Positions 1-64,000 are shown, counted from the first letter of the stretch. The stretch is 64,000 nucleotides of DNA from Nitrosopumilus sp. (GCA_965207445.1 CBDBLX010000002.1:416001-480000), one strand, 5' to 3'. The notes: generated by a model not told the origin, from the sequence alone. Translations and numbers: made by a program.

Positions 1-79
1 CTCCCACCAGACATTTAGTCCACGCAGCTTCCACGTCTCAACACAACTAAATATTACACAGAGATTCTCTGCCCCCTTG

Positions 80-292
80 TCACTCTTCAACTGTAGATGA
101 CTGTTCCTCTGACCTAATAGGTTTCATTGACTGTTCTCCAAGATTTGTGGTAGAGTAGACAAATGGATACAAAATAAATGTAAAAAGTTCGGGCGCTGCA
201 TTTTCTAGTGTGGTGCCAAACTTTTTCATTATTTCATATCTGCTTTGTCTGGTCTTTTTTGACTCATAGTATTGGTAAAAACCTTTGATCAT
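80..292 (-). pseudogene. IS66-family transposase C-terminal remnant
   Basis: LFTFILYPFVYSTTNLGEQSMKP resembles the IS66 LFTF..P....TNN.AER.LRP motif; a TTGGTTCACAC end lies at 430-440. Confidence 0.55.
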
Positions 293-440
293 ATAAGTGT
301 ATTTATTGTTTCCACTGATTTAGATAGATTAATTTAAATATGAGAAAAAATATTATCGTAAAACCTTAAAATCTAAATTATTTTATTTACTCATATTCAA
401 ATTTTAAATGAATATATCAGTCAGAGAGGTTGGTTCACAC
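240..440. repeat. Diverged ~200-bp inverted repeat of 14174-14375 (IS end region)
   Basis: Reverse complement of 240-440 aligns by eye with 14174-14375; both end in a GTGAACCAAC terminus. Confidence 0.8.
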
Positions 441-465
441 AAAAAATGTAATGATGGATGATTCT

Positions 466-517
466 CTCATATATGGTGCTCATATATGGTGCTCATATAC
501 GGTACTCGTATACGATA
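466..517 (+). repeat. 13-bp tandem repeat x4 (CTCATATATGGTG, degenerating)
   Basis: Read directly from the sequence. Confidence 0.9.
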
Positions 518-602
518 CTTGAGTCCAACCCATCCCCACAAACATTTTCTTTCCTAGTCTGAAACCCACTAAATTATAATACAGTCAAATAATACCTGAT
601 AC

Positions 603-1598
603 ATGGTGGGATCATCATCCAAAAAAAAGATAAGATTTGCAATTCCAAAAGGATCGTTAGAATCTGCAACATTTAACATACTTGAGCGGTCTTGGACTAG
701 TGTAAAACGTAAAGATCGCACGTATCGCGTATATCTTGATGATCCAAACATTATAGTAAAAATGCTCAGGCCACAAGAGATACCTGTCTTAGTCGAAGAA
801 GGGCTGTATGATGTTGGGATTACCGGCAAGGATTGGGTAGGGGAGACCAACTCTGATGTAGATGCAGTGCTTGATTTAGAATATGGCAAGATTCGACTAA
901 TAGTAGCATTTCCTGACAAATATCGATACAAGAAACTCGATGACATGGTTGCAGACTATGCCAAAAAGAAAAAGATATTGCGTATATCATCAGAGTATTT
1001 GACAACAACATCAAAGTTTATCAAAAATCTGCCCATGTACAAAAAATACTATGGGACAAAAAGTCCACTTATAGTAACCCCGTGGGTAAAACTAGGAACA
1101 AACAACGACGTTCAAATACACTTATCTTTTGGCGCAACAGAGGCAAAACCCCCTGAAGAAGTTGACTGTATTGTGGATGTGACAGAGACCGGCACTACGC
1201 TCAGACAGAACAAACTAACTATTGCCGATGAGATCTTGACATCGACTGCACATCTTATTGCAAACAAAAATTCCCTTACAGACGCGCACAAACGTGAAAA
1301 GATCTATGATATAATTACATTAATGCGAGGCGCGGTACATGGTATCAAATATCTACACTTGTATCTGAATGTAGAAGAAAAAAATCTCAATGAACTTCTC
1401 ACCAAGATACCTTCCCTCAAAAAACCAACCATTAGTAATCTAAGTGAGTCGGGATGGTTTGGCATCAATACTGTAATTCTTAAAGAAGATTTTTACAAAT
1501 TAATACCAATGCTACGAAAAATAGCGCAGGGGTTAGTCGTTCATGAACCACGTCAAATCTTAGAATTAGAGGAGATAAAACGAGATGAAGAGAATTGA
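603..1598 (+). CDS. hisG: ATP phosphoribosyltransferase (long form)
   Basis: AIPKGSL, RPQEIP, DVGITGKDW, GATE, IVDVTETGTTL motifs; C-terminal regulatory domain. Confidence 0.97.
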   Translation: MVGSSSKKKIRFAIPKGSLESATFNILERSWTSVKRKDRTYRVYLDDPNIIVKMLRPQEIPVLVEEGLYDVGITGKDWVGETNSDVDAVLDLEYGKIRLIVAFPDKYRYKKLDDMVADYAKKKKILRISSEYLTTTSKFIKNLPMYKKYYGTKSPLIVTPWVKLGTNNDVQIHLSFGATEAKPPEEVDCIVDVTETGTTLRQNKLTIADEILTSTAHLIANKNSLTDAHKREKIYDIITLMRGAVHGIKYLHLYLNVEEKNLNELLTKIPSLKKPTISNLSESGWFGINTVILKEDFYKLIPMLRKIAQGLVVHEPRQILELEEIKRDEEN

Positions 1599-2935
1599 TG
1601 CGTATCATACCACAAAGAGATGCAGAATCTGCTGACTCATTTGCAAAACGCATAGATGCGCATGCTCAAAAGAGCCGTATTGAATCAACTCGTGACGTAT
1701 CTCGTATAATCAAAAATGTCAAAGAAAATGGCGATAGTGCCATTTACAAGTATGAAAAAAAATTTGATGGAATAAAAAAATCTAATGTGCCACTCCGTCT
1801 GTCTCATAATGATATCAAAGCCGCATATGATGCAATATCTAACGCGCAATACACGTCATTGAAAAATACCGCAAATCGTATGGCAAAAACTGAAACATCT
1901 ACATTAAAGATAATTCACAAAGATATTACAATAAAATATCATAAAAATAAAACACATGGTAATGCTCACATTACACGAAAGTTTGTACCGTTGTCTAGTG
2001 TCGGATGCTACATACCTGGTGGACTCGCACGATACCCATCATCTGCTATAATGTCTATCATACCTGCCGCAGTGGCTGGTGTTCCTAGAATTGTTGCAGT
2101 GTCACCAGTATCTTATACGGGTGAGATAGATCCCTTGACCATAGTAGCAGCTGACATGTGTGGTGCTACTGAGATATATCGTGTTGGAGGCGCTCATGCA
2201 ATAGCTGCTCTTGCATATGGCACCTCGTCAATTGCACGTGTAAATAAGATTGTGGGACCTGGTGGCTCTTTTGTTACATCTGCAAAATCTGCTGTTTCAT
2301 CAGTTGTCGGCGTAGATATGATTGCAGGTCCAACTGAACTTGGAATTATTGCTGACTCTAACACATCTGCCAAATTGGTAGCATTGGATTTGATATCTCA
2401 ATCAGAGCATAGTGCCGATACGCAGTGTTATGTAATTACACAATCGAAAAAACTTGCACGTGATGTTTCACGTATACTAGATCGCATAACTGCAACAACA
2501 CCACCACCACCACAACAACAACTACCGCGCTCAAAAATAGTAAAGAAGAGCCTTGCCAAAAATGGTTTTTTTGCACTTGTCAAAAACTCTGAATCTGCAA
2601 TCACAGTAGCAAATCAATTGGCCTCTGAGCACTTGCAGATAATGACTAAAAACCCTATGCGTATGGCAGAGTCAATAACTACTCCTGGTATGATTTTGTG
2701 TGGCATGCAATCTCCGTCTGCTGCAAGTGACTATACACTTGGGTCTAATCATGTTCTACCTACTAATCGTCAAGGTAGGATCAGGGGTTCACTATCTGTA
2801 TTTGATTTTGTAAAGATGCTCACACTAGTAGAGTCTTCTCGTGATGTGCTGTGTGATATACAAAATGATATGAAGATACTCACTGATGCAGAAGGGTTGC
2901 CTAATCACTATGAGGCTGTTCGCAGCAGGTTGTAA
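1598..2935 (+). CDS. hisD: Histidinol dehydrogenase
   Basis: VGCYIPGG, KIVGPG, DMIAGPTE, SQSEH, GSNHVLPT; ATG overlaps the hisG stop. Confidence 0.96.
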   Translation: MRIIPQRDAESADSFAKRIDAHAQKSRIESTRDVSRIIKNVKENGDSAIYKYEKKFDGIKKSNVPLRLSHNDIKAAYDAISNAQYTSLKNTANRMAKTETSTLKIIHKDITIKYHKNKTHGNAHITRKFVPLSSVGCYIPGGLARYPSSAIMSIIPAAVAGVPRIVAVSPVSYTGEIDPLTIVAADMCGATEIYRVGGAHAIAALAYGTSSIARVNKIVGPGGSFVTSAKSAVSSVVGVDMIAGPTELGIIADSNTSAKLVALDLISQSEHSADTQCYVITQSKKLARDVSRILDRITATTPPPPQQQLPRSKIVKKSLAKNGFFALVKNSESAITVANQLASEHLQIMTKNPMRMAESITTPGMILCGMQSPSAASDYTLGSNHVLPTNRQGRIRGSLSVFDFVKMLTLVESSRDVLCDIQNDMKILTDAEGLPNHYEAVRSRL

Positions 2936-2977
2936 ATAGGCCAAAAACAACATAATAGCGTAAAGTTTGGGGTAAGC

Positions 2978-4186
2978 ATGGGTAAATTTGAGTCACAACG
3001 TAATGTGAAAAGATATGATGACAAAAATGATGGCCATAATAGTGGCCACAATGATGGCCACAATGATATTAATAATAATAATAGTAACAATACTAGTAAA
3101 AAATATGCTTGGGTCAATGAGCGCATAAAAACTCTATCAAAGATAGGTGGTTATCAAAAGCCTCCTATTCTTGAGGGTGCGTTAAAACTTGACTCTAATG
3201 AGAATTATGCCATCCCGAAACAGTTTCAATCAGATATCATAATAACTGCTCGTAAGGGTGCTGATGTTCGTGAATATCCACTTGGTGGCACAGACAGACT
3301 AGTATCTGCGATATCTCATGCAATCAAAATTCCTGCATCTATGATTTCAGTGGGCAATGGCTCTGATCAGATTCTGGACCTGTTGCTTGGGCATCTAATA
3401 CATACGCGTAACAAAAAAAATACCATGCGAATATTAACATCTGATCCTACATTTGGTTTTTTTGAGGATCGTTGTAGACTTTATGGCATTCCGCTTTTAC
3501 AAGTGCCATTTGAGGATGATATGAAGTTAAACGTATCTGAATTTATTGATTCTGCGAGTAATGCTGATGTCCTATATTTGGACTCGCCAAATAACCCTAC
3601 AGGTTTTCAGTTCTCAAAGTCTGATATGCAGAGTATAATCAAAAACTTTGATCATGGACTAGTTATAATAGATGAGGCATATGGTGAATTTGGAAACTAT
3701 AGCGTATCTGCCATGACACGCAGACACAAGAATTTGATAGTGGTGCGTACATTATCAAAGTCATTTGGGCTTGCAGGACTCAGATTGGGGTACATGATTG
3801 CAGACAATAGCATATCTGCTGTGTTTACTAGTGTGATGCAATACCCGTATCCACTTAGTACAATTACCATAGAGTCTGGTATAGACGCAGTAAAGCGCTC
3901 ATCGGAGATACATGATATGGCAAAAATGATCAAGGCAGAGCGCACTCGTATTATATCTACACTCAAAAGTTATGATGCATTTGAGGTTTTTGAGTCAAAT
4001 GCCAACTTTGTCTTGTTTGATGCACGCGGCTCATACAAGCGAATACACTCTGCTCTTGCAGAACAGGGCATATCGATAAGACGTATAGGAAGTGTGGGTA
4101 GATACAATGGATGTTTACGTGTAACTGTGGGTACACGTGAAATGAACTCTAGATTTTTACTTGCAATACGGGACTTGCTTGGGTGA
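2978..4186 (+). CDS. hisC: Histidinol-phosphate aminotransferase
   Basis: LDSNEN, GNGSDQ, SPNNPTG, IIDEAY, RTLSKSFGLAGLRLG (PLP lysine). Confidence 0.96.
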   Translation: MGKFESQRNVKRYDDKNDGHNSGHNDGHNDINNNNSNNTSKKYAWVNERIKTLSKIGGYQKPPILEGALKLDSNENYAIPKQFQSDIIITARKGADVREYPLGGTDRLVSAISHAIKIPASMISVGNGSDQILDLLLGHLIHTRNKKNTMRILTSDPTFGFFEDRCRLYGIPLLQVPFEDDMKLNVSEFIDSASNADVLYLDSPNNPTGFQFSKSDMQSIIKNFDHGLVIIDEAYGEFGNYSVSAMTRRHKNLIVVRTLSKSFGLAGLRLGYMIADNSISAVFTSVMQYPYPLSTITIESGIDAVKRSSEIHDMAKMIKAERTRIISTLKSYDAFEVFESNANFVLFDARGSYKRIHSALAEQGISIRRIGSVGRYNGCLRVTVGTREMNSRFLLAIRDLLG

Positions 4187-4192
4187 GTTATA

Positions 4193-5419
4193 ATGTTGTA
4201 CACTGACTCGAATGAAATACAAAAAATGTCACCAAATAAACTCATTGATAATATTTCGACAAAAGATGTAGATTGCATCATATTTGATTGTGATGGTGTA
4301 TTGGTGGATGTCTCTGACTCTTACTATGCTACTATAAAGGAAACTGTCTCTTTCGTGTTGCATATGGTAATGCCATCTGTTTTATTTAACAAAGATGACC
4401 TTGTTAACCATCAAATAATTGAAAAGTTCAAAGATACTGGGAGGTATAATGATGAGATTGATCTCTCGTGTGCCATTATAATTGGCGCTGTAATTGCTGC
4501 AAAGACTGTACGTAATACTGGTGATAATACTGTTGTTGATGGTATGACTAGTGTAACTACTGCTATGACGGCTGGTAATGATACTGATAATGATACTGAT
4601 AATGATACTGGTAATGATACTGGTAATGATGCCAATAACACCACTGATAATCATATAGATGATGATGATGATAATGATACATCTGACATTATATCACACT
4701 ATGTCCCTATCATTGATGATATAATATCTAATTCTGCGCATGGTGGAATCAATTCTGTCATATCATATGCATTGAATATAGCAGATGTATCTGATGTCAT
4801 TACATATATGGAACATCCGTCTGATAATCGAGATGGCAAATTATGTAAAATATTTGATCAAATATTTTTTGGCTCTGACTTGTACAAAAAGATGCGCAAA
4901 CGAGATCCTGAAATTATCACACATAATGCTATGATAAACAACGATCATGTGATAATGACTCCTCAAGTACTGCGTATATTGTATAATCAATTTAATGGGC
5001 ATATTGCCATGGTGACGGGCAGGGGTATTGACTCTGCACGATATACATTAGGCTCTTTATTTGACATTTTTGATATTGAGAATTCTGCGTTTTTAGAAGA
5101 TGAGCCTCGTGTGTATGCAAAACCAAACCCGGCAAAGTTAGCCGAGTGTATGCAGGGTATGGGATGCAAAAACGCCATATATGTTGGTGACTCAATAGAG
5201 GATGCAATAATGTCACGTATGCTATCTGATGCTACTACTCTAAATCACGATCAAGATGCACATGATGATACATCTCTTGACAAAACTGTGATGTTTTGTG
5301 GCATCACTGGCACTAGCAGTAATCCTGTTCAACGTCATAACATGTTGTTGCACAAGGGCGCCAGCATGATCTTGGATTCAGTACTTGATATTCCAAAGGC
5401 ATTAAATTTAGTGAAATGA
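4193..5419 (+). CDS. HAD-superfamily hydrolase, probable histidinol-phosphate phosphatase
   Basis: IFDCDGVL, VTGR, KPNP, YVGDSIED motifs; located in the his operon. Confidence 0.8.
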   Translation: MLYTDSNEIQKMSPNKLIDNISTKDVDCIIFDCDGVLVDVSDSYYATIKETVSFVLHMVMPSVLFNKDDLVNHQIIEKFKDTGRYNDEIDLSCAIIIGAVIAAKTVRNTGDNTVVDGMTSVTTAMTAGNDTDNDTDNDTGNDTGNDANNTTDNHIDDDDDNDTSDIISHYVPIIDDIISNSAHGGINSVISYALNIADVSDVITYMEHPSDNRDGKLCKIFDQIFFGSDLYKKMRKRDPEIITHNAMINNDHVIMTPQVLRILYNQFNGHIAMVTGRGIDSARYTLGSLFDIFDIENSAFLEDEPRVYAKPNPAKLAECMQGMGCKNAIYVGDSIEDAIMSRMLSDATTLNHDQDAHDDTSLDKTVMFCGITGTSSNPVQRHNMLLHKGASMILDSVLDIPKALNLVK

Positions 5420-5431
5420 TGTGTAATTCGT

Positions 5432-6052
5432 ATGACGACTGGCAATACTACAATTGACAAAAAAAGAGATGCAACTGTAAATCGTACCACCAAAGAGACT
5501 GACGTATCTGTGTATGTTGATCTGGATGGTGTAGGTAAATCTGACGTTAATACGGGATTGCACTTTCTTGATCACTTGTTAGCATCATTTGCCAAGCATT
5601 CAATGATTAATGTACGAATCAAATCCAAATCACTTGATAATATAAAACATCATTTGATCGAAGATACTGCTATAACTGTAGGTAGTGCAATTGACTGCGC
5701 GCTAAATACCCGAGATGGGATTGTACGGTTCGGCCACGCCTCTGTGCCACTTGATGAGTCGCTTGCAACAACTACAGTTGATCTAGTGAGACGACCGTAT
5801 GTGCGTGTGTCTCTATCTTTGAATCCTAAAAGTCAAGATATTGAGGATATGCCTACGGAGGACGTAGAACATTTTTTCCAATCATTGTTGTATAATATTG
5901 CAGCTTGTATACACCTTGATGTTAAATATGGTCAAAATGATCACCACAAGGCAGAAGCTGCCATCAAATCAATTGCTGTTGCTTTACGTAGCGCACTTGA
6001 GATTGATCCGAGGCGAGCAGGAGAATCTCCTAGTACAAAGGGTCTGTTGTAA
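5432..6052 (+). CDS. hisB: Imidazoleglycerol-phosphate dehydratase
   Basis: [31 protein letters not shown]. Confidence 0.96.
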
Positions 6053-6727
6053 ATGACAAAGATAGCGATATTTGATTATGGTGCAGGTAACATATTTAGT
6101 CTTAAAAATTCACTTCAACGACAAGGCGCCAGTGTTGATGTTATACGTGACTTTACGTATGATAGTAATGATAATGATAACACTAACAATTATGATGATA
6201 CAAGTGTCACATACGAGCGCAGTGTAAAAAAATTTGATGGTCTCTTGTTGCCTGGTGTTGGAAATTTTGATCCCGCCATGAATGCTATATCTAGGGATGA
6301 CTTGATCAAATATGTAGATGATACCATACCTGTTTTTGGAATATGCTTAGGTATGGAGATGTTCTTTGCCAAGAGTCAGGAAGGGACGCAACGAGGCCTC
6401 TGCATACTTGATGGTGAGGTCGTATCACTACCTGATACGATCAAAGTACCGCACATGGGATGGAACAACCTCCACATACGAAGAGATGATAGTCAACTAC
6501 TTGATGGCATAAATGATGATTCTTGGGTATACTTTGTACACTCGTATATGGCAAAACCACTAGTACCCTCTAGTAATATAATCACTTCTGAGTCTGATTA
6601 CAATGGTATCTCGATTCCTGCATCCATTGAGTACAAAAACTATTTTGGTACACAATTTCACCCAGAAAAATCTGGACTCGTTGGACGTCAAATGATAAGT
6701 AACTTTCTAAAGGTGTGCCGCAGATGA
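6053..6727 (+). CDS. hisH: Imidazole glycerol phosphate synthase, glutaminase subunit
   Basis: LPGVG, GICLG, VPHMGWN, YFVHSY, QFHPEKS. Confidence 0.97.
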   Translation: MTKIAIFDYGAGNIFSLKNSLQRQGASVDVIRDFTYDSNDNDNTNNYDDTSVTYERSVKKFDGLLLPGVGNFDPAMNAISRDDLIKYVDDTIPVFGICLGMEMFFAKSQEGTQRGLCILDGEVVSLPDTIKVPHMGWNNLHIRRDDSQLLDGINDDSWVYFVHSYMAKPLVPSSNIITSESDYNGISIPASIEYKNYFGTQFHPEKSGLVGRQMISNFLKVCRR

Positions 6728-7521
6728 TAAATGGCACCCGGGTCATACCTGCTGTTGATATTATGGATGGTATGGTCGTGCGTCTTTACAAAGGGGATCC
6801 AAATCAAAAGACCATATATGGTGACGATCCTGTTGCAATGGCACTGCAGTGGCAAGAGCGTGGAGCTGATATGTTGCATGTAGTGGACTTGGATGCAACA
6901 CTAGGTTCTGGCTCTAATTACAATGTGGTGAAAGATATAGCTAGTGCAGTATCTATACCTGTTCAGATAGCCGGTGGGTTGCGCTCTGTTCAATCTGCCA
7001 TTGATGCGGCAAGTATTGCTGACCGAATAGTGATAGGAACGTTAGCATTTACTGATAGAGATTCGCTTTTACATATTGCAGATGAAATCGGCTCTAGTCG
7101 CATTGTCGTTTCTGCTGATCATTATGATGGTGATATAGTGATATGTGGATGGCAAGACTCTACTGGAATTACAATGCGTAATGAGGTGGAGGCTTTGCAT
7201 CGTGATGCAAAAATTAGCGAGTTTTTGATAACTCATGTGGGTACAGATGGTACATTGCAGGGACCTGATACTAAATATTTGCAGCAAGCATGCGACATAT
7301 CTGAGAAACTAAACATTATTGCAAGTGGTGGTATATCACGTGTTGATGATGTGCGTTTGGTGAGTAGTGTTGGAGCTTGGGGAATAATATTAGGTCGTGC
7401 CTTGTATGATAACAAAATTACAATACATGATGCCAAAAAAATGTTGCATACACATGATTGCATACTAGATGACCAAAAAAAAATGCTCGCTCGAGAGTAT
7501 GATACTAATAATGGAGTCTGA
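6724..7521 (+). CDS. hisA: ProFAR isomerase
   Basis: IPAVDI..G.VVRL, LHVVDLD, GGLRS, DGTLQG, ASGGI; ATG at 6724 overlaps the hisH stop. Confidence 0.95.
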   Translation: MINGTRVIPAVDIMDGMVVRLYKGDPNQKTIYGDDPVAMALQWQERGADMLHVVDLDATLGSGSNYNVVKDIASAVSIPVQIAGGLRSVQSAIDAASIADRIVIGTLAFTDRDSLLHIADEIGSSRIVVSADHYDGDIVICGWQDSTGITMRNEVEALHRDAKISEFLITHVGTDGTLQGPDTKYLQQACDISEKLNIIASGGISRVDDVRLVSSVGAWGIILGRALYDNKITIHDAKKMLHTHDCILDDQKKMLAREYDTNNGV

Positions 7522-7530
7522 TGTGTTGTA

Positions 7531-8508
7531 ATGGCCCTTACAAAACGGATAATACCGTGTCTTGATGTGAAAGGTGGCAGAGTTGTCAAAGGTACTAGAT
7601 TTGTTCAGATAAAAGACGCAGGTGATCCTGTAAATTTGGCAAAACAGTACAGTGATCAGGGTGCAGATGAGTTGGTATTTTTGGATATCACTGCTTCTGC
7701 TGAACGACGAGAGACCATCAAGGAACTGGTACGTGGGGTGGCATCTGTGATTGATATACCATTTACTGTTGGCGGTGGTGTGGCATCGATGCAGGATGCT
7801 CGCAATATATTGTTGAGTGGCGCAGATAAGGTTGGTATCAATACTGGGGCCATAAACAATCCTACTGTAATTACTGATATGATGAATCTATTTGGGCGAC
7901 AGTGCGTTGTGGTGGCAATAGATGCAAGGCGCAACTATACTGTACCTGAAAACACTTCTGGCTCTTTGCATGATGTTGTGTTGTTTGAGGAGGACAATGG
8001 TCGTGTTATTGATAATTGTGATGATACTCGTGACTATACTCGTGACTATACTCGTGATAATTGTGATCCAAAATTTAATACCATATATGATAACCACAGC
8101 AACAATACTAACAACAATACTAGCAACAATACTAACAACAATGATACCCACAAATCATTCTGGTTTGAGGTCCATACTTATGGTGGCAAAAAAGGTACTG
8201 GAATTGATGCCATACAATGGGCAAAAGAGGCACAGCGACGTGGTGCGGGAGAGATACTACTCACTAGTATGGACCGTGATGGAACAAAAGACGGTTATGA
8301 CGCTATACTAACAAAGGCAGTCGTGGATGCAGTATCTATACCTGTTATTGCATCCGGTGGCTGTGGACACCCTCTTGATATGGCAAAGATATTTGAGGCA
8401 ACTGATGTGGATGCTGCACTTGCTGCATCAATATTTCATTATCAAGAACACGGTGTTGCTGGCGTCAAGAAAATATTACAAGAAAAGGGCATCCCTGTAA
8501 GATTATAA
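7531..8508 (+). CDS. hisF: Imidazole glycerol phosphate synthase, cyclase subunit (with a long low-complexity insertion)
   Basis: [40 protein letters not shown]. Confidence 0.97.
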
Positions 8509-8532
8509 ATCTGTTTTGACAAGTAATACTGA

Positions 8533-8868
8533 TTGACAGACTGCAATATTGATGATATCGATTTTGATAAAGGAGGTGGGTTAGTTCCAGTTATTGTGCA
8601 GGATGCAGAAACTAAAGATGTGTTGACACTTGCATATGCGAATCGCGAATCATTAAATCTGGCAATCAAAACTGGCAAGTCTTGGTTTTTTAGCAGATCG
8701 CGTAAAAAACTATGGATGAAGGGTGAAGAGTCAGGCAATGTTCAAAACATAAAGGAGATTATAGTTGATTGTGATTTTGATGCAATTATATATTCTGTCA
8801 CACCTACGGGACCTGCATGTCATATGGGTGAGCGTACATGTTTTCATAACATGTTGAATAAAATGTAA
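8533..8868 (+). CDS. hisI: Phosphoribosyl-AMP cyclohydrolase
   Basis: SRSR..LWMKGEESG, DCDFD, ACH.G..TCF. Confidence 0.95.
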   Translation: MTDCNIDDIDFDKGGGLVPVIVQDAETKDVLTLAYANRESLNLAIKTGKSWFFSRSRKKLWMKGEESGNVQNIKEIIVDCDFDAIIYSVTPTGPACHMGERTCFHNMLNKM

Positions 8869-9082
8869 TTGCCACTTGCATGTTAAATGTGATAAACAAG
8901 TGTACAAATTTTTTTAACAGTTTGATAATTATATGATTATAAATAACTATAATTAACATCGTGTGCATATTTTACAAAATGTTTAAAATTACACAATATG
9001 CATTCAGTGTATTTTATGTGTAAAAGAGTTTGAAAAAATTGCTTGCATGATGTATGGGCATTGAGAATGGTTCTTACTACTA

Positions 9083-9637
9083 CTAGGGTGGTGGTGGTCC
9101 TTGCACTGTTATCATGTTCGGATCATTTGTCTGCTCTTGCTCCTCTTGTTCTATATCATTGGGATCTCTCAAGTCGACAATATTTTTTTCCGCACCTGGT
9201 ATAAATTCATCTATTATATTAAAATATATCGCATTATTATTAACACCTTCAAACCACATCGTCCACGTTCCGATCAATTGATCTTTTGTGTAAATGCCCT
9301 TGTTACTGCTCGTATCTGGTGTAAAGTAAAATTTAACTATTTCTCGTTCTATTCCGTTATAATATTTTTCAAGAATTATTTTACCTTCTGGACTAGCTAC
9401 TCTGATTAATGCCTGTTGGTCCGGTGCCAATGTTCCTACAAAAAATACCGTTTCACCAAGTTTGTACGTGTCCTTGTTAATCCCAAATGTTCCTTGGACA
9501 TTCTGGATCTCTTTCACCACATTATCGTTACTATTACTATCGTCATCATCCATCGTCACCACATTGTAAAATATCATCACACCTACAATAATTATTGCAG
9601 CACCCACAATGCCGCCAAATATTGACTTTTTATCCAT
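9083..9637 (-). CDS. Hypothetical membrane-anchored extracellular protein
   Basis: N-terminal TM helix followed by a beta-rich domain; 184 aa. Confidence 0.75.
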   Translation of the reverse strand: MDKKSIFGGIVGAAIIIVGVMIFYNVVTMDDDDSNSNDNVVKEIQNVQGTFGINKDTYKLGETVFFVGTLAPDQQALIRVASPEGKIILEKYYNGIEREIVKFYFTPDTSSNKGIYTKDQLIGTWTMWFEGVNNNAIYFNIIDEFIPGAEKNIVDLRDPNDIEQEEQEQTNDPNMITVQGPPPP

Positions 9638-9745
9638 TTATGACTAGTTCTAACTTTATCTTATATGCGTTGAGAAATAGGGCATTTTGAGTGTTTCCTA
9701 CTAAACCCTTAAATAGAATTCACAATCCACGAGATCTAATTACTC

Positions 9746-10009
9746 ATGAAAGGTATCATACTTGGTGTGTTCTTAGGATTTGCAGCATTAGCTCTTCTTC
9801 CCATACTAAACATTGCATTTGCAGCTGGAGACGAGCCTGGTGAATACCTTGACCGTCGTGTACTTATCTGGAACTTGTTCTTTAGAATGATGACTGTTGC
9901 TTTTACTGTTGGTGCTGTTGTGTCTGGCACTATAATATGGCAAGTGTGGCGTTTCCGAGAATCTCATCCAAAGGCCAAGCCTACACCATACGAGGGGACT
10001 GATTGGTAA
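9746..10009 (+). CDS. Heme-copper oxidase subunit II N-terminal (TM) part
   Basis: Two hydrophobic helices, WRFR motif, directly upstream of the CuA domain gene. Confidence 0.7.
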   Translation: MKGIILGVFLGFAALALLPILNIAFAAGDEPGEYLDRRVLIWNLFFRMMTVAFTVGAVVSGTIIWQVWRFRESHPKAKPTPYEGTDW

Positions 10010-10449
10010 TGGGACTTGGAGGACACCACTCAAATTGGCCAGAATGGATTTACATTGGAATCGTAGTTGCCCTAATGACATGGGTAGGGGCAGAGGCCTG
10101 GGAGGTAGAACGACTTATTGAACATGTCCCTGCTGATGCAGAGATCATCAAGGTGACAGGACAGCAATGGTTCTGGACATTTGATCATGAGGATGGTACA
10201 CGAGAGATAGGTGAGTTGCATCTAGAGGCAGGAAAAGCCTACAAATTTGAGGTCGTTGCAACTGATGTTTCACATTCATTTAACATACATGATTATGTGG
10301 TTTTAATAGATGCAATACCTGGTCGTGTAAACACTGTGTGGTTTGCGCCTACTGAGGCAGGAGTTCATGATATACAGTGTCGTGAGTATTGTGGCTTGAT
10401 ACATTATAATATGCGTGGTACGCTATACGTACAGGAGCCATCGTCTTGA
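10009..10449 (+). CDS. coxB: Heme-copper oxidase subunit II CuA domain
   Basis: GQQWFW, DVSHSF, CREYCGLIHYNM CuA motif. Confidence 0.93.
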   Translation: MGLGGHHSNWPEWIYIGIVVALMTWVGAEAWEVERLIEHVPADAEIIKVTGQQWFWTFDHEDGTREIGELHLEAGKAYKFEVVATDVSHSFNIHDYVVLIDAIPGRVNTVWFAPTEAGVHDIQCREYCGLIHYNMRGTLYVQEPSS

Positions 10450-10582
10450 TCACGCTTTTATCTCAATCTGTACTCGTTGTTGTTGTTGAAGTACACTTGA
10501 TGCTAACTTCAAATACGCTCATAAAAACAACAACAACAACAACAACAATAACAACAAAAGATAGAGGAGAGGTTATAGTATA

Positions 10583-12109
10583 ATGGTACTAGAACTACAA
10601 AAACCACGCCCTATATGGCAGATAATGTTCTCTACTCATCACACTGATGTCGGACTGTTGTATCTGATCATGTCACTTGGCTTTTTGTTCTTGGGTGGTG
10701 CACTTGCACTTGCGATCAGAGTAGAGTTATTCTTACCAGGCGCACAAGTGATCGGTGACGCAATGACGTTTAATCGAATATTTACAGTACATGGCACAAC
10801 TCTGATATTTCTATTCATTATACCGTTTGCATCTGCTGTTGGCAACTATTTTGTACCCATAATGGTTAGATACAAGGACATGGCATATCCAAAACTCAAT
10901 GCTATTGCATTTTGGATGATACCTCCATCTGGTGCCTTGATATGGCTAGGATTTGCAGATTTTACTTGGTATGCTACTCCACCATACTCGATAATTAGTG
11001 CGCCTGGTCCTGCTGCTGATATGTGGATATTTGGTCTAAAAATTTTGGGTATATCATCAGTACTTGGCGCCATCAACTTTGTTGTGACTATACTAAAGTG
11101 TAAACACCCTGACATGTCAATAGGACAAGTTCCCCTACTTGCATGGTCATTTTTATCATCATCATTGATTATACTAGTTGCAATTCCAACATTTGCAGCA
11201 GCATTATTGATGTTGCTAACTGACAGGTTGGGTGTGAGTGGTTTCTTTAATCCTGCACTAGGCGGTGATCCGATTGCGTATGCTCATCTGTTCTGGTTTA
11301 CCTTTCACCCTGAGGTCTATGTGTTGGTAATTCCTGCAATAGGAATGATGTATGAGATTATACCGCGTTTTTCACGCAGACCGATATACAGCTATAGTTC
11401 TGGAGTCTTTGCATTTGTGTTATTGTCTATAGTTGGATTTTCATCTTGGGCGCACCACATGTATGCAACTGGTATGTCATTTACAGAAAAGACTGTATTT
11501 ATGGTAGGAACACTTGCCGCTGTTCCTGCATCTGCAATGCATGTCTTTAACTTTATTGCCACAATGTGGAATGGACGCATCCGATTCTCTACGCCAATGA
11601 TGTGGGCAGTGGGAGGTATTGCACTGTTCTTCTCAGCAGGTGCAGGTGGTGTTGTGAATAGCGCAATGCCACTTGACTTTACCACACATGATACGTACTG
11701 GGTCGTAGGACACTTTCACCTGTTTGTGATGGGCACAATTGCATTTGGTTCAATTGGCTATCTATACTATATGTTCCCATATGTGACTGGACGTATGTAC
11801 AGTGAGACTATGGGAAAGATTCACTTTATAATGTCATTTATTGGAACTATTTTGGTATTCTTTACACAACATATACTTGGCTTGTACGGCATGCCACGTC
11901 GTATATTTGACTATCCACCAATACCTGAGTGGATTGCAATGAATCAGATTGCATCTATTGGTGCCATGATTATTGGCGTTAGTATGGTGATATTCTTGGT
12001 TAACATGATACATAGTTCTGCCAAGGGTGAGCCTGCAAATACTGATGATCCATTTGGCGTTGGAGGCAAGTACTATTATCCATTTGAGGCAAAGAACCCA
12101 TCGCACTAG
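10583..12109 (+). CDS. coxA: Heme-copper oxidase subunit I
   Basis: FTVHG, WFTFHPEVY, WAHHM, GHFH ligands. Confidence 0.97.
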   Translation: MVLELQKPRPIWQIMFSTHHTDVGLLYLIMSLGFLFLGGALALAIRVELFLPGAQVIGDAMTFNRIFTVHGTTLIFLFIIPFASAVGNYFVPIMVRYKDMAYPKLNAIAFWMIPPSGALIWLGFADFTWYATPPYSIISAPGPAADMWIFGLKILGISSVLGAINFVVTILKCKHPDMSIGQVPLLAWSFLSSSLIILVAIPTFAAALLMLLTDRLGVSGFFNPALGGDPIAYAHLFWFTFHPEVYVLVIPAIGMMYEIIPRFSRRPIYSYSSGVFAFVLLSIVGFSSWAHHMYATGMSFTEKTVFMVGTLAAVPASAMHVFNFIATMWNGRIRFSTPMMWAVGGIALFFSAGAGGVVNSAMPLDFTTHDTYWVVGHFHLFVMGTIAFGSIGYLYYMFPYVTGRMYSETMGKIHFIMSFIGTILVFFTQHILGLYGMPRRIFDYPPIPEWIAMNQIASIGAMIIGVSMVIFLVNMIHSSAKGEPANTDDPFGVGGKYYYPFEAKNPSH

Positions 12110-12117
12110 GAGAAGAG

Positions 12118-13185
12118 ATGAATTTGACAGACAATATAGAATCCTATCAACAAGTATACCGAACGACGCCTGCACGTACAGGTAAGATGATGGCAATAAT
12201 GCTTGGTATCTGTATTGTTGGTGGTGCAATATTTTTTGCAATGTGGGATTATTGGATATCAGAACCTGCACCGGTAGTTGCTATGATGGCAAGTAGCGGT
12301 GATGGGGGGTCAGCTGATGCTGCTGGTAGTTCTACTGCTACAGTGCAGACTGGTGAGACTATACCTGTTGATCTTGTGTTTGTAGAAGGGGATGACTTTA
12401 TCACAATGGCATTCAACGCACTGCCTGGTGAGGAAGGAAATAATCCTCAGATTGACATGAATGTAGGTGACAAGTTAGAATTTAATATAGTGAGTAGCGG
12501 GGTATCATTTCATGCGTTTGGTGTGACAAAGGATACTGAAGGCGTTGGTAATATTATACCTGGAACTGAGGTCGGTTCTATGAGTGCCCCGTTGCGAGAT
12601 GGCGATTCTGGAAGCTCAGAATTTATTGCAGGTGAGGAGGGAACATTTTATTACATTTGTACTGTGCCAGGGCATAGAGCGCAAGGAATGGAAGGCTTGA
12701 TTGTGGTGGGTCCTGGAGATGGTGGCGATGCTGCTGGTGGTGGTGATGATGATAATGGTAGTAGCAGCAGCGCAAGTCGACCAACCGATCAGGATCATGC
12801 AAAATATCATGATTCACCAACTGGTGTATCACACGAGTTCCAACTTGACTTTGTAGAGTCTGATGACTTTAGAACTTTTGGTTTTAATGGGTTAGAGGGT
12901 GATGAGGGTGCAAACCCGGAGATTGTTGTAAATGCCGGTGATGAGATTACCGTCTCTGCTATAAATACTGGCGTGTCTTTTCACTCTTTTGGTGTAGTGT
13001 ATGCTCCAGAGGATTTCAACAATGTGTTGTGGGACTCTGAAATTGGCTCATTTACTAGCCCACTAAAGGCAGGTGAGGATGGTACCGTCACGTTCTTGGC
13101 CGGTGCACCTGGCAAGTATCATTACATATGCACAGTACCTGGACATGCATTGCAGGGTATGCAGGGCGTATTTATAGTGGAATAG
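12118..13185 (+). CDS. Membrane-anchored two-domain blue (type 1) copper protein
   Basis: Two cupredoxin domains, each with FH.FGV and YICTVPGH...GM. Confidence 0.9.
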   Translation: MNLTDNIESYQQVYRTTPARTGKMMAIMLGICIVGGAIFFAMWDYWISEPAPVVAMMASSGDGGSADAAGSSTATVQTGETIPVDLVFVEGDDFITMAFNALPGEEGNNPQIDMNVGDKLEFNIVSSGVSFHAFGVTKDTEGVGNIIPGTEVGSMSAPLRDGDSGSSEFIAGEEGTFYYICTVPGHRAQGMEGLIVVGPGDGGDAAGGGDDDNGSSSSASRPTDQDHAKYHDSPTGVSHEFQLDFVESDDFRTFGFNGLEGDEGANPEIVVNAGDEITVSAINTGVSFHSFGVVYAPEDFNNVLWDSEIGSFTSPLKAGEDGTVTFLAGAPGKYHYICTVPGHALQGMQGVFIVE

Positions 13186-13187
13186 AC

Positions 13188-13637
13188 TTGGCTGTACAAT
13201 ATCTGGCATTATCAAGTATGATCGTACTGTACTCGTTGATGTTTCTTGGTGGGTACATATCTGCAGCAGGATTAGGTTTAACATGTCCTGAATGGCCCCT
13301 GTGCCCTGATGGCATAATGCCATCTGAGGAATATCTGATTGAGTGGATACATAGATTGGCCGCTGCTACGACAGGCGCACTGATTGTGGCTACCATGATT
13401 GCAGTTTACTTGAACAAGAATGCAGATACCAAGATTAAAGCTGTCAGCTCACTTGCAACTGTATTTGTAATAACTCAGATCACGTTAGGTGCGCTTGTAA
13501 TTGACTTGAAACTACATGCTGTACTAGTTGCAATTCATCTTGGAATAGGCATATTGCTCTTCTCTATGGTATTGTTAACTACATTGTTTGCATTTCGTAT
13601 ATCATCTAGCACACATCGTCCCATAACTACTGTTTAG
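13188..13637 (+). CDS. ctaA: Heme A synthase (COX15/CtaA, short form)
   Basis: GLTCPEWPLC, EWIHRL, QITLG, H in last helix; TTG start inferred. Confidence 0.88.
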   Translation: MAVQYLALSSMIVLYSLMFLGGYISAAGLGLTCPEWPLCPDGIMPSEEYLIEWIHRLAAATTGALIVATMIAVYLNKNADTKIKAVSSLATVFVITQITLGALVIDLKLHAVLVAIHLGIGILLFSMVLLTTLFAFRISSSTHRPITTV

Positions 13638-13665
13638 GATTGTTGTTGTTTGTAGTGGTGTGTGG

Positions 13666-13735
13666 GTGTGAACCAAGCTCTGTGTGTGGAAAATGGTGTT
13701 TGGTGGATTTTCTAGGCATGGAGCTTGGTTCACAC
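13666..13735. mobile_element. 70-bp MITE with GTGTGAACCAAGCTC terminal inverted repeats
   Basis: Perfect 15-bp TIRs. Confidence 0.75.
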
Positions 13736-14402
13736 GAGTGAATACATGACTCACGCCTATTCTACAACCGTCAGGCTCAACCACGTGCAAATCAACGATC
13801 CTCAGACTGGAGTTCTGATAAAGACAATTACATCCGAACCGATCAAAGAAGAGTGGCTGCAAAACAATAGTGTCTAAGATTAGTCCATGAGGTGCTTTAT
13901 ATAGAATTTCATAGATATATTATCAGACTTGATTGACAAGACACATGAACCAAACTATTCTGATGAGAGACTTGACGGTGTGCTTGATCCAATGCCAGTC
14001 TTCAAAGAAACTACTTCGGGACTGGCCTCTGCGTACCAGCTTGTGGACTATTCTACTGCCGATGTAAAGTTCATCTCTGAGTCGACTGATGCGTCATATC
14101 TACCGAATCTCACCTGTGACTAGCGTTTGTTCAAGTTGCATACAAGTATGATATTACACTCTACAGCACCATCATGTGAACCAACCTTCCTGATTGATAT
14201 ACTCATTTTAAATTCGAATATAACATGTAAAATTAATTTAGATTTTTAGGTTTTGTAATAATATATCTTTTCATATTTAAATTAATCTATCTTAATCATT
14301 GGAAATAATAAATACATTTATATGATCAAAGTGTTTTATCAACACTATGAGTTAAAAAAGACCAGACAAAACAGATGATGCATGTATTAAATTAAAAATA
14401 AA

Positions 14403-14551
14403 GTATGAACCAAGCTCTTTGGATGCAATAATTAAATCACATACTTGTATTTGGTCACATCCCTGCCTGTATATTGAGTATCATATATGCGATGCATTTG
14501 ACTAGGAGTTATTTTTGAATGATTATATTTGTCATGGAGCTTGACTCAGAC
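14403..14551. mobile_element. ~149-bp MITE (family B), degenerate
   Basis: Homologous along its length to 63048-63196 and, inverted, to 32374-32521. Confidence 0.8.
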
Positions 14552-15124
14552 TCTTTTTTTACCCTTTAGCAATTTTGGTAAATATATGTACATCATCACT
14601 ACTGTAAAACTAATTGCGCCAATTGTAATTGCAATTATGAATATGTATCCAAATGGACTTTGTGTTCCCATGTTAAATGTATATGTAGTGACACCTGGTT
14701 TATCTATCATATCATAAAGATCCACCATCACAATGTGGTTTCCTTGATTGCGCCACACATACGTAAAGTCCCAATGTCCGCCTTCAATTGCTGTAGGTGG
14801 TATGGCGTCTATCTGTTGGTTGTTAAAGGTGAACCTAATACCCATTCTGAACCTGTCAACTTCTTCAAAGTCTGAGTCTGTAACCCTAACTAGAAACATG
14901 GATGGTTCATTAATCTGCGGAAATTCTGGGGCAGTGGCAACTTGGACCCTATACCCTGCAATGAATTTTTCAGCAGAGTTGAACATAGAGTGGCCGAATG
15001 CCTCATTATTATTATTATTATCATCATCATATGTGACTAGTAATATTGCCCCAAATATGCATAGTGTTGCTACAACGACACAATACTTGATAGATAATGT
15101 GAGGCCAACTTTTTCTCTTACCAT
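14546..15124 (-). CDS. Hypothetical membrane protein (N- and C-terminal TM helices)
   Basis: ORF with two hydrophobic segments; start at ATG 15124 inferred. Confidence 0.75.
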   Translation of the reverse strand: MVREKVGLTLSIKYCVVVATLCIFGAILLVTYDDDNNNNNEAFGHSMFNSAEKFIAGYRVQVATAPEFPQINEPSMFLVRVTDSDFEEVDRFRMGIRFTFNNQQIDAIPPTAIEGGHWDFTYVWRNQGNHIVMVDLYDMIDKPGVTTYTFNMGTQSPFGYIFIIAITIGAISFTVVMMYIYLPKLLKGKKRV

Positions 15125-15179
15125 GTTGTCTTTTGAAATCTTCAAAAGCTTTAAATCCTTATTGCCAAGAATCGAATTG

Positions 15180-15800
15180 TTGACACTTGTCACCAAATCC
15201 ATCGATGTAAAGGTTCCAGTTGATAACGTCTTTACGTACTTTGCACGTCCAGAGCACGTATCGGATCAGATGAAAAATGAGACTGTTGGTATGACCGTTG
15301 TACCGATGGATATCAAAGAAGGAATGGGCGTCGGAACTACGTTTCGTGTAATTGGCGACTTTGGCGGTAAACGTCTAGAGTGGGACTGTGAGACGACAGA
15401 GTTCATACGCAACAAAAGAATATCTGCAAAACAGACTGATGGTCCGTTCAAAAAGTGGATAATCACAAACGAGTTTGAAGAACTAGGAGCAAATCTAACC
15501 AGAGTTACAATGTCAGTTGACTATGATATGCCATTTGGTCCACTAGGGGCCATTGTCGACAAGGCAAAATTTGCAAAGTCTGCTGAACGTGGTATGGAGA
15601 CTGCACTGTACAATGTACGTGGACTCTTGGAAGGGAATGGTTCTATTCCGGTGTATATCACGCTGGATTCTTACCAAAGGTTGCTTAAAGTAAAAAAAGA
15701 GATGAATGACGTACCTGTATCTACAGCATTGACTGCTATAATACAAAAGTACAATGAATCTCAAAGCGCAGAAACAGCAACAGCCACAATCTCAAAATAA
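15180..15800 (+). CDS. SRPBCC (START/polyketide cyclase-like) family protein
   Basis: SIDVKVPVDNVFTY, GVGTTF, GPFKKW pattern; TTG start inferred. Confidence 0.85.
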   Translation: MTLVTKSIDVKVPVDNVFTYFARPEHVSDQMKNETVGMTVVPMDIKEGMGVGTTFRVIGDFGGKRLEWDCETTEFIRNKRISAKQTDGPFKKWIITNEFEELGANLTRVTMSVDYDMPFGPLGAIVDKAKFAKSAERGMETALYNVRGLLEGNGSIPVYITLDSYQRLLKVKKEMNDVPVSTALTAIIQKYNESQSAETATATISK

Positions 15801-15943
15801 GACTATACTATACAACAACTCTATCTATTTTATCTTTGTGTTTTAATGAATTTAGATTTAAAATATATTCTTATAATTTTATCAAATATTTTGTTTGATG
15901 TAATCTTAAGATTATAATACCATTTTTTTTAATAATATTTAGT

Positions 15944-16017
15944 GGGTCTATGGCGCAGCCAGGTAGCGCACAGGACTCTTAATCCTGCTGTCGTGGGTTC
16001 GAATCCCTCTAGACCCG
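15944..16017 (+). tRNA. tRNA-Lys (anticodon CTT)
   Basis: GGGTCTA/TAGACCC acceptor stem, CAGGA-CTCTTAA-TCCTG anticodon arm, GGTTCGAATCC T arm. Confidence 0.97.
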
Positions 16018-16573
16018 CTAATTTATCTATTCATATAGAATTAGTGATTGGATTGTGCCACATACAACAAACATGTATGTATTCGTATGGGGTGAATGGA
16101 GGTTGGTGTGTAATTCATCAAATCGCCACCTGCATCGTGCTTGCAGTCATCTGGAAATATCGCCAGAGTTTTATATGTATAAATTAAATTATTCAATAAT
16201 CTCATAGAAGGGTCACAGGCAGGCTAATGTCAATTACGCACCAATCTCGCATATCTACACTGCATAATGGCACATTGTATAGGTTAAACACAAATATGGA
16301 GATATGTGTATGTACTCACAAAATGCCAAGGCGTCTCCCACACCATGTTTTGCGCGTACACTTTGTAGGCTTGGAAGCACGGCCTGCTTATGGCTTGTTG
16401 TAGGCGTGACTTGACACCCCCCGCTGGCATCATATCTTGAGGCAGACAGTCTTCCTGTCCAGTTTACAGAACATTTGAGTGGCTTTGAATCGTGTAACGT
16501 AGGTTGCGCGGCTCAGACCACATGGCCACGACCCCAGAGGAGTATAAATTTACGAGTTATGCAACACGCTAGA
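16002..16573 (+). repeat. ~572-bp direct repeat, copy 1 (starts inside the tRNA-Lys 3' end)
   Basis: Near-identical to 20837-21407. Confidence 0.95.
16098..16248. mobile_element. ~150-bp MITE, internal deletion derivative of the IS at 27480-29175 (second copy near 20933-21083)
   Basis: Left and right portions match the two IS ends; TIR GAGGTTGGTGYGTAATT. Confidence 0.85.
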
Positions 16574-16834
16574 TACATCGACTTTGTTAAATAATCTATC
16601 TGTAACTATCTTTTGTTGCTGTATACATTTACTCATTTTTTCTCTATATGAGTAAATGACAGCATACGTATTTAACTACCCATATACTTTTTTTACACTA
16701 TCTTACAATTTCAGTGATTTGTAATGATGGTGGTGGTGGTGGTGCGTGTCCATGCCTAGTCCACGTGGTATAGAGAAGGGGGGAGGTGACACGTTACGAT
16801 GGCGCCGAAATCATTAAAAAATAAAAAAAGAAGT

Positions 16835-17464
16835 TTAGAGGGCCGATGCCACTTTCATCAGATCTGACAATGTATAGGCAGTCGAGATCAGTTCTATTTG
16901 GATCCTGCCGTCATGGAAGATCAGTTTTGATGTCATTCCGTGTTCGGGATCCCCGTCCACGCCAATGGCGTCAAAACCGTTTACCACTACACTCTGTGTG
17001 TAAGGCCGTTCCTTCAGGAAGTCTACGCGCCACTTTTCAATGTTGAAGCCATCGCGCTCTTTGTCATACAATATGATGATCCCGTGAGAGTCCATCACGT
17101 CTGCAAATGTCTCGAGTTTGTTGTAGTCTATGGATTCCGGCCCGTAGATCACCGCTGCCAGACTGGCCCTTTCTGATCCCGTTCCCCTGGTCATCAACGC
17201 CTTGACTTCCAGACCGGCTGGAAGCAGTGTGGATTCCGTTACCTTGTAACCCGCCTTTACGGACAGTGCCTCGACGTTTGGATATGCATCCCCGTAGTTT
17301 CCCAGCTTGTAGGAGTACGGCATCTTGGCGGCTGCAAGCGACTCGGAATACTTTCCAAGATACGGCAAGTCTTGCGTTTGCTGCGAGTCCTGCATCCAAA
17401 CAAGCCCGATGCCAGCAATCCCGACTGAGACTACCAGCGCCGCAATCGTGGCTTTTTTCAGCAA
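16835..17464 (-). CDS. Membrane-anchored partner protein of cassette 1 (putative immunity/inhibitor)
   Basis: TTG start overlaps the upstream stop; single N-terminal TM helix; T-rich tract downstream on the coding strand. Confidence 0.75.
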   Translation of the reverse strand: MLKKATIAALVVSVGIAGIGLVWMQDSQQTQDLPYLGKYSESLAAAKMPYSYKLGNYGDAYPNVEALSVKAGYKVTESTLLPAGLEVKALMTRGTGSERASLAAVIYGPESIDYNKLETFADVMDSHGIIILYDKERDGFNIEKWRVDFLKERPYTQSVVVNGFDAIGVDGDPEHGMTSKLIFHDGRIQIELISTAYTLSDLMKVASAL

Positions 17465-18183
17465 GTCTCTGACCCTCCTATACCGACCTTGATGTTCTTG
17501 TAGGCGGGCGTGCACTGGGTTATGAACGCGTCGTTTTCTTCGTGTTCGATATCGTTGTCCGTCCAGTAGCTCCACCTAGAACCGTCATGCCACTGTATGT
17601 ATCTCACGTCTGTTTTGGGGACCGACGTATCATCGTCCTTGGATTCTACTCCAGTGATTACGTTCCCATAGTCATAGCTCATGATTAGGCCGGCGCGTCG
17701 GGCACCGTCTGCATATGCCAGCCACTTTTCGTCCTTGTTTGTGTCTGATATCTCGTAGTATATGTTGTCAGACGGGCTGACAGAACCGGTCAATCTGTAT
17801 TCATAATAGCGCCCATCTTGCTGATATGCCAGATAGTGAAATTCATCTGAGTTGTGACATGTTCCGTTTACGTTGCCCGATACGACTCCGATTTCTATCC
17901 ACTCGTCGTTGGGAAAGACAACCCAAGTAGCTACCAGTGAGAACCCTACACCGTTTGGCGAGCATGAATCTGATACTGTTATGTCGGGAACAGTCACTCT
18001 TGCTTTGACGCCTGATATCGGAGATGAGTCCGTACTGTGGAGTTCTTGGGTTCCAATGCAGTGTGCTTCCCACCACCCACTCGTGCAGTCTTCAGTAGAA
18101 GCCGAGCTGGCCGAAGGGATCAATGCCACCCCCAACAGGATTGGAAGCACAGTCAAGATTGTTTTGGTATGTTTTGCAATCAT
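17458..18183 (-). CDS. Secreted protein, neprosin-like glutamic peptidase candidate
   Basis: Signal peptide; SGVKARV, W...WIEIG and TGVE motifs reminiscent of the two neprosin catalytic glutamates; 6 Cys; TATA box 29 nt upstream. Confidence 0.55.
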   Translation of the reverse strand: MIAKHTKTILTVLPILLGVALIPSASSASTEDCTSGWWEAHCIGTQELHSTDSSPISGVKARVTVPDITVSDSCSPNGVGFSLVATWVVFPNDEWIEIGVVSGNVNGTCHNSDEFHYLAYQQDGRYYEYRLTGSVSPSDNIYYEISDTNKDEKWLAYADGARRAGLIMSYDYGNVITGVESKDDDTSVPKTDVRYIQWHDGSRWSYWTDNDIEHEENDAFITQCTPAYKNIKVGIGGSETC

Positions 18184-18743
18184 TATGTACACTTGCACCC
18201 TACGTTATATAAGGCGGCATATCCAAATATGGAGTGCCTTTTGGCCGCGGATTCAGGCATGCAATACGGCAGCCACGGTATGTACTGGCAACTGGGCCGG
18301 GGCCGTACGGCACTGATCTGTCGATAGCTTTCATATGACATGGTAGGATCTATCCCGCTTCTTCCAACACTTTTTCCAGAGAAGAGATACTGGCATACGG
18401 AACGTGTTGAAAATGACTAGATTCTGTAGCTTTTCTGTCCGGTGGGCCTCGGAATGGTCGGACACTAGATCACCAGCAACAGCAATAGCAACAATAGGTT
18501 CATGGCAGCCATCAGAAACGGTATCACGGGAGCAGCTACTATTACCAGCCGTCCTGCCTTTGCGCCTATCTTCCACACGGGGGCACCGGCGGCCGGACTG
18601 TGGGCGATCCAAACTGGATGGCGGTAAACGTGCAAAGATAACAAAGATTTCTTTGTCACCTTTGTACTTGCCAAACCCGCGGCCAAAAGGCATTCCAGAT
18701 CAGGATAGGCCTCATTATATAATGCAAAGTGTGAGGGTGTACA

Positions 18744-19765
18744 ATGAATGCAAAACGAGCAAAGACATCTTGTTTGCTTCCTTGATCGTCGCAGTGGTTA
18801 TTCCACTTTCAACGATGGGCGCAGTGGATGCAAAACAGTCTGAAGACAAAATACCTGACGATAAACTGATCCCAAGAGATCCTGCAAAATGGGTTTTACA
18901 ATACGAGAATAAGCAGAAATTTGATGGGTATGAAAACGCTATCAAGATATACGTCGAATCTGCACAAAAAGACAACAAGTGGAATCAGGTAATGGCCAAA
19001 GAACACATACGATTGCACAACCTAGACACCAAAGTAGGCGAGATCGGCGCGGGACTACAAGCAGTGTTGGTGGACGTTGAGCATCAACAGAACCTAGGAG
19101 TATATGATCCTACCGAGGCTGAGAGAAGATACCACCAATGGGCTTTCGAACTATACCCAAACCCAACAATGCACCCAGAGATCAAGAATGTCTGGCTAGA
19201 ACAGATAGTAAAGTCACACAACAGCATAGCAAATCATGGAAACGTGCCGTCTGAACTCTCATTACGAGACCCCGAGTTTTGGATAATGACTGCAAATGAA
19301 TCAATGTGTCAATACGTTGATTGCACACAAGATATTCCAGACTCAGATCCAATCACGAATTTTGTACAAAAATACATAATTCCAAACGCACATGCATACA
19401 AAGTCAACACGTGGCACATTATGAATGGCTACATCTACACACACAGTTGTGAGGGCCAAACCGGAGGATGTATGTTCACTTTGGATACAAAAAGCGGCGT
19501 AGGCACACTGAGTTCTAGCAAGACAACTGCAAGATCTTACGATTCTGACGCAATAGTATATGCCTCAAACTGTTCACCATACTACACTACAGCGCACAAC
19601 ACACTCGATGGTGACTTGACAAGCGGTGTGCAGGAATGGTCATGGAACGACAGCAGCGATACAAGTTGCGCGGTAATATATGAGATACAAGAGATAGCGC
19701 AAAACCCACATGCGTCATTTTTTGCGACTTGGACTATTGAATCAGAGACTACTATAGAAAATTGA
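18744..19765 (+). CDS. Secreted protein of unrecognised family, paralogue of 25754-27046; probable 1-nt frameshift in the signal peptide
   Basis: Shared DDKLI, DN.WN..M, HN.DT, HGNVP.EL, P.A.A motifs; ATG 18744 is 29 nt after the TATA box but out of frame with the gene body. Confidence 0.7.
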
Positions 19766-20331
19766 ACCTCTCTCCCACTCTTTTTGTTGTTACCAAGAAA
19801 TATGAGTTATTGCCACTTGGCATGTTTGTCTTTGCGGTTTTGTTTTTAATAAGTTACAACACACTTGACACGTACTTTACAGTCACCGTTCCACTGCAAC
19901 ATGCAGTCCAGCTGGATTATGTCGGAGAGTACCACTATGATCCGACGGACGACCCGCAGTCAGACATTGGTACGGTCACTCACGTAAAGGCGATAGGTGA
20001 AGATTACATAGAGGTTCAGTTTACAGATAATGATTTTTTTGTAGGTTCGTATAGAATACCGGAATTTGTACATACCGAAACCATAAGAAAGGGAGACGTG
20101 TTCGTAGAGACATGCCTAAACTTTGATTCCGGTGTGAGTCTGGGGCTTTTGACGTATATGGGCGTCGAAGAATATGACGGAAAAGATCACTACAAGTTCT
20201 TTCGTACGAGCGCAGACACGGACAAGGAGCTACAATGCAAATATCCTCAAGTCATCATAGAAAGCCTGAAGATTGACTTGGACATTACAATACCACAAGG
20301 CAAGATCCTCACTATCGTACTTGAAGAGTAG
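19762..20331 (+). CDS. Membrane-anchored partner protein of cassette 2
   Basis: Start overlaps the upstream stop; one N-terminal TM helix; 2 Cys. Confidence 0.75.
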   Translation: MNLSPTLFVVTKKYELLPLGMFVFAVLFLISYNTLDTYFTVTVPLQHAVQLDYVGEYHYDPTDDPQSDIGTVTHVKAIGEDYIEVQFTDNDFFVGSYRIPEFVHTETIRKGDVFVETCLNFDSGVSLGLLTYMGVEEYDGKDHYKFFRTSADTDKELQCKYPQVIIESLKIDLDITIPQGKILTIVLEE

Positions 20332-20836
20332 AAAGATTTTTCCAGTGCGCTGGAATGTATCCTACAAATTCTAGCTGGAAATTAGTGACAATCTAGTGTC
20401 AACGACGTATAATTCTGGGTTTTCACTTTGGCGTTCCTAGTTCTCCATACCTAGATTCTCACTCTATCGCACCTGTTTCTCAGGTGTGCCTAGAATACCG
20501 TAGATCATTCTGCAGTGGAAACGGCAGCACGGCGGCAGCAGACCGCGGCGGCTATCCTCAAAGAATCATAGAGCTTGTTGATTCTTTCCGGATATTATAT
20601 AGTCGGTGGTGGTGTGGGGCGTACCTGCATAGCAGACTGCTTGTTTTCAGTTTGAACGCTGCCGGCAACAACTGCCCTCCGCGCACTGTGTCCTCAATCC
20701 TGCTAGTTTGTCCTGCCTAACCACAACCGGTTCTGCCCGTTCCAGATTCCATATTCTTATTAGCTGGGTATTTGCTACCATATCACATGCAGGGTTCGAA
20801 TCCCCTAAAATCAGGACACTCCTGTTCTAGCTGGCT

Positions 20837-21407
20837 AATCCCTCTAGATTCGCTAATTTATCTATTCATATAGAATTAGTGATTGGATTGTGCCACATAC
20901 AACAAACATGTATGTATTCGTATGAGGTGAATGGAGGTTGGTGCGTAATTCATCAAATCGCCACCTGCATCGTGCTTGCAGTCATCTGGAAATATCGCCA
21001 GAGTTTTATATATATAAATTAAATTATTCAATAATCTCATAGAAGGGTCACAGGCAGGCTAATGTCAATTACGCACCAATCTCGCATATCTACACTGCAT
21101 AATGGCACATTGTATAGGTTAAACACAAATATGGAGATACGTGTATGTACTCACAAAATGCCAAGGCGTCTCCCACGCCATGTTTTGCGCGTACACTTTG
21201 TAGGCTTGGAAGCACGGCTTGCTTATGGCTTGTTGTAGGCGTGACTTGACACACCCGCTGGCATCATATCTTGAGGCAGACAGTCTTCTTGTCCAGTTTA
21301 CAGAACATTTGAGTGGCTTTGAATCGTGTAACGTAGGTTGCGCGGCTCAGACCACATGGCCATGACCCCAGAGGAGTATAAATTTACGAATTATGCAACA
21401 CGCTAGA
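20837..21407 (+). repeat. ~572-bp direct repeat, copy 2
   Basis: Near-identical to 16002-16573. Confidence 0.95.
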
Positions 21408-21408
21408 A

Positions 21409-21487
21409 AATTGCGCAACGATTCATAAAGACAAGAATGATGCGTCCAGAATTGCGCAACGATTCATAAAGACAAGAATGATGCGTC
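21409..21487 (+). repeat. Tandem duplication, 38-bp identical unit with 41-bp period
   Basis: AATTGCGCAACGATTCATAAAGACAAGAATGATGCGTC x2. Confidence 0.95.
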
Positions 21488-21499
21488 GTTATTATAGTC

Positions 21500-21591
21500 A
21501 CTGCCGTCCATGCGAACGGCAGCGCGTATTTTGCCTATCGTTGTTTAGAACGATAGCGCGCATTTGGAACTGCCGTCCATGCGAACGGCAG
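21500..21591 (+). repeat. Two identical 23-bp palindromic repeats separated by 46 bp
   Basis: ACTGCCGTCCATGCGAACGGCAG at 21500 and 21569. Confidence 0.9.
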
Positions 21592-21716
21592 TGTGTATAA
21601 TACCTTATGCACCCCGGAGTCTCAATTTAAGCATTCTGATCCGCAGTCCGGTGTAGGTGCGCACCCACCACGTCCCGTCTTTTCGGCTACGCGGCGCACG
21701 TCTTGTAAGCGACATG

Positions 21717-21985
21717 CTATTCCGCCATCTTGTAGAGCCCGTTCGCGTTGCTCATCACGGGGTCGCCCGGGACTACCACCTTGAACTCCTTTAGCTTGGC
21801 GGCCAGCCTCTCCTGCATGCCGGGGATCAGCAATACCTCTCTCGAGAGCGCTACTGCATACCGGTTGCCGTACTGCCCGGACACGTCGTGTATCTCGCGG
21901 GCCAGGTTATCGGCCATTATCTTTGCGTACCTGTGGCACACGTCGTGGTTCCTGTGGAGCAGGTCCGTGTCGAGGTGGGCGTACC
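21717..21985 (-). pseudogene. C-terminal fragment of a ParM/StbA-like actin ATPase
   Basis: Ends in DPVMSNANGLYKMA, like the actin-fold connect-2 motif; GC-rich patch with an abrupt upstream boundary. Confidence 0.55.
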
Positions 21986-22217
21986 TGCCTATCTTTCTAT
22001 ATAAACACTGATTAACTGTGTTTTCAAGAGAACATCCTTGCAGTCTTTAATAAATAATAAGAAAGTGCCATCAAGACTCAATTGCATTGATGGCTCTACG
22101 TATAATGGCTTTAATATCTGGGTCTGATATCTCAGCCTCACATTGACGTAACCCCGTTGTATCGTACATATAATACAAAATATGCCCACTTTTTTAAACA
22201 TTACTAAAACCCTATGT

Positions 22218-22505
22218 ATGGATGAAGGTTTAATGAACTCTGTAAAATATGCATATAAAGAAGTTCTCAGTAATTTAGAAATAGCTAACATAGATCTAAT
22301 GAATGCAGAATCTGATAAACTTGGTGCAGAACAGACATTAGACAAGGCAAAAGATAACTATCATAACGCCGAAGTTGAACTTGAGCAGGCAAAAACAACC
22401 CTTGAATCATGTAAAACCCGTGTTAATGAATTAACAGAATGTAGTGATAATTTACGTATAGTAATTGACAATTTACGTATAGTAATTGACAATAATAATA
22501 ACTAA
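22218..22505 (+). CDS. Small coiled-coil hypothetical protein
   Basis: Heptad-like E/K/L-rich ORF; 21-bp tandem duplication near the end; start uncertain (22182 or 22218). Confidence 0.55.
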   Translation: MDEGLMNSVKYAYKEVLSNLEIANIDLMNAESDKLGAEQTLDKAKDNYHNAEVELEQAKTTLESCKTRVNELTECSDNLRIVIDNLRIVIDNNNN

Positions 22506-22677
22506 TCCATTTTTTTGAGATTACATAGGTATTCCAGACAACCTACGCACTCTTTGACATTGAGGGCACATGCACATATCAAAATATTGTGATGGATTCC
22601 ATGGGTAATGAATTATCAAGCGATTAATACCAAGCTACCATAAAGTAACGGCATGATTTACAACTCATCTTTACATT

Positions 22678-22795
22678 GCATACTGATACGATTAAAGATC
22701 CGATATTTTGATTGATATTCATCTCAAAGTTGAGCACATATTATGAATACAAAATATTAGAAAACTATCGGATCTTTAATGAAACTATTATGCAC
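22678..22795. mobile_element. ~118-bp repeat element (family C) with internal ATTAAAGATCCGATA inverted repeats
   Basis: Inverted copy at 30963-31080, partial copy at 51636-51711. Confidence 0.85.
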
Positions 22796-22944
22796 ATACT
22801 GACAACGGTCCGTATGCCGGGAGCAGGACTGCTCAACGTTCTTGTGCCCGCGTTCATTCCTGCCTGGATGCAGCAGGTCGGATAAAACAGATGCGGTAGC
22901 AGGCGGGGTCCCAGTTACTATATACGAAGCCCCATATACCATGA

Positions 22945-23145
22945 TCAGTCAACGCTGCAGTTAGGCATAGAGTGTAGTTTTGGACTTGACAATCCCCGAT
23001 GAACGGGATCAAACCCCATGATGCACATGTATAAATCCGAAAACGGATCCTGCGGGTTCCTATATGCGTACATGGGTATTATCACAACCAGTACGATCAA
23101 GAGGCCGACTACAATTACACTAATCCTGAAAAACAACTTGTCCAT
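22945..23145 (-). CDS. Small membrane-anchored partner protein of cassette 3
   Basis: One TM helix, 2 Cys, own TATA-like box just upstream, directly downstream of the protease. Confidence 0.65.
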   Translation of the reverse strand: MDKLFFRISVIVVGLLIVLVVIIPMYAYRNPQDPFSDLYMCIMGFDPVHRGLSSPKLHSMPNCSVD

Positions 23146-23197
23146 GCTCGGTCACCATATTATTTGTATATATAAGAAAAGAGTGTCTGTTGCAGAT

Positions 23198-24457
23198 TTA
23201 GTTTAAGACTGCTGTTATGTCCATTTCGTCGGCTATGTTGTCATACGCGGCGTGATAGACGCCCCACAAGTCGTGCGTGGTGAGTATCCAGTACAGGTTT
23301 CCTTTGTCTCCACTTGCAACTATTGGTCCGCCGCTGTCACCGTGTTTAAAAGCCACGTTGGATCTTACAAGATCCCGCATGATCTCTCCATCAAGAAGAT
23401 TCAGTACCGTAACGTGTAGCGCGGAGATTGTCCCAAAGGTTACGCCACTGGCCTGTCCTGACTTCATTATCGTGTCGTTTTGCTGTTGGGCCTGAGATGT
23501 CGTGTTTGTGACCCTGTGGAGTCCGCCGCCGTACACCATGTCGTTTGTTGTATTTGAACTGCTGGTGACTATCCACGCGCAATCACAATAGGTTCCGCGA
23601 TAATATTTTTCCACAGACACGGTGCCTATGTTGCTTCCTCGAGCATTGCGTACGTCTTCTCCCACTTGACTTTCTGCGCAGTGGCCCGCGGTTATCCAAC
23701 CCCATGTTGTGCCTTTTTTGGCCTTAAAGCCAAAACTGCATCTTTCTACATCCCTCTTGGGATCCGCGCTGTCTATCTCGATGTAGTTCCCGCCTATTAT
23801 CGGCGCGCATATTCGTTGCGTGCACGATGCCGTTTCCGCCGGGGTGGAGTATACCGCGTGCCAGGGAGCACCCGGTGGCATCATATCCTCGAGATCACTT
23901 ACAATGTACCTGATGTTGGTGGAATTTACCGTGGCGTTGTTCAGCCACACCTGGATTTCTTGACTGTCGATGTCTATCCTGATGCTGGTGACAAACCAAA
24001 GCGTTGTGGAGTTGAACAGTCTGAGTTCGAATGCATCCTGCTGCGCAATCAGTTGCGAAAGCCCCTCTTCTGGGATGTCTCGTTCGTGGTTTTTCTCCTC
24101 TATTGCCCTGATTTCAGACTCTATCTCACTTACGCGCGTATGATTTGTCTGATCTCCTGCGTCAGCCCCATGGGAACTGCCCAGTTTTTCTGCTTCCCTG
24201 TACAGTTTCCCAAGCCTCTCTGATATTTTTGCGCGTTCCAGCTTCTCCCGCATTCGCTCTTCAGTCTTGTCTCTGGGATGCGTCTCGTCTATGTCCCGAT
24301 CCGTGATCTTTTCTGCGTCCGGGTGCAAAAGTTCATCTAGCAGCGTTGCCGCATCCTCTTCTCCCGCGGCGTCTTCAATAATGCCTGCCGCTACAAGTGA
24401 CGCCAAGGTGACGTCCACCGGCAGCGCGACTGTGATTGTTTCTGGTTTGGCTTGCAT
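23198..24457 (-). CDS. S1 (chymotrypsin-like) serine protease with N-terminal pro-region
   Basis: TAGHC, CDC and GDSGG catalytic triad motifs; degenerate signal peptide. Confidence 0.88.
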   Translation of the reverse strand: MQAKPETITVALPVDVTLASLVAAGIIEDAAGEEDAATLLDELLHPDAEKITDRDIDETHPRDKTEERMREKLERAKISERLGKLYREAEKLGSSHGADAGDQTNHTRVSEIESEIRAIEEKNHERDIPEEGLSQLIAQQDAFELRLFNSTTLWFVTSIRIDIDSQEIQVWLNNATVNSTNIRYIVSDLEDMMPPGAPWHAVYSTPAETASCTQRICAPIIGGNYIEIDSADPKRDVERCSFGFKAKKGTTWGWITAGHCAESQVGEDVRNARGSNIGTVSVEKYYRGTYCDCAWIVTSSSNTTNDMVYGGGLHRVTNTTSQAQQQNDTIMKSGQASGVTFGTISALHVTVLNLLDGEIMRDLVRSNVAFKHGDSGGPIVASGDKGNLYWILTTHDLWGVYHAAYDNIADEMDITAVLN

Positions 24458-24794
24458 GTTATTACTATGGGTCCGTAGCTTTTGTTATATTGCGATTGAT
24501 TCTGATTTGCGGTATGTCTTTTGTGATTTCGGGTTCGAAACATCGAACCCCATCACTACTTTTTATGTGAGCTTTTTAGGGAGTTACTCCAAATGCCTAA
24601 TTTTTAATTAATTAGTCTCTGAGTGAGAGCAGCTTGGCTGAGGGTTGCTTTTTGAACAACTGTAATTTGATACGTCCTCTATATGCCAGATCGTATGAGG
24701 TCTGTTTTTTTTTGGAGATGCGTTGTTTTTGTGGCAATGAATTTGTTTCGGTGCCAGTGGGTTCTTGTACAAACACGTCGACATAGTTGGCGCG

Positions 24795-25283
24795 CTAATC
24801 CAGCAGGCATGTGTCATACCCATAAAGATCAGACAGATTGGTAGACTGAATGTCTGGTTTGGGATATCGATCTGGAGCAGAAAGACATGAAATTGTTCTG
24901 TAAACAAAGCCCTCTTTATGCTGCAGATCCAGCTCGAGGCGATTGCCATGTATGTCATGCTGGGATACAGTCAGCACGGTGGATCCGTCAATTGCCACTC
25001 TAAATTCGTCAGTAGAGTTTGGGTACATTGATTTGAATTTTTTGTAAACGGGGCTCTTTTGCAGTTCAGTGTATCCTTTAATCTCCGGGGATTCGTCAAG
25101 CATTGCGTTCTTAACTGCAAAATACAGCGTCTTCATCCTGTCACCCGCACTCGTCCCGGGTATCTGGTTTGGCAGCGATTCAAGGTATGTGACTGCAAGT
25201 GTTGTTATTATTATGGCCGCCGCACCCATACACAAAAGCACGGTCCTTGACCGGATAGGGAAGACATGCGCGGCGCTCAACAT
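24795..25283 (-). CDS. Membrane-anchored partner protein 4b (tandem paralogue of 4a)
   Basis: TY.ES.PNQ..GT, YFA.K, FKS.YP.ST.EF, GY..CL.D shared with 25284-25757. Confidence 0.8.
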   Translation of the reverse strand: MLSAAHVFPIRSRTVLLCMGAAAIIITTLAVTYLESLPNQIPGTSAGDRMKTLYFAVKNAMLDESPEIKGYTELQKSPVYKKFKSMYPNSTDEFRVAIDGSTVLTVSQHDIHGNRLELDLQHKEGFVYRTISCLSAPDRYPKPDIQSTNLSDLYGYDTCLLD

Positions 25284-25757
25284 TCAGTCCTCTAGACACT
25301 CATTATAACCAATAAAATCAAATGCCGCCTCAAATGGAACCCCTGTGGGGTGAGGCAGGGTATTGTTAGTCGTGCAGTGTACCGCATAAACAAACGGAGG
25401 ACGATTGTCATCTTTCATCATCTCCAAGGTAATGTGGTTGCCGCGGCCGTCGTACTCTGTTACGCGCAGTATCGGGGTGCCGCTTACTGTAGTTTCGAAT
25501 TCCTCAGTAGAGTCGGGGTACGCCGACTTGAACTCTGTATAGATCGGGTGGCTTGTGAATGCGTTGTACTGTTGTATGCCCTCGTGCTCTTCGAATGCGG
25601 ATTTTTTGATTGCAAAATATGCGTTTTGGAATCTGCCACTCATATCTGTGCCTGTCGTTTGGTTTGGTATTGATTCAAAGTACGTAAATCCAATTATCAC
25701 TACGGCGCCCACACATGTGAATGTTACTAACCTCTTGGTAGAAAAAAAGGGATTCAT
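25284..25757 (-). CDS. Membrane-anchored partner protein 4a
   Basis: ATGA overlap with the upstream gene; one TM helix; paralogue of 24795-25283. Confidence 0.8.
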   Translation of the reverse strand: MNPFFSTKRLVTFTCVGAVVIIGFTYFESIPNQTTGTDMSGRFQNAYFAIKKSAFEEHEGIQQYNAFTSHPIYTEFKSAYPDSTEEFETTVSGTPILRVTEYDGRGNHITLEMMKDDNRPPFVYAVHCTTNNTLPHPTGVPFEAAFDFIGYNECLED

Positions 25758-27046
25758 GGTATCCACGAATTTGTAATTCCGCGCAGATACCACACATAGT
25801 GGGGATCGTCTCTGTCACTTGCTTGTACTGTCGTATCGACCTTTGCACATCCGTTACCCGATGCGGTAAAATACACCGGCTGAGACGTGGTTTGAAATTT
25901 GGCTACTGCGCTGTTGTATGCGTGTGCACTGGAGCATGTCATTACATAGATGCGCATGTCGTTGCTCGTTCCGTGACCGGCGCCTGCGGCACCTTCGAGG
26001 TCCGGCGGAGTGGCAAGTACGTTATGTTCTCCCACGCTCCAAGGCTCGTCTTCTTGAACTTTGCATGTGCCGTACGTGCACGTGTAAGGCTCACCGTAGA
26101 CTATGGTATAGTGATAAGTCTCACTCCATGCAAATGCTTTTGGCAAAAGGATTGACAACCAATCAGATGCTACGTCCGGGGGCTGGATGGAATCTTTTTT
26201 GTACGACTCTGTATCCAAGATCTCTTGAAGGGATGTGACATTGCATCCCTGGCTGTACCCGCACGAGGAGATGCTCGCTACGAGAATCCAGTAGTCAGAA
26301 TCGTGCTCAAGCAACTCATCGGGCACGTTTCCGTGAAGCGCAAGCATGTTAAACACGCCTGCCAAATCGGGTGCAAACCCGATAAAGTCGGGTTCTGATA
26401 TGATCTCAGTGAGCCTCTGATCAATCTCTTCTACTGAGTCAGGGGCCGGGTATTTTTCAGCCAGCCAGCCGTGAAACCTCTTGACAGGCTCTGTGTGGTT
26501 GTACTGATCCAGCAGTTTTTGCTTTGCAGCAACTAGTGATGTAATTTCATGCCCAAATCCCGTCTTTTCGATTATCGTGTCAAAGTTGTGAATCTTTGTG
26601 TATGCCAAGACCATTGCTTTGTTCCAACCGTTATCGGGCATTTCTGCTATTGTGTATGTCATTAGAGCGAGCATCATCTCTCTGAATTCTCGCGGGCTTG
26701 AAAACTGGGTTTCCCATTTCTCTCCATATCGTTCGATCAGCTTGTCGTCGTAAATGTCTCCTTCATTCAGCGTAGTTTGCCTCAGATCCGACAGGTCTTG
26801 TTGGTATTTTGCCAAGACGGCTGCATTTTGAGCGGCCTGCGGCGGATCTTCTTCCTGAGTCTTTGTTTTATTGTCTTTGTCTTGTACGTCTGCAACAGTT
26901 TCTTTGTCCACGGTGGCGTTTCTCACATCTGCAATGGAAGCATCATCATCTCCAAATGACGCACCCCTCATGCCAGCTAAAAGCACGATTGCTGTCGACA
27001 GTGCCGCAATCAATATTGTTTTTGTTTGATATGTTTTTTTACGCAT
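25754..27046 (-). CDS. Secreted protein of unrecognised family, paralogue of 18744-19765
   Basis: Signal peptide (KTILIAAL), helical N-domain, LPKAFA junction, 4-Cys C-domain; TATA box upstream. Confidence 0.85.
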   Translation of the reverse strand: MRKKTYQTKTILIAALSTAIVLLAGMRGASFGDDDASIADVRNATVDKETVADVQDKDNKTKTQEEDPPQAAQNAAVLAKYQQDLSDLRQTTLNEGDIYDDKLIERYGEKWETQFSSPREFREMMLALMTYTIAEMPDNGWNKAMVLAYTKIHNFDTIIEKTGFGHEITSLVAAKQKLLDQYNHTEPVKRFHGWLAEKYPAPDSVEEIDQRLTEIISEPDFIGFAPDLAGVFNMLALHGNVPDELLEHDSDYWILVASISSCGYSQGCNVTSLQEILDTESYKKDSIQPPDVASDWLSILLPKAFAWSETYHYTIVYGEPYTCTYGTCKVQEDEPWSVGEHNVLATPPDLEGAAGAGHGTSNDMRIYVMTCSSAHAYNSAVAKFQTTSQPVYFTASGNGCAKVDTTVQASDRDDPHYVWYLRGITNSWIP

Positions 27047-27479
27047 ATTATTACTGCGGTGTAGGTACGTTTGTTATATAACAACTATGATGGGGTTACG
27101 GTATGCCTTTTGCGAATGACTCGGCGACAATGAAACGCGCGTCTTCATATAGCCTAAACCCGCAGAGGAGAATTTAAAAAATGTCTGATTATTTCCGGAT
27201 ATTCTTATGATCGTGCTTTGGCGCTCTTATAATCGAATAACTGGGCATTCCACACCGTTGCGGCGTGATGGCCTCACAAGGGCCGCGGACATGTTGCATG
27301 TCGCAGGCAACGGAACCGATCCGGCACGGGACGGGCATAAACTTGGGAACGCGGTGCGCAGTCCAGCGCGCCGCGGCTACATCTGCGCAGGCGCAGATAT
27401 TTGACATATATGGAGGCCGCGTCACAAATCCTCGTTGGAATATGATCCACAGACATACGGCAACCTGATGGCCTACAAG

Positions 27480-29175
27480 GGAGGTTGGTGCGTAATTCAT
27501 CAAATCGCCACCTACATCGTACTTGCAAAATCATCTACAAATATCGCCAGAGTTTTATATGTATAAATTAAATTAATTAATAAACTCATATATAAAAATA
27601 TCTGCGCGCATATCAAAAGTTACTTATAGGGACATCTCAATTGAATAATTGTGATACGAACAAAGGGGATGTTAAACAGCGTCGACTAGCCAATGTTATC
27701 AACGTATCGTTTGTAAAGTGTGGTGGAATGACGACATATGTGGGGTAGGTTGCCACAACATACTATGCTACACAGAGAATGACGCCCATTATAATGCATG
27801 GCTTGTGATGAATGTGGCGTCTGTTTATTGTTTGTGTAAATTTAGTGTGTGGGTTTCAAATAAGAATAGATTATGGAGGCAGACAGTACAGTGACAGAGT
27901 AGCAGCACAAGCGACACGAAGGTTATTGGCTGTATTACGAACAGACATGCAAATTTGAGCAGGGTTTTATGCGCAAGACATGGATGTCGGCGATACGAAA
28001 AAATTCACATCCGTACAAGGAAAAGAAGACAAATAGAGGAGGATGCGAGCCTGTACACTTGCGTGGCAAGATGGATTTTTTGTGCCTTTAAAAAGTTGCA
28101 AAAAATATTCCTTTTCGTGACGTGATAAATGATCTTGGACATATGCAGGATGAGCAAGTTGACGAGCCGGAGCCTGATTAGTTGGGTAACAAAACATGTG
28201 CAAACAATTGATCTCGACTGGTTTGATTCTATTTTGGCATATGCTGCCAATATGTGTCTAAATAAACTTGAAAAATCAGGGACAAATCCGGTACCGATAA
28301 AAGGTAAAGAGTTCATATTTACGCACGGATCCGAGGATTTTGAGGGCGGTAAACAAGACGTAAAAAAAGAACCTACAGGTACGATTGGGATAGACAGTAG
28401 TGTCGGGGGCAGAAAGACTGACAGATACGAAAAACAACAAAGACCAAATCATTTACTACACGACTTAACTGACACGCATCAAGACGTACCTAAAATATCA
28501 TATTATTTGATAAGCGGACACCAGATCATACTTGCATCATACACAACTCCACGCAATGCAAGTGTCACATCAATGCTTCCATATGTGGTCAACTTTCTCG
28601 TAAAAACTATACACAGATTGAAAAACGCTTATTCAACGGAGACAAGAGATACATTCGGATCAAAACTGTGAGACAATATTTGATGCAAACATGAAACCGA
28701 ACATAAAACAGCGCAATCATACAGCAGGTCATACAAACCGTGGTAAACCACCAAGCAGAAAAAAGGTAGCAGAAATCTTTGACAAAGATGCATACAAACA
28801 ACGCGCATTTATCGAGGCAATTTGGAGCAGTAGAAGAGACAAAGAATCACAGGCTACACTGTCGTATGCGCCTGGCCAAAAACAGAAAGCGGTTTGGTAA
28901 AATACTATCGATTGCATGGAATATCAACGTCCTGAACAGATTTATCTGCGCTCATAAAAAAGGGCAAAAGATTCCATCATACAAATTAGTGACTGCTATC
29001 ACACTTACACGTTTCATGTTCTATAACCTGTCTGCCAAAACAACACACATGTATATTCAAAAACAAAACACACTATAGATAGATTTCAGTCTTTTGTAGA
29101 TTAAATGTGCAATAAACCGAATAAGTTCACAGACGGGTCACAGGCAGTCCAAATGTCAATTACGCACCAACCTCC
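27480..29175 (+). mobile_element. ~1.7-kb IS (IS5/IS4-type DDE), transposase pseudogenised
   Basis: Perfect TIR GGAGGTTGGTGCGTAATT; fragments with IGIDS and YKQRAFIEA motifs across several frames. Confidence 0.88.
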
Positions 29176-29213
29176 CTGCTCGCTCGTTGACTACACACGT
29201 GCCTCAATTTGAG

Positions 29214-29459
29214 TTATACATCTCTTACAACCTCGCGTTTAGCTAACTGCTCCCACGCACCAATGTTGTCTTCGCAGTTGTACGATTTGTATTTTTGAAG
29301 AGTTTCGCGAGTATTCTCACCCTCAATTGCCAAATCGATCATTTCATCATATGTTTCGGCGCAAATTGATAATGTTTCTGTATATGCTTGATTGAATATT
29401 AACAATGCACTAAGAATAATTATGCCTGCGATTATTGAAACTATGAAAGGAGTCTTCAT
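29214..29459 (-). CDS. Small membrane-anchored partner protein of cassette 5
   Basis: One TM helix, 2 Cys, downstream of the protease. Confidence 0.7.
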   Translation of the reverse strand: MKTPFIVSIIAGIIILSALLIFNQAYTETLSICAETYDEMIDLAIEGENTRETLQKYKSYNCEDNIGAWEQLAKREVVRDV

Positions 29460-29703
29460 AATACCACAACTGATAAGCCATGTATAGTTAGGACATGCCT
29501 AGTGGGGACTACGTCGTACTCGCATGATGTCGATCCCAGGTAGTTTGATAGGCGTTGTACAAGCATACTTGATCCAATTGCGGCACACCTCATATGCAGA
29601 CGCCTCAGACGTGGAACCTGCAAACCGTGCCTGCCTCTGGACGTGAGCCCGAGGTGGGAACTAGGTGTATATTCCATGAGTAAAAATGAATTAGGGAGCA
29701 AAC

Positions 29704-30904
29704 TCATCTCAATGGTCCCAAGCCGGTTGTTGAATCATTGATATTTTCCCAAGGTGTGTAGTAGCTTGCAGATGAGGATGTTGTCTTGTTCATTCCATGG
29801 AAATTGTCTTCTGCCGAATTCGTAACGGCGCCTCCACTGTCGCCACGGTCCATTACATCAGTAGTGGTGGAAACTACATCGAACCAAATTCCATCGATGT
29901 AGACTCTACTTTCTGGATCGTCTACTATGCCATAATCAAGATTACTCGTCGCTCCGTGGATGACTATGTTAGCTCCGGCAGCTGAGCGATCAGTAAAGCC
30001 GGTTATCGTTGTCCAATCATTAGTGTTACTCCATACCGCCCGTTCGCTGTCATCCTCACTGCTTTGCTCCACCCAGGCGCAGTCGCATTCTGCTTGGTAC
30101 AAGTCAATTTCTACGTCTCCAACCTTGTTCCACCCTAGCCAGTCCTCGGTTGGCTGGAAAACATCGTCGCCGGAACCACTGGCGTCATCCACACAATGGC
30201 CGGCAGTGATGAATCCATCAACGCCGTTACGTTCCATAGGCAGTCCTATGGTACAGTACGAATGATTTTTGGACTCCATCTTAATTCCGCCAATGAGGGG
30301 GGTTACAGTTGGAATTAGGATGGGTGCAAGACGCATCAACTATAGTGTCGAACTTTACCTGTACTGATAGATCCGCATATCTGCGCTCAATTATGTCTGT
30401 GTAATATGTCTCATTTTTTTCGACAGTAATTTGACTTGCGTCAACAGTAACTACCAAGGCGTGATGAAGGCCGCTAACAGATACACCGATTAATGGCAAA
30501 TTGGATCCCACCACATCGTCTTGTGCGACACGTAGCTTTTGTTCTAATGCAGATTCAATTTTGTACCTTTCTATTCTTTCCTGTTCCATTTGATCTAGAA
30601 TGTTTTCATAATTTACAACGTCCTGTTTTAATTTTTCAATCTTTGATTGCAATTTAGCAATTTCTGCTGACGTTCTATTGCCGTCACTAATCATCGATTG
30701 GAGTTGTTTTTGGAATTCCTTCAATTCGCTCTTTGCAAATGAATATGGCTCCATCACTTCCCTCAACTTTTGAACTTTTGCTAATGCCTTGTTATCGTCT
30801 TGATCGGGTACTGCGCTAATTTGCGTTATGGAAACTGAGAGGATTATTGCAGATGACGATACTACAACCAATGCAATTTGTGTCGTTTTTGAAGTATTTT
30901 TCAT
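29704..30904 (-). pseudogene. Secreted S1 serine protease, frameshifted at a C6 run between pro-region and catalytic domain
   Basis: Signal peptide and coiled-coil pro-region in one frame; TAGHC, CDC, GDSGG in another; removing one base at 30297-30302 gives CNPLIGG. Confidence 0.85.
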
Positions 30905-30962
30905 GCTGTTGCCACTACATGTGCGCCCCCGTGTTATATAAGCACGTATATTAAAATCTGGA

Positions 30963-31080
30963 GTGCCTAATAATTTCATTAAAGATCAGATAGTTTTCTA
31001 ATATTTTGTATTCATAATATGTGCTCAACTTCGAGATGAATATCAATCAAAATATCGGATCTTTAATCATATCAGTATGC
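30963..31080. mobile_element. Family C repeat element, copy 2
   Basis: Reverse complement of 22678-22795. Confidence 0.85.
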
Positions 31081-31638
31081 CTTTTTGGAAGATAGGATCC
31101 AGATCCGCGACTCGGAGGCATAGGAGTGACCCGACAGGCAGCAAGCGGAGTCGCTGTGACGTAATGCGTAGCAGACGCATTTGGAGACGCGCCGCAGCCT
31201 CCACATGACAAATCTCGCGCGCGGACGGACGCGCCGTGCCCCCATCGAGGCCAGCGTCGACAAATAACCAACGGGAGGATGACCACTGCGGCGACAATAT
31301 TTTGGCCTGCGAGCACCTGCCGCCCTCAACTATGAGGGCGTACGACCTGCCGAATATGCGGCTGAAGCGAGAGGCAAGACTTGACAAGTTTACCAAGGAT
31401 ACAGGTGTGCTTATCCATTGCACGGGCGTTCCAACAAGCAAGGAGAGGCGATCCCTGACATCAAGGACATCTGTACGGCACGCAGTGTGGATACTGCAAC
31501 CTATGCAGAAATTGGTTTGAGCATCACCACTTAGAGGTCGACCACGTCATACCAAAGGCCAAGGGCGGGCCCGATGATGGTGACAATTCAGTTACTGTGC
31601 AAATACTCAACCGCATCAAGGGCATGCGCACCACGGAA

Positions 31639-33480
31639 GGAGGTTGGTGCGTAATTGACATTAGTCCTGTCTGTGACCCGTCTGTGAACTTGGTTTATTG
31701 CACATTCAATCTACAAAAGACTGAAATCTATCTATAGTGTGTTTTGTTTTTGAATATACATGTGTGTTGTTTTGGCAGACATAGATTATAGAGCATGAAA
31801 CGTGCAAGTGTGATAGCAGTAGATATCATTTGTATGATGGAATCTTTTGCCCTTTTTATGAGCGCAGATAAATCTGTTCAGGACGTTGATATTCCATGTA
31901 ATCGACAATATTTTACCAAACCGCTTTCTGTTTTTGGCCAGAGGCGCATACAACAGTGTAGCCTGTGATTCTTTGTCTCTTCTTCTGCTCCAAATTGCCT
32001 CGATAAATGCGCGTTGTTTGTATGCATCTTTGTCAAAGATTTCTGCTGCCTTTTTTCTGCTTGGTGGTTTGCCACGGTTTGTATGACCTGCTGTGTGATT
32101 GCGCTGTTTTATGTTCGGTTTCATGTTTGCATCAAATATTGTCTCGCAGTTTTGATCTGAATGTATCTCTTGTCTCCGTTGAATAAGCGTTTTTCAATCT
32201 GTGTATAGTTTTTTACGAGAAAGTTGACCACATATGGAAGCATTAACGTGACACTTGCATTGCGTGGAGTTGTGTATGATGCAAGTATGATCTGGTGTCC
32301 GTTTATTGAGTAATATGATATTTTAGGTACGTCTTGACGCGTGTCAGTTAAGTCGTGTAGTAAATGATTGGGTGTGTGAACCAAGATCTATGACTTATAT
32401 GGTCATTAAAAATCACACCAAGTCAAGCGTCACGCAGATGCAGGATTCTATATACGCGCAGTGATGTGACCAAATACTAATATGTGATTTTATTATTGTG
32501 TCCAAAGAGCTTGGTTCATACGATTGGGTCTTTCTTGTTTTTCGTACCTGTCAGTCTCTATACCACACTACTGTATCACAATCGTACCTGTAGGTTCTTT
32601 TTTTACGTCTTGTTGACCGCCCTCAAAATCCTCGGATCCGTGCACAAGTATGCACTCTTTACCTTTTATTGGTACCGGATCTGTCCCCTATTTTTCAAGT
32701 TTATTTAGACACATATTAGCAGTATATGCCAAAATAGAATCAAACCAGTCGAGATCAATTGTTTGCATATGTTTTGTTACCCAATTAATCAGGCTCCGAC
32801 TCGTCAACTTGCTCATCATGCATATCTCCAAGATCATTTATCACGTCACGAAAAGGAATATTTTTTGCAACTTTTTAAAGGCACAAAAAATCCATCTTGT
32901 CACGCGAGTGCACATACTTGCATCCTCCTCTATTTGTCTTCTTTTCCTTGGCACGGATGTGAATTTTTTCGTATCGCCGACATTCATGTCTTGCGCATAA
33001 AATCCTGCTCAGATTTGTGTGCCTGTTCGTAATACGGCCAATAACTTTCGCGTCGCTTGTGCTGTTGCTCTGTCACTGTACAGTCTGCCTCTATAATCTA
33101 TTCTTATTTGAAACCCACACACTAAATTTACACAAACAACAAGCAGACGTCACATTCATCACAAGCCATGTATAGTAATGGGCGTCATTCTCTGTGTAGC
33201 ATAGTATGTTGTGGCAACCTACTACCATATGTTGTCATTCCACCACACTTTACAAACGATACGTCGATAATATTGGCTAGTCGACGTTGTTTAGCATCCC
33301 CTTTATTCATATTCTAATTATTCAATTGAGATGCCCCTATATACAATTTTTGATAAGCGCGCAGTTACGTTTATACATATGAGCTTACTGAATATATACA
33401 CATAAAACTCTGGCGATGTTTGCAGATGACTTTGCAAGTACGATGCAGGTGGCGATTTGATGAATTACGCACCAACCTCC
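31639..33480 (-). mobile_element. Second, inverted copy of the 27480-29175 IS, pseudogenised, with nested MITE
   Basis: Same TIRs; homologous ORF fragments on the opposite strand. Confidence 0.88.
32374..32521. mobile_element. Family B MITE nested in the IS
   Basis: GTGTGAACCAAG/CTTGGTTCATAC TIRs; perfect 8-bp target duplication GATTGGGT; empty site in the other IS copy. Confidence 0.93.
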
Positions 33481-34009
33481 ATTTTCGTAAAAACTTTATA
33501 ATTTATCTGTCCTAATTCATATTGATCTTCTAATATCTCATTTTTTATATATGATCAGAAATATTAAAATATTCCCATATATTATACTTTCTATTTGATC
33601 CGATCAAATATGATCATTAACATTCAACGATATTGTAGATTATTCAAATAAAATCATATAAAACACATTGCTAACTACTGGCGCAGCCGGGTCAGGACAG
33701 TATTTCCCGTCACCGTGGGGGTGGGGATCCGGCGCGGTCGCGCGTGCAAGGATGCTTGACGTGCGGAGGTCGCGGCCCGTGCCGGGATGCGTCTGCTGCG
33801 ACTCTACCATATGCCGCGCGCAGGTCGGCCGCCGCGGCTCAAAACCGCGGCATTCTTCGCGCTGGCCTTTCGAATCGGCTGGAGTTCGGGCATCTCGCGC
33901 GTTCGGGCGCGCCGGGACGCGCGCGGATTACGGGGCAGAAAACCCCGAATCAGGCAGGGCCGCCGGCCCGATCGGACTGCTTAAATACACCATGCTCCCG
34001 TCACTATCT

Positions 34010-36112
34010 ATGGATAATAAGTCCGTCCTGCTCCCATGCCTGGCCGCCGCGCTTGTCGTTATTGCGATCGTGGCCACTCTACCCGGCGACGCGCACGCCC
34101 AGCAGGAGGTGCCGGCGGACTGGGCGTATGTCCCCGACGACCTGGGCCCCGGAGACACGTTCAGGCTGATGTTTGCGTCAACCGGGTACCACCAGACCCG
34201 GAGCAGCGATCCGACCCATTATCACGGTATCATAGAGGGCAGGGCCGCGTCCTCCGGGCTGGCTGCCTATAGTGACAGCTTCAACGCGCTGGTCAACACC
34301 GACTCCTACAACACCAACATCGTGGGCGTGCCAGGTCCGGACCTCATAGAGTACCGCATAAGCGACACGAGGATTGCAAACAACGTGATCGACCCCGGGC
34401 CTGCCATTCCAATATACTGGGTAAACGGACCAAGGGTCGCAGACAGCGGCACGCAGCTCATCTATGGGTCGTGGCAGACGGGTATCAGCGACGTTAGGAC
34501 TGAGCACGGCAGGCTCTTGTCGCCCGAGGCGTCCTACCGCCAGGGCCCGCACAACTATGACAACTTTTGGTTCGCCACTGGCATGTACGAAAGGGATGCC
34601 ATAACGGGCGGCGGGTACTATGCCCTCGGCGACTCCTACGTGGGTTGCACCTATTACAGCGGCGGCTACGGCGGCCCCGGACTGGGCGACCGCGTATGCA
34701 GCGAGCACGTGAGGGTGGGCCTCTTCGGGTTGTCCGACGTCTTTCAGGTCCAGCCTGACGGCCCGACGACTCCGCCATCCGGAGGGAATACATTAGTTTC
34801 CGCAACTGCATTCACTCAAGTCTACGAGAGGGGCGGCGACCGCGCCCGCGAGGGTGACACCATTAGAATTACAATCGATTTTATCCCACCCCCCACGTCT
34901 ACACTCGCGCTTAACATTACGCTCTCGCACACTGGAGAGACGCTTGATCCGCGAGTGGCGGGCACGCGCATCCTGGTAATCCCGGCCGGCACCTCACAGT
35001 TGGAGCTTCGGGTTCCCACAATCGACGACAGGACGTCAGAGTCGCTCACTGGCAACACGGTGACGATCACCCTAAACCCCGGCGATTACACCCTGAGCCC
35101 GCGCCCCTGGCAAAACGTTGCCACGGTGACCCTGCGGGACACCAACAACCTGAGCCAGTACAGCCCGCCCCCACCGACCACGGTATCCATAGGGCTGTCT
35201 GGCGGCGGCTCTGAGGGCGACCCAGTGTCCTTTGGCATCGGCGCGTCCCCCGCCCCGTTGCAACCCCTGCCGGTCAACGTTACATTATCCGGCACCGGCG
35301 GCGTGTTGAACGCATCCGACGCAGGCTGGCGCATCATAGTGATACCGCCGATCGGCTCGTACACCCTTGAGGTCCCGACCATAAACGACAACGTCATAGA
35401 CGACAACACGGTTACACTCACGATAAACCCTGGCGACTATAAGTTGGGACAGTTCCACACCTGGACCGTGAACGTGCAGGACGCCGGCACCAGCCAGGAG
35501 CTGATGCAGCCGCCCGTGTACGACAAGCTCATCCAGGCAGAGAATATGACGACAGTCGAGATAGATCCAGCGTTGGTCGCCAACGTGACCGCGATGGCCA
35601 ACCAGACGCAGCACGGCAACGCGCACGTGGACAGGTGGAACCGCGTTTTAGCTGCCTTTGGCGAGATCGACCACTCAAACCCGATGACAGCGGCAGAGGC
35701 ACAAACCAATGCAGAAAAGTACAGCAGCCCGCTGTGGCCTCTGATAGTCGACGTGCTTACATTGCTAGAGGCGGCAGCAGAACAGGACAATCCGCAGACG
35801 CCACCTGACACGCCACCTGACACGCCACCTGACACGCCACCTGACACGCCACCTGACACGCCACCTGACACGCCACCTGACACGCCACCTACTATAGACC
35901 AGGCGCTGATCAACAGCGTCAGGGAGCTGGCGGCACAGACGCACCACGGCGACGCGCACGTGGACAGGTGGAACCGCGTTTTAGCTGCCTTTGGCGAGAT
36001 CGACCACTCAAACCCGATGACAGCGGCAGAGGCGCAAACCAATGCAGAAAAGTACAGCAGCCCGCTGTGGCCGCAGATTGCAAAAGTACTGACACAGCTT
36101 GAGTCAAACTAA
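34010..36112 (+). CDS. GC-rich secreted/surface protein: possible lectin-like N-domain, two Calx-beta/Ig-like repeats, two helical repeats flanking a (TPPD)8 linker
   Basis: Signal peptide ending AHA; EGD..., L.VPTI.D, NTVT.T.NPGDY repeats; TTAAATA box 29 nt upstream of ATG 34010. Confidence 0.8.
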   Translation: MDNKSVLLPCLAAALVVIAIVATLPGDAHAQQEVPADWAYVPDDLGPGDTFRLMFASTGYHQTRSSDPTHYHGIIEGRAASSGLAAYSDSFNALVNTDSYNTNIVGVPGPDLIEYRISDTRIANNVIDPGPAIPIYWVNGPRVADSGTQLIYGSWQTGISDVRTEHGRLLSPEASYRQGPHNYDNFWFATGMYERDAITGGGYYALGDSYVGCTYYSGGYGGPGLGDRVCSEHVRVGLFGLSDVFQVQPDGPTTPPSGGNTLVSATAFTQVYERGGDRAREGDTIRITIDFIPPPTSTLALNITLSHTGETLDPRVAGTRILVIPAGTSQLELRVPTIDDRTSESLTGNTVTITLNPGDYTLSPRPWQNVATVTLRDTNNLSQYSPPPPTTVSIGLSGGGSEGDPVSFGIGASPAPLQPLPVNVTLSGTGGVLNASDAGWRIIVIPPIGSYTLEVPTINDNVIDDNTVTLTINPGDYKLGQFHTWTVNVQDAGTSQELMQPPVYDKLIQAENMTTVEIDPALVANVTAMANQTQHGNAHVDRWNRVLAAFGEIDHSNPMTAAEAQTNAEKYSSPLWPLIVDVLTLLEAAAEQDNPQTPPDTPPDTPPDTPPDTPPDTPPDTPPDTPPTIDQALINSVRELAAQTHHGDAHVDRWNRVLAAFGEIDHSNPMTAAEAQTNAEKYSSPLWPQIAKVLTQLESN
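35612..36072 (+). repeat. Two near-identical 128-bp repeats (35612-35739, 35945-36072) flanking a 12-bp x8 tandem array (35798-35893)
   Basis: Read directly from the sequence. Confidence 0.95.
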
Positions 36113-37004
36113 GTGTAAATTTCGTGCCTAGATTTTCGCCATTCGTGTGAATTTTTTTGTCCCATCTGATCCAAATACTACAAGTTGGCATATTCGGTAT
36201 TAAACGAACCGTCAAAACTAGCTAGTGTCACAACCATACATAGAACTCTTCTGTGAGGCGCTGGACGCCTGCCTGCTGCTGGCGTAGGTGACTCTATTAC
36301 ACGAAAAGTCGATCCGCCTAGGTTGCAGAGCCAGTTGTCGGCTTGCCAGCATGAGTAAGCGTTGGATTGCGACGAGTTTATTTTTGCTCACGAGAACAGC
36401 CGGCCGCTCACTGAGGAGTAACTTGAGCTTATGCAACCCGACTTTGAGGAAGCCATGGAGCAGTGGCGCGCGGTAGGGTTGTGTATATGTGCGTGTTATT
36501 GTCATTGCATGATGCGTACGGTTTGATTGACAAATGTTTTCGAGCTGATTTGCGGTGTTGGTGCAGTTGATGTTCAGTTCGACTAACTTTATGTCATCTC
36601 TTTTCAAAGTTGCACCAAGTTCTCTAAGTTTACGATGGGGATCTCAGAGCGCGCAATCATCACTATTGTCTCTACACAACTCTCATCTTGGCTCGGTATA
36701 TGTAATATTTCAGCCTCTGTCTCTGCTGCTGCTGCTACTACTACTGCTGCTGCTTGTGCTTGTACCATAGGCCGTTGCCACTCATATATCATCTCATGGG
36801 GCGCCTTTTTTCACTTGTCCAGTGCGAATATGTTCTTTACAAAATGAACTATCTTTTTCTCAAAAAATAAAGAACACAAGATCAAATACATATTCGGATT
36901 ATTTTTTTGGGGAAATATCTAAAAACTAAGTGAAAATCTATTTTTGTTAGTAAGACGGTGATCACACATAATTAATTAAGATGCATAACTTTTCAAAGTA
37001 TAGA

Positions 37005-38144
37005 ATGAAGATTCGAATCTTTGATACTACCCTTCGAGATGGGGAGCAGACCGCAGGTGTATCACTGTCCCCTGAGCAAAAACTTGAGATTGCAAAAAGA
37101 CTTGATGCACTTGGAGTCGACGTCATTGAGGTTGGTTTTCCGACTATATCAGAAGGCGAACGTAAATCTGCGAGATTAATAACCCGTGAAGGATTATCAT
37201 CTGAAATTTGTGGAATGACGAGGCCTAACAAAAGAGATATTGACATTACTGCTGACACTGGGCTGAGTTACATCAATACGTTTGTTGCAACATCGGATAT
37301 TCACTTACAACATAACCAAAAAATGACAAAAGAACAGGCAATTGAGCAGGCAGTCGAGGCCGTAGAGTATGCAAAGTCAAGAGGTTTAAAGGTAGAGTTT
37401 GGAGCAGTGGATGCAACAAGAACTGAGCGAGGGTTTTTGAAAAAAATTCTGGGTGCAGTTGCAAAAGCAGGTGCATTTACAGTCACTATCCCTGATACTA
37501 CAGGATGTGCCACGCCCGAATACATGACGGAGATTACACATGATGCCGTATCTGCTGCTGCTACTGCTGGAACACCGGTGAGTGTTCACTGTCATGATGA
37601 CTTTGGATTAGCAGTGGCAAACACACTATCTGGAATCAAAGCAGGTGCTTTATGTGCACAGGTGACTATAAATGGGATCGGGGAGAGGGCAGGAAACGCT
37701 CCATTGGAGGAGATTGTCATGGCACTACAATATCTCCCACATAATCAAAAATACGAGACGGGAATAAGATCTGATTTACTATATGACACGTCCAGGTTTA
37801 TATCAAAGGCTACGGGAATGGATGTGCAGCCAAACAAGGCGATCGTAGGTGCAAATGCATTTAGCCACGAAGATGAAATACACACCGACGGTGTGCTAAA
37901 CGATCCTGAAACGTACGAGTCAATCAGTCCTGAAACTGTGGGCAGAAAACGACAAATACGCGTAGGGAAACACTCTGGAATTCTTGCACTAAATGCAATT
38001 TTAAACAAACACGGTATCAAACCAACAAAAGAACAGGCAACTCAAATTTTAGACATGGTCAAAATATCAGCTGATAAGGGGACAAGCATTACTGATTCAA
38101 ATCTACTTTTGATTGCACGTAGTGTTCTTACAAATGACAGATAG
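37005..38144 (+). CDS. 2-isopropylmalate/homocitrate/citramalate synthase family protein without the C-terminal regulatory domain
   Basis: [33 protein letters not shown]. Confidence 0.88.
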
Positions 38145-38339
38145 ATTATAGTGATTGCAATAAATAGTGACATCTACTACTATGTTAACCTCATAGATAC
38201 CGCGCACAGAATTCAAGCAATCATATTTGAGATTGTGTATGGTTTAGATGATACATGTATTCAATTAAAAATAAAATATGAAATCAACAACTTGAACAAA
38301 AAATAGCTAGTAAATATAAAAAGCTAAATAAAAAAGATC

Positions 38340-38520
38340 ATATCATAAATACACTAAAGCACCTTGCCAATACATTAAAAAAAGATAACTCAAACCTAAA
38401 AGAGAATAACACTGCTATGGAAAAACAAAGTCAAAAAAAAGATGCTGCCATACACAATTATGAGACAAAGCTCAACTTTATGAGAATGCCCATATACACC
38501 AATCATCAAAACAGGAAGCT
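38340..38520 (+). pseudogene. Possible IS66 transposase N-terminal remnant
   Basis: Coiled-coil then frameshifted KL..YENAH motif; 38247-38287 resembles 14374-14413. Confidence 0.35.
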
Positions 38521-38810
38521 GCGTGGACTAGATGTCTGAGATGAATTGTGTAAAAATATTGCTCTGTCGTCTGATGATAAGTCTAAAAGATGTATGATCT
38601 TATTGTTGTTATTATTATTATACCAAAATAGATTGGCTCACACTTATTTTTGCTATGATAATTGATTATACTTTGTTTTTGAGCTGTATAGTACAATTCA
38701 TGTCTGGGCACTCTGATAGTTATTAAAAAATTTTATATTTTTATTATTAATTATGAATTATTTTGATATAATTAATAACAATTAAATACTGATACTAGTG
38801 CGCTGTAAAT

Positions 38811-39068
38811 ATGACAAAATTGATCCAAGTAAATATTGATGCCAAAGAGGTTGGCAAGGATAAAGCACAAGAATGGGTGCATGAGATCACCGATGTCTGT
38901 ACTGATATGGAGATATCTGATGTAAACGTAACCGGGAAGAAGATCTCTTTTCAGACAGGTCTTTTAGGGATGGATGACATCACTGTTTTTGCGAACATTG
39001 GACAAAAGATCGACGAATATGTTTCCATGGCAAAAGTATTTTGGATTAAAGATATATCTTGCGGTTAA
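38811..39068 (+). CDS. Small hypothetical protein
   Basis: 85-aa ORF after a TTAAATA box, first gene of an apparent operon with the FeoB-like gene. Confidence 0.75.
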   Translation: MTKLIQVNIDAKEVGKDKAQEWVHEITDVCTDMEISDVNVTGKKISFQTGLLGMDDITVFANIGQKIDEYVSMAKVFWIKDISCG

Positions 39069-39084
39069 GCTGCTCATATTTTCT

Positions 39085-40722
39085 ATGACACACAAAAAAC
39101 GTTCCCGGTTTATGGTAGTTGGTAAAGCGGGCGTTGGGAAATCCCAACTGATCTCATCACTTACTCAAAAAGAGGTGGAGATTGACAATCTCAAAGGATC
39201 TACTGTTTGTGGGGAGTCTCATAGTCGAGAATTCACTTTTGTCGATACGTCTAAAATCGTATTTGATTCTGATAACAAAGTCACAAAAACTACAATATCA
39301 TCAATAAAGAAAAGTGATTATGTACTACTTGTTGCTCGTGCAACAAATCTAGATGAGGATCTAAAGTATCCACTCTCGTTGCTCAAAGATAAAAAAGGGG
39401 CAATAATAATAACAAATTGGGACAGAGTACATGACTCTGAGAATGTCGCCACTGCTCTCATACATCTAGAACAAAATCTGAGAATGCCAATAACTGCCAT
39501 CGATGCACGAAATATTACTGAATCTCAAAGAGGTAAAATTTTTGAGACATTGAGGAATCCACACACATTCTCAAAAAAGACACTTTACACGAAAATCTCA
39601 TTTAATCCAAAGCCAACAATCCTTGAGAGCGGACATGTGGGAATTGTAATTGGAGTACTACTTTTGTTGTTTCCTTCAATATTATCCGTTATTGGAGCCA
39701 ACTATTTTGCTGGTTTTGTTCATCCTATAATAGAAGATCTTTTGAGTGGGACAGTAAACGAATTAAGAACACTACCCTCTCCACTAATGGGCATACTTGC
39801 TGGAGACTACGGATTTGTCACTATGGGACCTTTTCTTTTTGTCTGGGCAGCTCCTGTGGTTGTTATATATGCATTATTACTTGGAATTTACAAATCCACG
39901 GGATTGCTGGATCGTACATCACTTGCAATTCATCCACTGGTAAAGAGAATTGGGGTAAGTGGAAAGGATGTGACCAAAATAGTGATGGGGTTTGGCTGCA
40001 ACGTACCTGCAGTTATTGGCAGCCGATCTTGCTCTGATTGTTCTAGAGGTACGGTCGTCTCTACAATAAGTTTGGGTTCGGCGTGCTCATATCAGTTTGG
40101 TGCATCAATTGCTGTTTTTGCTGCTGCTGGTATGCCATGGCTAGTAGTGCCGTTTCTGTTTTATCTAACTATAACTACTATAATTTACACTAGACTAGTC
40201 AGCACAAAGAATAACCGCTCTAAATTAAACATGCCGGTAATTGAGGGACAGACATTCTTTGAAAAGCCAACATTGGGTCCGATCTGGAGAGAATCAAAGC
40301 AAGATATGTTACAATTTTTCAAGACAGCATTGCCAATATTTTTTGCAATTACATTTGCCGCATCTATGCTAAACTGGGCCGGTGTTGTGGACTTTTTTGC
40401 AGACGGACTTGGTGCTATAATGGGTTTATTCAACCTACCTGAGGATGCTGCTCTTGCTGTAATTGCAGGTTCGATTAGAAAGGATGGATTACTATTACTT
40501 GCAGGACCTCATTTGGCAAGCTCACTGTCTGCAATGCAGATATTAACAGGTGTATATCTTGCAGGGACGCTGCTACCGTGTTTGGTGACTTTTATGACTA
40601 TAATACGTGAGATGTCATGGAGGTTTGCGCTCAAAATGGTGACAAAACAAGTTGTTGTTGTAATTGCGTTTACATTGTTATTGGCACACGCTGAAAAGGT
40701 TTTACACCTTTTTGGAATTTGA
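39085..40722 (+). CDS. FeoB-like transporter (GTPase plus gate domains)
   Basis: GKAGVGKS, FVDT, TNWD, GFGCNVPA, PCLVT; multiple TM helices. Confidence 0.85.
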   Translation: MTHKKRSRFMVVGKAGVGKSQLISSLTQKEVEIDNLKGSTVCGESHSREFTFVDTSKIVFDSDNKVTKTTISSIKKSDYVLLVARATNLDEDLKYPLSLLKDKKGAIIITNWDRVHDSENVATALIHLEQNLRMPITAIDARNITESQRGKIFETLRNPHTFSKKTLYTKISFNPKPTILESGHVGIVIGVLLLLFPSILSVIGANYFAGFVHPIIEDLLSGTVNELRTLPSPLMGILAGDYGFVTMGPFLFVWAAPVVVIYALLLGIYKSTGLLDRTSLAIHPLVKRIGVSGKDVTKIVMGFGCNVPAVIGSRSCSDCSRGTVVSTISLGSACSYQFGASIAVFAAAGMPWLVVPFLFYLTITTIIYTRLVSTKNNRSKLNMPVIEGQTFFEKPTLGPIWRESKQDMLQFFKTALPIFFAITFAASMLNWAGVVDFFADGLGAIMGLFNLPEDAALAVIAGSIRKDGLLLLAGPHLASSLSAMQILTGVYLAGTLLPCLVTFMTIIREMSWRFALKMVTKQVVVVIAFTLLLAHAEKVLHLFGI

Positions 40723-40871
40723 TTAGATAATATTAAAAGACTGTTTGAAATTTTTGTACAATGATAATTTTTATGGTATTTGGTCTACTCTATATATCAA
40801 ATAAAGATGTGTGAAATATGTATTGAGTTTTGAATTATTATTACTTTACATGATATGTGACTCAATTTGAT

Positions 40872-41456
40872 TCACCCTAGAATAGCTGAAAATTTTTCAA
40901 ATAGATCGTGCCAACCCTCATCTAGTCTTTTATATGGTATATTGGGTGTATGTTTTTCCTCCAAGATACTGTCACGATACGATTCTCCACACACTGAATC
41001 TATCCATTTTTCATAATTCTCCAGCCATTTCATAGATTCAACAAGCATGTGCAGTATGTGATGCATCTGTTCTGGAGTCTTTGGTATGGTACGTTGTGGA
41101 AGCTGATCAGGGGACCATACATTTGGTATTAGTGCGCTGACTTTGATGAATTTTGGCTCAAATTCATGACGCCATAAAAACAACCCATCATTTTTTGTCG
41201 AAAACATCATTCCAAAACCCCACATGATTACTCGCCTGTCCTGTTTGCAAAATGAGTACTGACTACTCCCATCATCTGGATTCGGTGGCCTTTTTCTTGT
41301 AAACCCATACTTTAACAATAAATTTTCTTTGTGTTGTATGTCAATTCCTATACAGTACAACTGACTTGTAAACAATTTTTTCCATTTATTTTGAAGACGT
41401 TTGGGAATGCGTAGCATCTGTGATTGATCATTTTTCTTTTGTATGGAATCTTGCAC
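40872..41456 (-). CDS. Hypothetical protein
   Basis: 194-aa ORF with protein-like composition. Confidence 0.7.
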   Translation of the reverse strand: MQDSIQKKNDQSQMLRIPKRLQNKWKKLFTSQLYCIGIDIQHKENLLLKYGFTRKRPPNPDDGSSQYSFCKQDRRVIMWGFGMMFSTKNDGLFLWRHEFEPKFIKVSALIPNVWSPDQLPQRTIPKTPEQMHHILHMLVESMKWLENYEKWIDSVCGESYRDSILEEKHTPNIPYKRLDEGWHDLFEKFSAILG

Positions 41457-42014
41457 TCATATCATCTCCTGTTTATCATTGATGTACTTGTATCAAATAT
41501 CGTATACCTCAATTGACATCTCAGATTGACTACACTCACTCATTACATCTAAAATGCTTTGTCTGTATTCGGACTCTTGCGTTTTGTATTCATTGAACAG
41601 ATTTACTAGTAGTCCATGAATCACTTTTCTCTTTGATCTGATACTAAAAGTACTTGAATTCTCCATACTCGCGCTAGAAAATCTTTGTATATTAAGATTT
41701 TAATGAAAATTATTAATGAACATAAAATACCATTACTGTATAAAAAATATTCAATAAAATTATTTCATACTGTTATCTGTGTGTGATTTATTTATATAAT
41801 ATATATATTTATGATTAAAAATTACTATATATATTATATAAAATACATTAAATTTTGGTCATAACACAAAAAAAAGTTATTTTATACAAATTAAATGAGA
41901 TGCCACATCATAAACCCAAATTTTTGAAACTTGCATTATAATGGAGATACATTATTATTAATAATTAATAGAAATTTCATTAAGTTTAATAATACTGTTC
42001 TTATAATTAGTTTA

Positions 42015-43112
42015 ATGTTTGAAGCAATTATAGTAGGTGCAGGTCCATCAGGTATTGGTATATCAATAATACTACAAAAACTTGGGATAAATTTTACGAT
42101 TCTAGAAAGACATGATGTTGGCAGCTCTTTTCTCAAATGGCCAAAACAGATGAAATTACTGACACCTTCATTTTTTAGCAACACCTTTAAAATGACAGAT
42201 CTCAATGCAATAACCTATGACACCTCACCTGCACTCACACTACAAACAGAACATCCTAGTGGACACGAGTATGCAGCATACTTGAAAAACATCTCACAGC
42301 ATTTTGAACTACCTGTACAGAACAACGTCAATGTGAACTCGGTACTCACAACTGAAGAAGGATCTTTTATCCTAAATACTAGCAAGGGGAATATGGAAAC
42401 AAAGTTTTTGATCTGGGCTGCAGGGGAGTTTCAGTATCCAAAAAATAACTCGTTTCCAGGAGCTGAGCATTGCATTCACAATAGTCTAATCTCTGATTGG
42501 AGTGAGGTTCAAGGCGATAGTTTCTTTGTGATTGGGGGTTATGAAAGTGGTATGGATACTGCGATTAATTTAGCAGAACGTGGCAAGCGCGTCACTATAA
42601 TTGACAGTGAGAACTTGCTAAATAGCGATGATATAGATCCGAGCAGAACAATATCTCCGTATACAAAAGATAGACTGCGCAGGGTCAATTCTAACAATAC
42701 AATAGAGTTTCTTACTGGAAGGGCAACTAGGGTGGAAAGAGAACTAGATGGTGAGTATGTGATTTATACTGAAAAAATGAAAATTAGATCAAAGACAAAA
42801 CCAATCCTTGCTACTGGTTTTACAGGAAGCCTCTCAATGATCAAAAAATTGTTTCATTGGAAGGATGGAAAAGCACTACTGAACACTTTTGATGAGTCTA
42901 CTCGAACACCTGGGTTATATGTGACTGGACCATTGTTGCAACAGCATGATATGATCTTTTGTTTTATCTATAAATTTCAGCAGAGATTTGCAGTAGTTGC
43001 AAATCACATTGGAATAAAACTCAGCAAAGATGTATCGATAATCGAAGAGTACAAAAAAGAAGGAATGTTTCTTGATAATCTAGATAATGTAACTGATAAA
43101 TGTGCATGCTGA
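42015..43112 (+). CDS. NAD(P)/FAD-dependent oxidoreductase (flavoprotein monooxygenase-like) with C-terminal CxC
   Basis: GAGPSG, WAAGEF, IGGYESG.D, LATGF, CFIYKF. Confidence 0.85.
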   Translation: MFEAIIVGAGPSGIGISIILQKLGINFTILERHDVGSSFLKWPKQMKLLTPSFFSNTFKMTDLNAITYDTSPALTLQTEHPSGHEYAAYLKNISQHFELPVQNNVNVNSVLTTEEGSFILNTSKGNMETKFLIWAAGEFQYPKNNSFPGAEHCIHNSLISDWSEVQGDSFFVIGGYESGMDTAINLAERGKRVTIIDSENLLNSDDIDPSRTISPYTKDRLRRVNSNNTIEFLTGRATRVERELDGEYVIYTEKMKIRSKTKPILATGFTGSLSMIKKLFHWKDGKALLNTFDESTRTPGLYVTGPLLQQHDMIFCFIYKFQQRFAVVANHIGIKLSKDVSIIEEYKKEGMFLDNLDNVTDKCAC

Positions 43113-43299
43113 AACTAATTTTCCCTTGGCATATGATTTGATGTTTTCTGCAAATTGATTTTCAATATGTAATAGCATACACAAATCAGTATCATTTTGT
43201 GCTATAATTGGTCTTGTTTGTATTGATGCTATTATCATATTAAGTAATGCTTAATTTAACATTAGGATATTATAAGTATACCTTGTATCAATTCATCTT

Positions 43300-44532
43300 A
43301 TGACAATTAGTCTTGTGTGCCGTGAGTGTAAAAAAACGTATGGCTCAGAGTTTCGTTATGTGTGTGATGAATGCTTTGGGCCACTTGATGTCATGTATGA
43401 TAATGTTGGTAGAATTGAGCGTAATACATTTACAACACGTGAGCAGACGTATTGGCGATATCATGAATTACTACCAATTGAGAACAAATCCAATATAATC
43501 AATATTGGAGCAGGAATGACTCCACTTTTGCGTGCTGACTCACTTGCAGAACAGTTAGGACTCAAAAATGTATATATAAAAAATGACTCTGTGAATCCTA
43601 CATTCTCATTTAAAGACAGGCCAGCAGGCGTGGCAGTATCAAAGGCAAAAGAGTTTGGTATGTCAAAGGTCGGATGTGCATCTACAGGCAATTTGGCATC
43701 TGCAACTGCTGCACATGCTGCAAAGGGAAATATGCCTTGCCATGTGTTTGCCCCTCACAGTATAGAGATGGTCAAGATAGCGCAAGCACTCTCTTATGGT
43801 GCTGACTTTGTTGCCGTTGATGGTACGTATGATGATGCAAATCGCATTGCAGCGCAAGCAGGTGACAGATTTGGCATTGGAGTTGTTAATATTAACATGA
43901 GATCATATTATGTAGAAGGATCCAAAACACTTGCATATGAGGTAGCAGAACAATTAGAATGGAATACACCTGATCACCTTTTAGTTCCCGTTGGTAGCGG
44001 TGCCATGCTCAATGCAATTTGTAAGGGATTCGAAGAGCTAGGCGCAGCATCACTACTGCACAACTCTGAGGATATATCACACATGAGAGTACATGCAGCA
44101 CAACCAAAGGGATGCGCACCTATAGTGGATGCATTCTCTAAAAACTCTGATACGGTATTTCCAGTCAAAACTCCTGATACTGTGGCAAAGAGTCTTGCAA
44201 TCGGTGATCCTGGTGATGGCAATTATGTCTTAAAACGTCTAAAACAGTACAATGGCGTTGCAATGGAGACTTCTGATGCTGAGATTGTTGATGCTATCTT
44301 GACACTTGCAAAGACTGAAGGAATATTTACAGAGCCTGCAGGTGGTGTTGCAATTGCCATGCTTCAAAAGATGGCAGAGCAAAAGATGATAGACCCCAGT
44401 GATACTGTGATATGTTATGTGACTGGTAATGGATTAAAGGCAACTGAGGCGATAATGGACTCACTTCAAAAACCCCGTGCCCTCAAAGCAGATGCTCAAG
44501 CAATAATTACAGAGGTTGAAAACCGTAGATGA
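43300..44532 (+). CDS. thrC: Threonine synthase (PLP) with N-terminal Zn ribbon
   Basis: CxxC...CxxC, NPTFSFKDR, ASTGN, PVGSG, EPA, TGNGLK. Confidence 0.88.
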   Translation: MTISLVCRECKKTYGSEFRYVCDECFGPLDVMYDNVGRIERNTFTTREQTYWRYHELLPIENKSNIINIGAGMTPLLRADSLAEQLGLKNVYIKNDSVNPTFSFKDRPAGVAVSKAKEFGMSKVGCASTGNLASATAAHAAKGNMPCHVFAPHSIEMVKIAQALSYGADFVAVDGTYDDANRIAAQAGDRFGIGVVNINMRSYYVEGSKTLAYEVAEQLEWNTPDHLLVPVGSGAMLNAICKGFEELGAASLLHNSEDISHMRVHAAQPKGCAPIVDAFSKNSDTVFPVKTPDTVAKSLAIGDPGDGNYVLKRLKQYNGVAMETSDAEIVDAILTLAKTEGIFTEPAGGVAIAMLQKMAEQKMIDPSDTVICYVTGNGLKATEAIMDSLQKPRALKADAQAIITEVENRR

Positions 44533-45968
44533 GTGATATAGTATCGATAACTTTTGTTATTCCGTCTGTGTTAAATCCTGGTGGCGGCGGAGAAGAAAAG
44601 ATTCCAATTAATGTATCGTCATTGTCTGATGCATTTGCCAAAGTTGTAGATCTTCGTGGTCCTGATTTTGCAAGACGTGTAATGGAGCCTGATGGTAAGA
44701 CACCAAGACAACTAATCAATGTGTATGTAAATGGAAAGAATGCAAAGTTTGCAGGTGGAATGGATATGGCTTTGCAGGAAGGTGACGAGGTGTATATACT
44801 TCCTGCTGTTGCAGGTGGTGGTAATAGTGGCAGCAGTAGCAGCAGCTCTGTATCTGTATCTCAAGAGATTAATCACTCTGAAAATCAAACGATGGAACTA
44901 GACTCAAAAGATTTGGAGCGATTTTCACGCCAGGTCATGCTAGAGCAGATTGGATACAATGGCCAGTTAAAATTAAAACAAGCAAGGGTGTGTGTGGTCG
45001 GTTCAGGTGGGCTTGGAAATCCAATATGTGTTAGGTTGGCTACGATGGGTGTGGGACACTTGCGTATAATTGATCGTGATACAATAGAGTTGACTAACCT
45101 CCACAGACAGGTGCTCTTTGATGATGGCGATGTTGGCCAGGTCAAAGTAGAAGTTGCAGCGCGCAAGTTGCGTGCATTGGCGCCTGACTGTGATATCGAA
45201 CCCATTCCAATGTCAATTAGCGATGCAAATGCTGTTGATGCCATACGTGGTTGTGATGTTGTAGTTGATGCACTTGATAGTGTAAATGCTAGATATGCTC
45301 TGAACAAGGCATGCATAAAACTTGGCATTCCATTTGTGACTGGTGCTGCTGTGGGTGTCTCTGGACAGGTATTTACAATATTGCCAAAAAAGACTGCTTG
45401 CTATTATTGCATGTTTCCTGACTTAAATGAGGATGAGATGCCAACATGTAGTATCGAGGGTGTTCATCCATCTATACTGTCAGTGGTAGGTGGAATTGAA
45501 GTATCAGAAACTGTTAATATTATAATGGGCAAAGATCCTGTTTTATCTGAGCGCATACTTCACATTGATATTGAAGAGATGAACTTTAACAAGACTAGAA
45601 CGTTTCGTGCAGCAGAATGTCCAGTATGTGGGGATAACATACAAACAGAAAATGTCAAACTAGTACCTGAGAACACACAAAAAGCACAACAACTCATACT
45701 AGAAGAGTTGTGTGGCAGAAATAGAGGCAAGCGAACATTTGCAATCACCCCACCTGTCTCTTTTGATGTAGATGTGGATGCCATATCAAACATGGCACGA
45801 CAAAAGGGATTTTTGGTGGAGAATCAAGGAGACTTGGGGTTGTCGATGCGTACTTTAGAGTTCTCAGTTAGTGTAATGAAGAAAGGCTCTGCAGTGGTAG
45901 TAGGTGCAAAAGATGAACAAGGTGCGATCAATCTGTACAATGATCTGATTAAAAATACCCAAAACTAA
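44529..45968 (+). CDS. MoaD/ThiS ubiquitin-like domain fused to a ThiF/MoeB E1-like adenylyltransferase
   Basis: ILPAVAGG; RFSRQ, GSGGLG, NLHRQ, CxxC pairs. Confidence 0.92.
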   Translation: MSDIVSITFVIPSVLNPGGGGEEKIPINVSSLSDAFAKVVDLRGPDFARRVMEPDGKTPRQLINVYVNGKNAKFAGGMDMALQEGDEVYILPAVAGGGNSGSSSSSSVSVSQEINHSENQTMELDSKDLERFSRQVMLEQIGYNGQLKLKQARVCVVGSGGLGNPICVRLATMGVGHLRIIDRDTIELTNLHRQVLFDDGDVGQVKVEVAARKLRALAPDCDIEPIPMSISDANAVDAIRGCDVVVDALDSVNARYALNKACIKLGIPFVTGAAVGVSGQVFTILPKKTACYYCMFPDLNEDEMPTCSIEGVHPSILSVVGGIEVSETVNIIMGKDPVLSERILHIDIEEMNFNKTRTFRAAECPVCGDNIQTENVKLVPENTQKAQQLILEELCGRNRGKRTFAITPPVSFDVDVDAISNMARQKGFLVENQGDLGLSMRTLEFSVSVMKKGSAVVVGAKDEQGAINLYNDLIKNTQN

Positions 45969-46060
45969 CTTTGCAATATTCCATTTAATATTACTATGAT
46001 ATCGTATTTAGAATTTATTTAATTATATAATTTTATAAAATATATTTAAATTAGTATGAT

Positions 46061-46657
46061 CTAAATTTGTACAAGTGTGAGTCTTGTCTCTACATTTGTT
46101 TTGATATGATCCTCTGGGATCATCTCAGGTGATGGTGGTGGTGGTGCATGTATTGACACATCAGCTATAACTCTGGCTCCAATCTCTGTCCATCTTTGTG
46201 ACATATTGCGCAGTTTTCGTTTATCGTCAATTACCGTCTCACTTTGGGCAGACCACTCACAACTCATAATGTATTTTTTTGCAACTCTGTGCATCTCGCG
46301 CATTCCACACAACATCGTATCATCTGGTAGATAATTTAGCAACCTATGGGTAAATATCATATCGACTGCCGAGTCTGCAAATGGCATGCAGGTGATCATT
46401 GCCATTACTCCTTGTATGTGTGGAATTGTGTTTTTTGCAGACTTGACTGCATTATAATTGGGATCAAGTCCACACGTGATTATACTATCTGGTACGAGTC
46501 TGAGGTCTATACCCGTACCACAACCTACTTCTAGTATACTTGTACAGTTCATCTCATTTATGGTGTATACTATTCTGCCTGCAAACTCTGCATCATATCT
46601 TAACTCGTTGAGATTTGCGTACTTGTCCCAAAACTCTTTGTCATATGTGTTTGTCAT
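46061..46657 (-). CDS. Class I SAM-dependent methyltransferase
   Basis: ILEVGCGTG, MPFAD..D. Confidence 0.85.
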   Translation of the reverse strand: MTNTYDKEFWDKYANLNELRYDAEFAGRIVYTINEMNCTSILEVGCGTGIDLRLVPDSIITCGLDPNYNAVKSAKNTIPHIQGVMAMITCMPFADSAVDMIFTHRLLNYLPDDTMLCGMREMHRVAKKYIMSCEWSAQSETVIDDKRKLRNMSQRWTEIGARVIADVSIHAPPPPSPEMIPEDHIKTNVETRLTLVQI

Positions 46658-46890
46658 ATTGTAATCATTTAATTAGTGCATTCACATTTACATTTTACCA
46701 TCGTGGTGTCAAATGTACAGTCATGCATGCCATCATCACTTGTACTACTTGCAACTGGAATCTCACCCATGCATTCACTATGCCTGTTTTTTTTACAAAA
46801 CCAACATATCATTACTGTTTCTTCATTTACAGCGCAGCTTGTCATTGTACTGTATTATTATACACCATCTAAAAAACTAATCTTTGACAA

Positions 46891-47805
46891 TTAAATGAAC
46901 GTGAGCCACTGATCAAATCTCTTGTCTTGCCCCATTGTGGCTTTACCGTACAGTTTTTGTAATTGCTTGGTTATGTTTCCGATCTTGCCACTACCTATCA
47001 CTGCATTGTCAATATATGTGACTGATTTGACTTCTGCTGCTGTTCCTGCCATGAATACCTCTTGTGCTGTGTATAAATCATCTCTATAAAGATCATACTC
47101 TAATATATCCAAACCTTCTAACTTTGCAATTTGCATCACACTGTCTCTAGTGATGCCCCTAAGACATCCTGTTGAGAGTGGTGGTGTTAGTATTTTGTCA
47201 TCTCTATATATAAAGATGTTTTCAGCACTTCCCTCCGTTACTTTGCCATCTGCATTGAGCATGATTGCCTCATCATACCCGTTATCAAGTGCTTCCATTC
47301 TAGCAAGTGCGGCATTTGAATAATTTGCTGCTGCCTTTGCTTGTATTGGTTGTGAACGTGAGTCGATTCTAACCCAACTTGATACCTTACACTTGGCACC
47401 GGTAAACTTGCCTGCTTTTGACTCGCCCATCTTCCACGGCCAACACGATATCGATACATCAACTTTGTTCTTTGTGGGTGTGAGTCCCATCTCCCCATAT
47501 CCGTAATATGCTAGTGGACGAATATAGCACTCTTTGTGGTTTGATGCACGTATGGTATCAATTATTGCATCTGTTATCTGTTTTTTGGTATATCTCATCT
47601 TCATAGAGTATAATTTTGCAGAACGAAATAATCGTTCTATATGATCATCGAGTCTAAATATGGCAGGGCCGTTTGGTGTATTGTAACATCTTATACCTTC
47701 AAAAATGGATGTAGAGTAATGCAACGCATGCGTCAATACGTGTACCTTGGCATCTGCAAATGGAACTAGTTTACCATTCATCCATATCTTGCCTGTCTCT
47801 TTCAT
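46891..47805 (-). CDS. ilvE: Branched-chain amino acid aminotransferase
   Basis: HALHY...FEG, YIRP, AKAAANY, EGSAENIF, LRGITR, GTAAEV. Confidence 0.96.
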   Translation of the reverse strand: MKETGKIWMNGKLVPFADAKVHVLTHALHYSTSIFEGIRCYNTPNGPAIFRLDDHIERLFRSAKLYSMKMRYTKKQITDAIIDTIRASNHKECYIRPLAYYGYGEMGLTPTKNKVDVSISCWPWKMGESKAGKFTGAKCKVSSWVRIDSRSQPIQAKAAANYSNAALARMEALDNGYDEAIMLNADGKVTEGSAENIFIYRDDKILTPPLSTGCLRGITRDSVMQIAKLEGLDILEYDLYRDDLYTAQEVFMAGTAAEVKSVTYIDNAVIGSGKIGNITKQLQKLYGKATMGQDKRFDQWLTFI

Positions 47806-47923
47806 AGCGGAGCCTCAACACATGCTAATTTAAAGAATTCAACTCGTGTGTGTGATGGTGGTGTTAAATTGATTAGTAGCGTCATACACAAAACTAGAAA
47901 TTATAATACTGCATATGTGATGT

Positions 47924-48127
47924 GTGGACTGGACACTTGGTATTACTGCAATTGTATTGTTGAGTATAGGTCTTGTAGGACAAGCAATTGAGATGCGTCG
48001 CATGCGTGTTGTACAGTATGGTGATGAAATGGGCTCACCTAACATATTTGTGCATCGTAATAACTTCAAATGGTATGCGCTAATTGGTGCTGCGATAATA
48101 CTTTGGTATGTGGCTGAGACGATCTAG
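47924..48127 (+). CDS. Small two-TM hypothetical protein
   Basis: 67-aa ORF with two hydrophobic helices. Confidence 0.7.
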   Translation: MDWTLGITAIVLLSIGLVGQAIEMRRMRVVQYGDEMGSPNIFVHRNNFKWYALIGAAIILWYVAETI

Positions 48128-48376
48128 TAATTGATCATTTTTATCTACTGTATGGTGCCAATCTCTTCAATAATTTTGTGTGGTTTTTAGAGTTTGGTGT
48201 GTATACTTGGCAAAAGTTTCTCATAAATGCATGTGCATCATATACTGCAACAGCTCTGAGATGTGGATCTTTAGAATAGTTTGCATATGTTTGATTTTAA
48301 TGATATGTATATTTACTTGGAACTATATAGATCAGCCATATATACTCAAATTACTAATACATATTATGCGTGTTTA

Positions 48377-48468
48377 GGGTAACGCCAGGGTTGAATCATG
48401 ATAAAGGCCCGAGAACAAACCCCAAATATGGCGGATAACGGAAAAACCGTTAACGCCAATTATTCTTT
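48377..48468 (+). ncRNA. Putative structured RNA element (unassigned)
   Basis: GC-richer patch in an AT-rich spacer with nested and alternative stems. Confidence 0.3.
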
Positions 48469-48559
48469 TAATTTTATGTAAAGTGTCTTGTGTGATTTAT
48501 GTTTGTGATTTATGTTTATGATTTATTATATATGATCTTGTATAATAGATTGCCAATTA

Positions 48560-50086
48560 TCATCTTAATGCTGTGGAATTAATTAACGTGATCTCATCGT
48601 GTATTGATGATATTGCTTTTGCGACATTGTCTTGTGTATCCTCTATTACGATAATGATCCTAGATGTCTCTTCTTGTGCATCAATATTTAATATGTTGAG
48701 TCCTGTTTCTCCTACACGTGCGCTTGTACGTGATGCCACTTGTTGTACACGCCACATTTCATCCCCGATCAAAGTTATGACACCGCGCCTGTATGTTATG
48801 GTCGCAAGAGGATCAAAACTCTTAAAATATTTTTCATTGTTTTTGATGTAATCTGCATCCAAGAATAGTATGCGGCTGAATTCTATCTCGTCTTTTGTGT
48901 ATGGTGACAGTATGACAAATTCGCTATACCTCTTGTCTTTTTCAAGTGATGCAAGTAATTTCTGAACTGCAGTAGTTTCTATTCTGAATATTGCACAGTT
49001 AGATTTACCTGTGACCATTTTAATGGGGTTCTCTGTTTGTTGTTTTTCTGGATTTTTAGTTCTAGTTATGATGGTGGTCTTTTCAGGTTTGTTGAGGTTT
49101 GTCACTATGATGGGCATGTCAACCCCGTTTTCTACCACCTCTTTGATGGCAACAGGATCTAATATCTTCATGCCAAACATACCGGCTAGTCTGGCCTCAT
49201 TATATGATAACTGGTCAACTTCACTTAGGTTATGTTTGACTATCTTTGGATCTGCTGATACAACTGCACTGTCTTTCTCAAAGTTTATTCTTGTATTGTA
49301 TTGTTTGTGGTATAGTATTCCCAAATCTACTGCTGTACGATCTGTTCCGCCGCGCTCATATGTTGTAATGATGCCTTGTTCTGTCTTGCCGATAAATCCG
49401 CCAATAGTTACGACCTCATTTGCATCTAGTATGGCGTGCATTGCAGTCATCTTTCTATTTGACTCTGTTAACAAAAAGTTTGCAGATTCGACATTGTTGT
49501 CAGTTATGATGGGCCAGTCCTCAATTTTCACAGAGTCAGCTTTTATACCATTATGAGTTAGTATGTATTTCATAATATGTGACATTAAGATCTCACCTGA
49601 AAATGCAAGTGACTTTGATCGGATCTCGCCTGTGAACTTTATGTCTTTGTTGTTGCTGTTGCTGTTGGCATTATCATCCTCATTATTATTATTGTTGCTG
49701 CCAATGATCGTATCGAGTGCACTTTGCACTTGTGCCAAGTTATCATCTACAAGTTTGTAACATTGCTGTTCTAGTTGCTCTGAGCCACTCAGGTACTTTT
49801 GTATTATGTTTGAGTATGTATTGCGTATTGAATCAAGTGAGACTTGAGATGCACGGTTTGGGTCTTGTGCATTTCTACCTTGCTCTAGCATCACATCTGT
49901 CAATGAACAAATCTTTGTGTTGTTATTATTGTGATCTGTGATTTTAGCAAGGGGTGCTGAGAATACTGCAATTACCTTTGTAGATTCTGCTTTTAACTCA
50001 TTTATGCGCTCTATGATTCTTGGTATGTACACTCCATCAGGACCAAGCGCACTACCACCGAACTTTGCTATTACTAGGTCAGTCAT
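48560..50086 (-). CDS. lysC: Aspartate kinase
   Basis: AKFGGS, VFSA, GGFIG, RGGTD, SADPK, LSYNEA; C-terminal ACT-like region. Confidence 0.9.
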   Translation of the reverse strand: MTDLVIAKFGGSALGPDGVYIPRIIERINELKAESTKVIAVFSAPLAKITDHNNNNTKICSLTDVMLEQGRNAQDPNRASQVSLDSIRNTYSNIIQKYLSGSEQLEQQCYKLVDDNLAQVQSALDTIIGSNNNNNEDDNANSNSNNKDIKFTGEIRSKSLAFSGEILMSHIMKYILTHNGIKADSVKIEDWPIITDNNVESANFLLTESNRKMTAMHAILDANEVVTIGGFIGKTEQGIITTYERGGTDRTAVDLGILYHKQYNTRINFEKDSAVVSADPKIVKHNLSEVDQLSYNEARLAGMFGMKILDPVAIKEVVENGVDMPIIVTNLNKPEKTTIITRTKNPEKQQTENPIKMVTGKSNCAIFRIETTAVQKLLASLEKDKRYSEFVILSPYTKDEIEFSRILFLDADYIKNNEKYFKSFDPLATITYRRGVITLIGDEMWRVQQVASRTSARVGETGLNILNIDAQEETSRIIIVIEDTQDNVAKAISSIHDEITLINSTALR

Positions 50087-50221
50087 CTGTTGTTGTGTGT
50101 ATTGTATACGTCTATATGTTAATTGTTATGTTATTGGCATTTGATTGTGCCAAATTATTGTAGCATGGTCATAAATTTGACCTAAAATTATTTCTATTTT
50201 GAGCCTATTTGGCACATTGAA

Positions 50222-51310
50222 TCATAAACTTAAAATTAATTCTGCTGCTCTTTTGGCCCCACTTGTGTCTTTGTTTGAGATCGGTCTTCCTCTCTGTTCT
50301 GCAAGTTTTGCTATAATTATGTCCTCTAGTCTGTTTGCATCTGTTGCTGTCAATCCTCCATTTTCTGCTGCATTTTGTTCTTGTTCAAAATGACCTTTAA
50401 TGGGAATAAATATTGATGGAGTACCTGTTGATGCTGCCTCTTGTATGGTCGAGCGGCCTGCTAGTGATATTAGAATATCTGCTGCCAAAATGTATTCATG
50501 TAAATTACTAACATATTTTATTATCTTGATGTCTTTGTGTGTGTTATTGATGCTTTGTATGTTGATATTTTGTGTATTGATACTAGGGCCTAGTACAATT
50601 ATTGTGTATATTTTATGATCTTTTTTAATTACATCTATTGCATAAAGAGCCTTTTTTAACAAAAATATTCCTGCATCCGTACCACCTACTGTTACCAGTA
50701 TGGTTTTTTTATTATGTAGATTATAGATGTCGCGCAACTCTTCTCTTGTCTTACTAAATGTTCTTGTTATTGGTCCTAGTCTATGAATTTCATCTTTGTT
50801 GTCTTTTTGATTCTCTGGCATTATTACCATGTTGCATTGTTTTATCATACTGCACATTGACTTGTTCATTTTTGATTCTATTGCAGTGCCTGGCCATCTA
50901 TTTGCAAACTTTGTGTTTAAAATGTCAGTTACAAGAACGTTTTTTATTTTCATATTTTGTGCTATACAAAGTGCTGCAAAGTCCTCATCACTGACCACTA
51001 TGTCTGGACTATCTGACTCTATGATACTTTTTGCCAGCTTTTTACAGTTTTTGTAATATTGGTAATAACTCCACATCCATCTTATTGGACTTTGAAGATT
51101 ACCCGTAAACTGATCTATTTTAAATTTTGGCGGTACATACACATCACATACTGTGCCTATTTTTGTATCTGCAAGTAATTGTGCGGCGGCTTGGCCTGTA
51201 ATGAATTTAATTTCTGACTTTTTACTCAAATATGATGCAATTGCTGCGTCGCGTGTAGCGTGTCCTAGTCCGATAGGGCTTGTAAAAAAACTGATCTTTT
51301 TATTTGACAT
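50222..51310 (-). CDS. GT-B glycosyltransferase (MurG/GT28-like)
   Basis: GLGHATR, VGGT.AG, AG.ST..EA, HFEQE.NA. Confidence 0.85.
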   Translation of the reverse strand: MSNKKISFFTSPIGLGHATRDAAIASYLSKKSEIKFITGQAAAQLLADTKIGTVCDVYVPPKFKIDQFTGNLQSPIRWMWSYYQYYKNCKKLAKSIIESDSPDIVVSDEDFAALCIAQNMKIKNVLVTDILNTKFANRWPGTAIESKMNKSMCSMIKQCNMVIMPENQKDNKDEIHRLGPITRTFSKTREELRDIYNLHNKKTILVTVGGTDAGIFLLKKALYAIDVIKKDHKIYTIIVLGPSINTQNINIQSINNTHKDIKIIKYVSNLHEYILAADILISLAGRSTIQEAASTGTPSIFIPIKGHFEQEQNAAENGGLTATDANRLEDIIIAKLAEQRGRPISNKDTSGAKRAAELILSL

Positions 51311-51495
51311 GTGTGTTATTGGGCTAGTGTAAATTTTTAGCTTGTTATTTGTGTACGTAAACACTACACATTAATTATTGTGTTGTTTTTGTAAAATGTA
51401 TTTGAGTTTGTACATTTTGTAGTTGTTATTGTTGTTGATACGTGTACACGGACTTTTTCGTCAAGATTTAAATGCATTTTTACAGTCCTAATTTT

Positions 51496-51570
51496 GGGCT
51501 CATAGTCCAGATCGGTTATGACGTCGCCCTTACACGGCGAAGATCCGGGGTTCAAATCCCCGTGGGCCCA
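51496..51570 (+). tRNA. tRNA-Val (anticodon TAC)
   Basis: GGGCTCA/TGGGCCC acceptor stem, TCGCC-CTTACAC-GGCGA anticodon arm, GGTTCAAATCC T arm. Confidence 0.97.
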
Positions 51571-51843
51571 TTCCCATTTGGGTTCAGGTCCATTTGTGTT
51601 GCTTGTCTTTTTGTTATATGGCACGACCTTGCCGTGAGGTTGGTGCGTAATGGTTTCATTAAAGATCCGATAGTTTTCTAATATTTTGTATTCATAATAT
51701 GTGCTCAACTTTCTCCATTATCAAAACAAACCAAGATTGCATCAATCTTGTTTAGGGGTTGATGTAATTCTCGGTGGAGTTTCACGTGTCAAGATGCATG
51801 TAATACAATTAACCTTTTTAAAGTTCACGAGAGTACTAATGAC

Positions 51844-52056
51844 ATGGGCACAACAATACAAAAAAAGACATACACAGTTGTCCTAACCAAGGACTTGGAG
51901 GATGGTGGATTTGTAGGTACATGTGACGAGCTTCATGCAGTGTCCGAAGGTGATACGTTCGGTGAAGTGATGTCCAATATGCGAGAAGCAGTAGAACTTG
52001 CGGCCGAGGTGAGTGGCAACATAACTGACTTTAACATGCTAATAGTGGAGAAGTAA
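51844..52056 (+). CDS. hicB: HicB-family antitoxin (short), copy 1
   Basis: Y.V...EDGGFVG.C.EL...SEG.T..E...N..EA. Confidence 0.85.
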   Translation: MGTTIQKKTYTVVLTKDLEDGGFVGTCDELHAVSEGDTFGEVMSNMREAVELAAEVSGNITDFNMLIVEK

Positions 52057-52281
52057 TGTCAAAATTTCCGCTAGTGTCGGGTAACCAGATGATGCGATAT
52101 TTGCAAAAAGGGATTTGTCATAACTCGGCAAAGTGGTAGTCACATAATACTACGTAATGTAGACCACGTCACAGTTGTACCTGTGGGAAACAAAAAACTC
52201 AGAATTGGAACTCAGTTTTCCATACTTTTGTATGCATGGATCGATAAAGACTTGTTTTCCAATGAATATGATCAAATTTAG
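52056..52281 (+). pseudogene. hicA: HicA-family toxin, frameshifted copy 1
   Basis: Homologous to 54655-54891 (SGNQM.RYLQ, GSHI); frame broken near 52105. Confidence 0.8.
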
Positions 52282-52593
52282 TACACAGGCATGTTAAATA
52301 GAAATTTTTTGAGCGTACGTCACTTGATTAAGTCAGTACATAAGAAAAGCATGGTTTTGTTTGAAGTCTCAATCAAGTCTATGGCGACGAGCATAAGTCC
52401 GTGTACGCCATTTTTACACGATTTTATGCCTGAAAAGATCATATCAGTAGTTCAAAAAGTATAGCGGTGTTTGAGTCCGGATTCGGGTACATTGTCACTA
52501 TGTGTTGTTTGTAAGGTCAGTGACATGATTGCGAGGTAGAAAACATATGTATCATATATCTGATCAGGCAGGTTTGCAAGCCCGGTTCAGCGC

Positions 52594-52904
52594 GAGGTTG
52601 GTGCGTAATTGACATTTGGACTGCCTGTGACCCGTCTGTGAACTTGGTTTATTGAACATTCAATCTGCAGAAAACTGAAATCTATCTATAGTGCGTTTAG
52701 TTTTTGAATATGCAAGTGTGTTTTGGCAGACATAGATTATAGAACATGAAACGCGCAAGTGTGATAACAGTATCTATCATTTGTATGATGGAGTTTTTTG
52801 CCCTTTTTCATGAGCGCAGATAAATCTGTTCAGGACGTTGATATTCCATGCAATCGATAGTATTTTGCCAAACCGCTTTCTGTTTTTGGCCAAACGCATG
52901 CGAC
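52594..52904 (-). mobile_element. Right-end fragment of the 27480-type IS
   Basis: TIR plus ~310 bp matching 31639-31950. Confidence 0.88.
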
Positions 52905-53087
52905 GGTGATCAGACTCACTTGATGGTTTGATCTGCTCAGAGCAGTATCTGTACAGCGTAATTTCACATACTTCACTTGACTTCATGTTGTTGTATTATG
53001 CGATAACGTGGCATATATAACTATCGTAGAAACGTATAACATGCCAAGCTTTAAACGCAGTATCATCTGACACGATAACAACACACC

Positions 53088-53315
53088 ATGACGCTGAGCA
53101 TTAAGATTGCAAGGGGCAAAGAGTACCTGTACTTTCAGGCAGGCAAGGAGTCTCTGTATATCTGTCCCAAGGACAACCCTGCAAAGGTAAAGATGGAGAA
53201 CTTGACTAGGGCGCTTGAACATACACGGGAGAGGATGAATCACTATGCAGACTCATACGAAGAACTTCTTCAGTTATTGCCCTCCAAAGACCGTAAATCA
53301 TATTCAAGGAGGTAA
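53088..53315 (+). CDS. Small hypothetical protein
   Basis: 75-aa ORF 6 nt upstream of hsdS. Confidence 0.65.
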   Translation: MTLSIKIARGKEYLYFQAGKESLYICPKDNPAKVKMENLTRALEHTRERMNHYADSYEELLQLLPSKDRKSYSRR

Positions 53316-53321
53316 GATATT

Positions 53322-54449
53322 TTGAACAAGTTGGATTCTAGGCAAGGTGTTCCTAAAGGGTGGGCCATGACCAAATTAAATGCCATTGGGCAGATCACTG
53401 GCGGTGGCACTCCGGATTCAACAAACTTGAGATATTGGGGTGGAGACGTACTTTGGGCAGTTCCAACAGACATTACAAAATTGTTAACAAACTATATTCA
53501 TGATACAGAAAGAAAAATCACAAAATTAGGATTGAAAAACAGTTCTGCAAAACTACTTCCTGCTGGGACTGTTTTAATTACCACTCGAGCTACAATTGGA
53601 GAATGCGCAATTACTGCCAAGTCCATATCTACAAATCAAGGATTTCAAAACATAACCTGCAATAACAACTTTGATAACTTGTATGTATTTTATATGATAA
53701 AATACAATACAAACAAACTATTGCGTATGTCGTATGGAACTACTTTTCTTGAAATTTCAAAATCTACAATTAAAAATATAAAAATTAAAATTCCAAAACA
53801 AAAATTTGAGCAAACTAAGATTGCATCAATCCTTTCGGGAGTTGATGCATTGATAGAGTTGACACAACAAATGGTTGATAAGACTAAGCAATTAAAGAAA
53901 GGACTCACGAAAACATTGTTAACCAGAGGGATTGGCCACACGGAATTTATAACGAAGATTCTGGGGAACGTTGCCGAATTCACAAGTGGAGAATTTTTAG
54001 CAACAAAAGATTACAACCGTGGCAAGATCCCTGTTTATGGTGGAAATGGGATTTCCGGACATCATAATAAGGAACTAATTGCATATGATACAATAATTTT
54101 TGGCAGAGTAGGCGCATATTGCGGTTCAATACATTTTTCAAATGGCAAATCTTGGGTCACTGACAATGCCATATTTATTAGAAATCTCTCGGAACATATT
54201 ATCATAGAATATCTTTACAGATTTTTATCCCATTTGAATATTCGACTTTTAGCTGAAGTATCTGCACAGCCAAAAATCACCCAAGACATTCTCACGCATA
54301 TTAAGATCCGGTTTCCAAGTATAGACAAACAACGTAAAATTGCATCAATCCTGTCAGGGGTTGACGCGGTCTACAGCCATCTTGTACATGTCAATATGCA
54401 CGTGAAACGGGCAATCTTTTTAATGTTCTTAAAGTCAGTAGTATCATGA
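53322..54449 (+). CDS. hsdS: Type I R-M specificity subunit, second copy, lacking the canonical C-terminal tail
   Basis: VPKGW, GGTP, two TRDs each followed by Q.KIASILSGVDA. Confidence 0.9.
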   Translation: MNKLDSRQGVPKGWAMTKLNAIGQITGGGTPDSTNLRYWGGDVLWAVPTDITKLLTNYIHDTERKITKLGLKNSSAKLLPAGTVLITTRATIGECAITAKSISTNQGFQNITCNNNFDNLYVFYMIKYNTNKLLRMSYGTTFLEISKSTIKNIKIKIPKQKFEQTKIASILSGVDALIELTQQMVDKTKQLKKGLTKTLLTRGIGHTEFITKILGNVAEFTSGEFLATKDYNRGKIPVYGGNGISGHHNKELIAYDTIIFGRVGAYCGSIHFSNGKSWVTDNAIFIRNLSEHIIIEYLYRFLSHLNIRLLAEVSAQPKITQDILTHIKIRFPSIDKQRKIASILSGVDAVYSHLVHVNMHVKRAIFLMFLKSVVS

Positions 54450-54658
54450 GTACCACTATCCAGAAGAAGACATACTCGGTCACCATAACCAAAGATGATG
54501 AAGGACTTTTCATCGGGAGATGTGATGAACTACATGCAAATTCACAAGGTGAATCGTTTGGAGAGATTGTAGAAAACATGAAAGACGCGGTAGGACTTGT
54601 GGCCGAAGAAGTAGACAACATAGCAGACTTTAACATGCTTATAATAGAACAGAAATGA
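54446..54658 (+). CDS. hicB: HicB-family antitoxin, copy 2
   Basis: Paralogue of 51844-52056. Confidence 0.85.
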   Translation: MSTTIQKKTYSVTITKDDEGLFIGRCDELHANSQGESFGEIVENMKDAVGLVAEEVDNIADFNMLIIEQK

Positions 54659-54891
54659 CAAAGACGCCCAGAATATCAGGTAACCAAATGACACGATATC
54701 TACAAAGAAAAGGATACGTTATAATTTGCAGAAAGGGAAGTCATATAATGTTAAGAAAAGAAGACGTCATTACAACTGTACCTGCTGGAATCAAAACATT
54801 AGGTATTGGAATACAATACGCCATCCTTACTGATGTCAGTATATCAAAAACAGAATTCATTAATGATTACGATTGTGGGTTGATAAAGTAA
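54655..54891 (+). CDS. hicA: HicA-family toxin, copy 2
   Basis: L..KGY...RKGSH, TVP. Confidence 0.82.
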   Translation: MTKTPRISGNQMTRYLQRKGYVIICRKGSHIMLRKEDVITTVPAGIKTLGIGIQYAILTDVSISKTEFINDYDCGLIK

Positions 54892-54946
54892 CTGACAAAG
54901 GATACAGACATGGGTATAAAATAGAACTGTTGAAAGCATACAATAC

Positions 54947-55868
54947 TTGATCAAACCAATACGTCAAAGGAGTCTGATCTTGTTTGAAGAATCAATCAAG
55001 TCAAAATACACTAAAAGGAACTACACATCACACATAAATCAATTCAAAAGATTTACGAGTGTATCAAGCTTTGATCAATGGCTAGAAATTTCATCAAAAG
55101 ATTTGCAAGTAATGTTAGAAGACTATGCAATACATCTAAGACACACCGCCAATCCCAATTCCATACCATCGCTATTCAAGGGAATAAGACATTTTTTTTG
55201 TGATGAATCAGGTTGATCTCAATTGGCATGTGATATACAAAATGTTTCCACAAAAACAAAAAGTAGTAGATCTAAAGTCATATACCACAAATGATGTTCG
55301 TTCAATACTATCTCATGCGATCAGTCTTAGGGATAAAGCACTGATCCATTTTCTTGCGTCAACAGGCGCAAGAATAGGGGTATTTGATCATAACTTGTCA
55401 ATCAAACATCTAAAAAAAATGCCGGCCGGATGCACAGCAGTACTGCTTTATGCCGAGACGGTTGAAGAATACTGGGCGTTTCTCACCCGTCAGGCCACAC
55501 TAGCACTTGAAGTATACCATCGCTTGCGCAAACACAAAGGAGAAACATTTCATTCCAACACTCCCGTCTTTTCTACATTAAAATTTGGCCCACGCCAGCT
55601 TGGTTGGAGTGGCTCTCGGTCTGCAATATACAGAATCGTGTCAAAAAGTGGCATACGACTTAAGCAAGGTGATCGTTTTGACATTCAAGTGGATCATGGA
55701 TTTCGAAAACGATACAATACAATTCTCAAGCTTGAGAATTCAGTTAACTATAACATTGCAGAAAAACTTATGGGCCACAAAAATGGTTTGGATGGAGTAT
55801 ATTTTACACCATCCTTGAACGAATTATTTAGTGAGTTTAAAAAAGTGAGATCTAAATTAGAAGTTTAG
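54947..55868 (+). pseudogene. Tyrosine recombinase split by a +1 frameshift in a T8 run (55192-55199)
   Basis: STGAR, HGFRK, LMGH and catalytic Y intact; T7 would fuse 54947-55216 and 55200-55868. Confidence 0.88.
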
Positions 55869-55886
55869 TTAACACGTCACTTTTAG

Positions 55887-57191
55887 TTACACTTTTACAC
55901 GTATTTGTCCTGTTAGAAGCTTTTGCATAAGGCCTTTTTTCAATTCTTCCAGTTTTTTCTTATATTCCTGATTTTTTTGGATGTATGCGTCAACCCCTGA
56001 CAGGATTGATGCAATCTTGGTTTGTTCTGCTAATGTTGGTATGGGGAATTTGAAACCAACAAAGTTTTTTTGATACAAGTGGTTTATGGTAGAACCTGCT
56101 TTAAGTTTATTCAAGAATTTTTCAAAATAATCTGAAAATAATATGTAGTATAGAAACAGCGGTCTGTATTGATTATCAATTGGACGTATTACGAATACAC
56201 CACTATTCAAAGTCGCAGGTTTTTTTGGCAACGACACAAATGCAATCTTTCCTATTGTACCATCCTTCGTAACTAGAATATCTGCATTTTTCAATTGAAT
56301 ATTTGGATCTTGAATGTAACGATCTTTGTTTACGTAGACACAATTCTCCCAATCGATTTTGCCATTTTTAAAATCTGTACCTGTGACAAGGTGGTAATTC
56401 CCAGTAACAAGATATTCGGATGTGGTTAAACCTTGCCAACCGATCCTACCTTTTAAACTAGAATTCTTGCCAAGTTGCTGTGTTTTCCATTCTTTTGGAA
56501 TTTCAATCTTTTTGCCAAAAAGCCATTTTACTTTCTTAAACTTTTTGTGATTTATCCCTCGGGTCAACAACTGTTGCATCAATCCTCTTTTCAGATTTTC
56601 ATATTTCACTATGATCTGCTGCGTCTTCTCAATCAATGCATCAACTCCCGAAAGGATTGATGCAATCTTGGTTTGTTCTTGCAACGTGGGTAGTAATATT
56701 GGTAACTTTGAATACTGTTGTGCGTTAACATTTGGTTGCACGCCTTGCGTTAATTCAGAAGTTACCCATGTCCAGTATACGTCGCCGTGCGTATAATGAT
56801 GAAGAAAAACAGGCAATATCCTTTTCTCATTTAATTTAAATCGTATCAAATATCCTGCGTAAACACAAAGACCCTGATCTGAAGAAAACAAAAATGTCCT
56901 TCCAACAGAACCGGTTCGTGCAAAAAGAAAATCGTTTTGTTCAAGTACATATTGTTGATTGTTTGTTAATTTAGCAGAGACTTTTTCATCTTTCAACTGT
57001 CCTGCATCATTAATGTCGGTGATTCGTATATACCTAGCTAATTTTGAATCATATGGGAGTGCAGCATCCCCACTTCCATACTCTGGTTTTCTAGATGATA
57101 TGTCAATTAATTTTTGAATTTTCCACTCTTCTGGAATTTTAATCTCTTTGCCAAACAGCCATTTGACTTTTTTATACTTAGATTTATTCAT
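55887..57191 (-). CDS. hsdS: Type I R-M specificity subunit, complete
   Basis: Two IP.EW-TRD-EQTKIASILSGVDA units; KKGLMQKLLTG tail. Confidence 0.95.
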   Translation of the reverse strand: MNKSKYKKVKWLFGKEIKIPEEWKIQKLIDISSRKPEYGSGDAALPYDSKLARYIRITDINDAGQLKDEKVSAKLTNNQQYVLEQNDFLFARTGSVGRTFLFSSDQGLCVYAGYLIRFKLNEKRILPVFLHHYTHGDVYWTWVTSELTQGVQPNVNAQQYSKLPILLPTLQEQTKIASILSGVDALIEKTQQIIVKYENLKRGLMQQLLTRGINHKKFKKVKWLFGKKIEIPKEWKTQQLGKNSSLKGRIGWQGLTTSEYLVTGNYHLVTGTDFKNGKIDWENCVYVNKDRYIQDPNIQLKNADILVTKDGTIGKIAFVSLPKKPATLNSGVFVIRPIDNQYRPLFLYYILFSDYFEKFLNKLKAGSTINHLYQKNFVGFKFPIPTLAEQTKIASILSGVDAYIQKNQEYKKKLEELKKGLMQKLLTGQIRVKV

Positions 57192-57194
57192 GAT

Positions 57195-58676
57195 CTATAC
57201 CTTAAACTTTAGTTCTTTGAGATCTTGCCATACCTTGGATTCAAGTTTCGCACGTTCCTTGTCGAGTTTTTTTAAATCTGTAATTACATTTTGAATATCT
57301 ATTTCTTCCTCAGGTTCTGAAATGTCTACGTATCTGGGTACGTTAAGATTGAATTCATTCTCTTTTAATTCGTCATAATCTGCAACATGAGAATATCTGT
57401 CAATGTCCTTGAATGTATGAAATGTCTTTGTAATTTTTGTAATGTCTTGATCTCTTAACTTGTTTCTGTTTTTGCCTTCTTGGTATTCTTTTGCAGCATA
57501 AATGAATATCATCTTGTTCTTGCGTACTTTGGGTTTTTTGCGGTTTAGTATCATGACACATGCAGGAATACTCGTCCCAAAAAACAATTTTTCTGGAAGT
57601 GCAATTATGCCTTCTATAATGTCCTGATTTATCATATTTTCACGTATTTGGCCCTCGATGCCGCCCCTGAACAACACGCCTTGCGAGCATATGATTGCGG
57701 CCTGACCAGTGTTGTTAAGGTGAGAAAACATATGCTGGATAAAGGCAAAGTCTGCTTTGCCATTTGAGGGTGGTATGCCAAATTCAAATCTTCTGTGCGA
57801 ATCACTTTCGGCAGCCTTGTTGTCCCAATCCATTGAAAACGGAAAATTGGCAAGCACTCTGTCGTATTTCTTGATGCTGCCCTTGTCGATAAGCTGCGGA
57901 TTTGATAACACATCTCCATATGCAATTGTAAAGTGCGTGATTCCGTGCAAAACCATGTTCATCTTACACATTGCCAGATTGCCATAGTTTGACTCTTGTC
58001 CATCCAGCACCATGTTCCTTGGATCTCCTTTTTCTTTCTCTACGTGTTTTCTCGATATAATTAACATGCCTCCAGATCCGCATGTTGGATCGCATATGCG
58101 CATGCCTTCTTTTGGCTGTGTTATGTTCACTAGAAGACTTACAACCTCACGTGGTGTAAAAAATTCACCTCCCTTCTTTTTTGTTGCATCTGCAAACTGC
58201 TCTAGCAGATACTCATATGCATCACCAAATATGTCCTCTTTTTCAAGATCAGAATTTCTAAGCTGTGGCTCGTTGAAATGTGTGACAAGCTTTGCAAGCT
58301 TGTCATCAGGATATTTTTTGGGATCTGAATATTTTGTATTTGTAAGGACACCCTCAAGCTTTGGATTTGCTCTTTCAATCTCTTTGCATGTCTTGTCTAT
58401 CTTCTCACCTATTTTCTTACTTGTTGTCTGCAGCTTGCGCCACCTTGCATCTTTTGGAACAAAAAAGTCGTGAAAGATCTCCATATTTGCTTCCGTTTCA
58501 TTTTTCCCCTGTTTTCTAAGATTCTCTACATTTTCTTCGAATCTATCATTAAGGCGCTTGAGAAACAACAATGTCATTACAGGCTGCCTGTATTCTGAAG
58601 CGTCTAGGCTGCCACGCAAGATGTCTGATGCCTTCCAGAGATGGGACTTGAGTGTCTCTAGTGTTACTTTACTCAA
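57195..58676 (-). CDS. hsdM: Type I R-M methyltransferase subunit
   Basis: GEFFTP, DPTCGSGG, ANFPF motif IV variant. Confidence 0.95.
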   Translation of the reverse strand: MSKVTLETLKSHLWKASDILRGSLDASEYRQPVMTLLFLKRLNDRFEENVENLRKQGKNETEANMEIFHDFFVPKDARWRKLQTTSKKIGEKIDKTCKEIERANPKLEGVLTNTKYSDPKKYPDDKLAKLVTHFNEPQLRNSDLEKEDIFGDAYEYLLEQFADATKKKGGEFFTPREVVSLLVNITQPKEGMRICDPTCGSGGMLIISRKHVEKEKGDPRNMVLDGQESNYGNLAMCKMNMVLHGITHFTIAYGDVLSNPQLIDKGSIKKYDRVLANFPFSMDWDNKAAESDSHRRFEFGIPPSNGKADFAFIQHMFSHLNNTGQAAIICSQGVLFRGGIEGQIRENMINQDIIEGIIALPEKLFFGTSIPACVMILNRKKPKVRKNKMIFIYAAKEYQEGKNRNKLRDQDITKITKTFHTFKDIDRYSHVADYDELKENEFNLNVPRYVDISEPEEEIDIQNVITDLKKLDKERAKLESKVWQDLKELKFKV

Positions 58677-58760
58677 TGCACCTTGGACTATACCTGGCTT
58701 AATAGCAGTTACCCTGAAACAAACTACAAAGTTTTTACGTATGAATTTCCCAATATAACC

Positions 58761-61748
58761 ATGTTCACTGTAGGCAAAGGTGATGAAGTAACAGAATCAG
58801 AGCTCCCCGCCTTGGAGCAACTCTATGCTATGGGGTATGAATATATGGACTCTGCAGACCTTGCAGGGGAGCGGCGTGACTGTGGTACGGTCCTTCTCTA
58901 TGGTAGGCTTGAAGATGCCATTAGGCGACTTAATCCAAATCTTGATGAGGATGGCATCAAAGATGCTTTGGCACAGATTGACGAGGACAACTATGCGCAC
59001 CACCTAGATATCGTAGATACAAATGAAAAGATCAGGGCCAAGCTTGTGGAACTGTCAGTTTCTGGTGGCTTGAATCCGATCACGGTGACACAAAAAACAG
59101 ATGATGGCCCAATCGACACGAGGGTTCGTATTTTTGACTTTGAAAATACACAAACCAATAATTTTTTGGTAACGAATCAGTTTCGCCTCAACGGATTTGA
59201 ACATTACATTATACCGGATATCGTAATTTTTGTAAATGGTATACCGTTGGTTATCATAGAATGCAAATCACCCGCAACACCGGATCCAATTCTTGATGCA
59301 GTAGAGCGAAAAAATTTTGCCAAATACCAGCAACAAAACCAGGGGTACGAACGCCTTTTCTTTTACAATCATTGCCTGATTGCCACATGTGGCACATTGG
59401 CCCGTGTTGGAACCATACGTGCAAGTGTAAATCATTTTGCAAAATGGACCACTCCGAACCCATTGACTAGTGAAGATGTTGAGAAAATGTGTGGGCGAAA
59501 ACCCCGCGAGCAAGAGATACTAATTGCAGGATTACTGTCAAAAGAAAACTTACTTGATCACCTTCAAAACTTTGTATTGTATGAAACACGAAATGCCAAG
59601 CGCATCAAAATGATTGCCAAGCATCAGCAATTTCGTGCCGTGAATCAATGCATAAAAAAGACATCGGTACCTGCAGGAGACAAGGGAGGAGTAATATGGC
59701 ACACCCAAGGATCGGGCAAATCATTTTCCATGCTGTGGTTTGCAACCCAGCTGAGGTACAAGTTTGACAACCCTCCAATACTCATAGTCACTGACAGAAG
59801 ACAACTGGACAAGCAGATTCACGACACGTTTAGAAAATGCGGCTTTCCTGATCCAATCAAGGCTATGTCTGGTGCTCATCTTTCTGAGCTACTCAAATAC
59901 CCTCATGGCAAGACCATCATGACAATAATTGACAAATTTGCAACTCCCACCAAATCATTTACCGATGAAAAGGTGATATGTCTGGTGGACGAAGCTCACC
60001 GAAGCCAGTACAAGATGAACGCTGCTCAAATGAGAATTGCAATGCCCAATGCCATATTCTTTGCCTTTACCGGCACGCCAATTACAAAAAATGAACAATC
60101 CCACACGTATCGGGTTTTCGGAGAACTGCTTGACAAGTACGGGTTTGAGGAATCCCAAAATGATGGCTCTACACTCCCGATCAAATACGATGGAAGAATG
60201 CCTCGTCTGTACGTGGAGGGTGAGAATTCAATAGATGAAATATTTGATAGAATATTCTCTGATCTTGATCCTTCTCTAAAAAACACACTCAAAAAACGAT
60301 ATGTGACCAAAACAAGTATTGCAGAGGCCCCACACAGAATCGCGCAGATAGTATCGGATTTGATCAACCATTACACGCAACACATAGAACCTAACGGATA
60401 CAAGGCGATGCTAGTTGCACCTTCAAGGGAGGCAGCAGTCACATACAAAAAGAGAATTGACGAGATGAGAGGCCCTGTCTCAAAGATAATTATGACATCA
60501 GAACCAGGCGAAGTGGGCAAGGACGGGACCAGTTGGGACGAATACCATCTTACATCTGAACAACGCAATATTGAATCTGAAAAATTCAAAAACCCCGACG
60601 ATCCGACCAAGATTCTCATAGTCGTTGACATGTTACTTGTAGGGTATGACGCTCCAATATGCCAAGTGCTCTATCTTGATCGCAGCATACGTGAACACAA
60701 TCTACTTCAGGCCATCGCACGTGTAAACCGGCCTTATGATGACACAAAGAAGTACGGATTGGTCGTGGACTATTCAGGGGTTATGTTGGATCTGCAAAAG
60801 GCCCTTGATGCATTTGATACAAAGGATGTGAGTGGAGCTCTGACACCCGTCTCTGAACTTCTTGCTATACTTTGTATGCGGCATGCAGAAACAATGTCTC
60901 TGTTTGACAGAGTCGATATTACTGACAAAGATCAGGTGCTTGAGCACTTTGGTTCTGAGCACAGTCGCGACTTGTTGGCGCGCAGATTTAGACTGTTTTC
61001 AAGCGCCTTGGATTCAGTTCTTCCAGGGAAAGAGGCAGAACCTTATATGGATGACTTTAAGGCTGTGGCCGTTGCATGGCAGACCGTAAAAACGTTTTAC
61101 ACTAATGATACATACAGTACCCATCGATATGCAAAAAAGATTCAGAAAATTATAGACAAGCATATACACTCCCTTGGCATATCTATACTTGTGGATCCAA
61201 CTGAAATAACACATGAGAATTTCTTGGTAACAGTATCAAAACACGTTCCCAAAAACAAACGAGCACAAGCTGCCATGATCAAGAATCGGGCAATACAGAT
61301 AATCAAAGAGATGATGGCAAACAATCCCGCATACTATGAAAAACTCTATGCGCGACTTAAAAGACTGATTTGTGATGAAGAAGCACGTAGACAAAAAAAT
61401 GCAGGGTACTTTACCAACCCCGAGGCATATGAGGAAATCTACAATGAGGCCCTTGCAGAAGAAAAAGAACGCAAGAAAGTATTTGGAGCATATCATGCTA
61501 CACAGTTTGAATTTTCACTATATGGACGGCTTAATGAAACTCTGGGCAGGGATGCCTCACTTGACCTTACAAAGAAAATATTTAAACAGATAAAACCATT
61601 CACTGAAATGGTGGATTACAAGCAAAATCCCGGCATAGAAAAGGACATTAAAAAAATAGTATATGAAACACTGTCAAGTCACATGCCCCTTGCTCAAATA
61701 AACGACATTATGGATGAGACTGTGACACTTGTGAGGGTTGTGTTATAA
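58761..61748 (+). CDS. hsdR: Type I R-M restriction subunit
   Basis: PDIV..NG.PL..IECK, HTQGSGKS, DEAHR, FTGTP, QAIARVNR. Confidence 0.96.
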   Translation: MFTVGKGDEVTESELPALEQLYAMGYEYMDSADLAGERRDCGTVLLYGRLEDAIRRLNPNLDEDGIKDALAQIDEDNYAHHLDIVDTNEKIRAKLVELSVSGGLNPITVTQKTDDGPIDTRVRIFDFENTQTNNFLVTNQFRLNGFEHYIIPDIVIFVNGIPLVIIECKSPATPDPILDAVERKNFAKYQQQNQGYERLFFYNHCLIATCGTLARVGTIRASVNHFAKWTTPNPLTSEDVEKMCGRKPREQEILIAGLLSKENLLDHLQNFVLYETRNAKRIKMIAKHQQFRAVNQCIKKTSVPAGDKGGVIWHTQGSGKSFSMLWFATQLRYKFDNPPILIVTDRRQLDKQIHDTFRKCGFPDPIKAMSGAHLSELLKYPHGKTIMTIIDKFATPTKSFTDEKVICLVDEAHRSQYKMNAAQMRIAMPNAIFFAFTGTPITKNEQSHTYRVFGELLDKYGFEESQNDGSTLPIKYDGRMPRLYVEGENSIDEIFDRIFSDLDPSLKNTLKKRYVTKTSIAEAPHRIAQIVSDLINHYTQHIEPNGYKAMLVAPSREAAVTYKKRIDEMRGPVSKIIMTSEPGEVGKDGTSWDEYHLTSEQRNIESEKFKNPDDPTKILIVVDMLLVGYDAPICQVLYLDRSIREHNLLQAIARVNRPYDDTKKYGLVVDYSGVMLDLQKALDAFDTKDVSGALTPVSELLAILCMRHAETMSLFDRVDITDKDQVLEHFGSEHSRDLLARRFRLFSSALDSVLPGKEAEPYMDDFKAVAVAWQTVKTFYTNDTYSTHRYAKKIQKIIDKHIHSLGISILVDPTEITHENFLVTVSKHVPKNKRAQAAMIKNRAIQIIKEMMANNPAYYEKLYARLKRLICDEEARRQKNAGYFTNPEAYEEIYNEALAEEKERKKVFGAYHATQFEFSLYGRLNETLGRDASLDLTKKIFKQIKPFTEMVDYKQNPGIEKDIKKIVYETLSSHMPLAQINDIMDETVTLVRVVL

Positions 61749-61750
61749 GC

Positions 61751-62275
61751 ATGAGTATAGGTTCGATTTTGAATGGTATTCCCTATACCATAGTGAGGAG
61801 TCGGCGTAGAAAGACCTCTCAAATTCGCGTGGGCCCAGATGGTGTTGAGATACGGATTCCATTTGAAAAACAGGATGCAGATATCATAAAGATGCTTGTT
61901 CACTACCGTAAATGGATCTTAGAGAAATATCAAAAAATTCAAGCCGATAGGATGCGCTTTAAGATTCGATTGAATACATTACACATCATACAACGTACTT
62001 CTGATCTTGCACACAAAATCGGTGTAACGCCAACTGGTATTCTTATCAAACATCTTAAAACAAGGTGGGGAAGCGCTACATCTGATGGCATCATTACCAT
62101 TAATTCTAGATTATTAAAGGCCCCGGACCATGTGGTTGACTATATAATAATTCACGAGCTCTGCCATCTTAAAGTACATGATCATTCTGGTACATACTGG
62201 AACCTTGTAGAGCACCACGCACCTAAATATACAAAAAGCAGAAAATGGCTTGAAGAATATGGCCAATATATTTGA
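61751..62275 (+). CDS. YgjP/M48-like metallopeptidase commonly linked to type I R-M loci
   Basis: RS.RRKT, RWGS, IIHELCHL..H.HS. Confidence 0.88.
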   Translation: MSIGSILNGIPYTIVRSRRRKTSQIRVGPDGVEIRIPFEKQDADIIKMLVHYRKWILEKYQKIQADRMRFKIRLNTLHIIQRTSDLAHKIGVTPTGILIKHLKTRWGSATSDGIITINSRLLKAPDHVVDYIIIHELCHLKVHDHSGTYWNLVEHHAPKYTKSRKWLEEYGQYI

Positions 62276-62854
62276 GTCTAACTACCAAGTTGTAACCGTT
62301 CTTTGGGATACAAGTGGCAGACGCGTTTGTATATTGTGCCCTTAAACACAAAAACAAAAATTCAGAGTTTGTGCCATACTGGGATATCATATACAACAAG
62401 CTTGTAAGAGATGAGAATAAAGTTGTCGTTGGATGCAAAGAATACTCAGAATGAATGTCAGGAATGTGTAGCCGAGAACCCTCCACTAACACACCCTATT
62501 AACGATACACCGCATCGCTTTTGACAATATTATTTGAGAGTAAGTGTGTAATAAGATTTCAATTTAGCCAAATACTTCACTTTCAATTGAGGAACAAACC
62601 CAATTCAGTAGTTTGCAATGTGCCCAATTTTAATGATCTTATTTCTAATTATGCAGTACGACAGATTTACTATGCCAAGTAACTATCGTGCTCCAATTCC
62701 CATGAAGCAGTCTTCTGATTAATCCGGCAATTGAATCCATAAATGCATCCATTGTGAATAATTTTTCATCTGCAAGTCCGCCGTAATTTTCGTACCTTGT
62801 CATTACTCCCAAGCCATATGACAACATTCCAAAAAATATCAACAGTAATCAAAC

Positions 62855-63047
62855 CTACAAAGCGTTGCTAGTTGTCTTTGGAGTCGTGTTTTTTGTCACT
62901 ATATATCCCGCCTCTATTATCCAGCGCTTGCAACAAGTCTCTGGGATGGTTTTGATGAGTTTGCTTTTGTTAGTGATTTTCATATTTGTGGCAAATACTA
63001 CATACTGATCGACTATTTCATCAGTTTCTTTGGCATTGTTTTTTCTG
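62855..63047 (-). pseudogene. IS4/ISH3-type transposase C-terminal fragment
   Basis: VVFATN...IPE...KRW.IE.GY motif. Confidence 0.65.
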
Positions 63048-63196
63048 GTGTGAACCAAGCTCTTTGGACATAATAATGAAACCATATACTTGTATTTGGT
63101 CACATCCCTGCCTGCATATTGAGTACCGTACATGTGATACATTTGGCTAGAAGTTATTTTTGAATGATCATATCAGTCATGGAGGTTGATTCACAC
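63048..63196. mobile_element. Family B MITE
   Basis: GTGTGAACCAAG TIR; perfect 8-bp target duplication TTTTTCTG. Confidence 0.93.
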
Positions 63197-63465
63197 TTTT
63201 TCTGACGACGTAACGTGTCACCTCCCCCACCGCATCGTGCCTAAATAAGATCATACTAACATGAATATCATATTAGTGAACATATGTATCATCTGTGGAA
63301 GAACACGTCTCACAAGAATTATACGCGTCGATAATACTATGCGAGGCATTATGATTAACGTAATTTGAGATATTACTAGTACTCTAAACAAGTGACAAAA
63401 GTAAAGTTAACGTGGTTGAGCATTTACGTTTTCATTGTGGTGCATATACAGGGGGCATTTTATGG

Positions 63466-63571
63466 ACATGTGGATAAAACCAACCCTGTGAGGTTTACAT
63501 CTTGGTGCAATGACAACAAGTATAGTAGAAACTGCAACATGTGGATAAAACCAACCCTGTGAGGTTTACAT
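63466..63571 (+). repeat. Two identical 35-bp repeats with a 36-bp spacer
   Basis: ACATGTGGATAAAACCAACCCTGTGAGGTTTACAT at 63466 and 63537. Confidence 0.9.
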
Positions 63572-63582
63572 GTGTTATAGAT

Positions 63583-63945
63583 TCATGCTGAAAAGAGTCG
63601 CAACAATTCTATATTTGGATCTTTGTCTTGAGCTTTCCATGTCATCAGAACGCTTGCAATGACACAGTATCTTTTGGCCCCCTCCATCCCCCAAAACCAA
63701 AAACTTGAATTCCGTTTGAGTACAAATGGACGTATTCCTCGCTCTGCTATGTTATTTGTAAGTGACATCTCGGGGTATTGTACTGCAGTAAACAAGTGAT
63801 CGGAGCAGTTGAATAAATATCTGCCAGATTTAGCTCCACGGTCTAGTAATTGTTCACCGATAGTTTTCACAAGTTTGATGAGTCTGTTTATTTTAGTTGT
63901 GGGTGTGTCTGGTGGCAGTGTTTTTGTGTAGTGGTATATGGCCAT
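63583..63945 (-). pseudogene. IS66-family transposase C-terminal part (may continue past the window edge)
   Basis: LFT...P....TNNIAERGIRP.VLKR, S...TWK.Q. Confidence 0.8.
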
Positions 63946-64000
63946 AACTATTCCATACAGGTATGTTGCAGTCGGATCCTTTATCTTTACAGTGTTGTTT

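Follow-up and report, generated by a model that had tools for sequence, protein, structure and literature searches.

The stretch of DNA analysed here, a 64-kb window from Nitrosopumilus sp., contains five units between positions 16835 and 30904, in the positions given by the original prediction. The units share a promoter box and similar signal peptides, start and stop codons overlap in most of them, some first genes are proteases, the gene pairs recur in Nitrosopumilaceae, and the array shows decay within a mobile setting. We tentatively favour the interpretation that these are mobile, co-regulated exported proteins, each with a predicted membrane-tethered binder. Judging from the sequences, the partner is likely a binder and not a proven antidote, a weaker form of the arsenal with surface-displayed inhibitors that had been proposed; the cassette architecture, the predicted export signals and the predicted membrane anchoring of the partners all hold at this level.

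Analysis of the regions upstream of the first genes confirmed the TATA-like box expected before each unit and revealed that it belongs to a longer box common to all of them. A scan of the 64-kb window with the 36-nt pattern AGGCAYNCCRNA-N17-WTATAAC, allowing up to two mismatches, resulted in exactly five matches, one just upstream of each first gene, as compared with a chance expectation of 0.13 matches per 64 kb; five matches were reached in 0 of 100 shuffles. On the minus strand, the box of unit 1, comprising the shared box and a TATA-like octamer, is located at 18204..18239 (20 nt before the ATG), the variant boxes of units 3 and 4 at 24484..24519 and 27073..27108 (26 nt before the ATG in both cases), and that of unit 5 at 30933..30968 (28 nt before the ATG at 30904). 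The box of unit 2 is on the plus strand at 18688..18723, and the canonical ATG that follows it, at 18744, does not share the reading frame of the body of the first gene, U2A. Genome-wide, the shared box was present at about 22 loci, of which 17 are genuine matches to the strict pattern and the others carry variant boxes. In other genomes, a related box (AAAGGCA-(T/C)-N-CC) preceded genes of this kind at 9 of 21 loci, spanning several genera. Transcription would start at or just before the ATG, 20-28 nt past the TATA-like octamer, and might be controlled by a factor binding the box upstream of the TATA. Bacteriocin regulons of lactic acid bacteria also consist of several operons sharing one regulatory box. 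This resemblance favours a different interpretation, which we consider unlikely on the whole, in which, as in bacteriocin or polymorphic toxin systems, the exported proteins kill or damage rival archaea or bacteria, each partner is a specific antidote shielding its producer, and the array is spread by mobile elements.

The first genes were also alike in their K/T-rich N-termini, in agreement with the similar signal-peptide starts described for them, and the Cys residues noted in these proteins proved to be conserved. An HMM built from 12 N-termini retrieved, within the genome, only the promoter-bearing set, the next best match having an E value of 0.9. A small gene was located directly downstream of the first gene in all five units of the window, and its product carries one N-terminal hydrophobic helix, as anticipated, except in the case of U5B. 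The start/stop overlaps reported for three units are real, but they affect four (U1, U2, U4, and U5), with sequences TTGCTGA in U1, TTGA in U2, ATGA in U4, and ATGA twice in U5. U3B is the exception, being placed 50 nt downstream of U3A and behind its own TATA-like box. According to the favoured interpretation, translational coupling would provide the two proteins in fixed proportion, and Sec would export the first one, which would lose its signal peptide and have its Cys pairs oxidised extracellularly. The partner is predicted to stay on the producer surface, where its ectodomain would bind, retain or restrain its exported neighbour, and may in this way protect or load the producer's own surface. 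The set might act on host, prey or neighbours, for example through protein digestion, lysis or attachment.

Of the five first genes, U3A and U5A were identified as protease genes, in line with the description of the array as partly protease-based. U3A (23198..24457, minus strand) is intact and encodes a 419-aa S1 serine protease. It is of the alpha-lytic/streptogrisin type and carries an acidic N-terminal extension of about 200 aa. The protein aligned over some 150 residues with alpha-lytic protease (3ure_A, E 7e-12), matched streptogrisin B (E 2e-11), and scored 23.1 bits with Pfam Trypsin (cut-off 20.6); its TAGHC, DCAW, and GDSGG motifs (His, Asp, and Ser) align with those of alpha-lytic protease. 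Like the solved enzymes of the alpha-lytic/streptogrisin S1 group (3ure, 1sgd, 5mrt), U3A has an alignable domain with conserved catalytic motifs, and its long N-terminal extension is found where these enzymes carry the pro-region; no Pfam pro-domain family matched these N-terminal ~200 residues. The differences are that U3A is archaeal and stands between the shared box upstream and a small membrane-anchored gene downstream, and that U5A is frameshifted. The 5′ part of U5A (30281..30904, minus strand), encoding the signal peptide and a coiled-coil/pro-like region, breaks off where the frame shifts within a C7 run (30296-30302), and the 3′ part (29704..30339, minus strand, in a different frame) encodes an S1 protease domain in which the His, Asp, and Ser motifs are present as ITAGHC, CDCAW, and GDSGG. 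U5A matched U3A with an E value of 5e-10 and scored 17.3 bits with Pfam Trypsin_2, below the 27.6 cut-off; it is an S1 member by descent, but a single protein is probably not produced from it. The partner U3B (22945..23145, minus strand) has 66 aa, with one helix and an ectodomain of about 40 aa containing two Cys. In unit 5, U5C (29214..29459, minus strand) encodes an 81-aa partner with one N-terminal helix and two Cys, and U5B (29456..29707, minus strand), an 83-aa ORF with ATGA overlaps on both sides, is an uncertain gene for which neither a membrane helix nor relatives were found. The closest solved relatives of the protease are alpha-lytic-type enzymes that include Lysobacter "lytic endopeptidase" entries, a further point in favour of proteins that damage competitors.

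Exported proteases with an adjacent partner have a parallel in related organisms, a precedent that favours the binder interpretation. In the sections of PMC6790972 considered here, sponge-associated ammonia-oxidising archaea are described as having secreted S8 proteases beside secreted serpins, with the S8A protease and serpin pairs often next to a tRNA gene, and control of own or host proteases is proposed. On the basis of those sections, both cases have in common the related organisms, the exported proteases, an adjacent exported partner, and the proximity to a tRNA; the units described here differ in their S1 proteases, in their small N-terminally anchored orphan partners, and in that three of the five units do not have a recognisable protease. 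No Pfam serpin family was matched among the partners.

Units 2 and 4 are headed by members of one orphan family. U4A (25754..27046, minus strand) encodes a 430-aa protein that was modelled, with a pLDDT of 84, as a helical domain (residues 70-300) and a beta-sandwich (308-430) separated by a nearly invariant LPxAxA linker. The body ORF of U2A (18722..19765, plus strand) belongs to the same helical-plus-beta-sandwich family and is 28% identical to U4A. The start previously assigned to U2A at 18744 was incorrect: this ATG, out of frame with the body, runs into a stop after 13 codons. Comparison with paralogues points to a 1-nt loss, and expression of U2A with a signal peptide is probably not to be expected. 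The sequence upstream of unit 2 is also found on a contig that continues into a C16-17 run. U2A is followed by U2B (19762..20331, plus strand), a member of the commonest partner family (B2) with an N-terminal helix, two conserved Cys, and a TTGA overlap with the U2A stop. Downstream of U4A lie U4B (25284..25757, minus strand), a 157-aa partner of the B4 family with an ATGA overlap with the U4A stop, and a second partner, U4C (24795..25283, minus strand), starting directly after the U4B stop. The statement that partners of different cassettes are unrelated largely holds; U4B and U4C, however, are paralogous to each other (33% identity, E 5e-30).

Among 23 sequences of the U4A family, the mean identity was 32% for the N-domain vs 18% for the C-domain, and the C-domain showed the lower value in 250 of 253 pairs, indicating a faster evolution of the C-terminal domain. 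The halocin C8 precursor ProC8, as far as it is presented in the part of 10.64898/2026.07.27.741052 used here, similarly contains a large N-part and then a smaller Cys-containing C-part in one exported precursor; the C-part of U4A, however, is a 120-aa beta-sandwich and not a 76-aa peptide, and any cleavage of U4A would be hypothetical. U2A and U4A were rejected as halocin C8 precursors, with no halocin C8/Hac8_like_N Pfam match at E ≤ 0.1 and with K/T-rich N-termini showing no twin-arginine.

In unit 1, U1A (17458..18183, minus strand) encodes a 241-aa predicted exported, Cys-bridged, beta-rich protein from another orphan family, whose two Glu residues E97 and E180 are retained by all of 17 diverse relatives; its structure model had a pLDDT of 42. 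Its partner U1B (16835..17464, minus strand) has one N-terminal membrane helix and a likely TTG start that overlaps the U1A stop. Identification of U1A as a glutamic peptidase G1 (PF01828) or neprosin (PF03080) found no support at the profile level, where the cut-off was not reached and U1A matched 0 Pfam families; E97 and E180 would at most be candidates for the Gln/Glu or Glu/Glu catalytic pair that such enzymes hold in a beta-sandwich. PF01828 matched 1 of 13 U1A-family members (E 0.01), 0 of 17 in a wider set, and nothing in the genome at E ≤ 10, and the sole lead in this direction came from clusters with PF01828/PF03080, to which U1A has a feature similarity of 0.91. DUF4367 (PF14285) was rejected for the U1B-type partners: the partner of a relative (L055) scored 18.3 bits (E 0.003), below the 22.1 cut-off, and profile searches gave no match for U1B and three other U1B-type members. 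For the first genes other than the proteases, sequence and structure comparison matched no toxin or enzyme family or fold. The U1A-type domain, also found N-terminally in adhesin-like giants, shares this property with the U4A-type domain; both head proteins of 900-1700 aa with Ig, cadherin, PKD or FN3 domains.

The original prediction had taken homologues without adjacent partners as evidence against it, and it withstood this comparison. In other genomes, an N-terminally anchored gene was found within 170 nt downstream in 17 of 21 U2A/U4A-family loci (three had no partner and one was ambiguous) and directly downstream in 4/4 small U1A relatives; two U4A-family clades were devoid of partner. 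The arrangement was also found for a U1A-like gene in L012 and for two U1-type pairs elsewhere in this genome. U1B-type partners accompanied U1A-type genes in all eight small genes seen, and a B2 partner followed a U4A-family gene at 12 loci. Among 19 relatives' protease loci (L071-L089), only two of the four protease ORFs passing a motif filter had a small anchored gene downstream. Sorting of 31 partners resulted in 12 clusters, with at least seven unrelated families behind U4A-family genes. The partner type did not track the type of the first gene: U3B-type partners followed S1 proteases in G216 and G009 as well as U4A-family genes in G009 and G054 (E 1e-20 to 4e-28), and the first genes of L003 and L004, alike, close on the tree and with a similar C-terminal domain, had unrelated partners. 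No inhibitor or immunity family was matched by the partners in the searches. This, the loose specificity, the loci devoid of a partner, the proteases with no small anchored gene behind them, the giants with the same domains and the two broken first genes of the window weigh against the favoured binder interpretation.

These data also bear on whether the partner might be an anchor or dedicated foldase that loads its exported neighbour onto the surface, for attachment to host or particles and not for antagonism. Such a private helper would resemble the membrane-anchored lipase-specific foldases. At one locus the downstream slot is occupied by a membrane-anchored DsbA-like thioredoxin. We nevertheless regard this possibility as doubtful: apart from that DsbA, no partner matched a known anchor or foldase family, a conserved N-domain should keep one anchor, whereas the U4A family has its many unrelated ones, secreted proteases are not usually displayed, and the giants were not followed by such partners in 4/4 U4A-type and 2/3 U1A-type cases looked at.

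The array is located in a variable region whose left edge is a tRNA-Lys (CTT) gene (15944..16018, plus strand). Two direct repeats on the plus strand bracket units 1 and 2; the first (16002..16573) starts in the tRNA-Lys 3′ end and holds MITE-like elements, and the second (20837..21407), 98% identical to it, begins with a copy of the last tRNA-Lys bases. The IS/MITE debris reported between the units is real: an IS-like 1.7-kb element with terminal inverted repeats, of which the genome contains at least 21 long copies, flanks unit 5 on the left (27477..29175, plus strand) and, as an inverted copy, on the right (31639..33483, minus strand). The higher GC content attributed to the units was observed at 17-20 kb (units 1-2, 0.44-0.51) and 23-27 kb (units 3-4, 0.47-0.49) in comparison with flanks of 0.35-0.43, but unit 5 (0.42-0.43) was not clearly richer.

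Decay was frequent, the first gene being broken at half of the ~22 box loci of the genome and in two of the five units of the window (U2A and U5A). The breaks often lie in or near the part coding for the signal peptide (U2A, 235286, 2379534) or at the C7 run (U5A). These breaks favour the idea that the units are two-gene operons of variable exported or surface proteins which do not interact, share a portable promoter-plus-signal-peptide 5′ module, and undergo turnover or perhaps on/off switching. The joint travel of promoter and signal peptide on unrelated genes, the unrelated genes occupying the downstream slot in close relatives, and the C16-17 run on the contig related to unit 2 point in the same direction. 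This idea seems improbable to us, since pairings with overlapping codons are kept across genera (both the U1A and U1B types and the U4A and B2 types), and the U2A and U5A indels showed no length variants in contigs of four runs from one sample, in which rare variants are hidden. Two further patterns are those expected if, as in the binder interpretation, the partner protects: two diverged paralogous partners lie behind U4A, and at 9 of 11 loci with a broken first gene the partner has kept an open frame. Duplicated or orphaned partners comprised U4B/U4C, p759B, L012 2858-3583, and the 219.6-kb remnant with an intact U3B-like ORF.

Such open, duplicated, and orphaned partners would also be compatible with specific antidotes, as would the fast-evolving C-terminal domain, the many unrelated partner families, the location of the units amid IS and MITE elements with deviant GC, and a patchy, multi-copy, island-borne distribution. 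Judging from the parts of PMC3482391 taken into account, polymorphic toxin systems resemble the units in having a better-conserved N-part with a faster C-domain, a small gene directly downstream that belongs to many unrelated families, copies that occur as orphans, and an association with mobile DNA. The conserved N-part with variable C-domain was found in the U4A family and is not applicable to U1A or the proteases; the small downstream gene was found in the window and in both sets of relatives. Relative to the same parts of that source, the units differ in that no toxin domain was recognised in them and no sharp break by recombination was seen, and in having partner families that do not track the C-domain, a plain Sec-type export signal, and an N-domain that heads adhesin-like giants lacking toxin ends. 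The loose partner specificity, with one family mixed across proteases and the U4A family and unrelated partners behind close relatives of one first gene, the presence of both orphan domains on giants, and the failure of the searches to reveal a toxin fold count against strict toxin/immunity. Weapons with antidotes are a candidate nature of the set. With the same low probability as toxin/immunity, the units would form a portable cassette of Nitrosopumilaceae in which one promoter-operator and signal-peptide module is combined with interchangeable secreted effectors (lytic proteases and orphan domains for binding or catalysis), each with a membrane-tethered antidote, directed against neighbours or a sponge host; if true, no toxin/immunity-type arsenal with a regulon signature of its own would have preceded it in ammonia-oxidising archaea.

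The VARTIG module of Thermococcales, which the portion of PMC8416519 considered here discusses in terms of conflict or self/non-self recognition, is also archaeal and, according to that portion, has an upstream exported variable protein and changing downstream genes; it differs in its proteins (the small units here are not Ig-domain based), in its phylum, and in relation to the shared promoter-plus-signal-peptide module and the two-gene layout found here. Regarding spread, the U4A family was present in 32 of 301 family genomes (E ≤ 1e-5, some via the signal peptide only), U1A in 11/301, and the protease in 19/301, and similar arrays were observed in three other genomes (L012, G092, and G228).

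The window (G000:C2:416001-480000) belongs to a 2.6-Mb archaeal genome of 39.6% GC, and its neighbouring genes are of the housekeeping type (his genes, haem-copper oxidase, type I restriction). The five units of the original prediction were located in a variable stretch that extends from the tRNA-Lys gene (15944-16018), which forms its left end, to about 33.5 kb of the window. No RNA data set was listed for the stretch, and small shares were listed in runs labelled sponge metagenome. In each unit a first gene encoding an exported protein (A) is followed by one or two closing small genes (B, C), whose products have a single N-terminal hydrophobic helix. U1A (17458-18183, minus strand) is followed by U1B; U2A and U2B occupy 18722-20331 on the plus strand; the remaining units are on the minus strand and comprise U3A (23198-24457) with U3B (22945-23145), U4A (25754-27046) with U4B and U4C, and U5A, which is split into two frames (29704-30904), with U5B and U5C.

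Lining up the regions upstream of the units revealed a shared box that is far longer than a TATA element. The pattern AGGCAYNCCRNA-N17-WTATAAC, with no more than two mismatches, had five matches in the 64 kb, each directly 5′ of a first gene, in comparison with 0.13 expected by chance, and five matches were reached in 0 of 100 shuffles. The TATA-like box announced for every unit is thus present in 5/5, as part of this longer element. The strict pattern was found at 19 sites genome-wide, 17 of which look genuine, and variant boxes were observed ahead of U3A, U4A, a gene for a 1052-aa protein (589.8 kb) and a remnant (219.6 kb). Several box copies contain the palindrome TCCAGATCTGG. Most loci have 20-21 nt between the TATA-like octamer and the ATG, with longer gaps of 26 nt (U3A, U4A) and 28 nt (U5A); taken together with general knowledge of archaeal promoters, this spacing suggests that transcripts begin at or just ahead of the ATG. 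Downstream (3′) of the box, a single type of signal peptide was observed, K/T-rich and then hydrophobic. When an HMM of twelve such N-termini was run against all frames of the genome, only those twelve were retrieved at E ≤ 2e-7, the next match having an E value of 0.9. The similar signal-peptide start attributed to the first genes is therefore a property of the promoter-bearing set only, indicating that promoter and export signal move together on otherwise unrelated genes. Global DNA identity of promoters and gene bodies (0.65 vs 0.58) gave no discrimination. Among 21 loci from other genomes and genera, nine have a related box 5′ of the homologous gene, and an almost identical 80-nt upstream region is common to three cassettes of the related locus L012. 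This shared box offers a direct route to the regulator and to all genes under its control. Immediately 5′ of unit 2, the sequence at 18639-18672 was also present on another contig from the same sample (runs X1-X4), where it leads into a C16-17 run; another locus with this upstream sequence hence bears a long homopolymer.

The protease element of the original prediction was confirmed for units 3 and 5. U3A, an S1 peptidase of the alpha-lytic/streptogrisin type, scores over the Pfam Trypsin cut-off, and its match to alpha-lytic protease (E 7e-12) brings the His, Asp and Ser motifs into register; the protein carries an acidic N-terminal extension of about 200 residues, and its N-terminus showed no relation to the U4A family in hhalign comparisons. 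U5A is a paralogue of U3A (E 5e-10) with a frameshift at a C7 run (30296-30302), whose length was the same in contigs of four runs of one sample. A cassette remnant elsewhere in the genome (G000:C2:219617-220122) retains a variant promoter box, followed by the initial 57 codons of a U3A-like gene (61% identical) and an intact 66-aa U3B-like ORF (84% identical); it has lost the protease body.

The other three first genes (U1A, U2A and U4A) had no Pfam or NCBIfam match, and at least three protein families of the cassettes are without an entry in these databases. U2A and U4A belong to the same orphan family (28% identity, E 1e-25), for which 10 close relatives and 183 representative clusters at E ≤ 1e-3 were found, with eight matching places from seven loci in this genome, U2A and U4A included. 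The canonical ATG of U2A (18744) does not share the reading frame of the gene body, and no variant was present in the contigs. The model of U4A, built on a 78-sequence alignment (pLDDT 84, pTM 0.82), predicts a helical domain (residues 70-300) and a beta-sandwich (308-430), with a nearly invariant LPxAxA linker between them; for 250 of 253 pairs within the family, conservation was lower in the C-terminal domain than in the N-domain. No match above noise was obtained for U4A in any library searched, and the PDB sequence profiles returned only leucocin A for U4A (E 0.18) and nothing for U1A. U1A is a beta-rich protein of 241 aa with conserved Cys residues and two Glu residues invariant in 17 diverse relatives; its AlphaFold2 model reached a pLDDT of only 42. 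The leads from U1A to glutamic peptidases are weak, consisting of a feature score of 0.91 and a match at E 0.01 for a single member out of 13, and they did not pass the profile test. No relative was found in a scan of viral contigs.

Domains of both orphan types were also observed at the head of much larger proteins: the U4A-type N-domain in proteins of 1500-1700 aa rich in Ig-like, PKD, cadherin and RTX repeats, and the U1A-type domain in Ig/cadherin/HYR/FN3 proteins of 928-1159 aa. Such contexts are at least as suggestive of modules for binding or anchoring as of toxins. The gene after four of the U4A-type giants encodes an exported protein of 517-569 aa, and no small partner was found there. 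These giants (L046-L049, genomes G105 and G140) are surface proteins of 1593-1686 aa, and two of the exported proteins that follow them have pentapeptide-like repeats.

With regard to the partners, no known family was matched in Pfam or NCBIfam, U2B had no usable match in the protein atlas, and the partner families of U2B (B2) and U4B (B4) showed no relation by hhalign; U4B and U4C are paralogues. The stop/start overlaps proposed for three units are real and occur in four (U1, U2, U4 and U5). Because U3B has its own TATA-like box (23146-23197), about 25 nt 5′ of the ATG, it may be transcribed separately from U3A. U5B (29456-29707) has ATGA overlaps with both neighbours and is devoid of membrane helix, signal peptide and relatives; it may encode a genuine small protein or be an ORF that decay has left behind.

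Homologues occurring without adjacent partners had been named as evidence against a paired system, an objection that does not apply because the pairs recur. In the U4A family of other genomes, an N-terminally anchored gene lies within 170 nt downstream in 17 of the 21 loci with enough downstream sequence (none in three, ambiguous in one; two further loci with too short a sequence were left out, as were one duplicate and the locus of the window itself). A partner is likewise present in 4/4 small U1A relatives, at three loci of this genome and at one of L012, and U1B-type partners go with U1A-type genes. The L012 array (Nitrosopumilus MAG record OZ241981, 1123-9082) resembles that of the window. 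One U1A-like gene and two members of the U4A family, one of them broken, are each accompanied by a partner there, and the array also includes an orphan B2-type partner and another exported gene. The partner of one U1A relative (L055, 2145-2855, genome G265) is just below the Pfam cut-off for DUF4367 (E 0.003), a weak lead to a possible fold of U1B-type partners.

Partner specificity is only loose. BLAST sorted the 31 partners into 12 clusters. With 12 members, B2 is the most frequent of these and occurs at scattered positions in the U4A-family tree; other families take its place in single clades, and two clades have no partner. The first genes of loci L003 and L004 are closely related, with similar C-terminal domains, and their partners are unrelated. 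U3B-type partners (E 1e-20 to 4e-28) were found after S1 proteases (genomes G216 and G009) and also after U4A-family genes (G009 and G054), and at one locus the partner slot is taken by a membrane-anchored DsbA-like protein. A strict toxin/immunity system, as originally proposed, is strained by this partner swapping and by the adhesin-type relatives, and comes without a toxin fold; we consider it rather unlikely.

Turnover of the first genes is considerable. Among the approximately 22 loci of this genome that combine shared box and export signal, the first gene is open from a canonical ATG in 11 and broken or truncated in 11, and the partner frame is open beside 9 of the 11 broken ones. First-gene families are patchy across Nitrosopumilaceae: of 301 genomes, 32 matched the U4A-family profile (some by the signal peptide only), 11 that of U1A and 19 that of the protease, often in the same genomes and sometimes adjacent.

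Altogether, the data are consistent with a set of exported proteins that is co-regulated, mobile and subject to rapid turnover, and whose members have membrane-anchored companions of their own. Our tentative preference is that the companion would bind its exported neighbour at the surface of the producer, since pairs are conserved across genera, codons overlap, partners are duplicated or survive, and protease-serpin pairs in sponge-associated relatives offer a precedent (PMC6790972). A role of the partner as anchor or helper is less probable; were the partners to prove to be anchors, they would reveal the way in which variable surface proteins are mounted by these archaea. The least probable arrangement, that exported protein and partner do not interact at all, is doubtful. 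If partners acted as antidotes or inhibitors, an archaeal group of global importance would possess a new system for conflict or for interaction with hosts. The conserved pairs are well suited to assays of binding, inhibition and killing. Ammonia-oxidising archaea are usually seen as frugal autotrophs that have little equipment for social behaviour or for acting on a host; here, the box-bearing loci encode proteases and orphan exported proteins with membrane partners, in families that recur in related genomes. No description of the cassettes, the shared box or the families was listed in searches of the openly accessible literature on toxins, immunity, secretion and genomic islands of ammonia-oxidising archaea, archaeal polymorphic toxins and halocins, and Nitrosopumilus sponge proteases.

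The units lie amid IS/MITE debris, as anticipated. An IS-like element of 1.7 kb with 18-nt terminal inverted repeats is represented by at least 21 long copies genome-wide, and its ORFs gave no Pfam transposase match; two inverted copies (27477-29175 and 31639-33483) bracket unit 5, in an arrangement like a composite transposon. Units 1 and 2 are bracketed by a 570-bp direct repeat (16002-16573 and 20837-21407, 98% identical) that starts with a copy of the tRNA-Lys 3′ end and has the appearance of a scar left at the tRNA gene by integration or by tandem duplication; no integrase gene was observed in its vicinity. In the island-border synteny check, the left flank and tRNA-Lys were kept in 40/40 genus genomes, and none of the window's right-flank genes was within about 7.5 kb of them in five relatives, so no empty site was found. 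An 814-aa ORF (33668-36112), with no convincing Pfam match, lies in a stretch of 61% GC against a background of 38-40% and contains eight tandem 12-nt repeats (35774-35902).

Follow-up and report, generated by a model that had tools for sequence, protein, structure and literature searches.

A locus in the genome of Nitrosopumilus sp. (GCA_965207445.1 CBDBLX010000002.1:416001-480000) raises the question of whether this archaeal lineage has, or once had, a recombinase-driven inversion switch of type I specificity (hsdS) genes. The whole stretch of 64,000 nucleotides that was analyzed is called the window here, and coordinates are positions within it (Table 1). The locus holds a complete type I set (HsdR, HsdM and two Methylase_S proteins) with all frames open, and its two hsdS genes, encoding 375 aa and 434 aa, are convergent. 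A preliminary description of this DNA had reported facing hsdS genes with four different target recognition domains (TRDs), and this was borne out. Methylase_S (Pfam) matched each protein in two stretches (E-values of 2.2e-45 for the 375-aa and 1.5e-33 for the 434-aa protein), and when the TRDs were searched genome-wide, each of the four matched itself alone at 35 % identity or more.

Table 1 Features of the hsdS locus and its surroundings in the window
Feature	Position	Strand	Remarks
tRNA-Val(TAC)	51495..51571	+	left border of the low-GC island with the locus; ARAGORN, Rfam 62.3 bits
Decayed paralogue of junction module	51716..52290	+	pairwise alignment with 54300-54910; 2-base gap inside hicA; parts: hsdS conserved-region remnant 51716-51764, spacer, HicB-like ORF 51844-52056, frameshifted hicA remnant
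Dispersed repeat, ~315 bp	52593..52908	+	at least 7 genome copies, 92-93 % identity
hsdS-B	53322..54449	+	TRD1-B, central conserved region, TRD2-B, start of distal conserved region; canonical tail absent
Outer inverted repeat, left arm	53817..53854	.	codons KIASILSGVDALI, hsdS-B central region
Inner inverted repeat, left arm	54339..54367	.	codons IASILSGVDA, hsdS-B distal region
70-aa ORF, putative HicB-like antitoxin	54446..54658	+	name from position and size alone; 4-base overlap with hicA start
HicA-like toxin gene, 78 aa	54655..54891	+	PF07927, 27.1 bits against a cut-off of 27 (borderline)
Recombinase, N-terminal (SAM-like) part	54947..55216	+	ends in frameshift
8-T run	55192..55199	+	cause of +1 frameshift; 7-T form in frame
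Recombinase, catalytic part	55200..55868	+	R, HxxR, H, Y present
hsdS-A	55887..57191	-	complete; sole canonical tail; immediately downstream of hsdM
Inner inverted repeat, right arm	55987..56015	.	hsdS-A distal conserved region
Outer inverted repeat, right arm	56632..56669	.	hsdS-A central conserved region
hsdM	57195..58676	-	N6_Mtase 1.4e-105, HsdM_N 2.1e-27
hsdR	58683..61748	+	SWI2_SNF2 1.1e-68, HSDR_N 6.7e-28
YgjP-like metallopeptidase gene	61751..62275	+	also 3' of hsdR in relatives

The two genes are connected by two nested pairs of inverted repeats, an outer pair of 38 bp and an inner pair of 29 bp. Both had been described as perfect, and indeed the arms are exact reverse complements and neither pair can be extended by a single base. 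They lie in KIASILSGVDA codons at the beginning of a conserved region, the central one for the 38-bp pair and the distal one for the 29-bp pair, and they are the longest exact inverted repeats between 50000 and 62300; the next-longest ones (23 bp) involve the decayed hsdS conserved-region remnant at 51725-51747. Identity of this length among unlinked hsdS genes, which the preliminary description took as the mark of mere protein conservation, was not seen: for two unlinked genes from a different hsdS family of this genome, exact identity with either window gene never exceeds 12 bases, and a decayed same-family fragment, likewise unlinked, has 21 exact bases in common (32/33).

Each repeat contains 8-bp inverted arms, TGCATCAA and TTGATGCA (TTGACGC in the inner site), flanking a 12-bp centre. 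The crossover regions of well-studied tyrosine recombinases measure 6-8 bp, and the centre here is longer. The dyad symmetry of the repeats is partly forced by the protein sequence. When the central and distal site types were compared, three differences were observed, all of them within the 12-bp centre, and the leucine codon is CTT in 8/8 central sites and CTG in 7/8 distal sites (window, L041, L051 and L055). The repeats show constraint at the DNA level: where codons specify the same residue, they are identical in 323/450 cases in the 10-codon core versus 444/999 in the adjoining tail (10 loci, with non-independent pairs).

Only one of the two genes carries the canonical C-terminal tail, as had been claimed. 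hsdS-A alone, on the minus strand, runs past GVDA into the canonical helix YIQKNQEYKKKLEELKKGLMQKLLTGQIRVKV, whereas hsdS-B continues after GVDA with 26 unrelated residues, and the homology between the two genes stops exactly at the inner repeat. The same pattern is found in the window, L041, L051 and L055, where the upstream gene diverges right after GVDA and the convergent gene has GVDAYIQK... In all four loci of the window's hsdS family for which the position of hsdM could be established (window, L040, L041 and L055) the tail bearer is the hsdM-adjoining gene, which suggests a preferred or fixed state, unlike free toggling. The preliminary description had pointed to related genomes for alternative TRD orders, and homologous TRDs do occur there in different genes and positions.

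When the inversions were simulated, both genes remained open in each of the four states (434/375, 428/381, 384/425 and 390/419 aa) and exactly one canonical tail was present in each. The predicted logic, a transfer of the tail by inner-pair inversion and a swap of TRD2 by outer-pair inversion, thus holds in silico with all four states in frame. In the proposed mechanism, the recombinase would synapse both copies of one repeat pair and invert the intervening DNA. Inversion at the inner pair would pass the tail, the recombinase and hicBA from one hsdS gene to the other, and inversion at the outer pair would exchange TRD2-A for TRD2-B, giving the states 1A-2A, 1B-2B, 1B-2A and 1A-2B, each with one tail-bearing, presumably functional HsdS. 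The tail-less HsdS is assumed to be inactive. The centre differences between the site types would prevent recombination of a central with a distal site.

A tyrosine recombinase had been placed in the inner segment. Its location between the inner repeat arms was confirmed, but the gene is split by a frameshift into two ORFs that overlap by 17 bases (+1 shift in the assembly). Apart from this single frameshift it is intact, with 66 % identity to intact relatives and all catalytic residues kept (R142, H251, R254, H278 and Y286 are invariant; L021 numbering). Recombinases of the intact relatives have 305-309 aa, except for one ORF of 325 aa that starts further upstream. The assembly has the 8-T form, as does the X1 contig across the recombinase, and one base is omitted at 55192 in X2, X3 and X4; an in-frame 7-T allele therefore coexists in the same sample. 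Seven T are also the in-frame state in 3/27 relatives (L052, L053 and L055). No second copy of the recombinase was found in the genome. Since the recombinase is frameshifted in the 8-T run and has no paralogue, the assembled genome is most likely locked in state 1A-2A, with the tail on the hsdM-adjoining gene.

The catalytic residues and the two-domain fold place the protein in the tyrosine recombinase superfamily, although the reading frame in the window is interrupted. Against the Pfam model Phage_integrase (cut-off 27.1 bits), a relative scored 29.2 bits and the C-terminal part of the window gene 26.1 bits. The predicted fold of an intact relative (pLDDT 88) matches XerA (5hxy, E-value 1.9e-10), Cre (TM up to 0.67) and XerH, and archaeal XerA and Cre-type recombinases have the same two-domain fold as is predicted for this relative, together with its catalytic R, HxxR, H and Y. 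A PDB sequence search with the recombinase returned nothing at E-values of 0.001 or lower. An assignment as XerA was rejected because the relative reached 50 bits against the model cut-off of 220, and the window gene, which is the model's sole match in the genome, 22.6 bits. It is not a chromosome-dimer resolvase, as it is found in restriction-modification loci.

A pattern-limited genome scan for related recombinases yielded 70 loci, of which 69 are labelled Nitrososphaerota or Thermoproteota and one is a Hyphomicrobiaceae MAG contig. Among the 32 closest loci, a local hsdS profile pointed to a specificity gene in 19; Pfam upheld 18 of these, with Methylase_S no more than 3.5 kb from the recombinase, and L035 was not confirmed. 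In the 38 distant loci, searched by the local profile only, no hsdS was detected. A quick tree of the recombinases was drawn from 58 rows after 12 rows, carrying 6 to 26 stops, had been dropped. All 18 recombinases adjacent to a specificity gene (17 with hsdS, and L057) fell into one group of 28 members (SH-aLRT 99), all Nitrososphaerota-labelled, and none was among the other 30. For 10 of the 28 no specificity gene was detected nearby, some of them being on short contigs, and several adjoin a TBP paralogue instead. Thus, this clade may have other roles too.

Counting the window, the recombinase is flanked by inverted hsdS genes in seven loci, and the repeat sequences are each locus's own. In L037, L041, L049, L051, L055 and L026, the order hsdS(+)-recombinase-hsdS(-) comes with perfect inverted repeats of at least 20 bp across the recombinase. 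In L057, a type IIG enzyme gene and an inverted partial copy, with inverted repeats of 100 and 214 bp, enclose a clade recombinase. Long inverted repeats in relatives measure 186, 214 and 287 bp. Broken recombinases also occur in L020, L054, L056 and others, and hsdM is split in L041. A metagenome scan with a degenerate 29-base motif for both repeat types picked up a single contig of 1028 bp, which carries a distal region and tail together with a related TRD.

The orientation of the locus was studied in contigs from four runs of one sample. No inversion was seen, and no joints at either repeat pair were listed in these contigs, in which minor forms are invisible. All four repeat arms coincide with contig breaks, a pattern that a strain mixture with SNPs or k-mer repeats can also cause; the contig word length is taken to be 31, which the 38-bp repeat exceeds. 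These breaks were not counted as evidence because a second strain with SNPs also branches. Two 'skip' joints (56027 or 56678 to 57121) were set aside, as they had just 26 letters on one side. A further joint, 54328|56487, links opposite strands and tracks the second strain.

The locus lies in a low-GC stretch (0.36-0.39 at 48-58 kb versus 0.41-0.48 at 16-34 kb). Decayed copies of the junction module are found at 51716-52290 and at C2:1581130-1581768, and one copy of the ~315-bp dispersed repeat abuts an unlinked hsdS fragment (C2:1581792-1582109). In the case of the hicA-like pair inside the predicted invertible segment, the HicA domain was recognized at borderline score and no adjoining HicB-family antitoxin was found: the 70-aa ORF matched no Pfam or NCBIfam family, and its paralogue gave a weak DUF1902 match (E-value 0.055).

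We consider a nested-repeat, invertase-driven hsdS switch with four states, whose assembled allele is most likely locked, to be the best explanation of the locus (probability roughly 0.6), and other readings were weighed against it. The layout could descend from a working switch that no longer inverts here and perhaps in most relatives, the repeats reflecting recent ancestry or gene conversion. The frameshift in the sole recombinase copy, the broken recombinases and split hsdM of the relatives, the tail beside hsdM in 4/4 placeable loci and the decayed module copies all fit such a relic, but it seems unlikely to us: one homopolymer base apart, the recombinase is intact with its catalytic residues, the in-frame 7-T allele is present in the sample, in a dead system, repeats of this length (38 and 29 bp) would not stay free of mismatches, and synonymous sites of the core are better conserved than those of the neighbouring tail. 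The recombinase might instead be the integrase of a genomic island at tRNA-Val with restriction-modification genes as cargo, the repeats being coding conservation homogenized by gene conversion. Indeed, the locus begins ~150 bases past the tRNA gene in a low-GC stretch with dispersed repeats, and thaumarchaeal integrated elements, in the part of the literature considered here, often carry type I systems and XerC/D-like integrases (PMC6563490). The 10/28 clade members with no nearby specificity gene agree with this, and the module of TBP paralogue and recombinase in several relatives looks mobile. However, a search of 80 kb to each side found no repeat of the tRNA-Val gene of at least 14 bases, an integrase yields direct repeats and inverted ones were found, the seven loci with a recombinase between inverted hsdS genes each have their own repeats, and in four species the loss of homology coincides exactly with the edge of the repeat, which makes an island integrase rather improbable. 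Matches in the search for a tRNA-Val att repeat were traced to a short dispersed repeat at 51636-51699 and rejected.

Inversions might also occur through the host's general homologous recombination, with the neighbouring recombinase dispensable. In the portion of the work considered, recombination of the pneumococcal spnIII locus is reported to need none of the known site-specific recombinases (PMC6620402), and the 186-, 214- and 287-bp repeats of relatives would suit this route. We give it only a slim chance here: the window repeats are merely 29 and 38 bp, and general recombination explains neither why the CTT/CTG difference in the centre is conserved nor why recombinase and specificity genes are so tightly linked at the level of the clade. 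Returning to the invertase-driven reading, a lineage-conserved hsdS inversion switch is probably real, and we hold it likely that the architecture is or was such a switch in the Nitrosopumilus lineage; ongoing switching in cells with the assembled allele is doubtful. A bolder proposal, speculative and unlikely as a whole, is that the Nitrososphaerota-biased clade of tyrosine invertases is a dedicated engine of specificity switching in ammonia-oxidising archaea, acting on type I hsdS and type IIG genes through sites in the codons of the HsdS coiled coil, with the synonymous CTT/CTG difference keeping central and distal sites orthogonal, a movable helix picking the active hsdS and 7/8-T slippage, as a second-order switch, locking or freeing the methylome.

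As a probable inversion switch, the locus belongs to a type known from bacteria. In the hsd system of Mycoplasma pulmonis, two full-length inverted hsdS genes recombine at short sites in conserved regions, as proposed for the window; unlike in the window, the gene for the recombinase, HvsR, lies at another place in the genome and the enzyme acts on the vsa locus as well, while the position of the promoter determines expression. The silent copies of the pneumococcal ivr locus are partial cassettes, and three repeat pairs give six alleles. In sections of the published accounts (PMC4948785, PMC7394358, PMC7672463), Streptococcus pneumoniae SpnD39III, or ivr (cod), has the order hsdR-hsdM-hsdS-creX(psrA)-hsdS'-hsdS'' and resembles the window in the locus-encoded tyrosine recombinase, which has an expressed hsdS on one side and inverted hsdS sequence on the other, and in the inverted repeats within the hsdS coding sequence that shuffle TRDs. 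The window differs in that both hsdS genes have their own start and first TRD, in that the C-terminal helix is missing from one of them and would travel with the recombinase, and in the hicA-like pair in the predicted invertible segment. Its recombinase, moreover, has no PDB sequence relative at the threshold given above and belongs to a clade found almost only in Nitrososphaerota-labelled records, and its switch is predicted from sequence. In Streptococcus suis SSU1271-1274 (SsuCC20p), two hsdS genes, inverted repeats and a recombinase give four HsdS according to the relevant part of PMC7394358, the number predicted for the window. That bacterial system was shown experimentally, whereas the four states of the window were obtained in silico, and we infer that the tail chooses the active gene.

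The preliminary description was aware of no such system in ammonia-oxidising archaea. Passages of the main text of Atack et al. 2020, a REBASE survey, agree in naming no archaeon, but its supplementary tables already include Nitrosopumilus maritimus SCM1, listed among the species with repeats in a second annotated hsdS. The SCM1 pair (S1/S2.NmaSCMORF606P) belongs to the same genus and has two hsdS genes with a 39-bp inverted repeat; going by these supplementary tables, it is unlike the window in that its genes diverge, ~1.6 kb apart, and have the repeat at codons 2-15 (N-terminal motif). The passages discuss no recombinase or mechanism for this pair. Surveys of programmed gene-altering inversions are almost all bacterial. 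The scan for such inversions, as outlined in part of Milman et al. 2023, left archaea out, archaeal invertons are called minimally investigated in a passage of the preprint of Chanin et al., and inversion goes unmentioned in sections of a 2024 review of archaeal restriction-modification systems.

If the switch is inactive, the locus is a well-documented, recently locked one. If it is active, the locus would offer a compact recombinase with defined target sites for ammonia-oxidising archaea, a group that to our knowledge still has no genetic tools, and abundant marine nitrifiers would vary their methylome and virus defence by a bet-hedging device of host-associated bacteria.

When the window (G000:C2:416001-480000 in the two-contig, 2.6-Mb genome G000) was analyzed, the two convergent specificity genes and their neighbours were placed as listed in the table below. 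The 48-58 kb part of the window has a GC content of 0.36-0.39, compared with 0.41-0.48 across 16-34 kb. An 814-aa ORF at 33668-36112 is located in a stretch at 61% GC, far above its surroundings, and its sole match was a sub-threshold DUF1627.

Features of the hsdS locus (window positions)
Feature	Position	Strand
tRNA-Val	51495-51571	+
hsdS-B, 375 aa	53322-54449	+
38-bp inverted repeat (outer pair, central site)	53817-53854 / 56632-56669	
29-bp inverted repeat (inner pair, distal site)	54339-54367 / 55987-56015	
70-aa ORF (small ORF)	54446-54658	+
hicA-like gene	54655-54891	+
Tyrosine recombinase, two overlapping ORFs	54947-55216 and 55200-55868	+
hsdS-A, 434 aa	55887-57191	-
hsdM	57195-58676	-
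hsdR	58683-61748	+
YgjP-like peptidase gene	61751-62275	+

Both perfect repeat pairs claimed in the preliminary description were confirmed as exact reverse complements that cannot be extended, with no longer exact inverted repeat present in 50.0-62.3 kb. The 38-bp repeat codes for KIASILSGVDALI and the 29-bp repeat for IASILSGVDA, each at the beginning of its conserved region (central and distal, respectively). The four target recognition domains (TRDs) are indeed different, being mutually unrelated and each matching itself alone in a whole-genome search. The claim of a single canonical C-terminal tail also held: the distal repeat is followed in hsdS-A by the canonical helix and in hsdS-B by 26 unrelated residues that reach into the start of the small ORF. 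The tyrosine recombinase was found in the inner segment as described, though in two overlapping ORFs. Equally long identity in unlinked hsdS genes, for which a check had been proposed, was absent from two such genes of another family; because these have at most 12 exact bases in common with hsdS-A and hsdS-B, the repeat identity is not a matter of general hsdS conservation. The family of hsdS-A and hsdS-B is also represented by an unlinked decayed fragment (C2:1581358-1581800), which has 21 exact bases in common with them, or 32/33. Two long hsdS-like open frames (470 and 507 aa) lie at G000:C2:104300-106000 and G000:C1:106000-107700; their central region is identical (56 exact bases and the same linker of about 50 residues) and their TRDs differ on both sides of it. 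Contig C1 (121 kb) possibly represents another haplotype of a portion of C2.

The core of the sites is ATTGCATCAATCCT-K-TC-N-GG-R-GTTGA-Y-GC, in which 8-bp inverted arms (TGCATCAA / TTGATGCA) flank 12 bases. The central and distal sites of the window show three differences (CTT/CTG, TCG/TCA and GGA/GGG), all of them inside the 12-base centre. In the window and three relatives' loci with the same hsdS family (L041, L051 and L055), homology between the paired genes stops right after GVDA at the distal site, and the Leu codon is CTT in 8/8 central sites and CTG in 7/8 distal sites. When ten loci having the canonical tail were compared, codons for the same residue were identical in 323/450 cases in the 10-codon core vs 444/999 in the adjoining tail, the pairs being non-independent. 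These patterns point to constraint on the sites at the level of DNA. Tyrosine recombinases require identical crossover regions in their partner sites, as established for Cre/lox and FLP/FRT, and thus the conserved synonymous difference would bar recombination between central and distal sites.

When the segment between the arms of each repeat pair was inverted in silico, both genes were open in all four states (434/375, 428/381, 384/425 and 390/419 aa) and the canonical tail was on exactly one gene in each. The inversion logic proposed earlier, in which the tail moves and TRD2 is swapped, is therefore self-consistent. Since the inner segment carries both gene ends (tail and non-tail) in one block with the small ORF, hicA and the recombinase, the gene upstream of the recombinase is tail-less in every state, and the position of hsdM is the sole feature distinguishing the simulated states. 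Counting against an active switch, the tail-bearing gene adjoins hsdM in all four placeable loci (window, L040, L041 and L055). Among the assembled contigs of four public runs of one sample (X1-X4), no joint at either repeat pair and no inversion were seen. The contigs do contain an opposite-strand joint, 54328-56487, with a depth of 3.9, 12.2 and 11.8 in X2-X4 and 0 in X1, matching the depth of a second strain. The joint falls away from the repeats, where TRD2-B ends and TRD2-A starts, and is in frame when read from TRD2-B into TRD2-A.

Relatives of the recombinase are single ORFs of 305-309 aa, plus one of 325 aa with an upstream start. The window recombinase aligns to them over its full length (parts with 56% and 66% identity) with one frame shift, located at a run of eight T (55192-55199); among 27 relatives this run has 7 T, in frame, in three (L052, L053 and L055) and 2-5 T in 24. 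In the public-run contigs one base is missing at 55192 with depths of 0/11.2 in X1, 4.7/12.8 in X2, 25.4/73.6 in X3 (two contigs) and 12.1/23.5 in X4. Because this depth equals that of five SNPs at 55128-55189 in X2, X4 and one of the two X3 contigs, the deletion belongs to the second strain. In X3, the one-base-shorter run occurs in two contigs and the neighbouring SNPs in just one of them; run length may thus vary inside a single strain, not just from strain to strain. A second copy of the recombinase was not found in the genome. The residues R, HxxR, H and Y, invariant across 42 aligned relatives, are present in the window recombinase. The predicted fold of an intact relative, L021 (mean pLDDT 88), matches XerA (E 1.9e-10), Cre (TM up to 0.67), XerH, IntI and lambda Int; its sequence had no PDB relative at E ≤0.001 and scored 50 bits against the archaeal XerA model (cut-off 220). 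Type I systems appear among the cargo of thaumarchaeal integrated elements in passages of Krupovic et al. 2019 (PMC6563490). The lack of any att-like tRNA-Val repeat makes an integrase role for the recombinase less likely here.

A pattern-limited scan, with one genome taken per species, gave 70 recombinase loci: 69 with the label Nitrososphaerota or Thermoproteota, and one on a 3-kb contig from a Hyphomicrobiaceae MAG. Public records label the relatives as Nitrosopumilus, Nitrosopumilaceae or Nitrososphaerota. Pfam analysis covered 124 ORFs (roughly ≥190 aa, two shorter) no more than 3.5 kb from the recombinase in the 32 closest loci and identified Methylase_S in 18 of these loci, and a local profile detected no hsdS in the 38 more distant loci. 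In a quick tree of 58 rows (12 were left out for stops or short length), all 18 rows adjoining a specificity gene (17 hsdS and L057) fell into one group of 28 (SH-aLRT 99), and 0/30 remaining rows adjoin one. As a further point against the switch reading, ten recombinases of the 28-member clade have no specificity gene nearby.

The convergent hsdS-recombinase-hsdS arrangement with perfect repeats across the recombinase recurs in six other loci: L037 (287, 143, 108 bp and shorter), L041 (43, 27 and 24 bp), L049 (186 and 38 bp), L051 (73, 33 and 27 bp), L055 (26 and 20 bp) and L026 (54, 43, 30 and 27 bp). L057:2445-7753 (OZ245003.1, Nitrosopumilus sp.) has a 1157-aa Eco57I/MmeI-like gene and, in inverted orientation, a 269-aa ORF, separated by a recombinase from the same clade (54% identity). 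The 269-aa ORF has no Pfam match and has perfect inverted repeats of 100 and 214 bp in common with the 3' part of the 1157-aa gene; the pair also has a 22-bp perfect inverted repeat. L057 looks like a TRD-swapping switch layout for a single-chain type IIG restriction enzyme. Genes for a TIR-domain protein and an OLD-like ATPase come next. In six loci a TBP paralogue is found no further than about 2 kb from a recombinase of this clade: directly upstream in L031, L039, L043 and L050, some 680 bases upstream in L034, and on the downstream side in L042. An orthologous system without a recombinase at the locus (L019; G009:C1:1143320-1151000; HsdM 73% and HsdR 62% identity) has a different gene order: a single-TRD hsdS, 64% identical to HsdS-A residues 171-432, lies between divergent hsdM and hsdR, and a second hsdS with a truncated copy of the 70-aa ORF is downstream of hsdM.

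Alternative TRD orders, suggested earlier as a check in related genomes, were observed as homologous TRDs in other genes or positions, pointing to TRD movement on an evolutionary time scale. In L055 the recombinase-upstream gene has, as its first TRD, one that is 76% identical to TRD2-A; in L041, the second TRD of the tail-bearing gene is 64% identical to TRD1-B and the upstream gene holds a TRD 68% identical to TRD2-B. In the sample of the public runs, the conserved region at 56678 is also joined to a TRD end that the assembly lacks. Next to tRNA-Val, 51716-52290 is a decayed copy of the junction module, made up of a remnant of the conserved region, the spacer, the small ORF and a hicA interrupted by a 2-base gap. 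A further copy, 1.1 Mb away at C2:1581130-1581768, consists of a truncated TRD fragment, a central-type site, the same spacer and the small ORF. The small ORF of L022 is directed away from a degenerate conserved region and tail and from the recombinase, and its relative orientation differs from that in the window. A dispersed repeat of about 315 bp, with at least seven genome copies at 92-93% identity, lies at 52593-52908, near hsdS-B and the decayed 51716-52290 module, and is also present near the fragment in C2:1581130-1582109. A shorter one (51636-51699) has many copies within 130 kb, including about 22726-22772 and 30974-31018; both look like miniature mobile elements.

The claim of novelty in ammonia oxidisers stands in part. 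No paper was found on such a switch in Nitrosopumilus, Thaumarchaeota or ammonia-oxidising archaea, subscription journals being mostly outside the coverage. However, the supplementary tables of Atack et al. 2020 (PMC7394358) include N. maritimus SCM1 (S1/S2.NmaSCMORF606P, 39-bp inverted repeat), an archaeon being named in none of the passages of its text that were searched. In the portions available, Huang et al. 2020 (PMC7672463) surveyed host-associated bacteria, Milman et al. 2023 (PMC9881135) state that archaea were left out of their scan, and the preprint of Chanin et al. (PMC10028968) gives 12 putative invertons from 42 long-read data sets of archaea (Euryarchaeota and Crenarchaeota) and cites Atack et al. 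for a hint in archaea. The words 'inversion' and 'shufflon' have 0 occurrences in a 2024 review of archaeal R-M systems (PMC11033074).

We concluded that the preliminary description reported a genuine feature and described it well. Most likely, the locus is a lineage-conserved, invertase-driven hsdS switch that a one-base slip has locked in the assembled allele. With its inversion activity predicted, this putative switch is an archaeal addition to a type known from bacteria.
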